Shown one piece after another: positions 1 through 56,565 of a stretch of DNA of 56,565 nucleotides. Location of the stretch: contig JAFXFG010000003.1 of NCBI GenBank assembly GCA_017520675.1, forward strand, positions 1 to 56,565, written 5' to 3'. A program made the translations under genes and the position numbers. The notes beneath the pieces are model-generated. The model was given only the letters and a program-made list of their open reading frames with translations, searched no databases and had not been told where the DNA came from. Position 1 is the first letter of the stretch. Each line of letters begins with the position of its first letter. This DNA is from Alphaproteobacteria bacterium. GTDB taxonomy: Bacteria > Pseudomonadota > Alphaproteobacteria > Rs-D84.

Positions 1-9500: not shown

Positions 9501-10280
9501 CTGGTTAATCCAGTGCTGGGGTTGACTTCAAATGCAATTAGTGCAGATGTAAAATATGATTTTGGTGATTTGACTTTTGGAACGCGATTGTTTTCTGGGG
9601 CGATTACTGATGAAGAATTATTGGAAAATGATCCAACTATATCATCGCAATATATGCCTGTGAAATTAGGGCTGGCACAGGGGGGGCTGGTTGATGTGGC
9701 GTGGAAGAAGAATAGGGCAGAATTTAAAACCTCTGTTGGGGTTATGGCAGAAACAGACACTTTATTAGGGGCCTTTACAGATGGGTTGTTAGATTTGGGA
9801 AATGGAACTACGACCTTTGTTGATTTAACCGCAGGTTATAAGTTTGCAAAGGATTTTGATATGACAGTAAAGGCAACTTTTGCCAGAACAACAGCCGAAA
9901 CATCGGGGGATTTTGTTTTGGGACTGTCTGATATATCATCAAATGCATTTGCGTTTGCAACAAGACTGGGGAATTTTGAGTTTAGTGTTTCGCAACCATT
10001 GGCGATTAGTGATGGGGATTTAAAATATGCTTATGCAGATTATTCTGTTAATGAAAAAGATGGAAAGTATGTGTTGGATGTTAATGATACGCATATAGAA
10101 ACATTGCATTTAAAACCACAACAGCGTGAGGTTAGATTTGCAGGGACTTATCGTCATAAATTTGGTGAATTTACAGATGGGGCATTTGGCTTTATGTATA
10201 GAATTAATCCAAATCATATTGATGATTTTGGAAATGAATCTATTTTTATGTTAAAGTTAACACATAGATTAGGTATATAA
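6543..10280 (+). CDS. large secreted/outer-membrane protein: signal peptide, ankyrin repeats, Gly-rich linker, long passenger, C-terminal beta-barrel-like domain
   Basis: Signal peptide MKLLRFLLLFVFLVPFGARA. Ankyrin-like LLAAAKSADIQQVQVLVNNGANVNFVDSTGLSIVCTALMNNDIRAAQILQMYGADAS. Linker GGGIGGDRPNQGGGDNGGGN. The last ~280 aa show alternating beta-strand patterns (FAATYQKYF, VDLTAGYKF, RFAGTYRHKF, FMLKLTHRLGI). Confidence 0.7.
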   Translation: MKLLRFLLLFVFLVPFGARAVVDDFTMAAQLLAAAKSADIQQVQVLVNNGANVNFVDSTGLSIVCTALMNNDIRAAQILQMYGADASKCDVQIKRYNNRNKPRNTGGLFSGLSSAQSLTLAAAGAAVVAGGLFLLTDVFDPGNNNSNGGGIGGDRPNQGGGDNGGGNSGATALFSVPYSPAYLDSEGNVNPNSDVFINNFALWNPSAGGVKGLDFNFFRPGVDGLAENQNTFVDDGIYLPVQNYLLMMHGYSAFANEYMGQKIFRADTTNPIKMGNDSGGGLPVPVRIITDNGLNPTGSATRADGITYALGTAANAEIFTLDKYLNYNNPVNGVLGNEKTGFDLSGAGTAMNPYASYYDSALGKIIAGWAVDGRSYADFFGFVPYGQLGIYRTGAGQEWISVNTPTDGVAIGSVQDGADGALNVVDAGDEITIDGITYEVSQALTDATISMPFITVNGVKIPIAENSSLLRGVCVSDSADACDGVSDIAIYSDTNGNYYVNKSGGSNADLVFVVSHGELYTSKTLQNADYKNFQALYRARGDAASNYGVIANLSIVEPSRDVNYATVGDMPVLISLGTGTATDVYSNQINLVYDRNNSDSISQGGYANTMFSAYNGQSPILVMPAGEFNFETAVRVKDATFENYAPLLYGDNLEHNFMTVVAVSHIKGTSAADSIEDYGNGTADRFGKLYLSIYRDSQGTLEEDDDILYSSRQCGIAGVGQGGIDPWCFAAAGPTAEMATASAAGAVASVKSAFDYMTNKDVFFLLALTADGYLLGTDSGGTAFTQESLASYLRDMYSLPPEYYDTNNALSASEYLDAFARVYGYGLINLDRAMKPGHTIYYYNGNSIVSTAGNAYWRSAVNTVFRPSTVLNLRGASIRAPFFDVLESVDGQLTLPRVWENEFAFGATDKRGLYMGDVLGALNTRKETGDMISIGNLNLAMSFSEKPYVDYLNGLDNLMLTYNKDNWQFAATYQKYFTDDLSRFDALVNPVLGLTSNAISADVKYDFGDLTFGTRLFSGAITDEELLENDPTISSQYMPVKLGLAQGGLVDVAWKKNRAEFKTSVGVMAETDTLLGAFTDGLLDLGNGTTTFVDLTAGYKFAKDFDMTVKATFARTTAETSGDFVLGLSDISSNAFAFATRLGNFEFSVSQPLAISDGDLKYAYADYSVNEKDGKYVLDVNDTHIETLHLKPQQREVRFAGTYRHKFGEFTDGAFGFMYRINPNHIDDFGNESIFMLKLTHRLGI

Positions 10281-10306
10281 AAAGCTGCCGTAGGGCAGTT
10301 TTTTGT
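10281..10306 (+). terminator. intrinsic terminator
   Basis: aaagctgcc gtag ggcagtttttt. Confidence 0.7.
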
Positions 10307-10358
10307 TTGCTTTTTTTATTTTTGTATGTATTATGTTTCGGCAAAAAAAGGATTGATA

Positions 10359-10736
10359 ATGAATGTTATTGTTGAGTATGTAAAAGATTTGACATCTGCA
10401 TTGCTTCCTGTTCACAAGAGAAATGCGACATCTAAAGATGCGGATTTGTTGGTTGAAATGGCGCTGGATATGCAATATATTGTTGCAAAAAATGGTGTAA
10501 CATATTGGTATTATTTTGTTGATGAGATGTTTTTGAGTGATGCAAGAAATTTATTGCGTCAGAATGGTTTAAAACCAAGATTTCATAATAGTAAATTCTA
10601 TATGGGGGGTGTGCCAGTGTTGCGAATTCGTAAGTCAAATTTAGAAAAAGATATAGAGGCTAAGAATTTTGTTGCTTCTTTGATGCAAAAGAGAAAAATG
10701 AGTGATGATACAATGAGTTCTTTAAGACAAAGATAA
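10359..10736 (+). CDS. hypothetical cytoplasmic protein (125 aa)
   Basis: ATG at 10359 preceded by aaaggat. No signal peptide and no recognisable motif. Confidence 0.5.
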   Translation: MNVIVEYVKDLTSALLPVHKRNATSKDADLLVEMALDMQYIVAKNGVTYWYYFVDEMFLSDARNLLRQNGLKPRFHNSKFYMGGVPVLRIRKSNLEKDIEAKNFVASLMQKRKMSDDTMSSLRQR

Positions 10737-10740
10737 AAAA

Positions 10741-10770
10741 TAAGTCGCTGATGGGCGACTTATTTTTTTT
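10741..10770. terminator. bidirectional hairpin between convergent genes
   Basis: aagtcgc tgatgg gcgactt flanked by an A-run and a T-run. Confidence 0.6.
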
Positions 10771-11485
10771 ATTCTGAAAAATATTTTGATTTTTGTGTTT
10801 TTGAATTTGTGTACATTTCGTTAAATAATCTTTCGGCCGCTTTTTTTGTGGTTGGTGCGCCATTGGTTGGTGTGTTATAGTCAGCACCGTTTAGAACAAT
10901 TAAACGCGTGGGTAACAATGCGTTGCCACATTCTATGTAGTATTGATTGGCGTCATAGTATTTTCCATAGCAATTACCGTTTTCGACGGCTGCAAAATTA
11001 TTACGTGCCAGCGATTGGCATGTTGGTTGTGCGCCATAAGTAATTTCACCGTTTTCAAGTGTTTCATCGGGATTGTCCAATATTCCTGGACACCATACAT
11101 TTACAAGTTGACCATTTACAGATACCTTGGTACCATCGTTTGATGTTTTGCGTGTTCCAAAACAATCGCGATTACTGGATAAGTTATTGATGTCATAGTC
11201 TGTTTTGATTTTTTTTCCTTGCTCGATTTCTTTGCGTTTTAATGCAACGGGTTCGCGAGCATCTGTGATTAATGCTTCTGGGCAGATTAGTTTTAGTCCC
11301 CAACAATTGCTGGTGTCGTCCCATGACTCTATGTTTCCCATTTCTATTAGGTAACCATATGTCATATTAGGATAGCAATTGGTTGGGTTTATTTTGCATA
11401 CTGTGGGACGCAGCCACCATGGTATAGTGGCGGCGGTTGCAGGGATTATGTTCATAATTAATATAAGATAAAATATTTTTTTCAT
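10769..11485 (-). CDS. secreted Cys-containing protein (238 aa)
   Basis: Signal peptide MKKIFYLILIMNIIPATAA. 10 Cys in the mature part. Confidence 0.65.
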   Translation of the reverse strand: MKKIFYLILIMNIIPATAATIPWWLRPTVCKINPTNCYPNMTYGYLIEMGNIESWDDTSNCWGLKLICPEALITDAREPVALKRKEIEQGKKIKTDYDINNLSSNRDCFGTRKTSNDGTKVSVNGQLVNVWCPGILDNPDETLENGEITYGAQPTCQSLARNNFAAVENGNCYGKYYDANQYYIECGNALLPTRLIVLNGADYNTPTNGAPTTKKAAERLFNEMYTNSKTQKSKYFSE

Positions 11486-11548
11486 TTCCTGTCCTGTTTA
11501 GTTGTTGTTTATAATTCTATCATAAAAAAACATTTGAAGCAATAATGG

Positions 11549-13585
11549 TTATTTTGTAATGCAAATTCCCCATTTTTCGTGTGCTGGTGTTTGTGAATAG
11601 AATTTCATATTCTTTTCTGGTTCTTTTTTGGGGTTGTTGTCGTATTGAATCCATTGGCCGTCATGCTTTTCACATTCTGCGTTTAGTACATTGTATAGTT
11701 GTGTGCGCACCTGTGCTATTACTGTGTTTATGTCTTGGATTACAGATGGACTTAGCCCTTTGGTCGATTCTGATGGGCGGATGCAGGTTTCAAGCGCGTA
11801 TTGTGCGAATTTTTGGTATAGACTGCCGTTGTAATCAGAACAATTTGCGGTGTCTGTTGTGTAATCTGGCAGAACTGCACAAATTTCATTGCCAGGGGCA
11901 TAGGTGCGACATTCAAGTGGATATGTGTGTGCAACATTAAAGCTGTATGGACTGCATAATGTTTTTGCAAATTTTTCAAGTGATGCACGACAGTTGTTGG
12001 CGATTTGTTCGCTAACAATGTTGTGCATGGCGGTTACTAGTTCTTGTAGGCCGTTTGAGCCACCACCATATAAATTGCTGCATGCGTTTAATTTTTCCTG
12101 GCACATTGTTTCAGATAATTCTAGTCGCATACCGATTATATTTTGAACTTCTAGGTCTGAGAATTCTAGGAGTCGATTGTTTTCGTCTTCGTAGCAAGAA
12201 ACAACAGTAGCAAGGCATTCGTTCTTTACTTGGCGAATACGTTTTTGTTGTTCCTGGTGTATTTCTGTTATGGCTTGCCTTAAAAATTCGTCCCATATGT
12301 CTTGTGATAAATCACGACATGTGTTAAGACTATTTTGAGCGAATATTTTTTTGTCGTTTAATCGTGATACTAATAGGTTATTTGCGTTATTTGTTAATAT
12401 GTCGCCATCTAATGATGTCGCGTTGGAAAATTCATAAAAGTCGGCTGTGTATATTGGTTCGCCAGTTTGATAATTTAGGTATTTGCCTGTTAAATCAAGA
12501 CAATGAATATAATCTGGACCGCATGCTGTTTCGGCAGTTAAATCTTGGCGAATTAGAGATAGGCAGTCATTGATGCTAGAAGAATTGTGTGCGTTGTAGT
12601 TTTCAAGTCTGGCATTATCTAGGTCGTATTCTGTTTGTCTGATTTGTGAATTGGCAGATTTTAATTTTGAATCAAGATTGCTTATTAATAGCGAACAATC
12701 GTTTTCGATATACATGCTGTAAGCGGCAGTTACCATTTGTTTGGTCGTTTGGTTTGGACAACTGTCGGAAACCATTTCAAGACATTGGGCGTTTACAGTG
12801 TTGTAAAGTGTTTCGCCTGTTAAATCAGATATGTTTGTCCCGCCAATTAATTCAGATGTGTTCCATGATATGTTTATGTTCGATGAAAAATCAGCAGGAC
12901 TGGTTGGTGTAGATTGACGCTTAGACAGTATTTTATTGATGGAATTTAATGTCGATGCACTTTCTGAATTGTCGGTGATGTTTTCTTGGGCAAATTCACC
13001 TGCCGAGGCGGTTACCATAGCTGTTGCTTCGGCGGCGGTTTTGTCAACTGCGTAAATATTAAATGTTTTGAAATCTTGCAATTGTTCTGATGTTTGGGTA
13101 AGAGCGCGCTCTCTGGATTGAAGTTCGTATAGTTTTGATGAACATATACATCTGCGATATGTGTCATTTGCATTGCTGCAGAATTGGTCCATACAGGTAA
13201 AATATGCTTCGCGACAGGCGTTGTAATCTGTATTGAATGTGCTGGACGCGGGTGTGGTTAGTGTTGTGGCGGCACGTGATGTTCTTTGTATAATTGATGC
13301 GGCGGTTTGTTTGCGTGGAACGATAGTATTAGCTGTTTGTGGACGCGCTGAAATGCCACGACTGGATTGTCTGATTGTGTTGTTGGGGGCGGGGCGTGTA
13401 ATCGGTTGTGATTGTGTAGATTTAGGTATTGCGATGCGCGCGGAGGTTTTGTTCGTAGGTTCGTGCGGTTGGCGCGATAATGTGTTATGTGTTGGACGCT
13501 TGGGAGAATTTATATCACGAACAGCGGCATTGGATATTCCAATCCCGCAAGTCAATGCAATGATAAGAAAAAAAATCTTTCTCAT
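11549..13585 (-). CDS. large secreted Cys-rich protein, distant paralog of 14048..16255 and 16277..18814
   Basis: Start moved to ATG 13585 (MRKIFFLIIALTCGIGISNA). The TTG start in the track lies inside the predicted -35 box. Motif CREAYFTCMDQFCSNANDTYRRCICSS. Confidence 0.75.
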   Translation of the reverse strand: MRKIFFLIIALTCGIGISNAAVRDINSPKRPTHNTLSRQPHEPTNKTSARIAIPKSTQSQPITRPAPNNTIRQSSRGISARPQTANTIVPRKQTAASIIQRTSRAATTLTTPASSTFNTDYNACREAYFTCMDQFCSNANDTYRRCICSSKLYELQSRERALTQTSEQLQDFKTFNIYAVDKTAAEATAMVTASAGEFAQENITDNSESASTLNSINKILSKRQSTPTSPADFSSNINISWNTSELIGGTNISDLTGETLYNTVNAQCLEMVSDSCPNQTTKQMVTAAYSMYIENDCSLLISNLDSKLKSANSQIRQTEYDLDNARLENYNAHNSSSINDCLSLIRQDLTAETACGPDYIHCLDLTGKYLNYQTGEPIYTADFYEFSNATSLDGDILTNNANNLLVSRLNDKKIFAQNSLNTCRDLSQDIWDEFLRQAITEIHQEQQKRIRQVKNECLATVVSCYEDENNRLLEFSDLEVQNIIGMRLELSETMCQEKLNACSNLYGGGSNGLQELVTAMHNIVSEQIANNCRASLEKFAKTLCSPYSFNVAHTYPLECRTYAPGNEICAVLPDYTTDTANCSDYNGSLYQKFAQYALETCIRPSESTKGLSPSVIQDINTVIAQVRTQLYNVLNAECEKHDGQWIQYDNNPKKEPEKNMKFYSQTPAHEKWGICITK

Positions 13586-13601
13586 TCCTGTTTGTCTTTG
13601 T

Positions 13602-13630
13602 ATTTTATCAAAATATTTATACATAGACAA
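13602..13630 (-). promoter_or_regulatory. sigma-70-like promoter TTGTCT-17-TAAAAT
   Basis: Reverse complement of 13625-13630 and of 13602-13607, with a 17-nt spacer. Confidence 0.4.
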
Positions 13631-13631
13631 G

Positions 13632-13670
13632 AAAAGAAAAAATAAAAACGCAAATCAATTAATTTGCGTT
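13632..13670 (-). terminator. infA intrinsic terminator
   Basis: aacgcaaat / atttgcgtt stem (13647-13655 / 13662-13670), followed on the minus strand by a U-rich run. Confidence 0.6.
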
Positions 13671-13904
13671 CTCAATCGGTGTGTGGTTGCGTTCGACAAA
13701 TGTTATGCGACCTTTGTTTAGGTCGTATGGTGTCATTTCAACACGAACCCGTTCGCCAACATTTACCCATATGTGTGCCTTGCGCATTTTACCACATACA
13801 GTTGCTAATATTTCGTGTCCGTTCTCAAGTTTTACACGAAACATTGTATTTGGCAACTTGTCTTCAACTGTACCAGTGAAAACAATTACATCGTCTTTGG
13901 CCAT
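13659..13904 (-). CDS. infA: translation initiation factor IF-1
   Basis: [42 protein letters not shown]...[18 protein letters not shown]. Confidence 0.93.
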
Positions 13905-13945
13905 AAATTTTCCTTTTTAGTCTTAAACTGTTTTATATGAGCCTT

Positions 13946-13974
13946 ATTTTATTGTTTCAGTGGGATAATTGCAA
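13946..13974 (-). promoter_or_regulatory. candidate infA promoter TTGCAA-17-TAAAAT
   Basis: Palindromic TTGCAA at 13969-13974. Reverse complement of 13946-13951 is TAAAAT. Confidence 0.45.
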
Positions 13975-13989
13975 GTTTTTTTTATCTGC

Positions 13990-14018
13990 TTGCTAATGTA
14001 TGATTTTTTTGATAAAAT
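13990..14018 (+). promoter_or_regulatory. candidate promoter TTGCTA-17-TAAAAT for the Cys-rich tandem genes
   Basis: TTGCTA at 13990-13995 and TAAAAT at 14013-14018. Confidence 0.45.
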
Positions 14019-14047
14019 TACTCGTAAATGAAAGTAGGATGGTTTAT

Positions 14048-16255
14048 ATGAATTTAAAAACTTTTGCTTTGTTATTGGCTATTTTTCCTTTGATTGCAAA
14101 TGCAGCAGCACGTAGTGATGCAGCACGTGTGGGGATGCAACGTGCAGGTGGTGCGGGTGTAAGGGCGCCAACGATGGTCAAGAACTTGAAGACGTCTTCT
14201 GGTAAGAAGTCGGTCCAGAAATCAACAAATAGTGTACAAAAGGCAGAAGAGGATGTTGAGGAATATGAAGAAGATTTTGTCGATGAGTATGAAGATATTG
14301 CCGCAGAAGACGAATTCGTTGAAGAAGAATTTGTAGAAGAAGAGGAAGTTGTAAAATCGACACCTAAAAATGGTAATTGTCGTGAGGCATATCGTCAATG
14401 TATGGATGAATTTTGCTTGTTAGATGAATCGGAAGGGTATAGATGTGCGTGTTCTTCTAATATAAATAAATCGAAGTCTTTGATTCAAGAAATACAAAAA
14501 ATACAGGAAGAAGCGGATAAATTGTACACCGAAGGTGTTGAGCGTGAGCAATTGGGGGCCAAAGCCAGACTTGTCTTTGGTGAAAGTGAAGCTGCACAAA
14601 AAAGTTCAAGGGCATCGGGTCTTAGTTTTTCTGAATGGTTGAATAGCGGTACAGATGAGGAAGAAGAATTAGATGCTGATGATATGATTGGCGATGGGTT
14701 GTATGGTATGGCGGCGGAATTTTGTGCCGCTGAATTAGAGGCCTGTGGCGCAAAGGCAGAAATGGAGGAGATGCTGTATACGCGACAGATAACAGCAGAT
14801 TGTAAATCGTTTAGTTCGTATTTGGCAGAACAAAAGGTGAACGCACAGGCGAATAAGCGTACCGCAGAGGCGGCAGTGCGTCAGGCACGTTTGGCAATGC
14901 TGGATACAACAAATAAGTACAATCGTGGTGAGTGCCTGTTAGCATATCGTGCGTGTATTGCAGATAAGGGGGGCTGTGGTTCAAATTTTGAAAATTGTTT
15001 GGATGCAGATTTGTTGGGACGTCGTGCAAATGCCTGTGAAAATGTTCTGGATCAGTGTATGTCTGTCAGAAATATGGTGCTGGAGGATTGGGAAGCCGAA
15101 TCAGAAGCGATATTAGTCGATGCAGCGAAATATGCAGACAAATATCGTCGTCAGACTTGTTTTGCGCAGGTGCAGCTTTGTTTAGAAGATGGTTGTTCAA
15201 CAGGGACAAATCCAGCCTGTTTGACAAATGTTAATGTTGCAGCGGGTGTCTGTCCAATAATCAATGAGTGTAATGATATTATCCCAGGATTTAAAGATAG
15301 TGTTAATGATAAATTAGGATTCTTGCGCACTCAGTTTTGTCAGAATGATATAGATTCTTGTCTGCGTGATAAGTGTGGTGAAAACTTTACAGCGCCAGAA
15401 TGTGTTGGTAAAAGAGTCGATGAAATTGTTGCCTTGTGTCCACAAGATATGTTCCCGTCTTGTAAGAACGAAACACAGTTTGATATAATTGTGTCTGCGG
15501 CAGTCCTGCAGATGGATTATCAAATGATGCAAGGCTGTATTAATTATTTTAGTGATCAATTGGGTAAGGTTTGTGGTACGGACATGGCATGTTTGCCATC
15601 TGATGATTTGGTAGCTTCGTTGACTGAGGTTCCTGAAACAACCGAAGAATTACAAAAATTGCGTATGACGGTTGTTGATAATTCTAAGGCAGCGGTTGCA
15701 GATTTCTTTAAGGATTTTGAGGCGGATAAAACAGTGGCGGCCTGTCAGGATGCGGAAAAGCCAGAGGGAAGAGCTAGCCTGGGACAAAATATATTTAATT
15801 CAGCAAAGATTATTGCTGAAATAAGCGCAGAAAATAGAGCGTTACGTGATTTAGAAACGAAAATTGCGGAATTGTCTAGAAAACAAGACCTGAAGAAGGC
15901 AGAGGAAAATTGTTATAATACCTATAAGGTTGAGACACCAGATAGTGACGCAGAAAATAAAAATTATTCTTATATACGTAGTGTTTCGTTTGAACCAAGT
16001 CTGCGTAATTGTCATGTATGTCGTATGCAGCAGGTTTGTGAAAAAGGTGGCGAAACCAAAGGTAGTGCCGCATTAAAGGCGGCCGCTGGGGGCCTGTCGG
16101 CAGGTGCATCAGCCGGAACAATGGTTAGTCCTGGTTGGGGAACTGCAATTGGTGGTATAGTTGGTGCAGTTGGTGCAGGTATAATGGGCGCAAGTGCAGC
16201 AGGTGAACAAGAATTCTGTCAACAAATTGAATCTTGTGAAGATATCAATATGTAG
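14048..16255 (+). CDS. large secreted Cys-rich protein with acidic tract and C-terminal glycine-zipper segment
   Basis: Start at ATG 14048 (RBS aggatgg) gives MNLKTFALLLAIFPLIANA. Motifs CREAYRQCMDEFC and YTRQITADCKSF. C-terminus GGIVGAVGAGIMGASAAG...CEDINM. Confidence 0.8.
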   Translation: MNLKTFALLLAIFPLIANAAARSDAARVGMQRAGGAGVRAPTMVKNLKTSSGKKSVQKSTNSVQKAEEDVEEYEEDFVDEYEDIAAEDEFVEEEFVEEEEVVKSTPKNGNCREAYRQCMDEFCLLDESEGYRCACSSNINKSKSLIQEIQKIQEEADKLYTEGVEREQLGAKARLVFGESEAAQKSSRASGLSFSEWLNSGTDEEEELDADDMIGDGLYGMAAEFCAAELEACGAKAEMEEMLYTRQITADCKSFSSYLAEQKVNAQANKRTAEAAVRQARLAMLDTTNKYNRGECLLAYRACIADKGGCGSNFENCLDADLLGRRANACENVLDQCMSVRNMVLEDWEAESEAILVDAAKYADKYRRQTCFAQVQLCLEDGCSTGTNPACLTNVNVAAGVCPIINECNDIIPGFKDSVNDKLGFLRTQFCQNDIDSCLRDKCGENFTAPECVGKRVDEIVALCPQDMFPSCKNETQFDIIVSAAVLQMDYQMMQGCINYFSDQLGKVCGTDMACLPSDDLVASLTEVPETTEELQKLRMTVVDNSKAAVADFFKDFEADKTVAACQDAEKPEGRASLGQNIFNSAKIIAEISAENRALRDLETKIAELSRKQDLKKAEENCYNTYKVETPDSDAENKNYSYIRSVSFEPSLRNCHVCRMQQVCEKGGETKGSAALKAAAGGLSAGASAGTMVSPGWGTAIGGIVGAVGAGIMGASAAGEQEFCQQIESCEDINM

Positions 16256-16276
16256 TTAGCTGGAGGAGAGAGAAGT

Positions 16277-18814
16277 ATGAAAAAAAGTTTTATTTTGTTT
16301 TTGTCTTTGATTGTTGCGGTTGTGCCTGATGCATTCGGGGCGGTCAAAAAAACATCTAAGCAGTCCGCAATTCAAAGTGGTACTTCGGTGCGTTCTAAAA
16401 CACAGGCCAAGGGATTGTATGACCAGGAATGTTATGACCTGTATTATGGTTGTATGGATCAATTTTGTATTTCTGATAATGAAAATGGTGGCAGTTGTGC
16501 GTGCAGTGATTTGAGTATCGAATATGAAAAACAATTCTCGGAAATTCAGTCCATATTTGCAGAGGCAGAGCGTATAGCATCAGAAGAAGTGGAAAAGGTT
16601 AAGCTGGGGGCACAGGCTGATATCGTCTTTACTGGGAAACGTGAATATGACGAAGATGGTAATTTGGTCGATGTTGATAATATTGGAAAAAATGATAAAA
16701 AGTCAGCGCGTGCAGATTTGTTGTCTTTGTGGGATGAAGAAACAGATGAGGAAGTTTTTGAAGATGGTACGGATTTTTCTGATTTAGTTGGTGATGCTTT
16801 GTACAGATCAGCAGAAGAACTTTGTTTAGAGCAAATTCCAGAAAGTTGTGAAGGTGATTTGCCTTTGATTCAAAAAATGTATACTCGTCAAATCACATCT
16901 GATTGTAAGGCGTTTGAAAATAGTATTGCAAAGAAAAAGAAGGAAGCCGATAATGCATTGGTAAGTGCGAATTCAGATGTACGCAAGGCCTTAAAAGAAA
17001 GTTTTGAAGAGTCTAATAAATTTGATTTGGGACAGTGTATGATTGAGTTTAAAAAATGTATGTTGACTCAGGATGCATGTGGAGAAAATTGGGAAAATTG
17101 TGTTTCAATTGTTGCATCTGAAAATATGCAAAATAATGAAACTGTTAGTACAGCAGGGACAAAGGTTGAATCGGTGGAAACCTTTGATATTACTGCATCT
17201 ACGATGGATGTGTTGAATTCAAAACGTATGATTTGTGAAAATGTTTTGGGTAAATGTATGGCTGTGCGTGATATGGTTTGGCCTGCGTTCTTGAAAGAGG
17301 CAGCACCAACAATTCGCTTGGCAGAATCACAGGCAGAATCAAAATTCCGTCAATCTTGTTTAACAACGATTTCAAATTGTATTCATACGGCTTGTAAAGA
17401 TGATATTGCAGGCAAGGGTGTAGATACTATGGATGCTTGCTTGTCAAGACCTGATATGGCACGTAGTTTCTGTAAGGTTGAAATTGATCCTTGCGAACGT
17501 ATGGAGCCTTTGATTTGGGGATATGTTGTAGATAAGTTGGCTGCAATGCGTGTTGATGCATGTACACAAGAAGTAAAGGATTGCTTTACTGCAGATACAC
17601 GTTGTGGCGAGAATTTCCAAAATTGTATTGGTATGGATTACGACTATATTCATGATATTTGCCCAATCGATAGTTTGGTTGTGTGTAAGGCAAATAATCC
17701 AGACTTTAAAATGGATGATTTGGATTCTATGTTAATGGGGCTGTACTTAAATATTGATAATGCCGCACTTGATCAATGTCAGGAATTGGTTGATAAAAAA
17801 ATGACCGAGGTTTGTGGCAGTACAACTGATTGTAATCGCTTTGCGGCGGATGATACGATTGGTGGTGGCAGTGTGCGTACACAAAAAGATGGTGCGAAAT
17901 ATCGTGTAACAGGTATGATTTCGTTTGGCTCAATTAAAATGGGTGATGCGTCAGGACGGACCAAGGACGAGGGTGCAGATGATGTCAATGTTTTGGGGCC
18001 AGGTGAAATTGGTGTTCAGGAGTATATTGCACAAATTCGTGAAAAAAATGCAGATGTTCCAGATGCTGATGCCATAATCGCGACAATTGAAGAGGAATTA
18101 AATAATATCGCAGGTACTATTAATCGTACAATTGAATTGATTGAACAAGACCCTGAGATTCAATTCTGTGTCAGTGGACGTGATTTATCGCAAATTACTG
18201 GTGATAAAGGTGCAAAGACATCTGCGCGTTTCCCGAACTTGTTAAATCAGGTGAAAATGCAGATTGCTGTATCTGCATTACGCAAGGCACAGGATAATTA
18301 TAACAAAAAGTATAATGAGGCAGTAGCAGAAGCAATGCGAGATTCCGAAGTTGATATTGCGCAGTATATGTGTCAGATGTTGCCAACAAACAATGGTGCA
18401 ACTTATGGTTTGTCATCTGGTACAGGTGAGGTTTTATCTGTTCCCTATGCGATTAGCTATGAGGTGGGCGCCGGAATAAATGAAAAAATGTTGGCGTCTG
18501 GGGGGCGTGGTAGTTCATCTACTACGTCTGATGCGCGAATTGATACAACTGGGGGATCTGCCGAATTTGGAGACATTGTAGATTCGTTTACTGGTTTAGG
18601 TCGTAATAGGGTTAAAACTAATTTAGGTAGCGGTACACGCGAAATGTGGTCTACGTTTAATCGTGAAACCCGTATATGCCATTTCTGTACGTCGACGATT
18701 ACAAAAAATTGTAAGTCAGTAAATCACAAAGGGTTCTTGGGTATTGGCTCAAAGAATGATTTAGAGTGTACAGAATCAAAGCCAGTTGAAAAGTGTGAAG
18801 ATATTCCAATGTAA
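16277..18814 (+). CDS. large secreted Cys-rich protein, clear paralog of 14048..16255
   Basis: RBS ggaggag. Signal peptide MKKSFILFLSLIVAVVPDAFG. Motifs CYDLYYGCMDQFC, YTRQITSDCKAF and CENVLGKCMAVRDMV. Ends CEDIPM. Confidence 0.85.
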   Translation: MKKSFILFLSLIVAVVPDAFGAVKKTSKQSAIQSGTSVRSKTQAKGLYDQECYDLYYGCMDQFCISDNENGGSCACSDLSIEYEKQFSEIQSIFAEAERIASEEVEKVKLGAQADIVFTGKREYDEDGNLVDVDNIGKNDKKSARADLLSLWDEETDEEVFEDGTDFSDLVGDALYRSAEELCLEQIPESCEGDLPLIQKMYTRQITSDCKAFENSIAKKKKEADNALVSANSDVRKALKESFEESNKFDLGQCMIEFKKCMLTQDACGENWENCVSIVASENMQNNETVSTAGTKVESVETFDITASTMDVLNSKRMICENVLGKCMAVRDMVWPAFLKEAAPTIRLAESQAESKFRQSCLTTISNCIHTACKDDIAGKGVDTMDACLSRPDMARSFCKVEIDPCERMEPLIWGYVVDKLAAMRVDACTQEVKDCFTADTRCGENFQNCIGMDYDYIHDICPIDSLVVCKANNPDFKMDDLDSMLMGLYLNIDNAALDQCQELVDKKMTEVCGSTTDCNRFAADDTIGGGSVRTQKDGAKYRVTGMISFGSIKMGDASGRTKDEGADDVNVLGPGEIGVQEYIAQIREKNADVPDADAIIATIEEELNNIAGTINRTIELIEQDPEIQFCVSGRDLSQITGDKGAKTSARFPNLLNQVKMQIAVSALRKAQDNYNKKYNEAVAEAMRDSEVDIAQYMCQMLPTNNGATYGLSSGTGEVLSVPYAISYEVGAGINEKMLASGGRGSSSTTSDARIDTTGGSAEFGDIVDSFTGLGRNRVKTNLGSGTREMWSTFNRETRICHFCTSTITKNCKSVNHKGFLGIGSKNDLECTESKPVEKCEDIPM

Positions 18815-18819
18815 AGAAT

Positions 18820-18840
18820 AGGCCCCGAAAGGGGCTTTTA
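18820..18840 (+). terminator. intrinsic terminator
   Basis: aggcccc gaaa ggggcttt. Confidence 0.7.
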
Positions 18841-18866
18841 AATCAGTAAAATAGGAGATGTTTCTT

Positions 18867-19712
18867 ATGAATGTTTCTGAAAAATTAGAAATAGAAGTTA
18901 GTTCCTTGGAGGCTATTTTTTCTTCCTTGGGCGAAAAGGCTGTCGCGTTTGGTTTAAAGTTGATTGCGGCAGTGGCAATTTTAATTTTTGGAATTTGGCT
19001 ATCAAACAGATTGATGCGTTCATTGCGAAAATTAATGGAACGCAAAAAGTTTGATGCTTCGTTGTCGTCTTTCTTGTTATCCTTTTTGAATATTGCATTC
19101 AAGGTGTTTGTTGTTGTTATTTGTTTAACGACAGTTGGTGTTCAGATGACCTCTATTGTGGCTGTTTTAGGTGCGGCTTCGTTGGCAATAGGTATGGCAT
19201 TGTCGGGAACATTACAGAACTTTGCGGGTGGAATTGTCTTGTTGGTCTTTAAACCGTTCAAGGTCGGTGATGCCATTGAAACGCAAAGTGGGAAATCGGG
19301 AACCGTAAAGAAGATAATGATTTTTACAACTGAATTGCATACATTTGATAATAAGGTTATTTTCTTGCCGAATGGCGCATTGGCAAATGGTGAAATTACT
19401 AATTTGTCACAGGCAAAGAATCGCAGGTCTGATATAAAAATAACTGTTTCGTATGGCGATGATATTGCATTAGTGCGCAGGGTTGTTTTGGGAATTTTAG
19501 ACAAGGATACGCGTGTCTTGAAAAATCCAGAACCACTGGTTTTTATTAATTCTTTGGCGGAAAAAGGAGTCGAGATTATTGTTCGCTATTGGGCAGATTA
19601 TGGTGATGTTTATGACACTAATATCGAATTAATCGAAGAAATTTATAAGGCATTGCCAAAGAAAAAAATAAGTTTCTCTTTTCCACAAATGGATGTTAGA
19701 TTGGTGAAATGA
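18867..19712 (+). CDS. mscS: small-conductance mechanosensitive channel (MscS family)
   Basis: Three N-terminal TM helices and the GGIVLLVFKPFKVGDAIE motif. The second ATG has better RBS spacing (aggag + 9 nt). Confidence 0.8.
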   Translation: MNVSEKLEIEVSSLEAIFSSLGEKAVAFGLKLIAAVAILIFGIWLSNRLMRSLRKLMERKKFDASLSSFLLSFLNIAFKVFVVVICLTTVGVQMTSIVAVLGAASLAIGMALSGTLQNFAGGIVLLVFKPFKVGDAIETQSGKSGTVKKIMIFTTELHTFDNKVIFLPNGALANGEITNLSQAKNRRSDIKITVSYGDDIALVRRVVLGILDKDTRVLKNPEPLVFINSLAEKGVEIIVRYWADYGDVYDTNIELIEEIYKALPKKKISFSFPQMDVRLVK

Positions 19713-19722
19713 GTTAAAAAAA

Positions 19723-19751
19723 ATACCCCAAGATTAAACGTCTTGGGGTAT
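19723..19751. terminator. bidirectional terminator between mscS and fabF
   Basis: ataccccaaga ttaaacg tcttggggtat flanked by A- and T-runs. Confidence 0.75.
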
Positions 19752-19755
19752 TTTT

Positions 19756-21006
19756 TTAATTTACCTTTTTTAGAACAAGGCTGGCATTTGTGCCACCAAA
19801 ACCAAATGAATTGCTTAACGCGACATCGACTTTGCGTTTCTTGGCAGTGTGTGGAACAAGGTCTGTGTCGCCAACTGCGTCTTCTGGGTCATCCAGATTT
19901 ATTGTTGGTGGAACAATTCCATCGCGGATTGATAGGGCGCAGAATATAGCCTCAATCGCACCGGCTGCACCCAGTAAATGTCCAGTCATTGACTTTGTAG
20001 AGGACATAGATATTGGATTGCCTGCAAATAATGTTTGAACAGCAGCCAATTCGCCAACATCGCCAAGGCCCGTTGATGTACCATGCGCATTGATGTAATC
20101 AATATTTTCTGGTAAAAGTTTTGCATCGTTTAATGCCGCCTGCATTGCGCGCATCCCGCCCGCACCATTTGGGGCAGGGGCAGTAATGTGGTATGCATCA
20201 CCAGACATACCATAGCCTGCAACCTCAGCATAAATTTTTGCACCACGTGCAATTGCGTGTTCGTATTCTTCAAGGACCAGGATACCTGCACCTTCGGCCA
20301 TAATAAATCCATCGCGGTTTTTGTCCCATGGACGTGATGCGCGTTCGGGTTCGTCATTGCGAGTGCTTAGTGCCTTCATGGCGGAAAAACCAGCAAGACC
20401 GATACGGCCAACTGCACCTTCGGTGCCGCCGCAAATCATAATGTCTGCATCGCCATATTTGATAAGACGGGTGGCTTCGCCAATTGAATGGGCGCCAGTC
20501 GCGCAGGCTGTAACGGTTGATATGTTCGGGCCACCAAAACCATATTTAATTGATACATGACCAGCAGTCATATTAATGATTCCCTTTGGGATGAAGAAAG
20601 GACTAACACGACGTGGGCCACCATCATGTAATTCAATACAGTTTTCATATATTGTGTTCAGACCGCCAATCCCACTGCCAATTGATACACCAATACGGTT
20701 TTTATCACCTGTGTAATCAATCAAACCTGCGTCGCGAATTGCTTCGTCTGCGGCAACCATACCGTACATGATTGATTTGTCCATCTTGCGTTGTTCGCGT
20801 GGTTCGATAACACTGTCTGGATTATATTCCCCAGCACCTGTGCCATGTGTTGGAATGCCCGCAATTTGTGATGCGATGTCGGATACTTCAAATGAATCAA
20901 TCTTGCGAATACCGGATTTGCCAGCTAATATATTTTGCCATGCGTATTCAATACCTGTGCCAACTGGTGATACGATTCCCATACCAGTTATAACGACTCT
21001 TTTCAT
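19756..21006 (-). CDS. fabF: 3-oxoacyl-ACP synthase II
   Basis: MKRVVITGMGIVSPVG...ACATGAHSIG...HGTSTGLGD...SNSFGFGGTNASLV. Confidence 0.95.
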   Translation of the reverse strand: MKRVVITGMGIVSPVGTGIEYAWQNILAGKSGIRKIDSFEVSDIASQIAGIPTHGTGAGEYNPDSVIEPREQRKMDKSIMYGMVAADEAIRDAGLIDYTGDKNRIGVSIGSGIGGLNTIYENCIELHDGGPRRVSPFFIPKGIINMTAGHVSIKYGFGGPNISTVTACATGAHSIGEATRLIKYGDADIMICGGTEGAVGRIGLAGFSAMKALSTRNDEPERASRPWDKNRDGFIMAEGAGILVLEEYEHAIARGAKIYAEVAGYGMSGDAYHITAPAPNGAGGMRAMQAALNDAKLLPENIDYINAHGTSTGLGDVGELAAVQTLFAGNPISMSSTKSMTGHLLGAAGAIEAIFCALSIRDGIVPPTINLDDPEDAVGDTDLVPHTAKKRKVDVALSNSFGFGGTNASLVLKKVN

Positions 21007-21072
21007 ATTTTATATTCCTTTGACTAGGTTAATGTACACATATAATATATGTTTTTTTGTATAAAATACAGT

Positions 21073-21105
21073 AAAAAAATCCGCTGGGACATTTTGTCGC
21101 CAGCG
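21073..21105 (-). terminator. acpP intrinsic terminator
   Basis: Minus strand reads cgctggcgac aaaat gtcccagcg followed by a U-run. Confidence 0.6.
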
Positions 21106-21134
21106 AATTATATCGTTTCTAAGATACAAATCGA

Positions 21135-21371
21135 TTAGTTCTTTTTATGTTCGTCGATGTATTTTACTGCATCGCCAACTTTTTCAAGTTTTGCAGCAGC
21201 ATCATCTGGAATTGTGATGTCAAATTCTTTTTCAACTTCCATAACAAATTCAACAACGTCCAAAGAGTCTGCGCCCAAGTCGTTTACAAATGCGGCTGTT
21301 TCAGTAACTTTTTCTTCTGGAACACCCAATTTTTCTGCTACGATTTTTTTTACTTTTTCAAAAGTTGTCAT
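21135..21371 (-). CDS. acpP: acyl carrier protein
   Basis: 78 aa with the [19 protein letters not shown] phosphopantetheine site. Confidence 0.95.
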
Positions 21372-21492
21372 TTTTTTTCCTTTGTTTTTGTTAATCTATT
21401 TGGTCCATACCATGACCGTCATTAAGCAATAAGCTATCATTTTATCGTGTTGGTGTCAAGGAATTATAACAAATAATAACATTTGTTGCTTG

Positions 21493-22506
21493 TTATAGTG
21501 CGGATTCTGTATATAACAAATCATCAAGTAAGTTGTTAAGGTTTGACCTGAAATCTTCGCGATCAGACGCCCAGACAACGCGACGCATTAAAAATTTATG
21601 CACATCATCCATTGTTAAATTTGGAATTCCTGCATTGGTTGCAATACGGCGCCATGTAGTGCGTGGGTCTGATAAATGTATTCCGCCGCGACCAGGAAAT
21701 ACCCATTGGCCATCTTGGGGCAGGTCTTGTAATAATAATATCGCCCTGTCTGTTAATGGACGGTCGTTCCATAAGTCGTGATTAAAGTCTAAATCCTGCC
21801 ACGACATTGAAAATATTTTGGAACGTGGGGCGAACCCGTATATCAGCATAAAAAATGCAGCACGTAATATCGGGTCTGTGATGGCATCAATTGCGTGAAT
21901 CAGACGTTGTAGGCCAGATTTGTTCAGTGGGCGAATCCGGCGCTTTTGTGGTATCTTTTCTAGTGTAAGAACAGGGTTGGTTTTGGTGTATCCTGTTTCA
22001 ATTGCATAGTTAAATATGCTTTGTAGTAATTCTTGTACGCGGCCTGCGATTGCGTTGCCGGAAATTTTTTTTATCGTGTTGTCGATATCGTTTGTTGTTA
22101 TTGATGATATCGGCATAGAGAACAATCCAGATAAATGGCGGTTTATTGTGCGGACTAGTTTTGTATATGAATCTTCGCTGCGACGCACTTTGTTTGATAG
22201 GTATAATTTTAGGAAGTCAGAAAATGTGATTTTTTTACGACGAATTGGTGGTTTTTTTGTTGCATTTTCAAGAATGTCAGGGACAGCACTGCGGGCATCT
22301 TCGATGTCGATTGTGGGATAGTTGCCAATTAAAATTCGTTTGTCTTTGCCATGAACGCGTTTGCGTACAAAAAAAGTTTTGATGCCACGACTGGTTATGT
22401 ACATTCTTAGTCTGGGTTCTGATATGTCTTGGACAACATCAAAACCCTTGGACGGGGCAGGTAGATTGTCCAGAATATATGGGTTAAAATAAAACTGATG
22501 TGCCAT
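21493..22506 (-). CDS. tyrosine-recombinase/phage-integrase-like protein, short and possibly degenerate
   Basis: The N-terminus matches the P4-type integrase arm-binding pattern (LPAPSKGFDVVQDISEPRLRMYITSRGIKTFFVRKRVHGK). The C-terminal domain is short (337 aa in total) and lacks a clear H-x-x-R...Y signature. Confidence 0.6.
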   Translation of the reverse strand: MAHQFYFNPYILDNLPAPSKGFDVVQDISEPRLRMYITSRGIKTFFVRKRVHGKDKRILIGNYPTIDIEDARSAVPDILENATKKPPIRRKKITFSDFLKLYLSNKVRRSEDSYTKLVRTINRHLSGLFSMPISSITTNDIDNTIKKISGNAIAGRVQELLQSIFNYAIETGYTKTNPVLTLEKIPQKRRIRPLNKSGLQRLIHAIDAITDPILRAAFFMLIYGFAPRSKIFSMSWQDLDFNHDLWNDRPLTDRAILLLQDLPQDGQWVFPGRGGIHLSDPRTTWRRIATNAGIPNLTMDDVHKFLMRRVVWASDREDFRSNLNNLLDDLLYTESAL

Positions 22507-22524
22507 GTGTGGCCCCTTTTTTTA

Positions 22525-24318
22525 TTATGAAACCTTTAATGCGTTGATAAATGCAGATTGTGGAATTTCTACATTTCCAAAAGAACGCATACGTTTTTTT
22601 CCTTCTTTTTGTTTTTCAAGAAGTTTGCGTTTGCGTGTGATGTCGCCACCATAGCATTTAGCAGTAACATCTTTGCGGTACGCAGCAATTGTTTCGCGGG
22701 CAATTATCTTGCCACCAATTGCGGCTTGTAATGGAATTTTGAACTGATGACGCGGTATCAGGTCTTTTAGTTTTTCAACAATCTGGCGACCGCGTTTTTC
22801 AGCAAAAGAACGGTGGCACATAAATGATAGTGGTTCGACGTTCTCTTCGTTTACAAGAATGTTTACCTTGACCAAATCAGATGCCTGATAGCCATATACA
22901 ACATAGTCAAATGATGCATAACCCGATGAAATCGATTTTACGCGATCGTAAAAATCAAATACAATTTCTGCCAGTGGTAGTTGATAGACCAAGACTGCGC
23001 GATTGCCAACATAGGATATGTTTTCTTGGATACCGCGTCGTTCTGCGCACAGCGACATAATGCCACCCATATATTTATCAGGCATCATAATTGTCGCGCG
23101 TACCCATGGTTCTTCGATAGATGCGATTTTTGTAGCCTCTGGCATATCGGCAGGATTTTCAAGGTCAATTACTTCACCATTGCGCAGGTGAATCTTGTAT
23201 AGCACACTGGGGACTGTGTTTATTAGGTTCAGATTAAATTCGCGGGACAGACGTTCGCTGATAATTTCCATATGTAATAATCCTAAGAAACCGCAACGCA
23301 AGCCAAAGCCCAATGCAGATGATTTTTCAACTGTAAATGTAAATGATGCGTCGTTCAAAGCCAGTTTTTCTGCGCTTTCGCGAAATGTAGGATAATCGTC
23401 AGCCTCGACCGGAAAAAATGAGGAGAATACAACCGGTACAGACGGCTTGAACCCAGATAGGGCAGGTGTGTCGGGGGTACGGGCATCTGTGATTGTGTCG
23501 CCGACCTTGCAATCGTGGATTGTTTTCATTCCTGTAATAATAAAGCCGATTTCACCAGTGTGTAATTTGTCGGTATTAATCATCTTTGGTGTAAAATACC
23601 CAATCTTGTCAACGGTATATTCTGCACCTGTTGCAATAAATTTAATTTTTTGACCGCGTGATAATTCGCCGTCAACAATGCGTACCAGTATTACAACCCC
23701 CAGATATGAATCATACCAAGAATCAACCAGTAATGCGCGTGTGGGGGCATTTTCATCCCCATGTGGTGCCGGTAATTTAGTAACGATTTCTTCTAGTAAT
23801 TCTGGAACACCATCACCAGTCTTGCCAGAAACCGCCAGTGCTTCGTTTGCATCCAGACCGATAACGTCTGCGATTTGTTCACGTGTGGCGGTAACATCAC
23901 TGGATGGTAAATCAATCTTGTTTAACACAGGCAACATTTCAAGGTCGTTATCCAGCGCAAGATATGCGTTCGCCAGTGTTTGCGCCTGAACCCCTTGGGT
24001 GGCGTCAACCAGAACCAGTGCACCTTCACATGCCGCAAGTGAGCGTGATACTTCGTATGAAAAATCAACATGCCCAGGCGTGTCCATCAGGTTTAATTGA
24101 TATGTTTCGCCATTTTTTGCCTTGTAGGTCAGGCGAACTGTTTGGGCCTTAATTGTGATGCCACGTTCGCGTTCAATGTCCATAGAGTCAAGGACCTGGG
24201 CCTTCATTTCACGTGATTGCAGACCACCAGTATATTCGATAAGTCTGTCTGATAATGTAGATTTGCCATGATCAATATGGGCGACAATAGAAAAATTTCT
24301 GATATTTGATTGTTTCAT
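22525..24318 (-). CDS. lepA: translation elongation factor 4 (LepA)
   Basis: [21 protein letters not shown]...DTPGHVDF...NKIDLP. Confidence 0.95.
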
Positions 24319-24346
24319 ACTAAAAACACCTATGTTATGCGACTTA

Positions 24347-24375
24347 TACTAGTATACTATTGCCGCATTAGCAAG
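24347..24375 (-). promoter_or_regulatory. candidate lepA promoter TTGCTA-17-TAGTAT
   Basis: Reverse complement of 24370-24375 and of 24347-24352. Confidence 0.4.
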
Positions 24376-24398
24376 GTGAATTTTTTATGATTTATTCT

Positions 24399-24746
24399 TT
24401 ATAAATTATTTAGTAATTCATCAATTCGGGCGGCTTTTTCCAGTGTGTCATCATATGCAAACTTAATGTCTGGAACGTATTTTTGATTCATACGGGACGC
24501 CAATTCGAATCGGACAGTGCGTGTGATTTCGTCTAGTTTTCTTTGTACTGTGTCAATGTTATCGTTGCGGGTATAATAAAACAGGCGCACAAATTGTAAT
24601 CCCCCATGTGCGACACTGCCAACCAAAGACACACCGCTGATTATAGGGTCGTCGTTATAGTTGTCGCGCAGAATTTCTGCGACAAGTGTTTGAACTTTGC
24701 TGGCGATTCGTTCGCCACGATTAGAATTAAAATGTTTCTTTTGCAT
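24399..24746 (-). CDS. rbfA: ribosome-binding factor A
   Basis: 115 aa, RGERIASKVQTLVAEILRD...DPIISGVSLVGSV. Matches the RbfA size and pattern. Confidence 0.6.
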   Translation of the reverse strand: MQKKHFNSNRGERIASKVQTLVAEILRDNYNDDPIISGVSLVGSVAHGGLQFVRLFYYTRNDNIDTVQRKLDEITRTVRFELASRMNQKYVPDIKFAYDDTLEKAARIDELLNNL

Positions 24747-24832
24747 CTGGTTTATTTTCTTTATTATTGTTATTATGATTGTAAAATATAAAATATTAAA
24801 TTACAATCAAGTAAAATTTAATAGGTGTAGGA

Positions 24833-25408
24833 ATGAAATTTTCAGAATTTATATTAAAAAAATCAGAATCGCCGGCGTATTCTTGGATTGTTTTTTTGTT
24901 GACTATATGCGAATCGATATTCTTGTTTATCCCGCCAGAAGTCTTTATGACACCGCCAATTATCGCGAACAAGAAACGGGCTTTGCCGATTACAATGGCG
25001 GCTGCGCTGGGGTCGTTGGTTGGGGGTGCAATTGCTTATATGATTGGTATGTGGCTGTATGATTCTGTTGGTATATGGTTGATTGAGACTTTTTCAAATC
25101 CAGAACTAATAGAAACTGCGATTAAGCCAATGTTCACTAAGTATGGTATTTTGATTATCGTATTGACCGCAGTAACACCGATACCGTATAAATTGTTGGC
25201 GATATGGCTGGGCTTTATTGGTTATCCGATGTGGCTGTTCTTGCTGGTTTCTGCAATATTTAGAACAGGTCGATTCGCAATTGTGGGATTGCTGTTGTAC
25301 TTGTTCCAAGAGCGCGCAAATCAAATTGTAAAAAAGTATTTTTGGCCGTTGACAATATTTGCAATCGTTGCTGCGGTATTGGGGATTGGCTTGATTAGTT
25401 TATTTTGA
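24833..25408 (+). CDS. YqaA/DedA-like (SNARE-associated) inner-membrane protein
   Basis: ICESIFLFIPPEVFMTPP motif and four or more TM helices. Confidence 0.65.
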   Translation: MKFSEFILKKSESPAYSWIVFLLTICESIFLFIPPEVFMTPPIIANKKRALPITMAAALGSLVGGAIAYMIGMWLYDSVGIWLIETFSNPELIETAIKPMFTKYGILIIVLTAVTPIPYKLLAIWLGFIGYPMWLFLLVSAIFRTGRFAIVGLLLYLFQERANQIVKKYFWPLTIFAIVAAVLGIGLISLF

Positions 25409-25429
25409 TAGTTTTAGGTGATGTAAATA

Positions 25430-26446
25430 ATGCGAATATGTAAATTACCTTGGTCAAAGGGTACGATTATAAAAATGCTGTCGGCGCCGATTGTTGCGCT
25501 GGTGTGCCTGTTGTTGTATGTGTTTTGTGTGCGGTCGGTTGTTGATAGATCTGTGGTCTTTACTATTTCGCGTGGCGATTCGGTTACAGGGGTTGCAAAT
25601 CGACTGATAAAAAATGGGTTGATTGATTCTGTTCAGACTTTCAAGATGGTTATTCGTGCCAAGGGTGGAACAGTGCAGGCGGGGCATTATGATATTCATC
25701 GTGGGGCCAGTGTTTGGCGTATCGCAGATATGTTGGCAAATGGCAAGGTGGCGCAAACAACAATCTTAATCCCCGAGGGTTTGACGATAAAACAAATAAA
25801 AAATAAATTGTCGCAGGATAAAGGTTTAACAGGTGCAGTTGATTGTAAAGCGGGTGATAACAGGGCGGTTTGTAATCTGAAAGATGGTCAGATTTTCCCA
25901 GATACTTATACTGTTGCGCGTGGAACACCACGTTTGGCTGTGCTGGAATTGGCGCGAAAAAAAATGAAGTCTGTCGAAGAAAAGTGGACCAAGACAAATC
26001 TGTGGCCAAAGCCACTGAAAAACTGGAACGAAGTAATTACTTTGGCATCAATTGTGCAAAAGGAAACACCGCTGATTCGTGAAATGCCAGTTGTTGCAAG
26101 TGTGTATCTGAACAGATTAAATAAAGGTATGCGATTACAGGCAGATCCAACGGTGGTTTATGCGCTGACAAATAAACTGGGGGATATGCAGGGTGCGCCT
26201 TTGTTGCGTAATCATTTAAAGATTGATAGTCCGTATAATACATATAAAAATAAAGGCTTGCCACCGGCGCCAATTGCAAATGTTGGGTTGGCGGCAATTG
26301 GGGCGGTGTTGAATCCGGCTGAGACAAATTATTTGTTCTTTGTCGCTGATGGTCGTGGTGGACACAGGTTTGCAACGGACTATGAAACGCATAAAAAAAA
26401 TCATAATGACTGGCGTAAAATAAAAAAAATTAAAAATAAAAATTAG
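25430..26446 (+). CDS. mltG: endolytic murein transglycosylase MltG (YceG family)
   Basis: N-terminal TM helix and the motifs ASIVQKE, LQADPTVVY and SPYNTY...GLPPAPIANVG. Confidence 0.88.
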   Translation: MRICKLPWSKGTIIKMLSAPIVALVCLLLYVFCVRSVVDRSVVFTISRGDSVTGVANRLIKNGLIDSVQTFKMVIRAKGGTVQAGHYDIHRGASVWRIADMLANGKVAQTTILIPEGLTIKQIKNKLSQDKGLTGAVDCKAGDNRAVCNLKDGQIFPDTYTVARGTPRLAVLELARKKMKSVEEKWTKTNLWPKPLKNWNEVITLASIVQKETPLIREMPVVASVYLNRLNKGMRLQADPTVVYALTNKLGDMQGAPLLRNHLKIDSPYNTYKNKGLPPAPIANVGLAAIGAVLNPAETNYLFFVADGRGGHRFATDYETHKKNHNDWRKIKKIKNKN

Positions 26447-26512
26447 AAAATCGTCAGTTGTTTATTTTTGATAATTATTAAAAAATATAACGAATTATAA
26501 CAAATTAAATAA

Positions 26513-26536
26513 GCGCCCAGAAATTAGGGCGTTTTA
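26513..26536 (+). terminator. intrinsic terminator
   Basis: gcgccc agaaatta gggcgtttt. Confidence 0.65.
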
Positions 26537-26700
26537 TGAATGTTTGTTTGTATAAATCGAATCGAAAGCGATATATAAAATATCATATTTTTGATGAAAA
26601 TGCAAAAATCTTTGTCCTTGCGAATAGGTTTTTATGCCTGATAAAATAATAGTAACTAGACATTAATCTAGTCAAATTAACCTGAACGAAAGGATATATT

Positions 26701-27468
26701 ATGAAAAAATTAACTTTAACTTCTTTATTGACTGTCTTGGCTGTTAGTGGTGCAAATGCGGCAAATATTATTGATGGTAATCCGTTGTATCGCCCTGGCG
26801 AAGGTCGCTTTTATAGCAACTTTGCAATTGAATCACATACTGAGGCAATCGAGGACTGGAAAGTTGCGGAAGAATTTGGTTATGGTATCACAGATAGATT
26901 GGCTGTCTTTATGAAAACAAGTCTTTCTGAAACAGATGGTTTTGATTATATGTCTTGGAACGATTTCACAGTTGGCTTGAATTATCGCTTGTTAGATATG
27001 GGCAACTGGAAGGGTGATGTTTATGGTGTTTATTCTTTGAATCCTGTCTGGGGCGATCATATGCCATTCTTGGACGAAGCGTCAACGATGTATACATGGA
27101 CATTAGGTATGCGTGCGGGTTATGTTGGTGCGGGATGGACAGTCGCAGGACATGTTGACTTTGATTATCTGAACACAGAATCATTTAATTGGGGTGATGA
27201 TGGCGTACATAGTCTGAGTGCAGGATTGGATGCTCAATTGGTATTATGCCCACAATGGAACTTGATTGCTGGGGTTGAATACACCGGTATGCTGGATGAC
27301 CGTTTTGAAGATGCGGGTCGTTGGACTGGTAAGTTTGGTGCCAACTATAATCTGGATGAAACCAAATACATTGGTGCATACATCATGGGTGAAATGGAAC
27401 ATTCCACAGGCGACTGGGAAGTTGTTGATGGGATGGGATTTGGTGTGAACTTTGGCATCGAATTTTAA
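26701..27468 (+). CDS. small outer-membrane beta-barrel protein (paralog of 29380..30129)
   Basis: Signal peptide MKKLTLTSLLTVLAVSGANA, alternating beta-strand pattern, C-terminal GVNFGIEF. Confidence 0.7.
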   Translation: MKKLTLTSLLTVLAVSGANAANIIDGNPLYRPGEGRFYSNFAIESHTEAIEDWKVAEEFGYGITDRLAVFMKTSLSETDGFDYMSWNDFTVGLNYRLLDMGNWKGDVYGVYSLNPVWGDHMPFLDEASTMYTWTLGMRAGYVGAGWTVAGHVDFDYLNTESFNWGDDGVHSLSAGLDAQLVLCPQWNLIAGVEYTGMLDDRFEDAGRWTGKFGANYNLDETKYIGAYIMGEMEHSTGDWEVVDGMGFGVNFGIEF

Positions 27469-27473
27469 AAAAT

Positions 27474-27577
27474 AAATATAATAATTCATCTAAAAGCGGG
27501 ACGGGAATCTCATGTAGCGTCAGTACACTACGATTCCCGTCCCACTTTTATCTAAATCATTCTATTTATTTTTTTTG
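27474..27577 (+). repeat. hairpin repeat element, copy A
   Basis: 5' flank ataattcatctaaaa; arm gggacgggaatc (27498-27509); core tcatgtagcgtcagtacactac; arm gattcccgtccc (27532-27543); 3' flank ttttatctaaatcattctatttattttttt. Confidence 0.85.
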
Positions 27578-27587
27578 TGTGGTGCGT

Positions 27588-27680
27588 ATAATTCATCTAA
27601 AAACGGGGTGGGGTGGTTCATGTAGCGTTTGTACACTACACCAACCCCAATCCGTTTATCTGTACGGTTATCTTTTTGTA
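27588..27680 (+). repeat. hairpin repeat element, copy B
   Basis: Same flanks and core (tcatgtagcgtttgtacactac). Arms cggggtggggtggt / accaaccccaatccg are imperfectly complementary. Confidence 0.8.
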
Positions 27681-27690
27681 AAAAATCTGA

Positions 27691-27718
27691 TTGCAAAAGT
27701 TCTTAATTTCGGTATAAT
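27691..27718 (+). promoter_or_regulatory. sigma-70-like promoter TTGCAA-16-TATAAT
   Basis: TTGCAA at 27691-27696 and TATAAT at 27713-27718. Confidence 0.55.
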
Positions 27719-27724
27719 TCAAGT

Positions 27725-27989
27725 TGAACCGGATGGGAATCTGGTTCGGGGCTGTGCTAGGCCCATGACTTTCGGTGCAAATATGTTTAGGCGTCGTAAT
27801 CCGACAGTATTTTTCGTATTTGCACTGTATCTAAATGTCCCTGACGATATGTCGGGGGGCTGTCCGCTATGAAACAGGTGGCGTAACACCAAAGGCGGGC
27901 AGAGTCATTAAAGTCATGATTTAGCAACTCCCCGACCGTCTATGTTTCCCATAGCGGTTTTTTTAACAGAAAATAGAAGGGAGTCCTGG
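27725..27989 (+). promoter_or_regulatory. conserved structured 5' leader RNA (riboswitch/attenuator candidate), copy 1
   Basis: Repeated on the minus strand at 49296-49579. The two copies show compensatory changes in at least four helices. Ends in a terminator hairpin just before the RBS aagggag. Confidence 0.7.
27936..27964 (+). terminator. leader-internal intrinsic terminator
   Basis: ccgtctatg (27936-27944) / catagcgg (27950-27957) followed by T7 (27958-27964). Confidence 0.65.
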
Positions 27990-29216
27990 ATGAAAAGATT
28001 TTTAACAACTGGATTTTTTGGCGCAATTCTGGGGATTGTTATAGGCGGCGCGCCAGCGGATGCGTCGCTGATATCGCGCGGATTCTTGGACGAGGTCCTG
28101 ACCAGTTACGCCACCAACACTGCACTGGATTTAAAAGCAAACCAAACCGACCTAACCGCATTATCAAATAAAATCGGCACATTGCCAGAGGGGACAATTG
28201 ATATTGGAGGTATTGGTCTTAGTGAAATGTTTGGCAAAGAAAAATCGTTCCCTGTAACAATACCATCAGATTATACATTGTCAGATGCATTTCAAAATCT
28301 ATTTTATAGCGAGGGTGTTTTCCCCAGTTTTGTAGACATCGCTGAATATACCATGTACGGCGGAACTTTGTCTTCATATTGGGAAAGTATTTATGGTATT
28401 AAAACTTACAAAGGGTTATTAGAATTAACCAAAGATATCGGCACATTGCCCAGTGGGGAAATTGTTAGTTATGGTCCACCGTTAATTGAGATGTTGCAAG
28501 ACTATTCCTATCAATATCCCAAAGATTTAGCAGGGATATATGATGTTTTGTTTGGTACTGGAGAAAATATGGGGGTGCTTGAACGGTTTGCAACAAGTAC
28601 GTTATTTGGAGTACCGAATTCATTTAGTGGACTTCTTAGTATCGGTACTGTACCAGATGGCAAAAATCTTGCAGGTATGATAAGTGAAACCGATGCCAAA
28701 ATCGGCACATTGCCAAGTGGGGTTTTTCCTGTTTTTCCAGGAAATATGTTTCTCTCTGTTCTTAACCAACCATATACATACCCAACAAGTTTAGCAGAAT
28801 TAATCACTGCAATATACGGCAATGCAGAAACTGGCGTACACGGATTATTGGAAGGCATTTTTATTGGCTTTCCATATTATGATACAGATGGCGATGGTCA
28901 AAAAGAACCAGGTGTAGGCCTAATGCCAAATTTCAACCTTGCGAAGAATGCAAACAATCTTGCTACCACTGCAAATACTACTGCAACTGCGGCAAAAACT
29001 GCCGCCGATGCCAACACTGCCAAAATCGGAACTCTACCAACCGAATATGCGACAGTTGGGGCGGCGCTGACCGCGATAAAATCGGATATTGATGCAAAAA
29101 GTCTGCCCAGCACATCTGCTGATGGGCAATATGTGTTGACTGCTAAAAAAGTTGGCGAAACTATTAGTTATACTTGGGTCAAGATGGATTTGACAAATGA
29201 AGAGCAATCACAATAA
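27990..29216 (+). CDS. secreted/surface IGTLP-repeat protein
   Basis: Start at ATG 27990 (RBS aagggag). N-terminus MKRFLTTGFFGAILGIVIGGAPADA. Five IGT[LV]P modules. C-terminal block KIGTLPTEYATVGAALTAIK is shared with 48504..49295. Confidence 0.8.
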   Translation: MKRFLTTGFFGAILGIVIGGAPADASLISRGFLDEVLTSYATNTALDLKANQTDLTALSNKIGTLPEGTIDIGGIGLSEMFGKEKSFPVTIPSDYTLSDAFQNLFYSEGVFPSFVDIAEYTMYGGTLSSYWESIYGIKTYKGLLELTKDIGTLPSGEIVSYGPPLIEMLQDYSYQYPKDLAGIYDVLFGTGENMGVLERFATSTLFGVPNSFSGLLSIGTVPDGKNLAGMISETDAKIGTLPSGVFPVFPGNMFLSVLNQPYTYPTSLAELITAIYGNAETGVHGLLEGIFIGFPYYDTDGDGQKEPGVGLMPNFNLAKNANNLATTANTTATAAKTAADANTAKIGTLPTEYATVGAALTAIKSDIDAKSLPSTSADGQYVLTAKKVGETISYTWVKMDLTNEEQSQ

Positions 29217-29257
29217 GACTTAAAAAAGCAGTTTCTGTGTCTTTTGCACAGAATAGG

Positions 29258-29290
29258 GCACTGGCATTCTTCCCCGCTAGTGCTTTTTTT
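29258..29290 (+). terminator. intrinsic terminator
   Basis: gcactgg / ctagtgc stem followed by T7. Confidence 0.5.
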
Positions 29291-29379
29291 GTAGTATGGC
29301 GATGGTGTTGGAATTCGTTCCTGTTTATCTGTTTATTCTTATGTTTTATTATTATTTTGCGAAGGAAAGGGGTTTCTTG

Positions 29380-30129
29380 ATGAAAAAAATATTTGTTTTG
29401 TCTGGTGTTTTATCTTTGGTGTCTGGTGCGGTTAATGCCGCTAATGTTATTAATGGCAATCCGTTCTATGGGCCAAAGCAGGGGCGATTTTACAATATTT
29501 TAACACCGTTGCAGATGAATTCTAAATTTGATTATTTTGTTATGACTGACGAATTTGGTTATGGTATTTCTGATGCCTTTACAATTCACTTGGCGACCAG
29601 TGGTTCGTATGATTCTTCGGATAATCCGCAGTTTGGTAAATGGGCTTGGAATGATTTAGAATTTGGCTTTGATTGGGATTTGTGGCATGAAAATGAATTG
29701 CATGCCGAAGTCTATGGTGATGTGCAGCAGATTTATAATACAAAACATAATTTGCAAACGGTGGCTTATAACTGGACATTGGGGGCGCGCGTTGGTCGTA
29801 TGACGGATTCTTGGACTGTTGCCGGTGTTGTTGAACTGGATTATCTGAATGATGATTTGCCACAAGATACTTTTGATGCCTGGGCAATGACGGTCGGTAT
29901 CCAAGGACAATATATCGTCAACAATAACTGGAACTGGGTTGCAGAATTGATGTTTGATTTTGATTTGTTCGATGACTATTACAATGGCGAGCAATTGCGA
30001 CTTAAAATCGGCGCGAACTACAATTTGGATGAAACGAAATATTTGGGCTTTTATGTTTCCAAAGACTTGGTGCATGGGTTTCAGAGTAGTCCGGCTGAGA
30101 TGGGGGTTCAATTTGGCATCGACTTCTAA
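29380..30129 (+). CDS. small outer-membrane beta-barrel protein (paralog of 26701..27468)
   Basis: Start at ATG 29380 (MKKIFVLSGVLSLVSGAVNA). Shared motifs NGNPFYGP..GRFY, GANYNLDETKY and C-terminal GVQFGIDF. Confidence 0.7.
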   Translation: MKKIFVLSGVLSLVSGAVNAANVINGNPFYGPKQGRFYNILTPLQMNSKFDYFVMTDEFGYGISDAFTIHLATSGSYDSSDNPQFGKWAWNDLEFGFDWDLWHENELHAEVYGDVQQIYNTKHNLQTVAYNWTLGARVGRMTDSWTVAGVVELDYLNDDLPQDTFDAWAMTVGIQGQYIVNNNWNWVAELMFDFDLFDDYYNGEQLRLKIGANYNLDETKYLGFYVSKDLVHGFQSSPAEMGVQFGIDF

Positions 30130-30139
30130 AAAATAAAAT

Positions 30140-30530
30140 CTAATAGCATATCTAAAGCGGATTGGGGTTGGTTCATGTAGCGTCTGTACACTACACCAAC
30201 CCCAATCCGTTTATCTATACTATTATCTTTTATTTTTTTCGCTAAGCAAGGGATGGGGTGGTTGGCTTATGTAGCGTTTGTACACTACGCCAACGGATTT
30301 TTCGCATATCTACACCATTCTAATTTATTTTTCGCTAAGCAAGGGGTGGGGTAGCGTCTGTATACTACACCAACCCCAATCCGTTTATCTATACTATTAT
30401 CTTTTATTTTTTTCGCTAAGCAAGGGGTGGGTTGGCTCATGTAGCGTCTGTACACTACGCCAACGGATTTTTCGCATATCTACTTTATTTTTTTGCTAAG
30501 CAAGGGGTGGGGACAAATTGGTTTTTTGTC
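30140..30530 (+). repeat. tandem array of about 4.5 hairpin-repeat units in two alternating subtypes
   Basis: The core tcatgtagcgtYtgtacactac (or deleted variants of it) occurs four times. cgctaagcaagg(g)gtgggg junctions lie at about 30240, 30342 and 30413, with a truncated copy (gctaagcaaggggtgggg) at about 30495. Confidence 0.85.
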
Positions 30531-30607
30531 GTTTTTATAATAGTGGGAAATGTCCTGAAAAATGCGAGTTTCAAGCCTAAAAATTATATTTTTTTCCTAG
30601 TTTTTCC

Positions 30608-30636
30608 TTGACAATCTGGGGGGTGGAGTTTATAGT
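30608..30636 (+). promoter_or_regulatory. str-operon promoter TTGACA-17-TATAGT
   Basis: TTGACA at 30608-30613 and TATAGT at 30631-30636, about 150 nt upstream of rpsL. Confidence 0.55.
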
Positions 30637-30787
30637 ATATTCGCTTTCTGTGTAAACAAGGAAAGCACGAGATACATAAAAACCGCTTGAAAATACAAAT
30701 TTATAATCCGACTAAGTCGTTGAAATAAGTTTGATAGGCGGCTTTTGTGCAGAGTAAAATAGGTAGAAAAAAACAAAGAGATTTTGA

Positions 30788-31159
30788 ATGCCAACAGTAA
30801 ATCAACTGATTCGGAAACCTCGTAAAAAAGTCGTAGTGAAAAGTACTGCGCCTGACATGATGGAAAACCCACAGAAACGTGGTGTTTGCACACGTGTTTA
30901 TACGACAACACCGAAAAAACCTAACTCGGCGCAGCGTAAGGTTGCCCGTGTAAAACTGGCAAACGGCCGCGAAGTAACTGCTTATATTCCTGGCGAAGGT
31001 CATAATTTGCAGGAACACAGTGTTGTTATGATTCGTGGTGGTCGTGTAAAGGACTTGCCTGGTGTTAAGTATCATATCATTCGTGGTGTCTTGGATACCA
31101 AGGGTGTAGATAGCAGAAAACAAGGCCGTTCTTTGTATGGTGCCAAAACAAAGAAATAA
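30788..31159 (+). CDS. rpsL: 30S ribosomal protein S12
   Basis: [14 protein letters not shown]...[15 protein letters not shown]. Confidence 0.97.
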
Positions 31160-31232
31160 TTAAGTTAACCACACATATGTAATGTATGTGAGTAATCTGC
31201 GCATGCAGATGAAGTGATAAAAGGAAAATGTA

Positions 31233-31706
31233 ATGTCAAGACGTAAAGCAGCAGCAAAACGTGAAATATTGCCAGATTCAAAGTATAACAATCTGGTTGT
31301 TGCTAAATGTATTAATGTTGTTATGTGGGATGGTAAAAAAGAAGTTGCCGAAGATATTTTTTATGGCGCTTTGGATATGTTAAAGAAAATTGCCAAAGAT
31401 GGTGATGAATTGGCCGCTTTCTTGGAGGCTGTAGATGCCTTGAAACCATCTGTAGAAGTAAAGAGTCGTCGTGTTGGTGGGGCAACTTATCAGGTGCCAG
31501 TAGAAGTTAGACCGGCACGTCAACAAACACTGGCGCTGCGTTGGTTGGTTATGTTCGCGCGTAAACGTGGTGAACGTAGCATGAAAGACAGAATATTCGG
31601 TGAATTGCGTGATGCTTTGAATGGTCAAGGTGGCGCGTTCAAAAAGAAAATTGATACTCATAAGATGGCAGAAGCGAACAAAGCGTTTGCTCACTTCCGC
31701 TGGTAA
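31233..31706 (+). CDS. rpsG: 30S ribosomal protein S7
   Basis: [18 protein letters not shown]...; str-operon position. Confidence 0.97.
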
Positions 31707-31733
31707 TAAATATAAAAGCAAAGGAAAGACGAT

Positions 31734-33815
31734 ATGTCAGTCGGAAAAACCGCACCTTTACATATGTACCGCAATATTGGCATTATGGCCCATATTGATG
31801 CGGGTAAAACAACAACTTCGGAACGTATTTTGTTCTATACCGGAAGGACTTATAAGATTGGTGAAGTGCACGACGGTGGCGCAACAATGGACTGGATGGA
31901 ACAGGAACGCGAACGTGGTATTACGATTACATCTGCCGCGACAACATGTTTCTGGCGCGATCATCGTATTAACCTGATTGATACCCCAGGGCACGTGGAC
32001 TTTACAATGGAAGTAGAACGTTCATTGCGTGTGTTGGACGGCGCGGTTGCGGTATTTGAATCTGTGTCTGGTGTACAACCACAGACAGAAACTGTATGGC
32101 GTCAGGCTGACCGTTATGCGGTTCCGCGTATGTGCTTTATTAATAAAATGGATCGTACTGGGGCGAATTTCTTCCGCTGTGTAGAAATGATCCGTGAACG
32201 TTTGGGTGCAAATCCATTGGTTTTGAATTTCCCAATTGGCGAGGAAGATGCTTTTCGTGGCGTTGTTGATGTTTTGGAAATGAAGGGGATTGTTTGGGAT
32301 GATGATATGGGTAAAGAACCTAAGATAATTGAAATTCCAGATGATTTGAAAGAAAAAGCCCAAGAATTACACGACAAGTTAATTGAAGAAGTTGTTACAC
32401 TGGACGATGGAATTATGGAAGCCTATATGGAAGGTAATATTCCAGATACAGCAACAATCAAAAAATTGATTCGCAAGGGTACAATTGCACAAAACTTTAA
32501 TCCAATTTTGTGTGGTACTGCGTTTAGAAACAAGGGTGTTCAGCCATTGTTAGATGCGATTGTTGACTATTTGCCAAGCCCATTGGATATTCCTGCGATT
32601 CAGGGTACAAAAATGGACGGTGAAACAGCCGATGAACGTAAACCAGATGCAAAAGAACCTTTCAGTGCTTTGGCGTTTAAGGTTGCAAATGACCCATTTG
32701 TTGGAAACTTGATGTTTATCCGTATTTATTCTGGTAAATTGTTGTCAGGTTCTTATATCTATAATTCTAACCGCGGTAAACGCGAACGTGTTGGCCGTAT
32801 GTTGTTGATGCATTCTAATAATCGTGAAGAAATCAAAGAAGCGTCAGCGGGTGATATTATCACTTTGGTTGGTATGAAGGAAACAATTACAGGGGATACA
32901 TTGTGCGATGAAGCAAATCCAATCTTGTTGGAATCAATTCACGTGCCAGAGCCGGTTATGAGCATTGCTGTTGAACCAAAGACCAAGGCTGATATTGAAA
33001 AGATGTCTTTGGGTTTACAGGCATTGGCAAAAGAAGATCCTTCGTTCCGCGTATCTGTTGATGAAGAATCAGGTCAGACAATTTTGTCTGGTGTTGGTGA
33101 ATTACACTTGGAAATCTTGGTTGACAGATTGTTGCGTGAATTTAAGGTTGATGTTAATGTGGGTGAACCACGTATCGCATATCGTGAAACATTCCGTAAA
33201 CCTGTTTCAGAAGAATACACTCATAAAAAACAGTCTGGTGGTTCTGGTCAATATGCTCAGGTTAAGATTGAATTTGAACCTTTGGAACCAGGTAAGGGTT
33301 ATGAATTCGAAAACAAGATTGTTGGTGGGGCAATTCCAAAAGAATATATCCCAGGTGTAGAAAAAGGTTTGAAGATAGCACAGCAGACTGGTGTTCTGAT
33401 TGGCTATCCAACTGTGGATTTCAAGGCTACATTGGTAGATGGTAAGTATCATGAAGTTGACTCTAATGTATTGTGCTTTGAAATTGCGGCACGCGCTTGC
33501 TTCCGCGAAGCAATGAAAAAAGCGTCGCCAAAATTGCTGGAACCGATTATGAAACTTTCGGTTAACACACCGGAAGAATACGTCGGTGACATCATTGGGG
33601 ACTTGAACAGTCGTCGTGGACAAATTAATGGTATTGAAACTCAATTTGGTAATCAATTGATTTCTGCCTTTGTACCATTGGCAAGCCTGTTCGGGTACGT
33701 AAAGACTTTGCGTTCTTTGTCACAGGGTCGTGCAAATCCATATATGGAATTGTCGCACTATGACGAAGTCCCATCAAACGTTGCTGACGAAGTAATCAAG
33801 AAGCTGACGAAATAA
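31734..33815 (+). CDS. fusA: elongation factor G
   Basis: [22 protein letters not shown]...DTPGHVDF. Confidence 0.97.
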
Positions 33816-33866
33816 TTAATAAGAAGTTTACAAAAAAAAACTAACAAACAGCCTAAGGAGAAAACT

Positions 33867-35054
33867 ATGGCAAAAGAAAAGTATGTAAGAACTAAACCAC
33901 ACGTTAATGTTGGTACAATCGGTCACGTTGACCATGGTAAAACAACATTGACAGCTGCAATTGTACACTATTATGGTGTTGGTGCAGATGCTCAAAAGGG
34001 TGTTGATCAAATCGATAACGCACCAGAAGAAAAACAACGTGGTATTACAATTAATACATCTCACGTAGAATATGAAACAGATACACGCCACTATGCGCAC
34101 GTTGACTGCCCAGGGCACGCTGACTATGTTAAAAACATGATTACAGGTGCTGCACAGATGGACGGTGCTATCTTGGTTGTTGCTGCAACAGACGGTCCAA
34201 TGCCACAGACACGCGAACATATCTTGTTGGCACGTCAGGTTGGTATTCCAAAAATCGTTGTTTTCTTGAACAAATGTGATTTGGCAAATGATCCTGAATT
34301 GTTGGAATTGGTTGAAATGGAAATCCGTGAATTGTTGTCTGCAAATGATTTTGATGGTGACAATGCACCAATTATCCGCGGTTCAGCTGTTTCTGCAGTA
34401 GAAGGTAAAAACGACGGTTTGGGTAAAGAAGCAATTGATGCTTTGTTAAAGGCTTGCGACGAATATATCCCAATGCCAGAACGTCCAGTTGATAAACCAT
34501 TCTTGATGCCAATCGAAGACGTATTCAGCATCACAGGTCGTGGTACAGTGGTAACAGGTCGTGTTGAATCTGGTGTTATCAAAGTTGGTGAAGAATGCGA
34601 AATCGTAGGTTTGCGCCCAACACAGAAAACAACAGTTACTGGCGTTGAAATGTTCCGCAAATTGTTGGATCAGGGTGAAGCCGGTGATAACGTAGGTCTG
34701 TTGTTGCGTGGTACAAAGAAAGAAGAAGTAGAACGCGGTCAGATTATCTGCAAACCAGGTTCTATCACACCACATACAGACTTTGAAGCAGAAGTTTATA
34801 TCTTGACAAAAGAAGAAGGCGGTCGTCATACACCATTCTTTACAAACTATCGCCCACAGTTCTTCTTTAGCACAACAGACGTAACTGGTACAATCACATT
34901 GCCAGCAGACAAAGAAATGGTTCTGCCAGGTGATAACGTTCGTATCACAGTGCAACTGATTGCACCTATTGCTATGGACGAAGGTCGTCGCTTTGCTATC
35001 CGTGAAGGCGGTCGCACAGTTGGCGCAGGTGTTGTATCAAAGATTATTAAATAA
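33867..35054 (+). CDS. tuf: elongation factor Tu
   Basis: [32 protein letters not shown]. Confidence 0.98.
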
Positions 35055-35130
35055 TTAAACAGTCGTGGGCGGTGTAACTGAATTAAAAGTGTCAGTGATT
35101 ACCGCCCAGACAAATATAAGGAAAACGGTA

Positions 35131-35442
35131 ATGGTACCAACATCTAAAATTCGTATCAAGTTGACAGCATTTGACCATCGCGTGTTGATGGAATCTGTTG
35201 AAGAAATTGTTAAAACAGCAAAACGTACAGGTGCTGATGTAGTCGGCCCAGTTCGTCTGCCAACTTTGATTCAAAAATTTACAGTCAACCGTTCACCACA
35301 CGTTGATAAAAAATCACGCGAACAATTCGAAATCCGCAACCATAAAGCGGTCGTAGATATTGTTAATCCAACCCCTCAGACAGTAGACGCTTTGATGAAG
35401 TTGGATTTGGCATCGGGTGTCGATGTAAAAATTAAATTGTAA
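35131..35442 (+). CDS. rpsJ: 30S ribosomal protein S10
   Basis: Start at ATG 35131 (RBS aagga): [23 protein letters not shown]. The longer track ORF starts at a GTG inside a spacer hairpin. Confidence 0.95.
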
Positions 35443-35524
35443 GGTTAATAAAGTAAACTGTTAGTGTTGGTGGATTTTATTCTGGAATTTAACCAACCTC
35501 TGACAAAATAAAAGGCAAAAAAAA

Positions 35525-36250
35525 ATGAAACGTAGCGGATTAATTACAACAAAAATTGGAATGACGCGTCTTTATGATGATGGCGGTGTCGCACATCCTG
35601 TAACAGTCTTGGCTGTTGGTGATTGCGCGGTTATTGGAAATCGTACTCAGGAAAAAAATGGGTATGTAGCAAATATTTTGGGTTTGCGTGAAGCAAAAGC
35701 AAAGCATGTTGCAAAACCACAATTGGTGGCAGCAGAAAAAGCAGGCGTTAAGCCATATCGCAAGGTTGTAGAATTCCGTGTATCGGATGATTGTGTTATT
35801 CCAACAGGTACACAATTATTAGCATCTCATTTTGTTGCCGGTCAATTCGTTGATGTGCAAGCAACAAGTAAAGGTAAGGGCTATCAGGGTGGTATGAAAC
35901 GTCATAACTTTGGCGGTAAGGAAGCAACCCACGGTGTTTTGAAAGCACACCGCTCGATTGGTAGTACTGGTATGCGTGAATGGCCAGGTCGTGTATTGAA
36001 AGGTAAAAAGATGCCTGGACAGATGGGAAATGAAACCGTAACTGTTCAGAACTTGAAAGTGTTCGGTACAGATGAAGTTGAAAACTTAATCTTCGTTGAA
36101 GGCGCTGTTCCTGGGGCAAATGGTACATTTGTACTGGTTTCAGATGCTGTGAAAAAAGAACACAAGGATTTACCAGTTCCAACAAAGTCTGTTGTTGCAG
36201 AAACAGTTGAAACTGAAACAGCAACCGAAACAGAAGCTGTGGCAGAATAA
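35525..36250 (+). CDS. rplC: 50S ribosomal protein L3 (with acidic T/E-rich C-terminal tail)
   Basis: MKRSGLITTKIGMTRLYDDGG... Confidence 0.96.
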   Translation: MKRSGLITTKIGMTRLYDDGGVAHPVTVLAVGDCAVIGNRTQEKNGYVANILGLREAKAKHVAKPQLVAAEKAGVKPYRKVVEFRVSDDCVIPTGTQLLASHFVAGQFVDVQATSKGKGYQGGMKRHNFGGKEATHGVLKAHRSIGSTGMREWPGRVLKGKKMPGQMGNETVTVQNLKVFGTDEVENLIFVEGAVPGANGTFVLVSDAVKKEHKDLPVPTKSVVAETVETETATETEAVAE

Positions 36251-36280
36251 TAAGTTAACAGCAATAGTGAGGTAATTAAA

Positions 36281-36901
36281 ATGCAATTAGATATTATTAA
36301 TTTTGAAGGTAAAAAAGTTGGTTCTGTTGAACTGACTGATGGCATCTTTGGCTTAGAACCACGCGCAGATATCTTACATCGTGTTGTTACATGGCAACGT
36401 GCAAAACAACGCGCAGGTACACATGCTGTAAAGTCTGTATCTGATGTTGCTGGTAGTGGTAAAAAAGCATTTAAACAGAAAAAGACAGGTAATGCACGTC
36501 AGGGTGAAAGATATAATGTTCATATGCGTGGCGGTGGTGTCGTTCATGGACCAGTTGTACGCGATCATAGTATCGACTTGCCAAAGAAAATTCGTGCATT
36601 GGGCTTGAAAATGGCTTTGTCTTCAAAGTTGAAAGATGGCTCGTTGGTTGTAATCGATTCAGAAAAATTAGAATCTGCAAAAACAAATGCGTTTGCAAAA
36701 CAATTGAAAAAATTGGAAATCGCATCGGCTTTGTTTGTTGGTGCAGCTGAATTAGATGAAAACTTCAAGAAATCAGCGGCAAATATCGCTAATATTGATG
36801 TTTTGCCAACAATTGGTTTGAATGTTTTGGATATCTTGAATCATGAAAAATTGGTTTTGACAGCAGATGCGGTTAAAGCAATTGAAGCAAGATTGGCATA
36901 A
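36281..36901 (+). CDS. rplD: 50S ribosomal protein L4
   Basis: Operon position and GTHAVKSVSDVAGSGKKAFKQKKTGNARQG. Confidence 0.95.
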   Translation: MQLDIINFEGKKVGSVELTDGIFGLEPRADILHRVVTWQRAKQRAGTHAVKSVSDVAGSGKKAFKQKKTGNARQGERYNVHMRGGGVVHGPVVRDHSIDLPKKIRALGLKMALSSKLKDGSLVVIDSEKLESAKTNAFAKQLKKLEIASALFVGAAELDENFKKSAANIANIDVLPTIGLNVLDILNHEKLVLTADAVKAIEARLA

Positions 36902-36925
36902 TTTTAAGAATTGAAGGTAAGCAAA

Positions 36926-37258
36926 ATGGCAGAAAAAAATTTGAATGCAGAGAAAAAAATCGTTGCGACCGCTGGTATTTATGATATACTACGTCGTCCG
37001 ATAATCTCGGAAAAGGCTGCGAAATTGTCTGAAAGCAATGGTGTTGTGTTCGAAGTTGCGGTTTCTGCAACTAAAGAAGATGTAGCACGTGCAGTAGAGG
37101 CAATCTATGGTGTTAAACCATCTAAGGTTAACATCGTTGTTACAAAAGGTAAGGTAAAAACTTTCCGCGGTCGCAGTACTGGTACTCAACGTACAGTAAA
37201 AAAAGCGTATGTATCTTTGCCGGCAGATGCAGAACTGGATTTGTCAGCAAATATATAG
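36926..37258 (+). CDS. rplW: 50S ribosomal protein L23
   Basis: ATG at 36926: MAEKNLNAEKK...YDILRRPIISEKA. Confidence 0.93.
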   Translation: MAEKNLNAEKKIVATAGIYDILRRPIISEKAAKLSESNGVVFEVAVSATKEDVARAVEAIYGVKPSKVNIVVTKGKVKTFRGRSTGTQRTVKKAYVSLPADAELDLSANI

Positions 37259-37332
37259 TATAATAATCAGCCTTGGCAGAGAAACCAGATTAATTGGATG
37301 CTAGTGCTAAGGTAAAAAAAAGGTAAAAAAAA

Positions 37333-38166
37333 ATGGCATTGAAGCATTATAAGCCAACAACACCAGGTACACGTGGTTTAACACAGGTTGATCGCAGTGA
37401 ATTACATCGTGGTGCGCCAGAAAAGGCTTTGACAGTTGGTTTGAAGTCCAAAGGTGGACGTAATAATTTTGGTCATGTAACTGTTCCTCATCAGGGGGGC
37501 GGTCATAAACGTAAATATCGTTTGATTGACTTTAAACGTAAAAAATTAGATGTTCCAGCAACAGTCGTTCGCTTGGAATATGATCCAAATCGTACAGCAT
37601 TTATCGCTTTGATTGAATATGCAGATGGTTTGCGTTCTTATATCTTGGCACCGCGTGATTTAAAAGCAGGCGATGTTGTGGTTTCAGCATCATATGCTGA
37701 TATTAAACCAGGTAATGCGATGCCATTGAAAAATATGCCAATCGGTACAATCGTTCATAACGTTGAATTGAAACCAGGTGCAGGTGGTCAATTGGCACGT
37801 AGTGCTGGTTGTTATGCACAGTTAATGGGTAAAGATGGCGTTTATGCACAGATTAAAATGAACAGTGGTGAGTTGCGTAAGGTTCATTCTGATTGTTTGG
37901 CAACAGTTGGTAGCGTTTCTAATCCAGATCAACGCAATGTCAACTTGGGTAAGGCTGGTCGCGCACGCTGGTTGGGTATCCGCCCATCAGTTCGCGGTAT
38001 GGCAATGAACCCAGTAGATCACCCAATGGGTGGTGGTAATGGTCATTCTAAGGGCCACGAACCGGTATCACGTACAGGTATTCCAGCCAAGGGATATCGT
38101 ACCCGTAGCAATAAACGTACTGCTAAGATGATTATTCGCAGCAGACATTTGGCGAAAAAGAAATAA
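37333..38166 (+). CDS. rplB: 50S ribosomal protein L2
   Basis: [15 protein letters not shown]...[13 protein letters not shown]. Confidence 0.97.
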
Positions 38167-38184
38167 TATAAAATAACGGAGTAA

Positions 38185-38472
38185 ATGATGTCTCGTTCAG
38201 TATGGAAAGGTCCTTATGTTCATCCTTCTGTTTTGAAAAAGGTAGCAAAAGCTAATGAAAATAATGACCGTAAACCAATTAAAACCTGGTCTCGTGGTAG
38301 TACTATTATTCCACAGATGGTTGGTTTGACTTTTGAAGTTCATAATGGTAATAAGTTTATCCCTGTGTCAATCGTAGAAGATATGATTGGACATAAATTG
38401 GGCGAATTTGCACCAACACGTACTTTCAAAGGCCATGCCGCGAATAAGAAAGCCGCAGCAGGTAAAAAATAA
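38185..38472 (+). CDS. rpsS: 30S ribosomal protein S19
   Basis: M(M)[10 protein letters not shown]. The second ATG at 38188 has better RBS spacing. Confidence 0.95.
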
Positions 38473-38488
38473 TATAGGGTGGTAAATT

Positions 38489-38890
38489 ATGACAGCAAGA
38501 TATGGAATTAAAGAAAACCAAGTACGCGCATTTAATAAAATGATTCGCGTTAGTCATCAGAAGTTGAATTTGGTTTGCGATTTGGTTCGCAATTTGCCAG
38601 TTGAACGCGCTGTTGATGTCTTGAAATTTTCAAAGAAACGTGTCGCTGGTGAAGTTTTGAAAACTTTGTTGTCTGCGGTCGCAAATGCCGAACACAACAA
38701 AAAGTTGCCAGTTGATACTTTGTTCGTCAAAGAAATTTGGTGTGGCAAAGCATTGACAATGAAACGCATTATGCCAGGACCACATGGTAGTGCACGTCCA
38801 ATTCTGAAACCTTTTTCAAATTTGACAATTGTTTTGGAATCTGGTGTTGCGCCTTCTAAGAAAAAAGCAAAAAAAGAAACAACAAAATAA
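38489..38890 (+). CDS. rplV: 50S ribosomal protein L22
   Basis: Operon position and IRVSHQKLNLVCDLVRNLPVERAVDVLKFS. Confidence 0.95.
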   Translation: MTARYGIKENQVRAFNKMIRVSHQKLNLVCDLVRNLPVERAVDVLKFSKKRVAGEVLKTLLSAVANAEHNKKLPVDTLFVKEIWCGKALTMKRIMPGPHGSARPILKPFSNLTIVLESGVAPSKKKAKKETTK

Positions 38891-38982
38891 ATTAAGTCGT
38901 AGTGGGGCGGTATGGAATGAATTTTCCTGAATAAAGCCAAAGGCTTCAAGAACGCCCCCTATAAACATTAAGGAAAAAGAAA

Positions 38983-39684
38983 ATGGGACAGAAAGTATCA
39001 CCTATTTCATTGCGTGAATTTATCAATAAAATCACTGATTCACGTTGGATTGCAAGTAAGAAAGACTATGCGGCTTTGTTGGCAGAAGACGATAAAATCC
39101 GCAAGTTTATTGAAAAAAAGTTAAAGAAAGCTGGATTGGCAAAGGTTGTTATTGAACGCTTTGCTAAGAAAGTTGTTGTAACTATTCATACCTCTAGACC
39201 TGGTATGATTATTGGTAAGAACGGTGCTGATATCGAAGCTTTGCGTAATGATATCAAGAAATTGGTCAAAAATGATCAAGTTGTCGTAAATATTTACGAA
39301 GTTCGCCGTCCAGACCTGAATGCGCAATTGGTTGCGCAAAATATCGCACAGCAAATCGAAGGTCGTGTTTCTTTTAAACGCGCAATGAAAAAGGCTGTGC
39401 AGAATGCTCAAAAGGCAGGGGCACAAGGTATCAAAGTTATGTGCTCGGGTCGTTTGAATGGTGCTGAAATCGCACGTAGCGAACAAATCCGCGAAGGTCG
39501 TATCCCATTGCATACTTTGCGTGCGGATATTGACTATGCGTCAATTCAGGCAAAAACAACATATGGCGTTATCGGTGTAAAAGTTTGGATTTATACTGGC
39601 GATGTTGTAAACAAAGAAAAATTGGCTTCTGAAATGGCGCGCCCGACTGAATATGCCGGTAGTAGCGAAAGAAAGCACAAATAA
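38983..39684 (+). CDS. rpsC: 30S ribosomal protein S3
   Basis: [11 protein letters not shown]...[15 protein letters not shown] (KH domain). Confidence 0.96.
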
Positions 39685-39722
39685 TAATTAAAGCAAATTA
39701 TTAGAAATTAAGGATTTGTATT

Positions 39723-40136
39723 ATGTTAATGCCAAAGAAAACAAAATTTCGCAAACAGCATAAAGGCCGTATTCACGGTGTTGCGAAAGGTGGCAGTGAA
39801 TTAGCTTTCGGTTCTTTTGGATTGAAGGCTATGTCACCAGAACGTGTAACTGCACGTCAAATCGAAGCGGCACGCCGCGCAATCACTCGTCATATGAGAC
39901 GTATGGGTAAACTGTGGATTCGTATATTTCCAGATGTTCCTGTTACTAAAAAACCTGCCGAAGTTCGTATGGGTAAAGGTAAAGGTGCTGTTGAATATTG
40001 GGTATGTCGTGTAAAACCAGGACGTATCATGTTCGAATTAGACGGTGTTAAACCAGAAGTTGCATACGAAGCTTTTGCTTTGGCGGCTGCAAAATTGCCA
40101 GTCAAAACAAAAATCGTTGAACGTAAAGTTAACTAA
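39723..40136 (+). CDS. rplP: 50S ribosomal protein L16
   Basis: [19 protein letters not shown]. Confidence 0.97.
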
Positions 40137-40188
40137 TTAGATTGTGATGTTTGATTGTTAAACATTGCAAGAGAAAAAGGTAGTTAAA

Positions 40189-40380
40189 ATGGCAGAAAAA
40201 AAAGTGGAAAACGAATTGACGATGGAAGCATTGGAAAGCAAGTTGGTTGATTTGAAAAAAGAACAAATGAATCAGCGCTTTCAACATGCTGCTGGTCAGA
40301 TGCCAAAAACACACGTTATGCGTCAGACCCGTCGTAAAATTGCACGCGTTAAAACAAAGTTGAATGCTGCAAAAAAATAA
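40189..40380 (+). CDS. rpmC: 50S ribosomal protein L29
   Basis: ATG at 40189; 63 aa, ...LESKLVDLKKEQMNQRFQHAAGQM. Confidence 0.9.
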   Translation: MAEKKVENELTMEALESKLVDLKKEQMNQRFQHAAGQMPKTHVMRQTRRKIARVKTKLNAAKK

Positions 40381-40539
40381 TGTAATTGCTGATTTTTGTT
40401 GATATTTCTAATTTTTTAGGTAATATAGACAGGGTCAGAAAAGTAGAAACAAGGATTTAATCCGCGGTTTTTGTTACGGTGTTTTTAGAATAATACTGTA
40501 AAATCCGTTGGTTAAGCAAACAGTATAAGGACAATAGTT

Positions 40540-40809
40540 ATGCCAAGACGTATACTGCAAGGAACAGTTGTTAGTACAGCAAACGACAAAACTGTCGTTG
40601 TTGAAGTGGAACGTCGTTTCCGTCATCCGCTGTATGGAAAGTTCGTTAAGCAGAATAAGAAATATAAAGCGCACGATGAAAACAATGAATATAAATTGGG
40701 TGAAATCGTTGCAATTGAAGAAAATCGTCCAATCTCTAAGACAAAATCTTGGGTTGTTAAGGGACGCGTTGGTGTTTCTAAGGACGATGCAGTCGAAGTA
40801 GTTGACTAG
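40540..40809 (+). CDS. rpsQ: 30S ribosomal protein S17
   Basis: [34 protein letters not shown]. Confidence 0.95.
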
Positions 40810-40915
40810 TAATCAACAGGTTCTTTGAGGTCGGTTCGGGATTAAACAGGCGACAGTCGGAACCTATAACAAAGCGGCAAGGGATTGCCTTGAACGCAGG
40901 AAAAGGATTAAAGTT

Positions 40916-41290
40916 ATGATTCAAAATGAAACAGTTATGACAGTTGCTGATAACAGTGGTGCACGTAAAGCAATGTGCATCAAGGTTTTGGGTGGTTCTC
41001 ATCGTCGTTATGCAACTGTTGGCGACAAAATTGTTGTCGCTATTAAAGAAGCCATTCCACGTGGTAAAGTTCAAAAAGGTACTGTACAGCGTGCAATTAT
41101 CGTTCGTACGAAGTTTCCAGTTAAACGTCCAGACGGTTCTATTATCCGTTTTGATGATAATGCAGTTGTTTTGATTAATAAAAACAACTTTGAACCAATT
41201 GGAACTCGTATCTTTGGGCCAATCGCCCGTGAAGTTCGTCGTAAATACGATGTTCAGAAAATTGTGTCTTTGGCACCGGAAGTAATATAA
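40916..41290 (+). CDS. rplN: 50S ribosomal protein L14
   Basis: [28 protein letters not shown]. Confidence 0.97.
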
Positions 41291-41311
41291 TAACAGATGG
41301 AAGGTCATAAA

Positions 41312-41614
41312 ATGAAAATTAAAAAAGGCGATGAAGTCGTAGTTATTTCAGGGAAATATAAAGGCGTCAAAGGTAAAGTACTGGAAGCACGCCCAACAGA
41401 AGAACGTGTTGTCGTAGAAGGTGTTAATCGTCGTAAATGGCACGTTAAACCAACACAAGAACAGCCAGGTCATATCATTGATCGCGAAGCGCCAATTCAT
41501 GTATCTAATGTTGCAATAGTTGATCCAAAAACTAAAAAAGCAACACGTGTTGGATACAAATTGGAAAATGGTAAGAAAGTTCGCGTTGCAAAAAAATCTG
41601 GTGCGGAAATATAA
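41312..41614 (+). CDS. rplX: 50S ribosomal protein L24
   Basis: ATG at 41312: [23 protein letters not shown]. Confidence 0.95.
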
Positions 41615-41626
41615 GTTTAGTAAATT

Positions 41627-41652
41627 GTTGCCCGCTGTTACGGGAACACAAC
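41627..41652 (+). promoter_or_regulatory. conserved hairpin (cccg ctgtta cggg) in the rplX-rplE spacer
   Basis: Shares the exact 15-mer ccgctgttacgggaa with 43604-43625. Confidence 0.35.
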
Positions 41653-41668
41653 ATTAAGGAAAAAAGAA

Positions 41669-42214
41669 ATGCAAAGCAGATTGCGTGAAATTTATGAAAA
41701 AGATATTGTACCAGAATTAATTAAGGAATTCGGTTACAAGAATACTTTGGCTGTGCCAAAACTGACAAAGATTGTTTTGAATATGGGTGTTGGTGAAGCC
41801 GTTTCTGATAAAAAGAAATTGGATGCTGCTACGACTGATTTGACAGCGATTGCAGCACAAAAGGCTGTTATAACACGCGCAAAGAAATCAATTGCAACAT
41901 ATCGTTTGCGTGAAGGTCAGGCCATTGGTACAAAAGTAACCTTGCGTGGTAAAAGAATGTATGATTTCTTGGATAAGTTAATCACAGTTGCATTGCCACG
42001 AGTAAAAGACTTCCGCGGGTTGTCTAAATCGAAATTTGATGGACGTGGAAATTATGCTTTTGGAATCAAGGAACATTTGATTTTCCCAGAAATTTCTGTT
42101 GATAAAATTGATGCTATTCGCGGTATGGATATCGTGATTGCAACAACGGCAAAAACAGATGATGAAGCACGTGCATTGCTGACTAAAATCGGCTTGCCAT
42201 TGGTTTTGAAATAA
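41669..42214 (+). CDS. rplE: 50S ribosomal protein L5
   Basis: [25 protein letters not shown]. Confidence 0.96.
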
Positions 42215-42233
42215 TTAAAAAAGGTAAAAAAAG

Positions 42234-42536
42234 ATGGCTAAATTAGCGTTAATCAATAAACAAAAAAGACGTGAAAAGCTGGTTGCACAGTATGCAAAAA
42301 AACGCGAAAATATCAAAGCGAAAATGTCTGTTAGTGCAACACCAGAAGAAAGAATTGATGCAATGAAAAAGTTGGCAAAATTGCCACGTAATGCAAACCC
42401 GACTCGTTTGCGTAATCGTTGCAGTGTAACAGGTCGTTCACGTGGTTTCTCGCGTTTGTTCGGTCTATGTCGTCAACAGGTTCGTACAATGGCAAGTGAA
42501 GGTAAATTGCCAGGTGTACGTAAATCTAGTTGGTAA
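42234..42536 (+). CDS. rpsN: 30S ribosomal protein S14 (long, 100-aa form)
   Basis: [17 protein letters not shown]...[12 protein letters not shown]. Confidence 0.95.
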
Positions 42537-42623
42537 AATAAACAAAATAACGCAACTGTGGACAATGCAGTTGTTGGTAACAATGCAGGACTTTACTGTT
42601 CTGTGATTTGTAAGGAGTAAAAG

Positions 42624-43022
42624 ATGTCATTATCACACCCAATCGGCGATATGATTACTCGTATTCGTAATGGACAGAATGCAGGTAAGGAAACAATCGT
42701 CGTTCCAAACAGCAAATTGCGTCAAGCAGTTTTAGCTGTCTTGAAAGAAGAAGGTTTTATTACGGACTTTCGTAACGAAAAAATTGACGAACATCGTTCA
42801 AATTTAATCGTTGAATTAAAGTATGTTGGCGGAAATGGTGCAATCCAAGAAATTTCTGTTGTTTCTAAACCTGGACGCCGTGTTTATTCAAGTAGTGCAA
42901 AAATGCCAAAAGTTTTGAATGGTTTAGGTGTTGCGATTGTATCTACACCAAATGGTGTTATGACAGATCACAAAGCGCGCTTGATGAATGTTGGTGGCGA
43001 AGTATTGTGCAAGGTTATATAA
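42624..43022 (+). CDS. rpsH: 30S ribosomal protein S8
   Basis: MSLSHPIGDMITRIRNGQNA. Confidence 0.96.
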   Translation: MSLSHPIGDMITRIRNGQNAGKETIVVPNSKLRQAVLAVLKEEGFITDFRNEKIDEHRSNLIVELKYVGGNGAIQEISVVSKPGRRVYSSSAKMPKVLNGLGVAIVSTPNGVMTDHKARLMNVGGEVLCKVI

Positions 43023-43040
43023 TAAAGCGAGGTTTGAATT

Positions 43041-43592
43041 ATGTCACGTGCAGGAAAATATCCAGTTAAGTTACACGATGGTGTTACAGTCGCAATTGCG
43101 GGTGATGTCGTTGTTGTAAAAGGCCCAAAAGGTGAATTGTCTTTGCCTTTGGATACAAAAAATGCTGGCTTGGTTGATGTTATTATCGAAGAAGGTCAGG
43201 TCGTAATTAATCCAAAAGATGCAGAAGAAAAGTCTTCACGTACAATGTGGGGTACAATGGCACGCAATATTCGTAATGCTGTTGAAGGTGTGTCAAAAGG
43301 TTTTGAAAAACCTATGTACATGAAAGGCGTTGGTTATAAAGCATCTGTGAAGGGTAATCAGTTGGTTCTGGTTGCAGGGTATTCTCATGATGTTATCATG
43401 GATATCCCAGCCGGTTTGACGGTTACTATGGGTGAAACACCAACTGAATTTGTTATCAAGGGCATGGATAAGTGTTTGGTTGGCCAGTTTGCGGATAAAA
43501 TCCATAAGGTACGCAAGCCAGATCCATATAAGGGTAAAGGTATCTTCTATAAGGGTGAAAGAATCCGTCGTAAAGAAGGTAAGAAGAAATAA
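43041..43592 (+). CDS. rplF: 50S ribosomal protein L6
   Basis: MSRAGKYPVKLHDGVTV. Confidence 0.95.
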   Translation: MSRAGKYPVKLHDGVTVAIAGDVVVVKGPKGELSLPLDTKNAGLVDVIIEEGQVVINPKDAEEKSSRTMWGTMARNIRNAVEGVSKGFEKPMYMKGVGYKASVKGNQLVLVAGYSHDVIMDIPAGLTVTMGETPTEFVIKGMDKCLVGQFADKIHKVRKPDPYKGKGIFYKGERIRRKEGKKK

Positions 43593-43603
43593 TAATTAAC
43601 TTT

Positions 43604-43625
43604 GATTTCCGCTGTTACGGGAATC
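43604..43625 (+). promoter_or_regulatory. conserved hairpin (gatttccg ctgtta cgggaatc) in the rplF-rplR spacer
   Basis: Same loop and 15-mer as 41627-41652. Confidence 0.35.
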
Positions 43626-43645
43626 CCAAAAAAGGAAAAAGAAAA

Positions 43646-44002
43646 ATGTTGAAACATTTGAATTCGGAAGAAAGACGTACCTTGGCGAATCGCGGTGCGT
43701 TGAAAAGAAAAAATCCTGGCAAGATTCGTTTGTCAGTTTTCCGTTCTGGTCGTCATATTGAAATCCAGGCGATTGATGACACCAAGGGACACACAATCTG
43801 TGCGGCTTCGTCCAAAGAAAAGGCGTTTGCAGGCAAGGGTTGGAATGTTGCCGGTGCCGAATTGGTTGGCAAGGCATTTGCAGAACGTGTAGTGGCTGCA
43901 AATATTGCTGACAATTGTTATTTTGATCGCGGTGGTTATCGCTATCATGGTCGTGTTAAGGCACTGTGCGAAGCAATCCGCGCAGGTGGCGTAAGAATAT
44001 AA
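43646..44002 (+). CDS. rplR: 50S ribosomal protein L18
   Basis: Operon position and RLSVFRSGRHIEIQAIDD...FDRGGYRYHGRVKAL. Confidence 0.95.
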   Translation: MLKHLNSEERRTLANRGALKRKNPGKIRLSVFRSGRHIEIQAIDDTKGHTICAASSKEKAFAGKGWNVAGAELVGKAFAERVVAANIADNCYFDRGGYRYHGRVKALCEAIRAGGVRI

Positions 44003-44025
44003 TTTGAATAAGACGGAGTATATAA

Positions 44026-44580
44026 ATGGCACGTTTTGATGATAAAAAATTACAGACAGATAACTTGGTAGATAAATTGGTTTCTATCAACCGTGTATCA
44101 AAGACTGTAAAAGGTGGTCGTAATATGTCTTTCTCGGCCTTGGTTGTGGTCGGTGATAAGGCTGGACGCGTTGGATTTGGCAAGGGTAAGGCCTTGGAAG
44201 TTCAATCTGCTGTTCAAAAAGCGACAAAGGCAGCAAAAGCAAAAATGATGCGTGTTCCTTTGAAAGAAGGTCGCACTTTGCATCATGATAGTGCTGCAAA
44301 ATATGGTGCAAGTAAGTTGGTTGTACGTAGTGCTGTTCCAGGTACTGGTATTATTGCTGGTGGTGCATTGCGTGCTGTATTTGAATGCTTGGGTGTACAG
44401 GACGTTGTTGTTAAATCACAGGGTTCTAATAATCCAAACAATATGATTCGTGCTGCTTTCTTGGCGTTCAATAAAATGAATTCTCCAAAGACAGTTGCTG
44501 CGCGTCGTGGTAAAACAGTTGCAGAAATTATCGCAGGTCGTGATGGTAAAAAATTAGAAGTCGCGACAGAAGATAAATAG
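44026..44580 (+). CDS. rpsE: 30S ribosomal protein S5
   Basis: [27 protein letters not shown]. Confidence 0.96.
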
Positions 44581-44610
44581 TCTGGACAAAAGATAATAGG
44601 AGTTTGAATT

Positions 44611-44787
44611 ATGGCTAAAATAGTTCTAAAACAAGTTAAAAGTACTATCGGTCGTCCAGAAGCCCAAGTGAAGATTGTAAAGGCTTTGGGGTTGGGACGC
44701 GTTGGCAAAACCAAGGAAGTTACAGATTCTGAATCTGTACGCGGTATGGTTGCCAAAGTTTCTCACTTGGTAGAAGTGGCTGAATAA
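44611..44787 (+). CDS. rpmD: 50S ribosomal protein L30
   Basis: Not in the ORF track (58 aa). My own translation is MAKIVLKQVKSTIGRPEAQVKIVKALGLGRVGKTKEVTDSESVRGMVAKVSHLVEVAE, with RBS taggag upstream. Confidence 0.9.
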   Translation: MAKIVLKQVKSTIGRPEAQVKIVKALGLGRVGKTKEVTDSESVRGMVAKVSHLVEVAE

Positions 44788-44870
44788 TTATAGTAACCGA
44801 GTACGAGAGCACATCTTGTTTTCGTGCGAAAAAAACTACATAGTAGTTATAGGACAAAAAGGAAATAAAA

Positions 44871-45329
44871 ATGAAATTAAGTGCTTTGATGGATAATTTT
44901 GGTGCGCGTCAAAACGCAAGTCGTGTTGGTCGTGGTATGGGCTCGGGCGCTGGTAAAACAGCTGGTCGTGGTCATAAAGGTCAAAAAGCACGCAGCGGTT
45001 CACGTAAACAGGCAACATTTCAAGGTGGACAGATGCCAATCTTGCGTCGTTTCCCAAAATTCGGCTTTAATAATCCATTTGCAAAAGAATATGTAACAAT
45101 TAACTTGGGTGAAATTGAAAAATTCATTGCAACTGGTAGAATTGATCCAAAAGAAGTTATTTCGATTGAATATTTGTTGGCTAAGAAAATCGTAAATCGT
45201 AAAAAAGACGGTTTGAAGATTTTAGGGGCTGGTGATATTAATTCTGCTATTAATGTTGTTGCTGCAAAGTGGTCTAAGACTGCTGAGGCTGCAATTGTTA
45301 AAGCAGGTGGTTCAATTAAAAATAACTAA
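44871..45329 (+). CDS. rplO: 50S ribosomal protein L15
   Basis: MKLSALMDNFGARQNASRVGRGMGSGAGKTAGRGHKGQKARSG. Confidence 0.96.
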   Translation: MKLSALMDNFGARQNASRVGRGMGSGAGKTAGRGHKGQKARSGSRKQATFQGGQMPILRRFPKFGFNNPFAKEYVTINLGEIEKFIATGRIDPKEVISIEYLLAKKIVNRKKDGLKILGAGDINSAINVVAAKWSKTAEAAIVKAGGSIKNN

Positions 45330-45361
45330 TATAAAATTATTCAGGTGTCCAGTTTTACTGG

Positions 45362-46708
45362 ATGCCTGATGTTAATGAAAAGTTCGTTCACATGAAATTC
45401 TTGAAAAACTTTTTTGGTAATCTTAGTGATTTACAAAAACGTATCTTGTTCACGCTGGGTGCGTTGATTGTGTATCGTATTGGCGCCTTTATTCCATTAC
45501 CAGGGGTTAATGCATCGGCTGTGTTGCATTTGTTCCAGGGGGATAGTGGAATGATGGGGATGTTTGATATGTTTAGTGGTGGTTCTTTGTCGCGTATGTC
45601 TGTGTTGGCATTGAATATTTTCCCTTATATTTCGGCATCTATCGTTTTGCAATTGTTGAGTGCAACAAGTAAATCATTGGGTGAATTGCGCAAAGAAGGT
45701 GAATCTGGACGTGTGAAAATAAACCAGTATACCAGATATTTGGCTGTGTTGTTGGCGGTTGTACAAGGATGGGCCGTTGTTCGTGGTTTGGAAATGATGG
45801 CACCTGTTAATGGTGTGCCTGCGGTTGTAAATCCTGGGTTTGCATTTGAATTGTCGGCGATAATTGCCTTGGTTGGTGGAACGGTGTTTGTTATGTGGTT
45901 GGCGGAACAAATTACTGCACGTGGTATCGGGCAGGGGGCTTCTCTGTTGATTTTTGCCGGTATTATTGCAGAGGTTCCAGGTGGTATCGCACAATTGGTT
46001 TCATTGGGTTCAGTTGGGCAAATTTCACCAGCAATGATTGCATTAGTTGTTGCATTCGTTGTCGGAATTGTGGCGTTAATTGCATTCTTTGAACAGGCAC
46101 AACGTCGTATTCAGATTTTATATCCTCGTCAGGTTATGTCTAATGGGGTTGTGAATACGAATGCGTCTTATTTGCCAATTAAAATTAATATGTCTGGTGT
46201 TATGGGGCCTGTGTTTGCGTCTAGTATTATGATGTTGCCAGCATTTATTCAACGGTTTGTTCAGAGTGAGAATTTGACAGTTCAGACGATTATGGGATTC
46301 TTTACATATGGGACATGGTCTTATATAATCATGTTCACTGTATTGATTGCTTTCTTTGCATATTTCCAGACGGCTGTTATCTTTAATTCAGAAGAGACCA
46401 GTAATAATTTAAAAAATGCAGGTGGTTATATCCCAGGGGTTCGTCCAGGTGAACAAACTATTACTTATTTAGATAATGTTGTTTCACGTACTACTGCGAT
46501 TGGGGTTGCATACTTGATTGTAGTTTGTGTTTTGCCAATTATTTTGAATACTCATGTTGGTATGCCTTTGGCGATTGGCGGAACGAGTGTATTGATTGTG
46601 GCTGGGGTTGTGCTGGATACAGTAAATCAGGTGCAGTCTTACTTGGTTGCGAAACAATATAGCGGTGTCGTTAAAAAGACACAGAAAAAGGGTCGTTTTC
46701 GCGGTTAA
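45362..46708 (+). CDS. secY: preprotein translocase subunit SecY
   Basis: 10-TM pattern and LFTLGALIVYRIGAFIPLPGV. The start could instead be the ATG at 45392. Confidence 0.95.
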   Translation: MPDVNEKFVHMKFLKNFFGNLSDLQKRILFTLGALIVYRIGAFIPLPGVNASAVLHLFQGDSGMMGMFDMFSGGSLSRMSVLALNIFPYISASIVLQLLSATSKSLGELRKEGESGRVKINQYTRYLAVLLAVVQGWAVVRGLEMMAPVNGVPAVVNPGFAFELSAIIALVGGTVFVMWLAEQITARGIGQGASLLIFAGIIAEVPGGIAQLVSLGSVGQISPAMIALVVAFVVGIVALIAFFEQAQRRIQILYPRQVMSNGVVNTNASYLPIKINMSGVMGPVFASSIMMLPAFIQRFVQSENLTVQTIMGFFTYGTWSYIIMFTVLIAFFAYFQTAVIFNSEETSNNLKNAGGYIPGVRPGEQTITYLDNVVSRTTAIGVAYLIVVCVLPIILNTHVGMPLAIGGTSVLIVAGVVLDTVNQVQSYLVAKQYSGVVKKTQKKGRFRG

Positions 46709-46727
46709 AGTGGAAACAAAACAAGAT

Positions 46728-46755
46728 TTGACTTTTGCCGAAAAATATATAGAAT
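46728..46755 (+). promoter_or_regulatory. candidate internal promoter TTGACT-16-TAGAAT upstream of rpsM
   Basis: TTGACT at 46728-46733 and TAGAAT at 46750-46755. Confidence 0.4.
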
Positions 46756-46859
46756 TATTTGGCAAAATAAAATAGCCCTGGGTATTTTATACTTTGGGTT
46801 TAAGGGGTGAAGTGCGGGTGGACTGTACTTCGTAAGATAAATATAAAGGAAAATAAAAA

Positions 46860-47237
46860 ATGGCACGTATAGCAGGTGTTAACATTCCTTCGGAAAAACG
46901 CATTGAAATTGCGTTGCAGTATATTCACGGTATTGGGCCGGCAAAGTCGGCACAAATCTGTGCGGCTTTGAAATTAAAAGACGGTTTGCGCGCAAAAGAT
47001 TTGACAGACGAAGATGTTATCAAAATTTCTAATTATATCGAAGATAACTTTAAAGTAGAAGGCGATGTTCGTCGTGAAGTTACTATGAATATCAAACGTT
47101 TGCAAGACTTGAAAACCTATCGCGGTATTCGTCATCGTAATCGTTTGCCAGTTCGTGGTCAACGCACTCAGACAAACGCACGTACACGCAAGGGTAAGCG
47201 TGTTGTAGTGGCTGGTTCCGCAACCAAGGGTAAATAA
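46860..47237 (+). CDS. rpsM: 30S ribosomal protein S13
   Basis: [26 protein letters not shown]. Confidence 0.97.
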
Positions 47238-47345
47238 AAATTAATCTAATGCGTGCATCTATGCGCGTTGGGCTTTGGTCATGTAGCGATTTGTACACTC
47301 CCGTCGCCCAACACACATATCTGCAACATTATCTTAATTTTTCAA
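47238..47345 (+). repeat. hairpin repeat element, degenerate copy G, in the rpsM-rpsK spacer
   Basis: Core tcatgtagcgatttgtacact with arms gttgggc (47267-47273) / gcccaac (47306-47312). The aatctaat...atcta 5' flank resembles the first unit of the array at 30140. Confidence 0.7.
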
Positions 47346-47401
47346 ATAAGGTAGAGATTAACACGATAGTTAATTGTAGACATCGAAAAAGGTAAAATAA
47401 A

Positions 47402-47785
47402 ATGGCAGTATCAAAAGCTAAAAAGAAAGTAGTAAAAAAAGTATCGCATGGCATTGCACATGTTGTTGCGACTAATAATAATACACGTATTACAATCACA
47501 GATCAGTCGGGTGCTGTGTTGACTTGGGCAACCGCTGGGGCAAATAATTTTAAAGGTGCAAAAAAGTCCACACCATATGCGGCAACAATTGTTGCAGATG
47601 CAGTGGGTAAAAAAGTTGCAGAAATGGGTATGAAAACTGTTGATGTGTTAATGCGCGGTATTGGTCAGGGTCGTGAATCTGCTGTACGTGGATTGGCAAA
47701 TGCTGGTCTGATTGTGCAGTCCATTACTGATACTACACGCATTCCACACAATGGATGCAGACCTAAGAAGGTTCGTAGAGTCTAA
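47402..47785 (+). CDS. rpsK: 30S ribosomal protein S11
   Basis: GIAHVVATNNNTRITITDQSGAVLTWATAG. Confidence 0.96.
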   Translation: MAVSKAKKKVVKKVSHGIAHVVATNNNTRITITDQSGAVLTWATAGANNFKGAKKSTPYAATIVADAVGKKVAEMGMKTVDVLMRGIGQGRESAVRGLANAGLIVQSITDTTRIPHNGCRPKKVRRV

Positions 47786-47792
47786 GATATTA

Positions 47793-47820
47793 AATCCCAT
47801 CGTTTGATGGGATTTTATTA
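47793..47820 (+). terminator. intrinsic terminator after rpsK
   Basis: aatcccat cgtttg atgggatt followed by ttattatt. Confidence 0.65.
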
Positions 47821-47841
47821 TTAAAAAAATAGGAGTCTGAT

Positions 47842-48477
47842 GTGAAAAAAGTCTATAAATTATCCGAAGAAAATTATAAGCAATTGTTGGCTGTGTTGCA
47901 TAAGTTTGGTAATAATAAGAATGCAATCAATTTGTTAAATAGCGCGGATGTTGTCATTGTGAAAGATAAGAAAACGAAAAAAAATATACAGAGTCTTGAT
48001 AATCAAAAGGAAGTTTTGACCGATAGAAAAATGAAAGAAATATTCGGGGGAAATTATCAAGGCTTAGTTTTTTATAATTATGATTATGAAAAATGGAATG
48101 TGAAAAATCCACTGGATTCGAGTTTGAAAAATAAGACCTATGCATTGAATCTGATAAAAAGAGTTATGGACGAGAAAATGCAAAATATGCAAATGGAATT
48201 GGTTGCAATAATTACTATGCCGGTTGCAGATTCAAATTATGTTGGTTGGGGTAAGAGTTTGCAGAATTTAAAATATGATGCATCTGGACATGTGTTGGTT
48301 GGTACTTTGTTATGGCGTGATACGAATACAGGTAAGTTATTAAGTTTTGCTGATAATTGGCAACAGGGCGAATTGTTTCTGTGTGAACGCAATTCAAAAG
48401 AAGATGCGATAAATCGCTTTGTGCAGGATGTTATGCGATACAATAATTTTCGTGATGGGATAAGTCGTTTGAGATAA
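47842..48477 (+). CDS. hypothetical cytoplasmic protein (211 aa), GTG start
   Basis: RBS aggag 6 nt upstream of GTG 47842. No signal peptide and no motif I recognise. Confidence 0.6.
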   Translation: MKKVYKLSEENYKQLLAVLHKFGNNKNAINLLNSADVVIVKDKKTKKNIQSLDNQKEVLTDRKMKEIFGGNYQGLVFYNYDYEKWNVKNPLDSSLKNKTYALNLIKRVMDEKMQNMQMELVAIITMPVADSNYVGWGKSLQNLKYDASGHVLVGTLLWRDTNTGKLLSFADNWQQGELFLCERNSKEDAINRFVQDVMRYNNFRDGISRLR

Positions 48478-48483
48478 TATAAA

Positions 48484-48508
48484 ATAATCCCCAATAAAGG
48501 GGATTATT
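48484..48508. terminator. bidirectional hairpin between convergent genes
   Basis: aatcccc aataaa ggggatt (48486-48505). It overlaps the stop codon of the minus-strand gene. Confidence 0.6.
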
Positions 48509-49295
48509 CATTTGTGGTTGTGGTGGTTTCGCTTTCGCGGTCAATTTTTTCCCAGCGATATGTTGCATTGTCGCCAACAATATCAACCGTCAGAACAAAT
48601 TTACCAGTTGAACCCTCGGCCTTAGGGTCTGGAATTGCAGATAGTGCGGCGGCCTTGGCATCTTCGGCGATACCCTTAATCGCGGTTAGCGCCGCCCCAA
48701 CAGTCGCATATTCAGTTGGTAATGTACCTATTTTATTAACTTCTTCAGTTAATTTTGGTAATCCGTAGACAGTTTGGGCGGTTCCAGAGAGGTTGGTCAT
48801 ATTTCCACCGTAAGAAAGTAAATACGAAAAGCCGTTTTCGTTGCTATAATTATTATATAAAGCCTCGTAATCATGAAATATTTCGTCCAATCTAATGGGC
48901 CAAAATGTATCCCCTCTTTGTTGCTTAAATAAGCGTGCCATTATGCCGGCTACCCCAGGAAATTCAGGGTCAGTATAACTTAATTTTAAAAATTCAGAAA
49001 TATCATTTGTTGGAATAGGGGTGGTTTTTTCTTGGTCATTAAAGAAAAAAATACTACTTGCATTTTCAAGTCCAGCTAAAATATCCCAATATGTTAATTC
49101 TGCTGGGGTGCCGATTATGTCTGATAATGTGGTTAAATCGCTTTGGTTTGCTTTCAAATCCAATGCGGTGGTGGTGGCATAGTTTTCCAGTGCTTCGTCC
49201 AAGAATCCGCGCGACACCAGTGCTGCATTCGCTGGCGCGCCAACCGCAAGTCCCAATATCGTGCCAAATAAACCTGTTGATAAATATTTTCTCAT
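48504..49295 (-). CDS. secreted/surface protein, shorter paralog of 27990..29216
   Basis: MRKYLSTGLFGTILGLAVGAPANAALVSRGFLDEALENYATTTALDLKANQSDL closely matches the N-terminus of the paralog, and the C-terminal block KIGTLPTEYATVGAALTAIK is identical. Confidence 0.8.
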   Translation of the reverse strand: MRKYLSTGLFGTILGLAVGAPANAALVSRGFLDEALENYATTTALDLKANQSDLTTLSDIIGTPAELTYWDILAGLENASSIFFFNDQEKTTPIPTNDISEFLKLSYTDPEFPGVAGIMARLFKQQRGDTFWPIRLDEIFHDYEALYNNYSNENGFSYLLSYGGNMTNLSGTAQTVYGLPKLTEEVNKIGTLPTEYATVGAALTAIKGIAEDAKAAALSAIPDPKAEGSTGKFVLTVDIVGDNATYRWEKIDRESETTTTTNE

Positions 49296-49579
49296 TTTAT
49301 TACTCCCGTTGTTGGTTTAAAAAAATTAACCGCTATAGGAATAGCGGTCGGGGAGTTCGTAAATCATGACTTCAATGACCCTGTCCGCCTTTGGGACAAG
49401 CCCTGTTGTATAGCGGACAGCCCCCCGACATTTCGTCAGGGATTAATCAAGATACAGTGCAAATACGGAAAACATTTGTCGGAATTACGACACATAAATA
49501 TATGTTTACATATATTTGCACCGGAAGTCATAAGGCTTACGACAGCCCCGAACCAAATTCCCACTTGGTTCAGTCTTAA
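49296..49579 (-). promoter_or_regulatory. conserved structured 5' leader RNA, copy 2
   Basis: The reverse complement aligns along its whole length with 27725-27989. Confidence 0.7.
49316..49348 (-). terminator. leader-internal intrinsic terminator (copy 2)
   Basis: Minus strand reads accgctat tcct atagcggt followed by taattttttt. Confidence 0.65.
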
Positions 49580-49608
49580 TGTTATCAAATATGTGCTGGG
49601 GGGTGCAA
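49580..49608 (-). promoter_or_regulatory. candidate promoter TTGCAC-17-ATAACA at the position equivalent to the copy-1 promoter
   Basis: Reverse complement of 49603-49608 and of 49580-49585. The -10 box is weak. Confidence 0.35.
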
Positions 49609-49638
49609 GTATAAAAAATAATTTTATCTTTTAGATAT

Positions 49639-50247
49639 TTAGGATTTGAAATATGGATTGTTGTGGGCTAGCCAGTCGATATTAGTATCCATCCCATGAC
49701 CATGTATAACACCAGTTTGAGCCGGCAGATTCATATTATAGATATTAGAAATCGATTGAAATAACATTTTTGCATCTCCACCAGGCAGATCATAGCGACC
49801 AATGTTGTCTTGGAATATTGTGTCGCCGATTATTATTACCTGTTCGTCTGGAAAGTGGTATGCAACACCGCCTGGGGTGTGGCCAGGTGTTTCGATGATA
49901 TCCATAAATAAATTTGGTAAAATTTCTGTGCGTTTGATATCTAGTGTAGTTGGGCGGTTGTCGTCCAGACTGATACTGGGCAGACCAAAATATTCCAGCA
50001 GTCCATTACCCCAGCCAACCAATCTGAAATCGCCACTGTGCAGGTACCAAGGAATATCAAAGTGGCGTGCCAGTGCAGGGGCGGCAGATATATGGTCTGG
50101 GTGGCCATGGGTTGCATATATTGCCACTGGGGTCAGGTTGCGTTCTTGTAACACGGTCAGCCAATCATTAAAGTGTCCCCAAGGGTCAAAAATAACACAT
50201 TTATTATCAACAGATACAATCACAGAATTTGTGTTCCGTGGTTGCAT
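49639..50247 (-). CDS. MBL-fold metallo-hydrolase (glyoxalase II-like)
   Basis: HGHPDH motif (ATHGHPDHISAAP). Start placed at ATG 50247 (MQPRNTNSVIVSV...), because the longer track ORF overlaps the end of ftsH. Confidence 0.75.
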   Translation of the reverse strand: MQPRNTNSVIVSVDNKCVIFDPWGHFNDWLTVLQERNLTPVAIYATHGHPDHISAAPALARHFDIPWYLHSGDFRLVGWGNGLLEYFGLPSISLDDNRPTTLDIKRTEILPNLFMDIIETPGHTPGGVAYHFPDEQVIIIGDTIFQDNIGRYDLPGGDAKMLFQSISNIYNMNLPAQTGVIHGHGMDTNIDWLAHNNPYFKS

Positions 50248-50263
50248 CTGTAAAATTTCAAAC

Positions 50264-52189
50264 TTATTGTTTTTTAGGTGCTGCATTTTTTTTGACTTGT
50301 TTTTTTGGTGTTTCTTTTTTCCCTTTGTTGCCAAAAACAATTTCGCGGATTTCTTCGCCAGTTAAGGTTTCGCGATTGAGTAATTCGTTTGCCAGTTTTT
50401 CAACTGTTTTTTTGTTCTTGGTTAAGTGTTTGGTTGCATCTGCATGTGCGGCAGTAAGCCAGTTTTGGATTTCTGCATCTACGATTTCAGCGGTCTTTTC
50501 AGATGCGTTTTCTAACGCACCACGTGTGCCGAATGTACCGACTTGGTTAATCGCCGCCAGACCCACTTTCTTGGATAGGCCAGCTGTTGTGATGGAATAG
50601 CGCGCCAAACGTGTTGCCATCGCAATATCACTTTCTGCCCCAGTTGTTATTTTGTCGGGGCCAAAGAATATTTCTTCGGCACAACGACCCGCCAAGGCAA
50701 TTGACAAGTTTGCACGAACTTCGGCCAGTGTCATTGAAACCTTGTCATCAATTGGCAGGTGTTGAACCATACCAAGTGCACGACCGCGTGGGATAATGGT
50801 GGCCTTGTGAATTGGGTCGGCAATGTCTTCGTACATTAGACTGATGAAGGCGTGGCCAGCCTCGTGAAAGGCGGTTAGTTTTATGTCATCGGGACGCATT
50901 TTGCGAATCTTGCGTGGTCCCATGGTGATTTTGTCGCGGGCTTCTTCGATGTCGTCTGGGGTAATTTTATCACGTTTGTTTCGGACAGCGTGCAGCGCCG
51001 CTTCGTTTAACAGATTTTCAAGGTCTGCACCAGAAAATCCAGTTGTGCCACGCGCAATATCTTGTAAATTGACATCGTCGGCAATCTTTACGCGTTTGGC
51101 ATACAAATCAAGAATTTCACGACGACCAGCCATATCCGGTAAATCAATATAAACCTGACGATCAAAGCGACCAGGACGCAATAACGCCGCGTCTAGCATA
51201 TCAACACGATTGGTCGCACCAATAACTATGATGCCTGTGTCGTTCGCAAAACCATCCATTTCAATCAGCAGTTGATTTAATGTTTGTTCGCGGTCTTGGT
51301 CATTGTATGAGTGGGTCGAACGCTTTTGTCCAATCGCATCAATTTCATCAATAAACAAGATGCATGGCGCATTGCGCTTTGCCATATCAAATATTTCTTT
51401 TATCTTGGCAACACCAAGCCCAACAATAATACCAGAAAAGTCAGAACCAGATGCAGCGAAAAATGGAACATCTGCTTCGCCGGCAATAGCACGCGCAAGT
51501 AAGGTTTTGCCAGTGCCTGGTTGACCAGATAGCAACACACCACGCGGTACACGCGCACCAAGTGATTGGTATTTGTCTTTGTTTTTTAAGAAATCTACGA
51601 TTTCAGATAATTCTTGTTTTTCCGAATCGATACCTGCAACATCTGCAAATGTCGTTTTGGGTTTGCCTGTTGCAATCTTGGTAGGGTTTTGGCTGATTAA
51701 ACTGCGACCAATGCCACCAGGACCACCACGACGCAATCCGCGAAATAACCATATGATAAATAATATCGTTAATACAAGTGGGGCAAATGTCGCAAATGCG
51801 TCAACCCATGATCTTGAAGTGTCAATCGTAATAGAGGTGCCCGCATCAGAAAGACTTTTAAGCATTTCTGGGTCGTATGTAATTGTGGCTGTGTACTTTG
51901 TGCCGTCTGATAGTGTGCCAGTGGCATTGTTGCCATTGATAGTCATTGTTGTTATATCAGCACCACGTTTTAAAACATCAGAAAATGATAATTCAATTGG
52001 CTTGTTAGAACGGCGTGCAGTTTCGCCAATTTGCGGTGTGCCAAAATCTGTTCCGTTTAATAATACGCGTGCAATCATTGCACAAAAAAGCGCGCCAAAT
52101 ATAATCAAAAACCAATTCGAACTGTCGCGCTTTCTTGTGTGGGAATTAGTTTTGTTGCTTGATTTTTTTAAGTCTTTTAAGTTTTTCAT
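50264..52189 (-). CDS. ftsH: ATP-dependent zinc metalloprotease FtsH
   Basis: Walker A GQPGTGKTLLARAIAGE, SRH segment, zinc site HEAGHA. Start at ATG 52189; the TTG start in the track lies deeper inside tilS. Confidence 0.95.
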   Translation of the reverse strand: MKNLKDLKKSSNKTNSHTRKRDSSNWFLIIFGALFCAMIARVLLNGTDFGTPQIGETARRSNKPIELSFSDVLKRGADITTMTINGNNATGTLSDGTKYTATITYDPEMLKSLSDAGTSITIDTSRSWVDAFATFAPLVLTILFIIWLFRGLRRGGPGGIGRSLISQNPTKIATGKPKTTFADVAGIDSEKQELSEIVDFLKNKDKYQSLGARVPRGVLLSGQPGTGKTLLARAIAGEADVPFFAASGSDFSGIIVGLGVAKIKEIFDMAKRNAPCILFIDEIDAIGQKRSTHSYNDQDREQTLNQLLIEMDGFANDTGIIVIGATNRVDMLDAALLRPGRFDRQVYIDLPDMAGRREILDLYAKRVKIADDVNLQDIARGTTGFSGADLENLLNEAALHAVRNKRDKITPDDIEEARDKITMGPRKIRKMRPDDIKLTAFHEAGHAFISLMYEDIADPIHKATIIPRGRALGMVQHLPIDDKVSMTLAEVRANLSIALAGRCAEEIFFGPDKITTGAESDIAMATRLARYSITTAGLSKKVGLAAINQVGTFGTRGALENASEKTAEIVDAEIQNWLTAAHADATKHLTKNKKTVEKLANELLNRETLTGEEIREIVFGNKGKKETPKKQVKKNAAPKKQ

Positions 52190-53141
52190 TTTTCTTCCTG
52201 ATGCTTGTTTTTGCCCCTTCGGGTACAATTAGAATTTGGTCTTTGAAACGCCGAATCGTGCAGTGCCCAAGGGTAAATTTACATTCTGACCTTAGTCTAT
52301 TTAGTGCGTTGTTCAGCGAATTCAAGCGCGGTTGATAATTGTCCCCACCAATCGTTTTTATTAATGTGCCTAGCAACTTTAAACCAATGTCGGTGGGTTC
52401 GTCAAATAGAAAAGAATCATGGAATAAGGCATAGCCGTCATATAATATGCCCTGTGTTTTTGATTCTATGCCGGTTTCAAGCGCATCACGTGTGCGTGCA
52501 AGATTCTTAATCGCAAGCAAAATTCGATTGTCGCTGATGCCAAGTTTGTCTGATAATAAATGACGATTTTGACGAATCTTTACGCGTGTATATTTGTCGT
52601 CGTAATTCATTTCGTCTGAAAAATATTTTATGTTATGACTGTCGCAATATTCGATTAATTCACTGCGAAAAACATTTAATAGTGGACGAACAATCTGGAT
52701 GCCATCGCGGTATGATACTTGTTGCATCGCAGACAGACCGATAACGCCACTGCCACGTGCAAGATTCATTAAAAATGTTTCAATTTGATCGTCTGCCTGA
52801 TGTGCAACCAACAGTGTGTCTATGCCATTCGCATGACACCAATCTGTCATCATTTTATAACGTGCTTCGCGGGCGGCAGCCTCTAGCCCAGTGGCGGGTT
52901 TTTCCGCTGTCCAACAAAATACTTTGCAGGGTAGTCCAAGTTTGTCGCAGGTGTCTTGGACATATTGAGCCTCGGTCAAGGCGGCATCGCGTAGACAATG
53001 ATTTACATGCAGTACTGTTGGCTTTAATTTTATTTGTGATAGCCAATACAGCAGGCATATCGAATCAACACCACCACTGACCGCAACGGCCAAGGGGCGA
53101 TTCGAATATGGCTGAATAAAATCAAGAAACTTTTTATTCAT
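52146..53141 (-). CDS. tilS: tRNA(Ile)-lysidine synthase
   Basis: PP-loop AVAVSGGVDSICLL. The conserved tilS-ftsH gene order is present. Confidence 0.88.
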   Translation of the reverse strand: MNKKFLDFIQPYSNRPLAVAVSGGVDSICLLYWLSQIKLKPTVLHVNHCLRDAALTEAQYVQDTCDKLGLPCKVFCWTAEKPATGLEAAAREARYKMMTDWCHANGIDTLLVAHQADDQIETFLMNLARGSGVIGLSAMQQVSYRDGIQIVRPLLNVFRSELIEYCDSHNIKYFSDEMNYDDKYTRVKIRQNRHLLSDKLGISDNRILLAIKNLARTRDALETGIESKTQGILYDGYALFHDSFLFDEPTDIGLKLLGTLIKTIGGDNYQPRLNSLNNALNRLRSECKFTLGHCTIRRFKDQILIVPEGAKTSIRKKNEKLKRLKKIKQQN

Positions 53142-53189
53142 TGTTTTGTTATTCTATGCTATAATTTCCAAAAATAAAGGAAAAATAAA

Positions 53190-53741
53190 ATGTCTGGTAA
53201 ATTAAAATCGATTGCTGTGTATTGTGGCCATCAGTTTGGAAATGATAAACAGTTTGCACGTGATGCGGCATTGGTGGGGGAAATGTTGGCCAAGAACGAT
53301 ATTCGTATGGTCTTTGGTGGTGGTGATGTTGGCTTGATGGGGACAGTCGCAACAGCAGCGCTGAAAAACGGCGGACAGGTTATCGGGGTATCAACAGATG
53401 ATGTTCTGGCGCGTCAAGAGCCAGCCCATCCAGAAATCTATGTCAAGGTTGTAGATGGGGTTAATGAAAGAAAACAAATTATGTTCGATTTATCTGATGC
53501 GTTTATTATCTTGCCAGGGGGAATTGGTACTTTAAATGAGTTGTCTGATATTATGACAATGCAACAGATTGGTGAAACTAATAAACCATTGTTCTTTTTG
53601 AATACAAATAATTTTTGGAAACCATATGCAGAACTGGTAAAGCATATGATGGATAGTGGTTTTATTGAAAGTATGAATGACTATCATATTTTTAATGCGG
53701 CAAATCCAGATGAACTGGCAGAACAGGTTTTGAAATACTAG
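53190..53741 (+). CDS. LOG-family (TIGR00730-type) nucleotide phosphoribohydrolase
   Basis: GGGDVGLMG and ILPGGIGTLNEL motifs. Confidence 0.85.
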   Translation: MSGKLKSIAVYCGHQFGNDKQFARDAALVGEMLAKNDIRMVFGGGDVGLMGTVATAALKNGGQVIGVSTDDVLARQEPAHPEIYVKVVDGVNERKQIMFDLSDAFIILPGGIGTLNELSDIMTMQQIGETNKPLFFLNTNNFWKPYAELVKHMMDSGFIESMNDYHIFNAANPDELAEQVLKY

Positions 53742-53953
53742 AATTCAAACACTTTGTCGCGTGATGTCGCGCCACGTATAAGTTTTATGCTGGTCTTGGG
53801 CACATTATAGTGTGCAGCCAGCATTTTTATTACGTCATTTGTGGCTTTGCCATCTGTTGGGGCGGTGGTGGTGTGTACGCGCACGATGCCATCGGGTTGA
53901 ATTTCAACCCGATTAAATTTTGCCCGTGGTATGACGCGTACGGTTAACCTCAT
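53738..53953 (-). CDS. DUF167 (YggU-like) protein
   Basis: VRVIPRAKFNRVE...TAPTDGKATNDVIKMLAAHYNVPKTSIKLIRGATSRDKV. Confidence 0.7.
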   Translation of the reverse strand: MRLTVRVIPRAKFNRVEIQPDGIVRVHTTTAPTDGKATNDVIKMLAAHYNVPKTSIKLIRGATSRDKVFEF

Positions 53954-53956
53954 GAC

Positions 53957-54322
53957 TTATTGCGCAATGTCTGAAAAATCTTGCAGTTTTTCGCCTGCAA
54001 TTATATGCAGGTGAAAGTGCGGTACGCTTTGATAAAAGAATGTACCGCGACCAACATTTGCAATTATGTTGCAGGCATTATCACAATTCATTTTCTTTGC
54101 GGTTTCTTTGACGCAGTCCCAAAATGACGCTTGTTCTTCTGTGGATGCGTTATGCAGAAAGTCAAACAGATTTTCGTATTCGCCCTTTGGAATAATTAAT
54201 ACATGTGTCTGGGCCACTGGATTTACATCGTAAAACGATAATGCATGTGTGTTTTCGCAAATCTTGTTTGTTGGTACTTCGCCGCGTGCGATTTTTGCAA
54301 AGATATTATTTTTATCGTACAT
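53957..54322 (-). CDS. HIT-family nucleotide hydrolase
   Basis: Start at ATG 54322 (RBS aaggaga). Histidine triad VPHFHLHII. Confidence 0.85.
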   Translation of the reverse strand: MYDKNNIFAKIARGEVPTNKICENTHALSFYDVNPVAQTHVLIIPKGEYENLFDFLHNASTEEQASFWDCVKETAKKMNCDNACNIIANVGRGTFFYQSVPHFHLHIIAGEKLQDFSDIAQ

Positions 54323-54368
54323 ACTTTTATTCTCCTTGTGTTTTGTGGGTATCATAGTAAAGTTAAGA

Positions 54369-54398
54369 CTTGAAATCAATGAAATTTAAACTATATCT
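54369..54398 (+). promoter_or_regulatory. sigma-32 (RpoH)-type heat-shock promoter candidate for groES-groEL
   Basis: CTTGAAA (54369-54375), 15 nt, then CTATATCT (54391-54398). Compare the consensus CTTGAAA-N13-15-CCCCATNT and the alphaproteobacterial CYTATNT. Confidence 0.45.
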
Positions 54399-54431
54399 GT
54401 GGTACAGCATTTTAACCAAGGGAGTTTTATA

Positions 54432-54719
54432 ATGTTTAAACCATTGCATAATTATGTATTGCTGGAAAGAATTGAAGAAGAAAATATAACCGCAGGGGGG
54501 ATAATTATACCTGATAATGCCAAAGAAAAACCTTCACGTGGGCGTGTCGTTGCGTGTGGTGAAGGCCTGCGTGATGGCGGACAGGTGGTTCCGCTGGGGG
54601 TCAAGGAAGCCGATGTCGTATTGTTTGCAAAATGGGCACCAAGTGCAAATGAAGTGAAATTAGATGGTAAAGATTATGTCTTAATCAAGGAAACAGATAT
54701 TTTAGGAATCATTAAATAA
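54432..54719 (+). CDS. groES: co-chaperonin GroES
   Basis: ATG at 54432 after RBS aagggag: [34 protein letters not shown]. Confidence 0.95.
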
Positions 54720-54730
54720 GGAAATAAAAA

Positions 54731-56341
54731 ATGGCAAAAGATATTACATTTGATACAGATAAATTAGCCGCAGGGGTTGATAAACTGGCTAATGCAGTAA
54801 AAATTACTATGGGGCCAAAGGGGCGCACTGTCGTTATTGAAAAGTCTTATGGGGCGCCTGTTGCAACCAAAGACGGGGTAACGGTTGCCAAGGCGGTGGC
54901 TCTGTCAGATCCACAAGAAAATATCGGTGCGCGTATGGTTCAAGAAGTCGCAAAGAAAGCAGGTGATGATGCAGGCGATGGAACAACAACCGCGACTGTC
55001 TTGGCGCAAAAGTTAATTCGTGAGGGACGTCGTGTTATTGCCGCTGGTATGAATCCAATGGATGTTAAGCGCGGTATTGATATGGCAGTTGCCGCAGTTG
55101 TGGCAGATATTACAGCACATGCGCGTCCAGTGAAAGATAGCGCAGAAATTGCACAGGTCGCAACAATATCTGCAAATTCAGATAGCGATATTGGCGAAAA
55201 AATCGCGGGTGCAATGGCGCGTGTTGGTAAAGAAGGTGTTATCACAGTAGAAGAAGCAAAAGGACTGGATACAGAAATTGATGTGGTCGAAGGTATGCAG
55301 TTTGACCAAGGGTTTATGTCGCCTTATTTCGTAACAAACAGCGAAAAGATGTTGGCAGAATTAGATGGTGCACAAATACTGGTTTCTGAAAAGAAAATCA
55401 CTGGTTTGCAGGCACTGTTGCCAATATTGGAACCTGTTGCACAGTCTGGAAAACCGTTGTTGATTATTGCAGAGGATGTTGAATCAGAGGCATTGGCAAC
55501 ATTGGTCTTGAATCGTTTGCGTGGCGGATTAAAGGTTTGTGCAGTCAAAGCACCTGGCTTTGGCGACAGACGCAAGGAAATGTTGAAAGATATCGCGGTG
55601 GTAACAGGTGCAACAGTTATTTCTGATGATATGGGAATGACTTTTGAAAATATTACACCTGCTGTTTTGGGTAGTGCAAAAAAGGTCGTTGTGTCCAAGG
55701 ATTCAACATTGTTGGCGCATGGGGCAGGGGATAAGGACGCAATTGCTGCGCGTGCCGATGAAATACGCGTCGCAATTGCAGCATCCAGCAGTGATTATGA
55801 TCGTGAAAAATTGTCAGAGCGCTTGGCTAAATTAGTTGGTGGGGTCGCTGTTATCAAGGTTGGCGGTATGACTGAGGTCGAAGTAAAAGAAAAGAAAGAC
55901 CGCGTTGATGATGCGCTGGCGGCGACACGCGCTGCGGTTGATGAAGGTATCGTTGCAGGTGGTGGTATTGCATTGGTTCGTGCAGTTGCTGCTTTGCAGA
56001 ACTTGACCGGTGCGAATGCTGATCAGAATGTCGGTATTGATATTGTTCGGCGCGCAATTGTTGCACCATGTGCACAAATCGCAGAAAATGCAGGTGTTTC
56101 TGGTGAAATAGTTGTCGGCAAAGTAATGGAATCAACTGAATATAACTTTGGATATAATGCCCAGACTGGTGAATATGTTGATATGATGGCGTCTGGTATC
56201 ATCGACCCAGCCAAGGTTGTAAAAACGGCGCTTTCTGCAGCGGCAAGCACAGCGGGTGTAATGTTGACCACAGGTGCGGTGATGACCGAAATCCCCGAAG
56301 ATAAGGTTGGTGGGACGCCAGCGATGCCGCCTATGATGTAA
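54731..56341 (+). CDS. groEL: chaperonin GroEL
   Basis: MAKDITFD...[12 protein letters not shown]...; ends in a Met-rich tail, PAMPPMM. Confidence 0.98.
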
Positions 56342-56345
56342 AATT

Positions 56346-56446
56346 AAATATAATAATTCATCTAAACGCGGTGCCGGAAACTCATGTATCATTTGTACAC
56401 ATCGTTTCCGGCACTGCGTTTATCTAAACCATTCTATTTAATTTTC
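56346..56446 (+). repeat. hairpin repeat element, copy H1
   Basis: ataattcatctaaa flank; arms cgcggtgccggaaac / gtttccggcactgcg; core tcatgtatcatttgtacacatc; tttatctaaaccattctattta flank. Confidence 0.8.
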
Positions 56447-56452
56447 AAAATT

Positions 56453-56552
56453 AACCATAATAATTCATCTAAAACCAATCCCGCCAACTTATGTAACTTC
56501 TGTACACTGCGTTGTCGGGATTGATTTTATCTAAATCATTATAATTAATTTT
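56453..56552 (+). repeat. hairpin repeat element, copy H2
   Basis: Same flanks; arms caatcccgccaac / gttgtcgggattg; core ttatgtaacttctgtacactgc. Confidence 0.8.
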
Positions 56553-56565
56553 ACCGCCTTGCAAG

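Follow-up and report, generated by a model that had tools for sequence, protein, structure and literature searches.

Three neighbouring genes on a 56,565-nucleotide stretch of DNA (the window) from Candidatus Enterousia (order Rs-D84), a gut alphaproteobacterium that has not been cultured, are real genes under selection, and at the level of sequence and structure prediction it holds that their protein family is conserved yet matches no known family and no structure in PDB or BFVD. We propose, with a probability of roughly 45%, that their products (A, B and C) are Sec-exported helical rods, stapled by disulfides, that would act as structural components of the envelope, A being anchored and B soluble. 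The genes are located as follows (coordinates are those of the window, strand in brackets).

14048..16255 (+): gene A, first of the A-B pair; 735 aa, exported, 36 Cys, mature pI 4.5
16277..18814 (+): gene B; 845 aa, exported, 36 Cys, mature pI 4.6
11549..13585 (-): gene C, a divergent third paralog; 678 aa, 25 Cys, across infA from A-B, syntenic

Re-reading of the sequence gave the same two ORFs for A and B, 21 nt apart, as a preliminary description of this DNA. The frame 14000..16255 (+) is open, and the ATG at 14048, from which the N-terminus reads MNLKTFALLLAIFPLIANA and then AARSD, is preceded by an AGGA Shine-Dalgarno sequence. Gene B is preceded by GGAGG 8-12 nt upstream of its start and begins with MKKSFILFLSLIVAVVPDAFG followed by AVKK. 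Both N-termini, read from the translations, are of the signal peptidase I substrate type without a lipobox, and the Sec signal peptides described earlier were seen in both. The short spacer, which implies co-transcription of A and B, and the strong Shine-Dalgarno sequence of gene B are signs of an operon. Rfam and tRNA scans of the whole window detected no regulatory RNA and no tRNA.

13990..14018 (+): between the divergent genes infA and A, a promoter-like site ahead of A, TTGCTA-17-TAAAAT with TG (consensus scan only)
14048..14104 (+): signal peptide of A, MNLKTFALLLAIFPLIANA, with an A-N-A cleavage motif and no lipobox (read from the translation)
16263..16270 (+): Shine-Dalgarno sequence of gene B, GGAGGAGA

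The paralogy of A and B that had been claimed was evident from BLASTP (30% identity over 483 aa, E=8e-57, far above chance), and all four strings of the collinear Cys motifs described beforehand occur in both proteins in the same order. C was matched to A by BLASTP (E=4e-13). All three proteins are matched by the family HMM, the signature of which is an N-terminal C-x6-C-M-D-x-F-C ... C-x-C plus about 32 conserved Cys columns; the E-values were 1.1e-179 for A, 3.5e-272 for B and 2.7e-50 for C, the last over HMM positions 8-461, which is the N-terminal two thirds only. The tail of the C-terminal beta domain, C-x-D-[IV]-x-[MF]-COOH, is found in A (CEDINM) and B (CEDIPM) and not in C, which ends in ...WGICITK. 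The ending C-E/D-D-[IV]-x-M is shared by about 230 of 240 close homologs, and a polar-[IVLTYF]-x-[MFYW] terminus was present in 51 of 149 diverse representatives. An acidic low-complexity insert, also reported before, was located at residues 67-101 of A. It is variable in length and composition in A orthologs (6-21 D/E per best 30-aa window) and absent from B orthologs, which makes it a linker rather than a conserved motif.

14246..14350 (+): acidic low-complexity spacer of A, EEDVEEYEEDFVDEYEDIAAEDEFVEEEFVEEEEV, residues 67-101
14378..14416 (+): N-terminal family signature of A, CREAYRQCMDEFC, followed by CxC; columns at least 90% conserved family-wide
16235..16252 (+): conserved C-terminal tail of A, CEDINM-COOH (tail pattern in homologs)

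The family comprises 905 clusters at 50% identity, with more than 1364 homologs of B, and the named homologs are all annotated 'hypothetical protein'. No match to Pfam, NCBIfam or PHROGs was obtained for A, B or C. With a cut-off of E<=0.1, Pfam returned 0 families for A and B, and at E<=0.01 a set of 51 diverse members gave three single-member chance matches only. Two family profiles compared to PDB sequences gave only chance coiled-coil matches (E>=0.016). The preliminary description had called the family unrecognised, which agrees with the lack of a match in Pfam, NCBIfam, PHROGs, PDB and BFVD; the profile and Foldseek comparisons that it had proposed as checks matched no characterised family (PDB, BFVD, Pfam). 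The literature found on Enterousia and Rs-D84 consists of genome descriptions, in which the A/B/C proteins are not mentioned.

Enterousia is widespread in the guts of humans, livestock, birds and insects and has a genome of less than 1 Mb; both its lifestyle and its genome size have been described (PMC12306168). Respiratory chains are reportedly absent from the lineage, standard nutrient transporters are missing, and genes for rod shape and peptidoglycan are retained (PMC12306168). Many membrane and secreted proteins of the organism are unexplained, and it is presumed to live as an obligate symbiont or parasite that depends on other cells for metabolites (PMC12306168). Relatives of the A/B/C family were detected in 333 species-level genomes; the best 80 of the 333 are all Enterousia-type MAGs, among them a circular genome of 958,618 bp. 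Together, A, B and C account for ~6.8 kb of DNA, or roughly 0.7% of a chromosome of 0.96 Mb.

Synteny of the block C-infA-A-B extends over ~80 species, whose hosts include humans, ruminants, horses and birds. The order p238-C-infA-A-B is kept in nearly all loci compared, and all three family members are present in 64 of 82 loci. Pfam and NCBIfam scans identified infA, mscS, fabF, lepA and ribosomal genes as neighbours; among the adjoining genes of assigned function (infA, mscS, fabF) none links A/B/C to the envelope. A plasmid or phage origin found no support in tblastn searches of 72,556 plasmids and of phages, which gave no match.

Orthologs of A were compared at 75 loci (51-88% identity), of B at 80 loci (60-87%) and of C at 67 loci (43-67%), with dN/dS values of 0.05-0.10, 0.07-0.10 and 0.17, respectively. 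The median ortholog identity of A (68%) and B (66%) exceeds that of the housekeeping channel MscS (59%), which favours a conserved core role over a fast-evolving antigen. Kept at the same place in every species and under strong purifying selection, A/B/C must do something central; this selection is also an indirect argument that they are expressed.

This conservation speaks against the alternative that A/B/C are surface adhesins or host- or partner-contact proteins, which would cross the outer membrane, be displayed or released, and bind a partner cell or the epithelium, with disulfides conferring resistance to gut proteases as in Giardia VSPs. Such proteins would suit a presumed obligate symbiont or parasite that needs the metabolites of others and has many unexplained membrane and secreted proteins (PMC12306168), and the elongated, acidic rods with disordered spacers, like the Cys-rich exported neighbours and the 1245-aa exported ankyrin-repeat protein nearby, are in keeping with it. 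However, host-exposed adhesins usually vary in copy or sequence, whereas A/B/C are single-copy at a fixed syntenic position in ~80 species and evolve slowly (dN/dS 0.05-0.10, conservation above that of MscS); in addition, the C-terminal strands are hydrophilic, and Pfam scans gave no sign of an autotransporter, an usher, a T1SS or a T9SS. We consider a role as adhesins unlikely, though still to be taken seriously. The VSPs are Cys-rich extracellular proteins of a gut parasite in which disulfides provide protease resistance, and their resemblance to A and B is a functional analogy only: VSPs are eukaryotic, CXXC-rich, highly variable and multigene, whereas A and B are conserved, single-copy and built on C-x6-C.

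Structure prediction is consistent with rod-shaped envelope proteins. A first AF2 model, based on a shallow alignment, had a pLDDT of 63.8 and was uninformative in Foldseek; it was replaced by means of a deeper alignment. The model of B then reached a pLDDT of 81.4; it has long helices and, at the C-terminus, a beta sheet of hydrophilic strands, and its domain arrangement is uncertain at a pTM of only 0.50. In this model the long helices of the core span residues 79-119, 195-246, 328-373 and 479-513, and the core holds 29 of the conserved Cys. The beta-domain strands span residues 779-783, 786-795, 800-817, 826-833 and 837-844 (pLDDT about 88-95). A module of four Cys, detected by a regular expression that gave 0 matches in 200 shuffles of all window ORFs, is present in A and occurs twice in B, where the two copies form an internal repeat (hhalign 95.7%, E=8.8e-9).

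14933..14998 (+): 4-Cys module of A, CLLAYRACIADKGGCGSNFENC (regex match)
16424..17851 (+): all-helical Cys-rich core of B, residues 50-525 (AF2, pLDDT mostly 85-95)
17036..17101 (+): 4-Cys module 1 of B, CMIEFKKCMLTQDACGENWENC
17561..17626 (+): 4-Cys module 2 of B, CTQEVKDCFTADTRCGENFQNC
18611..18811 (+): small C-terminal beta-sheet domain of B, residues 779-845; 5 Cys, short GFLGIG loop, tail CEDIPM-COOH
16067..16204 (+): C-terminal G/A-rich hydrophobic hairpin of A, residues 674-719, with a PGWG turn; presumed membrane anchor

Foldseek with the pLDDT-81 model found no match in PDB (none at E<=0.001) or in BFVD; the best values were E=0.52 and E=0.056, respectively, and the long alignments all had TM < 0.12. 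Short matches of the C-terminal sheet to levivirus coats and secretin lips (probability <=0.9, E>1) were non-significant and were rejected. Since the C-terminal strands of B are hydrophilic, they do not form a membrane barrel. An outer-membrane barrel or trimeric-autotransporter-like anchor at the C-terminus was likewise rejected, the strands being hydrophilic and Cys-containing; A, B and the 51 members lack a Pfam barrel domain, and the terminal residue is mostly Met.

On the Kyte-Doolittle scale the signal peptide is the only hydrophobic segment of B; the hairpin of A reaches a 19-residue mean of 1.65 at residue 700. The G/A-rich hairpin is conserved among A-type members, some of which have a frankly hydrophobic helix at this position. 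Isolated C-terminal segments of A-type homologs scored below threshold against Gly-zipper_Omp (E=0.11, 12.9 bits with a cut-off of 25) and YMGG (E=0.11-0.16), and the Pfam likeness to Rick_17kDa_Anti was sub-threshold as well. No A-type segment reached the gathering score of the Glycine-zipper 2TM families (PF05433, PF13488, PF13441), and the window's own A segment had no Gly-zipper match. The hairpin, roughly 45 aa, G/A-rich and with a central PGWG turn, resembles glycine-zipper hairpins of the Gly-zipper_Omp, YMGG and Rick_17kDa_Anti/SlyB type, but it is inserted in the C-terminal beta domain of a 735-aa non-lipoprotein and does not belong to a small N-terminally lipidated protein. Judged from its composition, the hairpin is presumably a glycine-zipper-like membrane element of A, with B as the probable soluble partner.

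A hairpin of this kind could also insert into other cells, and A/B/C would then be secreted or contact-dependent effectors or toxins, for instance membrane-active helical proteins that permeabilise partner cells and so yield nutrients. The hairpin has a sub-threshold likeness to class IIc bacteriocins and C19orf12-type membrane hairpins, and the organism is without standard nutrient transporters (PMC12306168). The hairpin is missing from the B-type proteins, however, and there is no immunity gene, no secretion gene and no mobile context; with rigid synteny beside infA, strongly purifying selection and no match in the Pfam and NCBIfam scans, toxin families included, we regard an effector function as improbable.

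The cysteines provide evidence for stapled rods. The preliminary description had counted about 30 or more per protein; A and B contain exactly 36 each (Cys content 4.3-4.8%), and the spacing C-x6-C-x3-6-C occurs five times in A and six times in B. In alignments of 51-125 sequences with 25-50% identity, Cys makes up almost every invariant or near-invariant column (about 32). Pairs of Cys are lost together with phi=1.00: C804-C840 (50/50), C261-C320 (71/71), C373-C388 (69/69), C436-C462 (6/6) and C361-C406 (6/6), the first of these being two residues of the B beta domain that always disappear jointly. The number of Cys past the first motif is even in 116 of 120 B orthologs, in all 119 A orthologs and in 102 of 113 diverse representatives, a tally that spans 30-46 Cys per protein. 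Pairwise loss and even counts indicate disulfides, and intramolecular bonds fit them better than intermolecular ones. With the signal peptides and the invariant Cys, they lend indirect support to the earlier suggestion that A/B/C are disulfide-rich and extracytoplasmic; A and B would each contain about 18 disulfides.

These observations leave little room for a function of free thiols, in which the Cys would bind or store metal, or act as a redox buffer or sensor, instead of forming structural disulfides. The Cys content as such, the anoxic habitat and the lack of a Dsb gene in the window and 82 loci would be compatible with it. Nevertheless, Cys are lost strictly pairwise and counts are even in the diverse members; the only CxxC is one CH[FV]C, with no CxxCH, no His clustering and no His-rich metal motif; and the i/i+7 spacing of Cys on predicted helices fits helix-helix staples. 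We consider a thiol function very improbable. Dsb, VKOR and thioredoxin genes were not found in the window and the 82 loci (~6% of the genome, and a redundant region besides; oxidoreductase queries were the E. coli sequences of DsbA, DsbB and TrxA), a null result that is uninformative because the 82 loci cover the same small portion of the genome.

A TraN-like mating-pair stabilisation protein or another component of a conjugation or secretion machine is hardly credible, as the preliminary description had already doubted: TraN, the outer-membrane protein of F-type conjugation, is also large and exported with many conserved Cys, but this likeness is superficial, since none of the 51 members, nor A or B, matches Pfam TraN (PF06986), no tra, trb or vir genes occur in the 56 kb window or related loci, tblastn found nothing in 72,556 plasmids, Foldseek found no PDB match at E<=0.001, and the genes are chromosomal core genes adjoining infA. 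With no Pfam match, no conjugation genes and no plasmid context, TraN identity was rejected.

For A/B/C as structural envelope rods, we infer the compartment, the membrane anchoring, the association of A with B and the structural role. After export by Sec and cleavage by signal peptidase I, each protein would fold, in an extracytoplasmic compartment that is oxidising, into an elongated rod, mostly alpha-helical and with about 18 intramolecular disulfides. The rod would include the duplicated 4-Cys module C-x6-C-x6-CG-x-N-[FW]-x-N-C and terminate in a small beta domain that is disulfide-bonded and has the tail C-E-D-[IV]-x-M-COOH. In A-type proteins a loop of the beta domain would be expanded into the glycine-zipper-like hydrophobic hairpin that serves as membrane anchor, whereas B-type proteins keep the short GFLGIG loop and would otherwise be soluble. 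A and B would be co-transcribed and may work jointly. The rods would be stable, protease-resistant parts of the envelope, as a periplasmic or outer-membrane-associated scaffold or coat, in an organism in which most other functions have been lost.

The chlamydial OmcA and OmcB offer an analogy of role: they too are exported, Cys-rich proteins of the envelope in a bacterium that depends obligately on a host and has a reduced genome, and their disulfides are thought to be mechanically stabilising. It is an analogy only. Membership was rejected, as Chlam_OMP3, Chlam_OMP6 and DUF11 were unmatched in Pfam and NCBIfam scans; the fold of A and B is predicted to be mainly alpha-helical, and their paired co-loss and even counts favour intramolecular disulfides over intermolecular cross-links. 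Enterousia also differs in keeping its rod-shape and peptidoglycan genes (PMC12306168). The Sel1-type Hcp proteins of Helicobacter and the twin-CX9C (CHCH) proteins likewise consist of alpha-helical hairpins in which disulfides join Cys on the same helix face, and Hcp, too, comes from a gut-associated bacterium, where it is periplasmic or secreted. In contrast, A and B have C-x6-C spacing, a distinct CG-x-N-[FW]-x-N-C module and no CHCH Pfam match, and the family proteins, at 700-1000 aa, are not built from 36-aa repeats; Sel1/Hcp membership was rejected, since neither A, B and C nor the 51 members match Sel1 (PF08238).

The preliminary description had also stated that one third of the first 19 kb encodes proteins of this kind, counting C and a cluster at 1-5524. 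A, B and C, the last a true member, amount to 6.8 kb or 36%. For the cluster the claim was correct in part, namely for the following gene.

3413..4639 (-): exported Cys-rich protein of 408 aa in which the 4-Cys module occurs twice (regex)

This protein carries C-x6-C-x4-CG-x2-F-x2-C twice, and the profile of its family (at least 934 members in the same lineage, all 'hypothetical') aligned to the A/B profile with an hhalign probability of 88% (E=3e-6, 144 columns). By this profile comparison it is probably a remote homolog of A and B within the same superfamily. The products of 4658..5524 and 1574..3361 are Cys-rich and have signal peptides, but comparison of sequences and with the family HMM detected no homology to A/B, and 4658..5524 was rejected as a family member. 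Many exported proteins rich in Cys are encoded around A-B-C, as is an exported protein of 1245 aa that has true ankyrin repeats.

A wider reading, which we offer as speculative and rather doubtful, is that A/B/C and the remote relative at 3413..4639 constitute a new superfamily with an unseen fold and form the principal envelope or contact apparatus specific to the Rs-D84/Enterousia lineage. If so, the rods would be the structure by which a bacterium of less than 1 Mb, lacking ordinary transporters and biosynthesis, holds on to a partner cell or host and exchanges material with it.

The family combines a confident structural model (pLDDT 81) with the lack of a PDB counterpart, and is a target for structural genomics, for antibodies or FISH-coupled imaging with which the organism's partner might be identified, and as a new entry in Pfam. 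The paired losses amount to a testable disulfide map, and it raises the question how an anaerobe without a respiratory chain would oxidise 18 disulfides per protein. A/B/C are among the best candidates for proteins that may build or stabilise the envelope, or make contact with a partner, in Enterousia.

The genes under study lie in the window as follows.
11549..13585, reverse strand: gene C, 678 aa, third paralog
13990-14018: promoter-like site upstream of A, from a consensus scan
14048..16255, forward strand: gene A, 735 aa
16277..18814, forward strand: gene B, 845 aa

The preliminary description had placed two open reading frames at the positions of A and B, and both were borne out. The frame of A is open from position 14000, with an ATG at 14048 and an AGGA Shine-Dalgarno sequence. 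B starts 21 nt past the stop codon of A and is preceded by a GGAGG Shine-Dalgarno sequence. In translation, the N-terminus of A reads as a classic signal peptide (MNLKTFALLLAIFPLIANA|AA), and that of B is likewise a predicted signal peptide. The four motif strings quoted in the preliminary description are all present and collinear in A and B, and the Cys content, put there at about 30 or more, is exactly 36 in each protein. BLASTP confirmed that A and B are paralogs (30% identity across 483 residues, E=8e-57), and the acidic low-complexity tract was located at residues 67-101 of A.

A, B and C had no matches in Pfam, NCBIfam or PHROGs, and 51 diverse family members had none in Pfam. Two family profiles gave no match among PDB sequences, and tblastn gave none in plasmid and phage collections. 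Structure prediction, which had been named as a check, agreed: an AlphaFold2 model of B, built from an alignment of 80 diverse sequences, had a mean pLDDT of 81.4 (399 residues at 90 or higher), and Foldseek with the whole model found nothing significant in PDB (best E=0.52) or BFVD (best E=0.056). The family is new at the family level, and its fold, as modelled, is probably new too. The initial reading of an unannotated, structurally unmatched family was real and essentially right. With caution, it can be placed in a known general kind, the Cys-rich proteins that host-dependent bacteria export to their envelope.

The layout of B is listed by residue; all lines except the first and the last are from the AlphaFold2 model.
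1-21: signal peptide
to about 45: brief disordered stretch
50-525: core made up entirely of helices, with 29 Cys, many spaced C-x6-C along a single helix
79-119, 195-246, 328-373, 479-513: very long helices in the core
141-163, 289-301: loops modelled at low confidence
534-573: small beta unit
581-701: helical region
705-778: disordered linker rich in G and S
779-844: confident hydrophilic beta sheet of four to five strands, with five Cys
840-845: C-terminal tail, which ends in CEDIPM

The 4-Cys module region at 254-282 recurs within the protein at 429-457 (hhalign 95.7%, E=8.8e-9). The terminus C-[ED]-D-[IV]-x-M-COOH occurs in about 230 of 240 close homologs; in distant members the last residue is commonly hydrophobic or aromatic, and family C-termini split into an A-like and a B-like class. 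Unlike B, A carries ARxDxARVGxQR...RxPN as a conserved N-terminal motif, and the spacer that comes next is variable, acidic or proline-rich. The loop that reads GFLGIG in B is expanded in A into a hydrophobic hairpin of 46 residues (674-719), rich in G and A and turning at PGWG (Kyte-Doolittle 19-residue mean 1.65). C-terminal segments of A-type homologs, searched in isolation, resembled glycine-zipper membrane hairpins only below threshold. At 18822..18835, 8 nt past the stop of B and ahead of mscS, lies a perfect palindrome rich in GC, GCCCCGAAAGGGGC; it was scored terminator-like on the minus strand only and could serve as a terminator or attenuator.

Nearly all columns that were invariant or conserved to 90% or more in alignments at 25-50% identity (about 32 columns) were Cys. 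Among 465 aligned family sequences Cys loss was strictly pairwise (phi=1.00 each, B numbering): C804 and C840 were lost together in 50 sequences and never singly, and co-loss was seen for C261-C320 (71 sequences), C373-C388 (69), C436-C462 (6) and C361-C406 (6). Cys counts, taken from the first conserved Cys onward, ranged from 30 to 46 and were even in 116 of 120 B orthologs, all 119 A orthologs and 102 of 113 diverse representatives. These patterns point indirectly to Cys held in disulfides. We infer about 18 intramolecular disulfides, which would imply folding outside the cytoplasm; with the predicted signal peptides, this is consistent with the disulfide-rich extracytoplasmic character first suggested.

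When the family HMM was searched against every stop-to-stop ORF in the window, exactly three matched: B, A and C. The match of C (E=2.7e-50, over the N-terminal two thirds) agrees with its earlier grouping with A and B. The cluster at 1-5524 had been grouped with them as well, which held in part. The ORF 3413..4639 (-) was not picked up by the HMM; it carries two copies of a 20-22-residue 4-Cys module, C-x6-C-x4-6-CG-x2-[FWY]-x2-C. A has one copy of this pattern and B has two, and shuffling all window ORFs 200 times gave none. Its own-family profile aligned with the A/B profile (hhalign probability 88%, E=3e-6, 144 columns), which makes a remote relationship probable. The Cys-rich exported ORFs 4658..5524 and 1574..3361 had no detectable homology to A/B.

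Cys-rich ORFs at 590..5602 (-) comprise 195 aa (7.2% Cys), 595 aa, 408 aa and 288 aa (6.9% Cys), and ORF 10769..11485 (-) has 238 aa and 9 Cys. All except the 195-aa ORF start with a predicted signal peptide, and none matched Pfam, NCBIfam or PHROGs. The blocks p408-p288-p256-AT1245 and p238-C (p238, p408 and p288 being ORFs named by aa length) are syntenic in other Enterousia genomes, and the exported proteome of the lineage appears unusually Cys-rich.

Homologs were all 'hypothetical protein' or unlabelled entries from Alphaproteobacteria MAGs. When one genome per GTDB species was scanned, relatives turned up in 333 stretches. Phyletic mapping, also proposed beforehand, placed the best 80 of these loci entirely in Candidatus Enterousia or alphaproteobacterial gut MAGs, with one locus on a circular 958,618-bp chromosome. 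The hosts were humans, goats, sheep, deer, yak, horse, chicken, rabbit and others. Enterousia, of the uncultured order Rs-D84, has genomes below 1 Mb, lacks respiration and most biosynthesis and transporters, and is proposed to be an obligate symbiont or parasite (PMC12306168). Exhaustive HMMER searching of 1.84 billion cluster representatives gave 905 family clusters (50% identity) with a cut-off of E<=1e-3, and 727 with one of E<=1e-10; the family is large yet sharply bounded. One distant member, labelled 'Rickettsiales bacterium' (locus L081), is single-copy and lies downstream of rplQ amid other Cys-rich ORFs, four in number. That contig also has a reverse-transcriptase (RVT_1) gene between rpoA and rplQ (7265..8329 (+)) and a PIN-domain gene after the family member.

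Practically every locus keeps the block p238(-) C(-) infA(-), A(+) B(+). Three family members occur in 64 of 82 loci, and one locus has a fourth near rpoA. Median identities to the window were as follows.
infA: 89%
A: 68%
B: 66%
MscS: 59%
C: 48%

Against the three closest genomes, dN/dS (Nei-Gojobori) was 0.05-0.10 for A, 0.07-0.10 for B and 0.17 for C. By these values, A, B and C are functional core genes, neither decaying nor rapidly diversifying. The MscS gene (18858..19712 (+)) and its ortholog in the related locus L002 share 98.6% identity with dS=0.049, against 0.7-0.8 for flanking A, B and FabF in the same pair, which suggests recent recombination or transfer of this short segment. In many loci no MscS gene follows B.

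Between fabF and lepA lies a phage-integrase-like ORF (21493..22506 (-)) with Arm-DNA-binding, SAM-like and central domains and no catalytic-domain match listed; it may be a mobile-element remnant in a <1-Mb genome. ORFs of 255, 424, 277 and 263 aa (26701..30129 (+), 48504..49295 (-)) had no Pfam match at E<=0.01, adding to the high orphan-gene share. Across 1..56565, almost all 2-kb bins show positive GC skew, and cumulative skew climbs steadily. The 56-kb window has no tRNA genes and no Rfam matches, despite containing a ribosomal-protein gene region.

It is well supported that A, B and C form a lineage-specific, strongly conserved, Sec-exported, multi-disulfide, mainly helical family without known relatives. 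The nearest likenesses to known systems, judged by role, are of principle only, and profile searches found no membership in any of these families. Chlamydial OmcA/OmcB are comparable as Cys-rich envelope proteins of a reduced-genome obligate symbiont, Helicobacter Hcp and CHCH-type proteins as disulfide-stapled helical hairpins, glycine-zipper outer-membrane proteins with regard to the A hairpin, and Giardia VSPs in disulfide-based protease resistance in the gut.

As to function, we favour stable structural envelope components, in which the hydrophobic hairpin would anchor A in the membrane and B would be its co-expressed, soluble partner. Slow evolution and single-copy synteny across hosts argue for this role, as do the anchor-like hairpin, the lack of an outer-membrane translocation or secretion signal, and a rod-like, heavily stapled architecture that would suit a protease-rich gut. 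The main rival, displayed adhesins or partner-contact proteins, fits the conservation pattern less well; it suits the presumed Enterousia lifestyle and a nearby exported ankyrin-repeat protein. The latter (6543..10280 (+), 1245 aa) has two genuine ankyrin repeats (residues 28-91) directly after the signal peptide, by phmmer against DARPins (E down to 5e-20; Pfam Ank sub-threshold); the remainder is unannotated, identity across Enterousia loci is 46-73%, and an exported ankyrin-repeat protein is a hint of interaction with eukaryotic cells. An effector or toxin role is less likely, and so is thiol or metal chemistry; motif inspection found no CxxCH motif and no clustered His. A TraN-like role, already doubted in the preliminary description, is effectively excluded.

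Were these proteins the organism's contact apparatus, they would be of considerably greater interest. The lineage that carries the family is widespread in guts and poorly understood, and the family is central there.

Follow-up and report, generated by a model that had tools for sequence, protein, structure and literature searches.

A clade-specific family of interspersed palindromic repeats at gene ends in Candidatus Enterousia

Repeat units in the window

The window analysed here, a 56,565-nucleotide stretch of the metagenome contig JAFXFG010000003.1, contains four arrays of a hairpin repeat, comprising eight model-detectable units and two remnants, all on the + strand. Each array begins at the stop codon of a + strand gene: two genes for OMP-like proteins (26701-27468 and 29296-30129), rpsM (46860-47237) and groEL (54731-56341). 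Units were located with a covariance model (R1) built from 131 copies, with which the window was searched with filters off. The core motif ATGTA-N4-8-GTAYAC has eight matches in the window, all on the + strand, versus 0.17 expected. An earlier note, made from the sequence alone, had listed copies of this repeat, described a conserved core and placed the copies just past stop codons in the orientation of the upstream gene. All three statements hold: its positions correspond to R1 matches, or to visible remnants where so stated, all on the + strand; the core matches far exceed expectation; and the stop codon of a co-oriented gene marks where each array begins.

The array behind the first OMP-like gene opens with a full unit (27464..27578, + strand, R1 116.9 bits) that folds as RNA at -40.1 kcal/mol (z -8.6). 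The 5' outer stem of this unit includes the TAA stop codon of 26701-27468 (27466-27468). Its left side consists of an outer flank (27466-27487), ATCT (27488-27491), AAAA (27492-27495) and the left arm (27496-27509), leading to the apical core tcatgtagcgtcagtacactac (27510-27531). The right side mirrors this order, with the right arm (27532-27545), TTTT (27546-27549), ATCT (27550-27553) and the right outer flank (27554-27577). The second unit of the array (27584..27676, + strand, R1 48.6 bits) has a truncated left outer flank, beginning tataattcatctaaaa, and its arms cggggtggggtggt and accaaccccaatccg pair imperfectly.

The second OMP-like gene, 29296-30129, is followed by a full unit at 30126..30241 (+ strand, R1 109.3 bits), which encloses the stop codon (30127-30129), carries flanks of type 2 (AAAATCTAATAGCATATCTAAAG...TTTATCTATACTATTATCTTTTATTTT) and folds at -46.3 kcal/mol (z -11.1). 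Tandem degenerate units occupy 30242..30545 on the same strand and give partial R1 matches at 30261-30294 and 30416-30480. These units are built from a linker cgctaagcaagggg and a G-rich left arm, followed by core, right arm and right flank; their cores lie at 30267-30290, about 30354-30371 (5'-truncated) and 30437-30460. Two pieces identified from the sequence fall below the model's reach, a 5'-truncated unit at about 30335-30415 and a remnant at about 30497-30545. The last linker passes into a small hairpin that resembles a terminator, gacaaa..tttgtc, and then into a T-run (about 30514-30540). The proteins encoded by 26701-27468 and 29296-30129 have zero Pfam matches, so the label OMP given to them earlier is without Pfam support, but it is plausible because both carry a signal peptide and a C-terminal GxxFGIxF motif.

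A diverged unit occupies the rpsM-rpsK spacer of the ribosomal protein operon (47232..47347, + strand, R1 72.4 bits). Its apical spacer is 6 nt long, its arms are imperfect, ATG/CAT replaces AAA/TTT, and it folds at -34.3 kcal/mol (z -5.2). An ortholog with related arms is found in another species (L023, 1240-1353). Behind groEL, a first full unit (56336..56450, + strand, R1 116.1 bits) contains the groEL stop codon (56339-56341), folds at -41.1 kcal/mol (z -12.1) and belongs to the subfamily cgcggtgccggaaac / gtttccggcactgcg, with the core variant ATGTATCATTTGTACACATC. A second full unit follows at 56451..56565 on the + strand (unit to about 56552; R1 match 56451-56548, 84.1 bits), and the onset of a tail hairpin (accgccttgcaagg...) coincides with the end of the window. 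Past that end, the groEL array continues with two further tandem units and an ordinary terminator (L001, 11826-12010, within the region 11826-12060). Weaker R1 matches in the window at 10733, 19714 and 47782 are ordinary short bidirectional terminators, so this genome uses conventional terminators too.

Fold, core and arms of the unit

A complete unit is an interrupted hairpin of about 105-115 nt with 44 pairs. We evaluated this model on an alignment (A1) of the first unit of 131 arrays, in which copies were chosen on the core sequence. In A1, 88.3% of cells are paired, versus 34-42% when partners are slid by one to three columns, and the covariation score is 0.398 versus 0.05-0.085 in the slid controls. 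Compensatory double changes are present at 34 of the 44 pairs, and none of 500 shuffles attains the observed values. RNAalifold independently finds the 21 pairs of the inner part and compensatory changes in 16 of these, and single copies in the window fold at z -5 to -12. The complementarity of the arms within each copy, proposed earlier, is thus seen both in the window copies and in the alignment.

The flanks had been described as direct and not inverted repeats. They are both: an A/U-rich outer stem supplies 21+4 further pairs and shows compensatory changes of its own (AAATTAAAT/ATTTAATTT versus AAATAAATT/AATTTATTT; AATAATTC/ATCATT versus AATGGCAT/ATACCATT), and the whole unit is therefore one interrupted hairpin of about 110 nt. 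The T-rich sequence reported to follow the copies is present, but it is the 3' half of this outer stem. At least two matched versions of the outer stem exist (AAATTAAATATAAT/ATTCTATTTAATTT, AAATAAATTATAAT/ATTCTAATTTATTT and the type 2 form ..TCTAATGGCAT/ATACCATTATC..), and units end in AAAWTAAAT.../...ATTTWATTT. Within the hairpin, the two ATCT motifs oppose each other as a symmetric internal loop, with one or two AUCU/AUCU loops per unit; the AAA/TTT inside the ATCT loop covaries with ATG/CAT, GCG/CGT and GTG/CGC. The inner stem is G+C-rich, 13-19 bp long, with an arm of 13-15 bp in the alignment, and directly followed by TTTT(A)TCT; its sequence varies by subfamily and its pairing is always kept. 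At the apex lies a stem-loop, TGTA-N7-TACA (UGUA-N7-UACA in RNA), within YCATGTAGCGTTTGTACACTAC / YCAUGUAGCGUUUGUACACUAC. In a divergent copy, CGTGTAT-N5-ATACACG, the apical helix is lengthened through compensatory changes.

The arms had been called unrelated between copies. Instead, they fall into about ten recurrent classes with a common ..CCGG/CGGG.. centre (for example NCAAATCGGGMATC, GCGGTGCCGGMAAY, GGGTTGGYAATGGC, GAATTGKGGGTRTC, GTGAACCCGCAACC and CCAATCCCGCCAAC), each found at many loci and in many species among the matches listed. Part of the core's invariance in A1 follows from how the alignment was made, the copies having been selected on the core. A model-based search of 50 loci found the core altered in only about 4 of about 60 full-length units, and the apical ATGTA..GTACAC is retained in about nine of ten units that were not pattern-selected. 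Conservation of the core is genuine and far exceeds that of the arms. Strict 3' placement, the structure and the kept apical sequence fit sequence-specific recognition better than a plain hairpin.

Downstream of most units comes a second, small module, made up of a tail hairpin (YCCNCC-GCAAGG-GGNGG or, as a variant, CRC-TAATY-GTG) and a G-rich tract. This tract acts as a poor left arm of a degenerate next unit or leads into an ordinary terminator; degenerate half-units and a terminator can also occur together. Four G-runs of the G-quadruplex type are present in only some of these tracts. About 90% of cores contain a start-stop mini-ORF (ATG-TAG or ATG-TAA), which has no consistent preceding ribosome-binding site. 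We also considered the unit as a self-contained small-RNA gene and rejected this idea: it rested on a TATAAT in the type-1 left flank, which reads TCTAAT in type 2, and there is no conserved -35 element.

Folding depends strongly on the strand. For each of the five window copies, the antisense fold is better by 9-21 kcal/mol than the sense fold (-58/-40, -50/-41, -47/-26, -59/-46 and -53/-34 kcal/mol, antisense/sense), because the outer stem and core contain fixed A.C and C.A mismatches that become G.U on the antisense strand. Wobble counts in the arms favour neither strand (19 G.U in the sense versus 13 A.C). A better predicted antisense fold runs counter to the outcome expected from simple selection acting on a hairpin in the sense RNA. 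Moreover, covariation in a DNA palindrome can also come from the spread of subfamilies or from self-templated repair.

Occurrence, placement and replication-strand polarity

We scanned a collection of species-representative genomes with the strict pattern ATCTAAA..ATGTA-N6-GTACAC..TTATCT, for which we estimate about 1.5 chance matches. At least 111 stretches matched, each locus being an 8-kb contig tile. Among the matches listed, every metagenome-assembled genome (MAG) is labelled Candidatus Enterousia or (uncultured) Alphaproteobacteria bacterium, and the samples are from ruminant, chicken and other guts. The MAGs 125_22-69 and KS320-82 are listed as Enterousia (order Rs-D84); their genomes measure 0.75-1.0 Mb, of which about 90% is coding (PMC12306168). 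The window has identical units and gene contexts in common with some of the listed MAGs (L063, L115). The 0.94 Mb formed by these loci and the window hold at least 187 units. Of the 133 arrays, 92 consist of one unit, 30 of two, 9 of three and 2 of four, a count that is too low because units with altered cores are missed. No copy was found in the viral contigs, plasmids and phages searched. Rfam 15 gave no match at the gathering threshold across the whole window; at a relaxed E-value only sub-threshold long-hairpin miRNA models appeared, and the one alphaproteobacterial near-match, Wolbachia sRNA 46, is noise (E = 8.8). The literature searched holds no prior description of the family. The repeat is confined to the Ca. 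Enterousia clade in all collections searched, and we regard it as a real family of clade-specific interspersed palindromic repeats. Contigs from DNA runs break at arrays, apparent joints being mostly other copies elsewhere and thus uninformative on insertion polymorphism. In practical terms, the repeats break MAG assemblies and can be taken for ORFs or small RNAs.

Placement relative to genes is strict. In the listed loci and the window, the upstream gene is co-oriented in 121 of the 125 arrays with a callable upstream ORF, and in 117 of those 121 the position of its stop codon, measured from a fixed point in the element, stays within a 26-nt span; the 5' outer stem frequently takes in the stop codon or the final one to three codons. 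Mixed orientation occurs in none of the 133 arrays, and tandem units are all head-to-tail. The gene-linked, strand-specific 3' position described in the earlier note is thus real and very strong in the listed loci and the window. One apparent exception (L064) is regular once its GTGTAG core is recognised, and another (L098) is probably a locus-edge artefact. The true exception is L093, with the same site in L104, where two units lie between two lagging-strand genes and antisense to them. The next gene downstream runs in the same direction in 56 cases and is convergent in 50. The upstream genes of the listed loci and the window belong to 29 families, mostly housekeeping: they include EF-P (15 species), an AMP-binding enzyme, secretin, YebC, FtsK, a TrxB-like protein, ClpB, DnaN, DnaA, SecB, LeuRS, AspRS, MurG, FabF, S11, S13, GroEL, an autotransporter and the OMP-like proteins.

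Ordinary terminators are common immediately past the arrays. In the window, rpsK has a plain terminator directly after its stop codon and no unit; in another species (L023), three units lie between the rpsK stop codon and the same terminator. These filled and empty sites, together with the downstream terminators, indicate that the units are 3' UTR and are not needed as terminators. The element's place in leading-strand genes, most of them housekeeping genes, is after the stop codon and ahead of the ordinary terminator.

This placement bears on the idea that the unit itself is a Rho-independent terminator, an oversized standard cassette in which the inner stem and UUUU(A)UCU release the transcript. 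The inner stem of 13-19 bp does lie between an A-run and a T-run, like the ordinary bidirectional terminators of this genome, which the element model weakly matches, and units are found at gene 3' ends only. However, the units do not end transcription units: terminators stand downstream of the arrays, and one copy lies inside an operon, between rpsM and rpsK, where read-through is needed. The 3' outer flank beyond the U-run covaries with the 5' flank, arrays of four or more units would be redundant, and a terminator scan called none of the units, which its 8-nt loop limit excludes. We consider a terminator identity improbable. The role as terminator or stabiliser suggested earlier is therefore borne out as to gene-linked 3' placement and structure, but a primary terminator is unlikely because of the downstream terminators, the copy inside the rpsM-rpsK operon and the covarying flank past the U-run.

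Comparison of orthologous sites shows how the repeats have changed. At efp, yebC, ftsK and dnaN, arm classes and flank types differ by species. Identical inner units, a common mismatch included, recur at unrelated loci, and an identical inner unit can be paired with different outer stems, each internally matched. Chimeric units combine a left arm from one class with a right arm from another, and at L011 the core is inverted relative to gene-oriented flanks, whereas the orthologs in L049 and L086 are regular. Mosaics, chimeras and a flipped core are the signature of spread and recombination between copies, not of slow vertical drift; the rpsM-rpsK copy looks like an exception that has been vertically inherited. 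The arm turnover noted earlier is for the most part spread and reshuffling within a limited set of subfamilies and not free drift, while the structural constraint it was said to obey is very strong. As the mosaics show, the family is maintained and reshuffled by recombination or gene conversion between copies, for which the conserved flanks and core provide homology.

A further regularity, overlooked by the earlier note, is the polarity of the units with respect to replication. The window has a strong positive GC skew and carries all of its units on the + strand. The element strand is the G-rich strand in the window, in 20 further profiled loci (each another gene family) and in L064, and the skew of opposite-strand genes in the profiled loci is near zero. 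Across 12 multi-tile contigs of up to about 110 kb, the orientations of about 36 arrays show zero discordance; by our own estimate, chance would give this with a probability of about 1e-5 if 70% of genes were on the leading strand and about 0.02 if 90% were. About 90% of essential genes are on the leading strand in some bacteria. In the window, about one third of the coding sequence is on the - strand, and none of the roughly seven transcription-unit ends there carries a unit. The exceptional units of L093 and L104, antisense to the adjacent genes, are nevertheless on the leading strand. The leading-strand placement of the checked arrays and of L093/L104 points to a constraint at the level of DNA or replication that an RNA role alone does not explain.

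One account of this polarity is a selfish, non-autonomous element, moved as single-stranded DNA in the manner of IS200/IS605, of REP-RAYT systems or of a new recombinase, and without host function. The enzyme would act on the hairpin of the lagging-strand template and recognise its conserved apical loop and ATCT flanks, and integration would occur at TAA(A) at the ends of leading-strand genes, with no target duplication, in a harmless spot between stop codon and terminator. Beyond the strict polarity, the empty opposite-strand ends and the L093/L104 units that track the leading strand and not their neighbours, such an element would be consistent with near-identical inner units at unrelated loci and with different subfamilies at the same orthologous site. 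A DNA substrate used in a strand-specific way would be expected to show such a large folding difference between its strands. When the occupied rpsK site of L023 is set against the empty one of the window, a comparison between species, no clear target duplication is seen. Polarity, the L093 site, the strand-asymmetric fold, the lack of visible duplication and the rpsK sites together keep this model alive.

Several observations weigh on the other side. The transposase partner is only hypothetical, and neither an array of mixed orientation nor a RAYT-type inverted pair flanking a gene was found among the 133 arrays. Units by lagging-strand genes, at one orthologous site, are far rarer than a harmless-site model predicts, and the efp site is filled in all 15 species sampled, a sampling conditioned on presence. 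Active transposons are seldom kept in genomes under 1 Mb, and the repeat is absent from the mobile and viral DNA searched. The leading-strand bias could also partly mirror the essential or highly expressed genes located there. We regard a selfish element of this kind as somewhat unlikely. A replication-polar single-stranded DNA hairpin that is the non-autonomous partner of a putative HUH-type or other recombinase, integrating at leading-strand TAA stops, appears distinctly unlikely; if integration at TAA were true, mobile DNA of a new type, targeting gene ends, would be persisting in genomes under 1 Mb.

Alternatively, the units could be a polar signal acting at the DNA level in replication, segregation, recombination or uptake, such as a primosome or single-strand initiation hairpin, a KOPS- or Chi-like site in the G-rich tail, or a core uptake sequence. 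The leading-strand polarity extends over more than 100 kb, the 17-22-nt core is conserved across many species-representative genomes, and some G-rich tails read GGGTAGGG. Such signals, however, need neither stop-codon abutment nor a 44-pair hairpin with variable arms. Arrays occur about once per 14 kb and at gene ends only, and KOPS-like octamers are present in only part of the tails (alignment A3). A polar signal is therefore very improbable in our estimate, and the uptake-sequence variant was set aside as unsupported, variable paired arms being unexplained by uptake.

A putative 3'-UTR hairpin module and its relation to known repeats

The reading we prefer, to which we give a probability of roughly 0.4, is a hairpin of the 3' UTR, similar to REP, SPRITE and QMITE elements, that would be co-transcribed with its gene, act on the stability or processing of the mRNA 3' end and be shuffled by recombination. 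We infer co-transcription with the upstream gene: metatranscriptome contigs, which are unstranded, have a depth of 2-12 and may include DNA, run from an OMP-like coding sequence into the start of an element and across 30234-30613, with sparse coverage over groEL and the OMP-like region. As part of the 3' UTR, the RNA hairpin would be a ribonuclease barrier or processing site that sets the stability and the 3' end of the upstream message; protection or processing of this kind is proposed by analogy with REP, ERIC, Correia, SPRITE and QMITE2 elements. Partial termination at the inner stem and U-run may also occur. The conserved apical loop and ATCT loops argue, from sequence conservation, for a specific partner, and the apical and AUCU loops would be candidate contacts for a trans-acting protein. 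The family is retained in genomes under 1 Mb with about 90% coding density (PMC12306168). The RNA module and the single-stranded DNA element are not exclusive, as a repeat of mobile origin could have acquired a domesticated role.

If the hairpin is such a 3'-UTR module, Ca. Enterousia gives about 2% of a sub-megabase genome to one standard hairpin, which would make up a large part of its non-coding DNA and trail core genes of translation, replication, chaperone function and the envelope. It would then offer an unusually clean natural system for REP-like hairpin control of mRNA ends. In any case, the unit adds a new, well-supported structured motif, whose 44 covarying pairs and conserved loop suggest a specific binding partner, and its dual polarity, with an exception that tracks replication, makes the DNA- or RNA-level origin of repeat polarity testable.

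The closest known elements by location are REPs. These often lie less than 20 bp from stop codons, sometimes supplying the stop, and are tagged with GTAG or CGTC (Di Nocera et al. 2013, PMC3733652). REPs and BIMEs are multi-copy palindromes 3' of ORFs, between unidirectional or convergent genes, and are proposed to be transcribed and to work as hairpins in the RNA (PMC3733652). The Enterousia units share the position downstream of an ORF, at or near the stop codon (121 of 125 arrays). In other respects they differ. REPs are 20-40 bp in size, whereas Enterousia units have 105-115 nt and 44 pairs; REPs carry an unpaired GTAG or CGTC tag at one end, whereas Enterousia units are untagged and have GTAG only in the apical core. 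Inverted dimers, frequent among REPs, REPINs and BIMEs, are seen in 0 of the 133 Enterousia arrays. GTAG REPs are linked to RAYT transposases; a gene flanked by inverted units was not found in 0.88 Mb of loci. In REPs and REPINs the stem is conserved and the loop variable, and the Enterousia repeat reverses this pattern. With its conserved loop and variable stem, and with no inverted dimers, it is not a REPIN.

Other families share the size or the setting. ERIC elements of enterobacteria and Correia/NEMIS elements of Neisseria are imperfect palindromes of about 100-150 bp that are co-transcribed and form hairpins cut by RNase E or RNase III, which alters mRNA levels; they are described together with QMITE2 and SPRITE (PMC10969869). 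Enterousia units share the size and imperfect palindrome of ERIC and Correia elements. The latter are found in either orientation and on either side of genes, whereas Enterousia units have one orientation and no visible duplication. ERIC and Correia elements have TA target duplications. QMITE2 and SPRITE occur in unrelated hosts and have unrelated sequences, and strict stop abutment, replication polarity and a conserved loop with a variable stem are undescribed for them as far as we checked. The palindromic elements of Rickettsia are likewise close in size to the Enterousia units and have survived in reduced genomes of Alphaproteobacteria (PMC10969869). They typically lie in-frame within ORFs and encode peptide segments, whereas Enterousia units overlap the last few codons at most; none was confirmed inside an ORF, and the two families are set apart by description, not by sequence.

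Like MITEs, the units are small, non-coding and multi-copy (at least 187 units in 0.94 Mb) and have terminal inverted repeats, here an outer stem of about 21 pairs. The orientation of IS200/IS605 elements is tied to the direction of replication, and these elements use hairpin substrates and make no target duplication. Enterousia units resemble them in replication-coupled orientation (in the window, 20 loci and L064; about 36 arrays). IS200/IS605 elements have separate left- and right-end hairpins, whereas the Enterousia element is a single long hairpin throughout. Integron attC sites were ruled out: the alignment ends lack RYYYAAC...GTTRRRY boxes, and the genes upstream have housekeeping functions and conserved positions.

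Given that the repeat falls outside REP/REPIN, attC, Rickettsia palindromic element and Rfam families and fits MITEs loosely, we assign it, as a new family, to the interspersed palindromic 3'-UTR repeats, a known class. Its location is most like that of REP, SPRITE and QMITE2, and its size and fold are like those of ERIC and Correia. We know of no report for REP, ERIC or Correia of a dual polarity, to gene and fork, as sharp as that seen here. Compared with these systems, the Enterousia repeat is unusually strict in its abutment to the stop codon, in its single orientation relative to gene and fork, and in its combination of a conserved loop with a variable stem.

Start and stop codons and inversion in the apical core

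The conserved apical core of the repeat units opens with ATG-TAG or, in another subfamily, with ATG-TAA (for example, window 27512-27517 and 30175-30180). This opening places a start codon with an immediate stop codon in the apical loop in ~90% of units. No consistent ribosome-binding site was found 5' of the ATG-TAG/ATG-TAA. In the unit located 3' of yebC in L011 (5148-5262), one of the 8-kb loci recovered from the scan of species-representative genomes, the apical core is inverted relative to its own flanks, whereas the orthologous units in L049 and L086 have the regular core orientation. This comparison of orthologous sequences provides evidence for arm-mediated loop inversion.

Neighboring genes and ordinary terminators in the window

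A 424-aa ORF (27942-29216) without a Pfam match is positioned between the two OMP-like paralogues; it is preceded by a promoter-like TTGCAA-16-TATAAT (27691-27718) and a leader of ~220 nt. The listed 97-aa ORF at 27579-27872 overlaps element 2, the unit at 27584-27676, and is probably spurious. For the second paralogue (29296-30129), the true start is probably an internal ATG (MKKIFVLSG..., with a signal peptide), and the 27 codons 5' of it (29296-29376) look non-coding. Elsewhere, the ribosomal protein operon is broken at 47842-49295: in place of the usual rpoA-rplQ, rpsD (47842-48477) has as its 3' neighbor an ORF of 263 aa that is convergent with it and matches no Pfam family.

Short bidirectional intrinsic terminators, each comprising an A-run, an 8-11-bp G+C stem, and a T-run, are present at 10738-10772, 19716-19758, and 47786-47812. 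These three sites lie at convergent gene ends and 3' of rpsK, indicating that the genome uses conventional terminators besides the repeat family.

Replication strand and G-rich tails

Over the full length of the window, GC skew is very strong across + strand genes (+0.2 to +0.35) and ~0 to +0.13 across - strand genes. This pattern places the entire window within a single replichore, whose leading strand is +. The sole true exception to unit-gene co-orientation occurs at loci L093 (4763-4985) and L104 (4845-4959), where two units between two lagging-strand genes are antisense to both; these units are nevertheless on the leading strand. The G-rich tracts 3' of the tail hairpin sometimes read GGGTAGGG or GGTGGTG, as seen in L001 at 11826-12060, just beyond the window end, and in the tail motif alignment (A3). 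All tracts with these readings are on the leading strand and may act as polar DNA signals; the GGGTAGGG variant resembles the KOPS octamer of E. coli.

Follow-up and report, generated by a model that had tools for sequence, protein, structure and literature searches.

What does a conserved non-coding stretch do between a promoter and the gene of a surface protein in an alphaproteobacterium? A preliminary description of the window (the whole stretch of DNA analysed, 56,565 nucleotides) had proposed a structured leader with a built-in terminator, present in two copies and acting as a riboswitch or an attenuator. The window is chromosomal, with ORFs of ribosomal-protein-operon size at 31–47 kb. 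Below, positions of copy 1 refer to the plus strand and those of copy 2 to the minus strand.

Leader copies, homologues and downstream genes

The leader of copy 1 (27723–27965) is a folded RNA of ~240 nt. The promoter in front of it, TTGCAA-16-TATAAT (27691–27718), was present as described and matched 10 of 12 consensus positions, with 7 nt between the end of its −10 box and helix H1. In an alignment of 21 homologues, the −35 and −10 boxes kept a constant distance from the leader. The ribosome binding site and start codon were also found, the Shine–Dalgarno (SD) sequence GAAGGGAG (27976–27983) being read in the sequence and the ATG at 27990 opening the CDS of a 408 aa surface protein with a signal peptide (27990–29216). 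Only ~25 nt separate the T run of the terminator from this ATG, so the gene must be transcribed via the leader. Synteny at this locus was kept across related MAGs. REP-like repeats were observed on its flanks.

Copy 2 (49322–49574, its parts running from 49571 down to 49322) lies upstream of the gene for a paralogous surface protein of 263 aa (48504–49295). A promoter-like site, TTGCAC-18-TAACAT (49579–49608), was read by eye and aligned with the other promoters; it is weaker than that of copy 1 and was not called by the promoter consensus scan. The identity between the copies, earlier estimated at ~80%, was 78.4% over 259 nt by blastn (minus strand, 49578–49310) and 79% over 241 ungapped columns in the MAFFT alignment. 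The indels between them measured 1, 4, 8, 2, 1, 1, 1, 2, 2 and 2 nt, and are not multiples of three. The compensatory differences listed in the preliminary description were correct, and in the refined fold the copies differed by five double and six single pair-preserving changes, with four breaks. The folding z-scores of the window leader were −5.0 and −6.75.

More than 50 homologues were recovered, with nhmmer E-values down to 1e-61. Eight high-GC metagenome matches (L027, L039, L040, L043, L051, L052, L054 and L062) were dropped as chance pattern matches. The hosts were uncultured gut Alphaproteobacteria from goat, human and other gut metagenomes, and one MAG (RGIG3039) carried at least 14 copies. 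The ORF was on the same strand and directly downstream, the distance from the GACCG motif to the start codon being 41–58 nt in most of 53 elements. The T run ended up 15–35 nt before the start codon across the elements. This proximity leaves no room for a second promoter.

The genes behind the leader encode secreted, lipo-, outer-membrane or autotransporter proteins, and form a coherent envelope-protein class. Among them were the surface family, an autotransporter carrying PMP repeats, OMP beta-barrels, lipoproteins and Cys-rich secreted proteins. The earlier link of two copies to one paralogous gene was therefore too narrow, the leader being a multi-copy element before many unrelated envelope-protein genes. 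This gene set gave no metabolic clue and no pointer to any ligand. A pattern scan of viral contigs gave 0 matches, BLAST found no leader in phages and plasmids, and no integron cassette, phage, plasmid or transposon context was recognized. No description of the leader RNA was found in the literature, and it had no sequence match in the first 200 of the 408 supplementary files of a human-microbiome structured-RNA catalogue.

Two mutually exclusive pairing schemes

In the refined fold, 93.5% of 2896 cells were paired across the family, and double changes were found in 397 cells, compared with 124 ± 10 in shuffles. Slid controls were just 36–45% paired. Many positions switch between G-U and A-U or G-C. 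Since a tolerated G-U would be an A-C on the opposite strand, the covariation pattern is that of a sense-strand RNA, indicating that selection acts at the RNA level on the given strand. The leader contained no conserved ORF, with stops in each frame in 27–41 of the 44 members. The proposal of a non-coding, conserved and structured leader on the transcribed strand thus agreed with the covariation, and that of an untranslated one with the stops and the non-triplet indels. For the same two reasons a leader-peptide attenuator or translated leader was rejected.

All helices named in the preliminary description (H1, H2, gtgcaaata/tatttgcac, P2, its apical hairpin and gtcgggg/ccccgac) were present in the sequence, at the coordinates given there. 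H1 is a 9-bp hairpin (27726–34/27739–47; copy 2, 49571–49550) with a conserved GGGA tetraloop of the GNRA type, 94% of its cells being paired and five of its nine pairs showing double changes. H3 is a long irregular hairpin (27773–27827; copy 2, 49523–49455) with the outer helix CGGUGCAAAUAU/GUAUUUGCACUG and the inner part GUCG-UAAUC-CGAC. The outer helix was 90–95% paired, with compensatory changes (e.g., GGACAC/GUGUCU in L001), and the architecture of the inner part differed within the family. The P2 arm (27860–27902, stem 27860–67/27895–902; copy 2, 49420–49381) had a conserved internal loop UAUACAAC/AAAG, a variable apical hairpin (27877–90) and double changes in 6 of 7 pairs. An 11-nt GNRA receptor in P2 was considered and rejected, the motif being only receptor-like and its strand order wrong.

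The earlier fold was incomplete, as it missed two long-range helices, LR1 and LR2, and a hairpin, Pa. The 5′ strand of LR1 (b, UGCUAGG, 27755–27761; copy 2, 49542–36) overlaps the loop and 3′ side of H2 (27749–53/27760–64) and pairs with b′ (27920–26; copy 2, 49363–57). LR1 was 99% paired, and its three central pairs occurred as all four Watson–Crick types with 0 broken. In LR2, the 5′ strand c (CAUGACUUU, 27764–27772; copy 2, 49532–24) pairs with c′ (27910–18; copy 2, 49373–65), connecting the 5′ half to the 3′ half, and all nine pairs had double changes. The mean duplex energy of LR2 was −9.9 kcal/mol for cognate and −1.7 kcal/mol for non-cognate strands, that of LR1 −2.9 and +0.8 kcal/mol, respectively. 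In 39 of 44 cases the best long-range partner was the cognate one. The LR2 sequence was distinct in 42 of 44 leaders. All 13 RGIG3039 copies compared differed in LR2, and the 14th (L005) pairs via its own distinct LR2. LR1 and LR2 are the best-supported helices of the leader, hypervariable in sequence and joining its two halves.

H1, the long LR stem and the terminator abut with 0 unpaired nucleotides between them. The nucleotides GAAUCA, UAUACAAC and GUUAU of the junction were invariant. In the alternative fold, c′ is contained in the hairpin P3 (27903–27926, stem 27903–08/27916–21), which runs into b′. The P3 stem was conserved with near-zero covariation and was lost in L041, whereas LR1 and LR2 were always kept. 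Coexistence of H2, P3, LR1 and LR2 was judged implausible on steric grounds, the loops being too short, by reasoning rather than computation.

Four further segments, alpha (GGGG, 27748–27751; copy 2, 49549–46), beta (UCCCUGAC, 27838–27845; copy 2, 49442–35), gamma (GUCGGGGGG, 27851–27859; copy 2, 49429–21) and delta (CUCCCCGAC, 27928–27936; copy 2, 49355–47), take part in two mutually exclusive pairing schemes, here called states A and B. In state A, alpha pairs with the CCCC of delta (27930–33). Beta is the 5′ strand of hairpin Pa (CCCUGAC/GUCGGGG, 27839–45:27851–57) and rivals delta for gamma, so that Pa competes with what had been called the closing helix. In state B, delta serves as the 3′ strand of P1 and has gamma as its partner, and alpha is a candidate partner of the CCCU of beta.

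The alpha:delta helix was paired in 98.5% of cells, Pa in 95%, and P1 in 100% of 50 sequences; three pairs of P1 had double changes. Variants of P1 and alpha:delta came from only ~4 independent lineages, and 24 of the collected sequences, retrieved from metagenomes with a pattern in which gamma and delta were fixed, cannot reveal variation in these two segments. Pa showed G-C to A-U compensation in L072 and L028:70-290, and its distal extensions covaried (GACU/AGUC, GACC/GGUC and GACUG/CAGUC). In L055:7126-7365 the four segments changed jointly to AGGA, UCCUGGC, GUCGGGAAG and CUUCCUGAC, with AGGA paired to UCCU, and therefore every alternative pair survives. In the lineage of L002, L070 and L072 a change in delta was matched by compensation in both gamma and beta. 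These compensatory changes indicate that both pairing schemes are preserved. H2 and the closing helix are parts of an alternative state, not of one static fold.

The intrinsic terminator announced just before the ribosome binding site was present (27935–27965; copy 2, 49348–49322, found by a terminator scan). Its stem (27935–44/27950–58) has one bulge, covaries distally and is followed by T7. The hairpin and U run were kept in all members, with the U tract interrupted in several (e.g., GGCGGUCUAAUUUUUU). G34, A35 and C36 of delta form the bottom of the terminator stem and are common to it and P1, the overlap being only 2–3 nt.

No classical long antiterminator was found in the leader. A pairing of the 5′ strand of P2 (CCGCUAUG) with the 3′ strand of the terminator (CAUAGCGG), perfectly complementary in both window copies, was rejected as it had no covariation in L001, L003, L016, L022 and the metagenome group. 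An anti-SD role of CUCCCC against the GGGAG/GGGG ribosome binding sites was set aside because delta is paired in both states.

Relation to known RNAs

The whole window had no match in Rfam at gathering thresholds, and no Rfam match pointed to a hammerhead or other ribozyme. In E-value mode the only meaningful match, below threshold, was sRNA-Xcc1 (RF02221); miRNA-type matches with E ~7 were regarded as noise. RF02221 matched copy 2 with 32.1 bits (E = 9e-4) and did not match copy 1 at E ≤ 10. On 13 homologous loci it aligned in full length (model positions 1–87) with 24.5–42 bits, against a gathering threshold of 53, while a true member in an E. coli prophage, used as control, scored 68.2 bits. 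A model built from the alphaproteobacterial sequences only (R1) gave 88.3 bits on copy 2 at 49347–49429. It also recovered all five bona fide phage RF02221 members tested (L065–L069) at their annotated positions, with 19.0–39.9 bits and E-values from 5e-8 to 5e-3 (in 8.7 kb). This reciprocal detection indicates that the 3′ three-way junction of the leader is a distant, sub-threshold relative of sRNA-Xcc1. The earlier statement that the leader fits no class thus holds for riboswitch families, and fails in so far as its 3′ domain has a relative.

In both RNAs, a G/C-rich stem closes a three-way junction of ~85 nt that includes a P2 arm with an AUACAA/AA internal loop and a P3 hairpin, and the U-rich J3/1 ends in A-C. 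Both are placed in a leader directly before an ORF on the same strand, and in both the P3 loop and J3/1 are complementary to other parts of that leader. The leader described here differs by its length of ~240 nt, an extra 5′ domain (H1, the LR strands and H3), Pa as a competing hairpin and a terminator of its own. It is a multi-copy chromosomal element found before envelope-protein genes, whereas RF02221 members are located upstream of phage antirepressor genes or integron symE cassettes. Unlike the phage members, it has no complement at the downstream ribosome binding site.

A similar arrangement is found in c4 RNA (RF01695) of phages P1 and P7, reportedly a small structured RNA that is part of the leader of the very operon under its control. 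The c4 RNA of phage P1 is cut out of this leader by RNase P. As in c4, the leader has two variable segments with upstream complements in the same molecule, b and c standing for a1 and b1, and these segments differ between copies while their partners covary. Such a1/b1-type sites are present as LR1 and LR2, and phage RF02221 members are arranged likewise. Unlike in c4, the output appears to be an intrinsic terminator and not a translational block, and the host genes are not antirepressors. The Rfam C4 model matched neither the window nor the homologous loci. An a2/b2-type target at the ribosome binding site was not found, cognate and non-cognate duplex energies being indistinguishable over the downstream 140 nt and cognate 8-mers not being enriched in the flanks. 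The C4 family and the c4-a1b1 motif have both been listed before (PMC2864571), and C4, IsrK and sRNA-Xcc1 are found together in Xylella (PMC12189769).

With riboswitches of the terminator/antiterminator type and with attenuators in general, the leader shares a conserved structure and exclusive helices, one of which overlaps a terminator just before the ribosome binding site. It departs from the usual ones in matching no riboswitch family and in the short overlap with the terminator. Instead of a simple competition between P1 and an antiterminator, it has a four-segment exchange plus two long-range helices.

A proposed model of attenuation and its alternatives

The sequence variation suggests that the RNA flips between two shapes, and that this decides on transcription of the downstream gene. 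With moderate confidence, we interpret the leader as a cis-acting bistable transcription-attenuation element. The attenuator layout proposed earlier is to this extent retained, with compensation in both pairing schemes. Each gene has its own sigma-70-type promoter, and the first product would be the ~240-nt RNA with its two exclusive folds. In state A, LR2, LR1 and alpha:delta (GGGG:CCCC) would zip the 5′ half to the 3′ half, and beta and gamma would form Pa. The GAC at the end of delta would then be free, and the full terminator hairpin could form at the U tract and stop transcription before the ribosome binding site. In state B, P1 would be the closing stem of the sRNA-Xcc1-like three-way junction with P2 and P3. 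By removing the bottom 2–3 nt of the terminator stem it would weaken termination, and read-through is expected. We infer termination in state A, read-through in state B and a regulated choice between them. The nested state A was on average ~10 kcal/mol more stable than the nested fold with P1 forced, which fits a default-off switch that needs a factor. Candidate triggers are a small ligand, a protein, another RNA or transcription kinetics. The 7-bp GC-rich stem left after the overlap with P1 might still terminate, and a pseudoknot might allow LR1, LR2 and P1 to form at the same time. The alternative helices could also mirror a folding pathway instead of a regulated switch.

A sub-case of the attenuation reading is a strict small-molecule riboswitch, in which the junction would bind a metabolite or second messenger coordinating the surface proteins. 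It would suit a 5′ UTR domain that is large, conserved and covarying, has a GNRA loop and unvarying nucleotides in its junction, and is succeeded by a terminator; the many copies upstream of surface proteins would fit as well. The c-di-GMP riboswitches (c-di-GMP-I/II) are multi-copy and located before surface-associated genes in some bacteria. We nevertheless regard this sub-case as unlikely, given that no riboswitch family was matched even at E ≤ 10 and that the gene set lacks a metabolic clue; the closest relatives, RF02221, are not known to bind ligands. It is quite improbable that the leader is a stand-alone, constitutively terminated sRNA of ~240 nt of the c4/sRNA-Xcc1 type, acting in trans, with the downstream gene expressed via leaky read-through only. 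The kinship of the 3′ domain with RF02221, the resemblance of phage RF02221 to c4-type antisense RNAs within ant-gene leaders, the contiguous H1, LR stem and terminator of a compact terminated RNA, and the own promoter and terminator of each copy all speak for such an sRNA. Its variable strands are, however, fully paired within their own molecule, c′ showed no preference for its own downstream 140 nt (cognate −6.0, non-cognate −5.9 kcal/mol), and cognate 8-mer matches in the flanks numbered 12 against a control mean of 18. Moreover, a trans-acting RNA hardly explains at least 14 different gene-attached copies in one genome, nor the position always on the same strand just upstream of an ORF, at a near-constant distance without space for another promoter.

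A static structured 5′ UTR (an mRNA stabiliser, processing site or insulator) could account for the thermodynamic dominance of state A and the interrupted U tracts. In such a UTR, the rival helices would represent intermediates of folding, and the terminator only a structural hairpin. Compensatory and four-way covariation maintain both exclusive schemes, the hairpin with its U run is conserved in all members, and all conserved segments that are single-stranded in state A have a pairing partner in state B, so we hold a static UTR to be very unlikely. There is next to no chance that the sequence is a DNA-level repeat, such as a mobile element or the boundary of a cassette for recombination or gene conversion, or a leader-peptide attenuator, even though it is multi-copy before a variable surface-protein family and has REP-like repeats beside copy 1. 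Against a DNA repeat stand the tolerance of G-U, the unrelated genes also preceded by the leader and the lack of matches in viral contigs, phages and plasmids; a leader peptide conflicts with the frames interrupted in most members and with the indels.

An extension of the attenuation model, built on the analogy with c4 and very unlikely as it stands, is that the LR1 and LR2 strands serve as private "addresses", as in c4 heteroimmunity. A leader RNA, once terminated or processed, would then recognise in trans no nascent leader other than that of its own gene, and pair with it. If true, the choice between states A and B would be biased, giving a gene-specific RNA feedback loop. Surface genes could then be expressed in a bistable ON/OFF manner resembling phase variation, without a change in the DNA.

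Judged by comparative sequence evidence, the leader represents an RNA family not catalogued before, which is large, covaries strongly and is probably cis-regulatory. Its proposed fold is unusual in that strands are exchanged among four segments and two long-range "address" helices are added; four-way covariation supports it, and its predictions are open to biochemistry. The comparison further suggests that RF02221, whose annotation is that of a trans-acting virulence sRNA, belongs in phages to the leaders of antirepressor genes as a c4-like element; if true, hundreds of database annotations would read differently. In these bacteria, much of the surface proteome, including the variable surface family, autotransporters, OMPs and lipoproteins, appears to be under the control of a single RNA device. 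The leader thus gives access to the question of how surface display towards the host is controlled in these unstudied commensals.

Leader copies, related loci and downstream genes

The leader, a structured RNA of ~240 nt, occurred twice in the window, at 27723-27965 on the plus strand (copy 1) and at 49322-49574 on the minus strand (copy 2). Copy 1 was preceded by a sigma-70-type promoter (TTGCAA-16-TATAAT, 27691-27718) matching 10 of 12 consensus positions, the sole promoter-like site that a promoter scan gave within 27450-28100. A hairpin and a T7 run lay before the SD (27976-83, +) and the ATG of the copy 1 gene (27990, +). Reading through 27691-27990 thus confirmed the promoter, terminator, SD and ATG layout of the preliminary description. 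Copy 2 (blastn match ~49578-49310, minus strand) was 78.4% identical to copy 1 over 259 nt, and 79% across 241 ungapped columns. The two RNAs folded much more stably than their shuffled counterparts (z = -5.0 and -6.75). With filters off, a 3'-core covariance model found these two copies and no other in the window (scores of 84.3 and 88.3 bits; next best 12 bits).

Loci were gathered through the downstream protein, a collection unbiased towards the RNA. The same leader was directly upstream in 19 of the 24 loci from three MAGs, 14 of the 19 being in the single MAG RGIG3039; the surface-protein family members L004, L010 and L014 had no leader. With a DNA pattern of the 3' domain, another 32 true copies were obtained from gut metagenomes and others, while eight high-GC matches were due to chance and were discarded. 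The same pattern had no match in viral contigs, and the whole leader had no BLAST match in collections of phages and plasmids. Additional orthologous and paralogous copies came from contigs encoding related proteins, and four of these loci (L070, L071, L074 and L078) were syntenic with copy 1. The leader family is large and extends well beyond a two-copy duplication.

No conserved ORF was found in the leader: each frame had stops in 27-41 of 44 members, in agreement with the earlier non-coding claim. Copies 1 and 2 differed by indels of 1, 4, 8, 2, 1, 1, 1, 2, 2 and 2 nt. Many paired positions tolerated G-U, which would read as A-C on the other strand (e.g., AU:30/GU:20 and CG:26/UG:22). Sequence comparison indicates that the leader acts as an RNA, without translation.

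The window genes (27990-29216, +, and 48504-49295, -) encode proteins of 408 and 263 aa that carry a signal peptide, lack Pfam domains and are conserved at both termini. Their surface-protein family has at least 178 members, almost confined to uncultured gut Alphaproteobacteria, and a single MAG has at least 14 copies that bear the leader. Conserved ends (N-terminal SRGFLDE..YAT..ALDLKANQ.DL in the window genes and L001-L024, C-terminal KIGTLPTEYATVGAALTAIK...GKFVLT) enclose a highly variable middle, a pattern resembling a variable surface-antigen family. Metagenome copies of the leader preceded unrelated genes, for a 1154-aa autotransporter with Chlamydia-PMP repeats, OMP beta-barrels, lipoproteins, Cys-rich secreted proteins and a few small zinc-ribbon proteins. 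The start codon followed the conserved GACCG at a distance of 41-58 nt in most of 53 elements. In the window the T run and the ATG are only ~25 nt apart, therefore the genes must be transcribed through the leader.

Two other elements were seen. A REP-like intergenic repeat had five plus-strand copies in the window (27511-27531, 27619-27639, 30174-30194, 30268-30288 and 30438-30458), against ~0.01 expected by chance, and was also present in L003, L011 and L014. Its core CATGTAGCGTNNGTACACTAC was conserved, each copy lying inside a longer hairpin with a variable outer stem, and the repeats flanked a block that comprises leader copy 1, its surface-protein gene and the gene after it (29296-30129). 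In L005, from a goat-gut alphaproteobacterial MAG, a sub-threshold match to Wolbachia sRNA 46 (RF02625; 50 bits vs gathering 65.3, E = 1e-7) lay downstream of a surface-protein gene, at 3755-3879 (+).

Structure and alternative pairings

For 44 leaders in a plain MAFFT alignment that was not structure-fitted, RNAalifold gave a nested fold with double changes at 32 of 58 pairs. In the refined fold of 50 sequences 93.5% of 2896 cells were paired, and double-change cells numbered 397 vs 124±10 in column shuffles (0 of 500 as high), bearing out the claimed structured RNA in a larger alignment. Slid controls had 36-45% of cells paired and 38-75 double-change cells.

In plus-strand coordinates of copy 1, the fold starts with H1 (27726-34/27739-47), capped by a conserved GGGA tetraloop. 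It is followed by segment alpha, whose GGGG (27748-51) pairs with the CCCC of segment delta (27930-33), and by two long-range helices. LR1 (27755-61 with 27920-26) was 99% paired, its central three pairs occurring as all four Watson-Crick types with none broken, and LR2 (27764-72 with 27910-18) had double changes at 9 of 9 pairs. Further on come H3 (27773-84/27816-27), with an inner part of varying architecture, Pa, a hairpin between segments beta and gamma (27838-45 with 27851-58), P2 (27860-66/27896-902), which carries the apical hairpin, and the terminator (27935-44/27950-58) with its U run. All helices listed in the preliminary description were present at the coordinates it gave, and its compensatory differences between the copies were correct, but it overlooked both LR1 and LR2. 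The loop of its H2 is the 5' strand of LR1, and the loop of a hairpin it left unnamed (27903-21) is the 3' strand of LR2. An alignment-independent control confirms the long-range helices: cognate duplexes reached -9.9±1.9 kcal/mol vs -1.7±1.9 for non-cognate ones in LR2, and -2.9 vs +0.8 kcal/mol in LR1. The best long-range partner was the cognate one in 39 of 44 rows, and 42 of the 44 LR2 sequences were distinct.

In many metagenome-type leaders (e.g., L036, L038, L044, L049 and L058) the H3 region (alignment A3 columns 59-147) reads CGGUGC-GAAA-GCAUCG ... CGGUG-UUUUUG-CACCG, which can fold either into a pair of local hairpins, a GNRA loop capping the first, or into an outer helix plus an inner hairpin. 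L057, where the stem is entirely different, supports the local GAAA hairpin, the sole one in L032. From these sequences, H3 may be a second alternative-pairing module in such leaders.

Gamma (GUCGGGGGG, 27851-59) can pair with beta, as Pa, or with delta (CUCCCCGAC, 27928-36), as P1, the 'closing helix' of the preliminary description. Likewise, the CCCC of delta can pair with alpha or gamma, and alpha and beta are mutually complementary once P1 forms. State A combines LR1, LR2, alpha:delta and Pa, and state B has P1. Every P1 cell (100%) was paired across the 50 sequences, and three pairs had double changes (GC:46/UG:3/AU:1, GU:44/GC:3/AU:2/UA:1 and GC:47/UG:3). In the leader L055:7126-7365 (alpha AGGA, beta (U)CCUGGC, gamma GUCGGGAAG, delta CUUCCUGAC), alpha:delta, beta:gamma, gamma:delta and alpha:beta are all still paired, a four-way covariation. 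The L002/L070/L072 lineage (alpha unchanged, beta GCCUG(G/A)C, then GCCUAAC, gamma GUUGGGUGU, delta GCGCCCGAC) has delta C30 changed to G, compensated in gamma (U-G, P1) and beta (G-U, Pa) and uncompensated in alpha, with one pair lost; L072 completed a G-C to A-U change in Pa. With alpha unchanged, L005 (beta ACCCC, gamma GUCGGGGUG, delta CACCCCGAC) kept both P1 and Pa, and in L028:70-290 (beta CCCCAAU, gamma GUUGGGGAG, delta unchanged) Pa changed from G-C to A-U. Covariation reached the distal extension of this hairpin as well (GACU/AGUC, GACC/GGUC, GACCG/CGGUC and GACUG/CAGUC). P1 pairing and the compensated variants argue that both schemes are under selection, the comparative signature of a switch.

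State B would allow an sRNA-Xcc1-like three-way junction (P1, P2 and P3) plus H2. H2 had one covarying pair (CG:33/UA:6/UG:2); P3 was conserved with hardly any variation, and lost in L041. The conserved stretches that state A leaves single-stranded (CC 27762-63, AAUCA, G58-G59 and GAC) are all paired in state B. LR1 and LR2 may persist alongside P1 as a pseudoknot; by reasoning on sterics, coexistence of H2, P3, LR1 and LR2 is disfavored. In nested-only energies, state A was on average 9.8 kcal/mol more stable than the P1-forced fold (window copies: -101.9 vs -90.6 and -100.0 vs -84.2 kcal/mol).

Terminator overlap and proposed mechanism

Delta G34, A35 and C36 form the 3' end of P1 and also the bottom of the terminator stem. 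There, A35-U58 was AU in 45 of 50 sequences and C36-G57 was CG in all 50; G34 was also paired in the terminator, via GUC, in many members. An intrinsic terminator hairpin works only if it reaches the U tract, and P1 should therefore weaken termination. The overlap is small (2-3 nt), and weakened termination is predicted for state B; in state A, GAC would be left free and the full terminator could form. The leader would then be a default-off attenuator, switched on when state B is stabilized, or when LR or Pa formation is blocked during transcription. Going by these sequence features, we lean towards a cis-acting bistable attenuator, a reading weakened by the small overlap and by the few independent lineages that vary in alpha, gamma and delta, in part because gamma and delta were fixed in the metagenome pattern. 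Direct ligand sensing, making the leader a putative riboswitch, is possible.

Relation to sRNA-Xcc1 and c4

The preliminary description had matched the leader to no known class. Rfam likewise gave no family at or above the gathering threshold on the window, but the 3' domain proved to be a sub-threshold relative of sRNA-Xcc1 (RF02221), to which it aligned full-length. Copy 2 scored 32.1 bits and 13 homologous loci 24.5-42 bits, below the gathering threshold of 53, so that they do not count as RF02221 members by this measure; a true member in an E. coli prophage scored 68.2 bits. Conversely, model R1, built solely from alphaproteobacterial cores, found all five bona fide phage/prophage elements tested at the correct place (19-40 bits, E 5e-8 to 5e-3). 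We conclude from these sequence matches that the 3' domain is a distant relative or sister family of RF02221, from which it differs by an added 5' domain, Pa and a separate terminator. On the L028 contig, which has a full-length copy at 76-287, a short element with its own promoter (5888-6009, -) is made up of beta, the three-way junction and the terminator alone, without the 5' domain and the LR partners. Its sequence shows that the 3' module is able to stand alone, like classical sRNA-Xcc1.

sRNA-Xcc1 has been described as an 88-nt integron-borne trans-acting sRNA (PMC2996969). Other reports place it upstream of symE in cassettes of Xanthomonas (10.1101/2025.06.18.660453) and of an ORF6N gene in the APSE phage (10.1101/2020.03.17.996009), and in Xylella it occurs in arrays beside C4 and IsrK (PMC12189769). 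The RF02221 element directly preceded an antirepressor gene (Ant, KilA-N or BRO-N), within its leader, in Stx phages, an E. coli prophage, Acinetobacter phage 4316, Aaphi23 and Pasteurella Pmp3 (L065 2400-2615, L066 300-525, L067 280-530, L068 290-535 and L069 270-535). Each P3 loop had a 6-7-nt complement upstream in the leader and another overlapping the ant SD/start, and loop and complements covaried between phages: CUGGUAG with UACCAG and CUACCAG (L065), CUACUUG with CAAGUAG twice (L066), CUUCGU with UACGAAG and ACGAAG (L067), CUGUUUG with CAAACAG twice (L068), and UUUUUGG with CCAAAAA twice (L069). J3/1 behaved likewise (UUUUGAG with CUCAAAA, UUUCGA with UCGAAA). This arrangement is the a1/b1 - c4 - a2/b2 layout of P1/P7 immI; the c4 family is listed in PMC2864571. 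On this view RF02221 would be a c4-type cis/trans antisense regulator of ant, not a generic trans-acting virulence sRNA. In three of these phage leaders (L065 2427-2460, L066 341-375 and L068 316-350), the upstream a1/b1-like sites preceded a set of overlapping hairpins (GCGG/CCGC/GCGG) with a U run, which look like a terminator/antiterminator pair between the upstream sites and the sRNA-Xcc1 junction.

Compared with the c4-type layout, the alphaproteobacterial leader keeps the upstream partners, as LR1 and LR2. Downstream of it no cognate complement was found (cognate vs non-cognate, -6.0 vs -5.9 kcal/mol for c', the LR2 3' strand, and -3.6 vs -3.8 kcal/mol for b', the LR1 3' strand), and its flanks had 12 cognate 8-mer matches vs a control mean of 18. 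RBS blocking of the c4 type is therefore ruled out for the leader. A literature search found no description of this RNA. The leader is a real, new RNA family, which its sequence would classify as a terminator-based leader switch on an sRNA-Xcc1/c4-like core.

Follow-up and report, generated by a model that had tools for sequence, protein, structure and literature searches.

A multi-copy structured leader RNA with an intrinsic terminator in gut Alphaproteobacteria of the order Rs-D84

Several described RNA systems have to be considered in connection with the element presented here. sRNA-Xcc1 (Rfam RF02221) was detected as a discrete, free-standing 88-nt RNA in Xanthomonas and is associated with mobile elements of Gamma- and Betaproteobacteria (PMC2996969). 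It has been located upstream of symE in integron cassettes (bioRxiv 10.1101/2025.06.18.660453) and upstream of an ORF6N gene in APSE phages (10.1101/2020.03.17.996009), and it is multi-copy in Xylella (PMC12189769). The family is annotated routinely by genome pipelines, while its mechanism is unknown. Terminator/antiterminator riboswitches and attenuators form a second group, with examples such as the c-di-GMP-I/GEMM riboswitches, which occur in many copies per genome in front of surface-related genes, and the trp leader with its 1:2 / 2:3 / 3:4 pairing logic. A third group consists of processive antitermination RNAs and leaders (HK022 put, Bacillus EAR, JUMPstart/ops with RfaH), which are promoter-proximal elements that precede surface-structure or accessory genes and act on termination.

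We analysed a 56,565-nt stretch of DNA from an Alphaproteobacteria bacterium of the order Rs-D84 (GCA_017520675.1, contig JAFXFG010000003.1, positions 1 to 56,565), hereafter called the window. It carries two copies of a folded leader RNA of roughly 250 nt with its own promoter and a built-in terminator. The leader does not belong to any family of the RNA family database, and what switches it is unknown. Bacteria of this order (Candidatus Enterousia) are uncultured, common in human and livestock guts, and have genomes of 0.75-1 Mb with few recognisable regulators or transporters (PMC12306168).

Two copies of the leader in the window

A preliminary description of the window, made from the sequence alone, had claimed a second copy of a leader on the minus strand, and this observation holds in our analysis. 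A blastn search of the window with the reverse complement of 49296-49640 found one other match, at 27725-27964 (+), with 78.4% identity over 259 columns and an E value of 6e-52, and the MAFFT alignment of the two copies runs end to end. A profile search of the window with nhmmer also found only these two copies. The features are as follows, where P numbers designate helices.

49579..49608 (-): promoter of copy 2, with -35 TTGCAC (49608-49603) and -10 TAACAT (49584-49579, 18-nt spacer) or, alternatively, ATAACA (49585-49580, 17-nt spacer)
49550..49571 (-): P1 hairpin (GAACCAA / TTGGTTC) with the conserved GGGA loop, the probable 5′ end of the RNA
49533..49548 (-): P2a hairpin (GGGC/GCCT), the loop of which, TCGTAA (49542-49537), is the 5′ strand of the long-range helix P3
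49524..49530 (-): 5′ strand of the long-range helix P4 (TGACTTC), pairing with the loop of P8
49455..49523 (-): P5 domain, in which the helix CGGTGCA/TGCACTG encloses the AT-rich palindromic insertion (49513-49492) and the GTCG/CGAC hairpin
49435..49441 (-): 5′ strand of P6, CCCTGAC, pairing with GTCGGGG; proposed anti-antiterminator
49421..49429 (-): GTCGGGGGG, the shared strand, pairing either with CCCTGAC (P6) or with CTCCCCGAC (junction-closing helix)
49381..49420 (-): P7 arm of the three-way junction, with the conserved internal loop UAUACAAC / AAAG and the inner hairpin P7a
49363..49379 (-): P8 hairpin (GTCA/TGAT), the loop of which, GAAGTCA, is the 3′ strand of P4
49357..49362 (-): 3′ strand of P3 (TTACGA), in the junction strand between P8 and the closing helix
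49347..49355 (-): CTCCCCGAC, 3′ strand of the junction-closing helix (proposed antiterminator), the last three bases of which, GAC, are also the base of the terminator stem
49319..49349 (-): intrinsic terminator, GACCGCTAT-TCCT-ATAGCGGTT followed by AATTTTTTT
48504..49307 (-): RBS GGGAG (49307-49303) and the gene that would be regulated (ATG at 49295), encoding a 263-aa protein
27691..27968 (+): copy 1 of the leader, with promoter TTGCAA-16-TATAAT at 27691-27718, RNA at 27726-27966 with all helices and terminator at 27934-27966
27990..29216 (+): gene following copy 1, encoding a 408-aa paralogue of the protein following copy 2

The details given in the preliminary description were present. TTGCAC, a 17-nt spacer and ATAACA lie upstream of copy 2 as claimed, but in the family alignment the -10 box (consensus TATAAT) sits 7 nt before P1, which favours the register TAACAT. 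A consensus promoter scanner flagged neither register for copy 2, while it did flag TTGCAA-16-TATAAT for copy 1. The terminator with its T-run (49349-49318) was flagged by the scanner with 9 pairs. The AT-rich extra segment of copy 2, atatgtaaacatatatttatgt (49513-49492), lies inside the GGTGCAAATA/TATTTGCAC helix, which is our P5, and the inner GTCG/CGAC hairpin is retained in both copies. Copy 2 folds to -100 kcal/mol, with z = -7.0 against dinucleotide shuffles.

In both copies about 23 nt separate the U-run from the ATG of a co-oriented gene (49295-48504 (-) for copy 2). The two proteins are paralogues with 45% identity over the N-terminal ~135 aa and 47% over the C-terminal ~90 aa, and the leader DNA is therefore better conserved than the coding sequence. 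Both proteins have signal-peptide-like N-termini and no match in Pfam or PHROGs. The 178 protein homologues found come only from metagenomic assemblies, and the few that carry a source name are labelled 'Alphaproteobacteria bacterium' MAGs. In five of the six homologue contexts examined a recognisable leader lies upstream of the gene, and in the sixth (L006; L numbers designate loci retrieved during this analysis) only a divergent version could be traced by eye. One of these contexts, L003, is syntenic with copy 1, although the proteins are only 58% identical.

A large family upstream of unrelated genes

A pattern for the 3′ domain was scanned against one genome per GTDB species and returned at least 117 stretches, of which about 105 are from gut Alphaproteobacteria (Candidatus Enterousia, and ruminant, horse and human MAGs). 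About 10 loci in high-GC taxa (for example L041, L109, L110 and L120) were set aside as chance pattern matches. The scan gave 109 non-identical copies. This pattern fixed CCCGACCG and GATTT, a bias that is partly removed by an independent metagenome scan with a pattern from the 5′ domain only. The latter gave 74 stretches, of which 59 are full-length leaders by nhmmer, and it contributed a further 55 copies, all with the full 3′ domain. The 5′ and 3′ domains therefore always occur together. In total we have 164 distinct copies from uncultured gut Alphaproteobacteria, which measure 167-273 nt (median 220) from P1 to the terminator. A full-length covariance model (about 235 positions) was not built, and nhmmer and MAFFT were used instead. 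Copy numbers per genome are lower bounds: one MAG (RGIG3039) has at least 10 copies and another at least 9. A BLAST search of the leader against phages gave no match, and a pattern scan of viral contigs gave one stretch (L127), which was not confirmed by nhmmer and was treated as chance.

The promoter consensus TTGcaa-17-TATAAT is found at the same position in all copies, and the leader and its terminator are followed by an RBS and a start codon. Copies that do not precede genes had been named beforehand as the finding that would point to a mobile repeat instead of a leader. The more than 160 further copies are co-oriented with a downstream gene, and the start codon lies 40-59 nt after the conserved CCCGACCG in 79 of 97 cases; larger distances, where we inspected them, are due to an inserted REP-like hairpin. 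The leader is not tied to one gene family but is a multi-copy module in front of many genes, the products of which are unrelated to one another (mean column identity 4%). Of 97 downstream proteins, 77 (about 80%) have a hydrophobic, signal-peptide-like N-terminus, and most of the rest are DNA methyltransferases or glycosyltransferases. Pfam hits include OMP beta-barrels, autotransporters, YadA anchors and BspA repeats, and among the cytoplasmic proteins are DNA methyltransferases (N6_N4_Mtase in 4, HsdM in 2, EcoRI methylase, type III Mod) and glycosyltransferases. A phage origin of the downstream proteins was considered and rejected, as there were no PHROGs hits.

The other outcome stated in advance as counting against a leader was the lack of a shared fold beyond chance, and here too the result was in favour of a structured RNA. 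On an alignment of 66 sequences below 66% identity, 89.4% of the cells of the pseudoknotted fold are paired, against 76.8 ± 0.4% in shuffles, and 37 of 52 pairs have double-sided changes. The covariation score is 0.414 against 0.190 for shuffles (0 of 500 reach it) and 0.07-0.13 when the partners are slid. On the 109 genome-derived copies the nine highest mutual-information pairs all fall in P3 and P4, and the tenth falls in the helix that closes the three-way junction. Three or four Watson-Crick types are seen at many positions, as for column pair 37-228 (AU 48, UA 26, CG 21, GC 9), and there are hundreds of compensatory base-pair changes. G-U pairs are abundant on this strand only, so that the structure belongs to the strand transcribed towards the gene.

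The helices supported are P1, a 5′-terminal hairpin present in nearly all copies and 90-92% paired with compensatory changes; P2a (GGGC/GCCC in the family), with C-G to U-A covariation at columns 31-41; P3, between the loop of P2a and the strand between P8 and the closing helix, with four Watson-Crick types; P4, which pairs with the loop of P8; the variable domain P5; the junction arm P7 with its inner hairpin P7a; the short junction hairpin P8; and the closing helix, GUCGGGGNG with CNCCCCGAC, in which the N-N pair (columns 163-235) is GU, UA, GC, AU or UG. P8 and most of the closing helix are nearly invariant, and part of their support therefore rests on a few divergent variants; P8 covaries in L009 (ATCG/CGAT) and in a divergent subtype (UAUA/UAUA, ACAAU/AUUGU). 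These helices do not share bases but cross one another, and they would form one fold with two H-type pseudoknots, the steric feasibility of which is inferred and was not computed. The fold is more complex than nested helices. The point of the preliminary description that the length difference sits in a helix interior is right: across the 164 copies the interior of P5 ranges from 3 to 63 nt, making this the hypervariable peripheral part, and the palindromic hairpin of copy 2 recurs in a subgroup (L016, L050, L115). Its statement that no reading frame is conserved is likewise in line with our data, as only 57 of 122 copies have an ATG in the P1 loop and the resulting ORFs are 11-85 codons long, by which a leader-peptide attenuator was rejected.

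Two further conserved elements compete with this fold, namely P6 (CCCUGAC with GUCGGGG), which is 96% paired with G-C to A-U double changes, and the terminator, the bottom pairs of which use the G-A-C that ends the closing helix; P6 and the terminator are 94-96% paired with compensatory changes. Independent support comes from the divergent sister subtype (subtype B), found at L013 7741-7925, L026 2308-2644 (-), L058 7593-7907 and L085 1-317 (-). In it the shared strand GUCGGGG has become GUUGGAG or GUCAGGA, both partners have changed in concert to CUCCAAC or UCCUGAC, and P8, P3 and P4 have also changed in a compensatory way. A mini-variant in L001 lacks P1 and P5 but keeps P2a-P3, P4, P6, the junction and the terminator.

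Other pairings were examined. The 5′ UCGGGG is complementary to CCCUGA, but this is not supported by covariation and was rejected: all 5 copies with A at column 142 have a compensating U at column 158, its P6 partner, while no U-A pair is ever seen at the alternative pairing 26-142. The helix P2 proposed by RNAalifold (5′ GGGG with CCCC) is invariant and so uninformative, and competes with the covarying P2a hairpin and with the closing helix; it is kept only as a possible feature of the terminated state. For a possible kissing contact between the P1 loop and the P5a loop (GGGA with UCC) correlated variants exist (GAGA/UCU, AGAA/UUU), but the P5 architecture differs between subtypes and we draw no conclusion on it. 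Taken together, the interpretation of the preliminary description, a structured RNA leader instead of a coding or mobile repeat, is supported.

Proposed termination switch and alternative readings

We propose that 49319-49608 (-) encodes a cis-acting 5′ leader RNA that controls the gene at 49295-48504 by conditional transcription termination. Our analysis establishes that the leader has its own sigma-70-type promoter, that it folds into the conserved structure described above, that the terminator leaves no room for another promoter before the start codon, that the 5′ strand of the closing helix, GUCGGGGNG, can pair either with the upstream CCCUGAC (P6) or with the downstream CNCCCCGAC, and that the last three bases of CNCCCCGAC are also the bottom of the terminator stem. 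The switching itself is our inference from the sequence alone. In this view P6 is the anti-antiterminator and the closing helix the antiterminator: when P6 forms, the terminator forms and a leader RNA of about 250 nt is released (OFF), while formation of the closing helix and completion of the pseudoknotted fold would sequester the base of the terminator and let RNA polymerase read into the gene (ON). An unidentified effector, which may be a small molecule, a protein or an RNA, would shift the balance. There are no expression, termination or binding data, and neither actual switching nor binding of an effector was assayed here. Nested thermodynamic models favour the terminator-plus-P6 state in 105 of 109 copies (mean -93 against -82 kcal/mol); pseudoknots are not modelled there, and we cannot show that the antiterminated state is ever populated. 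The closing helix moreover removes only the bottom 3 pairs of the terminator, and the downstream genes are not metabolically coherent, so they do not point to a ligand. We are highly confident that the element is a structured cis-acting leader, and consider the specific termination switch more likely than not.

From our data, we cannot exclude that the element is mainly a gene for a trans-acting small RNA, an enlarged relative of sRNA-Xcc1 with many paralogous copies that act on other mRNAs or titrate an RNA-binding protein, so that the position upstream of genes would be secondary. The promoter, the efficient-looking terminator, the resemblance of the 3′ domain to sRNA-Xcc1, the multiple copies as in Xylella and the terminated state as thermodynamic minimum are in line with this. 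We nevertheless consider it unlikely, since the spacing to a co-oriented start codon is fixed in most copies and the downstream gene has no other promoter, the loop and junction strand that would act as seeds in a free sRNA are paired in cis with copy-specific compensatory sequences, and the conserved competition between P6, the closing helix and the terminator has no role in a plain sRNA. The two roles are not mutually exclusive.

Slightly less likely still is a constitutive module, either a 5′ stabiliser or a put/EAR-like RNA that makes RNA polymerase terminator-resistant so that accessory surface and restriction-modification genes are transcribed efficiently. The surface proteins, envelope glycosyltransferases and restriction-modification genes resemble gene sets served by dedicated antitermination systems such as RfaH/ops, UpxY and EAR, a 5′-terminal hairpin is present in nearly all copies, and no ligand can be guessed from the genes. 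However, a conserved terminator immediately after a constitutive antiterminator, together with a conserved competing hairpin with compensatory changes, is hard to explain without switching, and no similarity to the put or EAR RNAs in Rfam was detected. A mobile or selfish repeat (MITE/REP-like), or a remnant of gene duplication without function at the RNA level, is suggested by the many copies per genome, the unrelated REP-like hairpin repeats in the window and related loci and the paralogy of the two window genes, but is effectively refuted by the covariation, the strand-specific G-U pairs, the fixed orientation and spacing, the unrelated downstream genes and the synteny of copy 1 with L003, and no terminal inverted repeats were seen around the copies whose flanks we read (neither these nor target-site duplications were searched for systematically).

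With at least 10 copies in one genome of about 0.9 Mb, the element would define a regulon of secreted and surface proteins, envelope glycosyltransferases and restriction-modification methyltransferases, and would be a major control layer for how these organisms present themselves to hosts, partners and phages. It is tempting to speculate that the leader is the aptamer and expression platform of a new riboswitch-like class, sensing a small molecule, second messenger or dedicated protein and switching on most of the secreted and surface proteome, together with restriction-modification methyltransferases, of genome-reduced gut symbionts of order Rs-D84. By extension, the widespread 'trans-acting' sRNA-Xcc1 of proteobacterial integrons, phages and islands would be the minimal version of the same sensor, a cis-regulatory element and not an sRNA. 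This reading, as that of a ligand-sensing riboswitch in general, is only a tentative possibility. In any case, the RNA is a well-defined orphan, with 164 sequences, two pseudoknots and a clear expression platform, and is ready for ligand screening and structure work.

Comparison with described systems

No Rfam 15 family reached its gathering threshold in the window, scans by E value gave only sub-threshold sRNA-Xcc1 hits and chance miRNA hits, and we found no paper linking Rs-D84 with such an RNA. The leader shares with put, EAR and JUMPstart/ops the promoter-proximal position and the kind of genes that follow, but no similarity in sequence or structure was detected, those elements do not carry their own competing hairpin and terminator, and no partner protein has been identified here.

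Functionally, the nearest analogues are terminator/antiterminator riboswitches and attenuators, especially multi-copy ones such as GEMM. The leader has the corresponding location in the 5′ UTR in sense orientation, a large conserved fold with pseudoknots supported by covariation, a closing helix that overlaps an intrinsic terminator, an upstream segment competing for the same strand as in the trp leader, and many copies per genome in front of surface-related genes. It has no match to any Rfam riboswitch or leader, no known or inferable ligand and no leader peptide, its regulon includes restriction-modification methyltransferases, and at least 10 copies in a genome of about 0.9 Mb is, we believe, unusually dense. 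What is new is thus an RNA family of a known general type, a structured attenuating leader, with a two-pseudoknot fold built around an sRNA-Xcc1-like junction, a very high copy density in tiny genomes and an unusually large regulon of secreted and surface proteins plus restriction-modification enzymes.

The 3′ three-way junction bears similarities with sRNA-Xcc1 (RF02221): a G-run/C-run closing helix, an arm carrying an AUACAA internal loop opposite an A-rich strand, and a second short hairpin followed by a U-rich junction strand. The closing helix and P7 are supported by covariation. Membership of the family fails by score, since the hits, although full length (model positions 1-87), reach only 30-44.5 bits against the gathering threshold of 53 bits. 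Copy 2 scores 32.1 bits, copy 1 has no hit at E<=10, and 8 further loci gave 9 hits at 30.5-44.5 bits, namely 8 of the 9 pattern-defined copies there plus one subtype-B copy. A BLAST search of an sRNA-Xcc1 consensus against plasmids, made to inspect genuine sRNA-Xcc1 contexts, gave no match. In the present element the junction is the 3′ third of a leader of about 220-250 nt; the promoter position predicts an RNA of about 250 nt with a conserved 150-nt 5′ extension, no transcript data being at hand, and the 5′ part pairs with the loop and the junction strand of the junction, adds the competing hairpin P6 and is followed by a separate terminator hairpin. The loci are moreover chromosomal and syntenic. 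On the other hand, both RNAs are multi-copy and lie upstream of variable accessory genes, and the contexts described for sRNA-Xcc1, upstream of symE and of an ORF6N gene, look like those of a leader. The link to sRNA-Xcc1 raises a testable question about that family.

Divergent forms of the leader and pattern matches in contigs labelled Muribaculaceae

A sister subtype of the leader, subtype B, was found in four related loci (L013, L026, L058 and L085), and a shortened form in a fifth, L001:
L013 7741-7925 (+), subtype B leader
L026 2308-2644 (-), subtype B leader
L058 7593-7907 (+), subtype B leader
L085 1-317 (-), subtype B leader
L001 2170-2400 (-), mini-variant of the leader

The architecture of subtype B is the same, but the G-run strand is GUUGGAG or GUCAGGA, the P7 interior differs (GUGAAUAU..GAAUAAG) and P8 differs as well. 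The nhmmer search built from type A misses this subtype, while one copy hits the Rfam family sRNA-Xcc1 at 36.6 bits. The mini-variant in L001 lies upstream of a PLD-like gene and is divergent from the main copy in the same locus; it lacks P1 and the P5 domain but keeps P2a-P3, P4, P6, the junction and the terminator.

The genome-scan pattern was also matched by L087 and L114, short 2.5-kb contigs in a MAG labelled Muribaculaceae, and in L114 a signal-peptide gene lies downstream. These are probably mis-binned Rs-D84 contigs rather than evidence for the family outside Alphaproteobacteria.

Repeats and insertions near the leaders and their genes

Five copies of a REP-like hairpin unit of about 49 nt were observed in the window, together with internal repeats in the gene that follows copy 1 of the leader:
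27489-27537, REP-like hairpin unit
27597-27645, REP-like hairpin unit
30152-30200, REP-like hairpin unit
30246-30294, REP-like hairpin unit
30416-30464, REP-like hairpin unit
28160-29040 (+), internal repeats in the gene after copy 1

The loop core of the hairpin units, CATGTAGCGTYWGTACACTAC, is conserved and the G-rich/C-rich arms vary, and the units flank the OMP-like genes on either side of copy 1's gene. Two of them (27489 and 27597) are preceded by TATAATTCATCTAAAA, which resembles the leader's -10 box and start, so they might be transcribed. Different palindromic (REP-like) repeats, with other core sequences, occur in the related loci L007, L026 and L070. The internal repeats in the gene after copy 1 are 264 nt (88 aa) long and are marked by ATCGGCACATTGCC, which encodes the IGTLP motif, and this motif recurs in the homologous proteins.

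In the copies with 150-220 nt between leader and ATG, an insertion of about 190 nt sits between the terminator and the RBS and contains an inverted repeat (GTCGTCATTCCG...CGGGATGACGA). This arrangement was found at L026 7190-7390 (+), with similar cases in L039, L061, L065 and L079.

Near-threshold similarities to other Rfam families

Two further elements gave Rfam hits close to, but below, the cut-off of the respective family:
L085 5164-5356, both strands, similarity to Wolbachia WsnRNA46
window 46803-46892 (+), similarity to Alpha_RBS (RF00140)

The hits to WsnRNA46 in L085 reach 58 and 50 bits against a cut-off of 65.3, and their presence on both strands indicates a long palindromic element downstream of the leader-regulated gene. 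The hit to Alpha_RBS scores 34 bits against a cut-off of 38 (E 4e-4) and overlaps the start of ORF 46860-47237; this element is probably the ribosomal alpha-operon autoregulatory leader.
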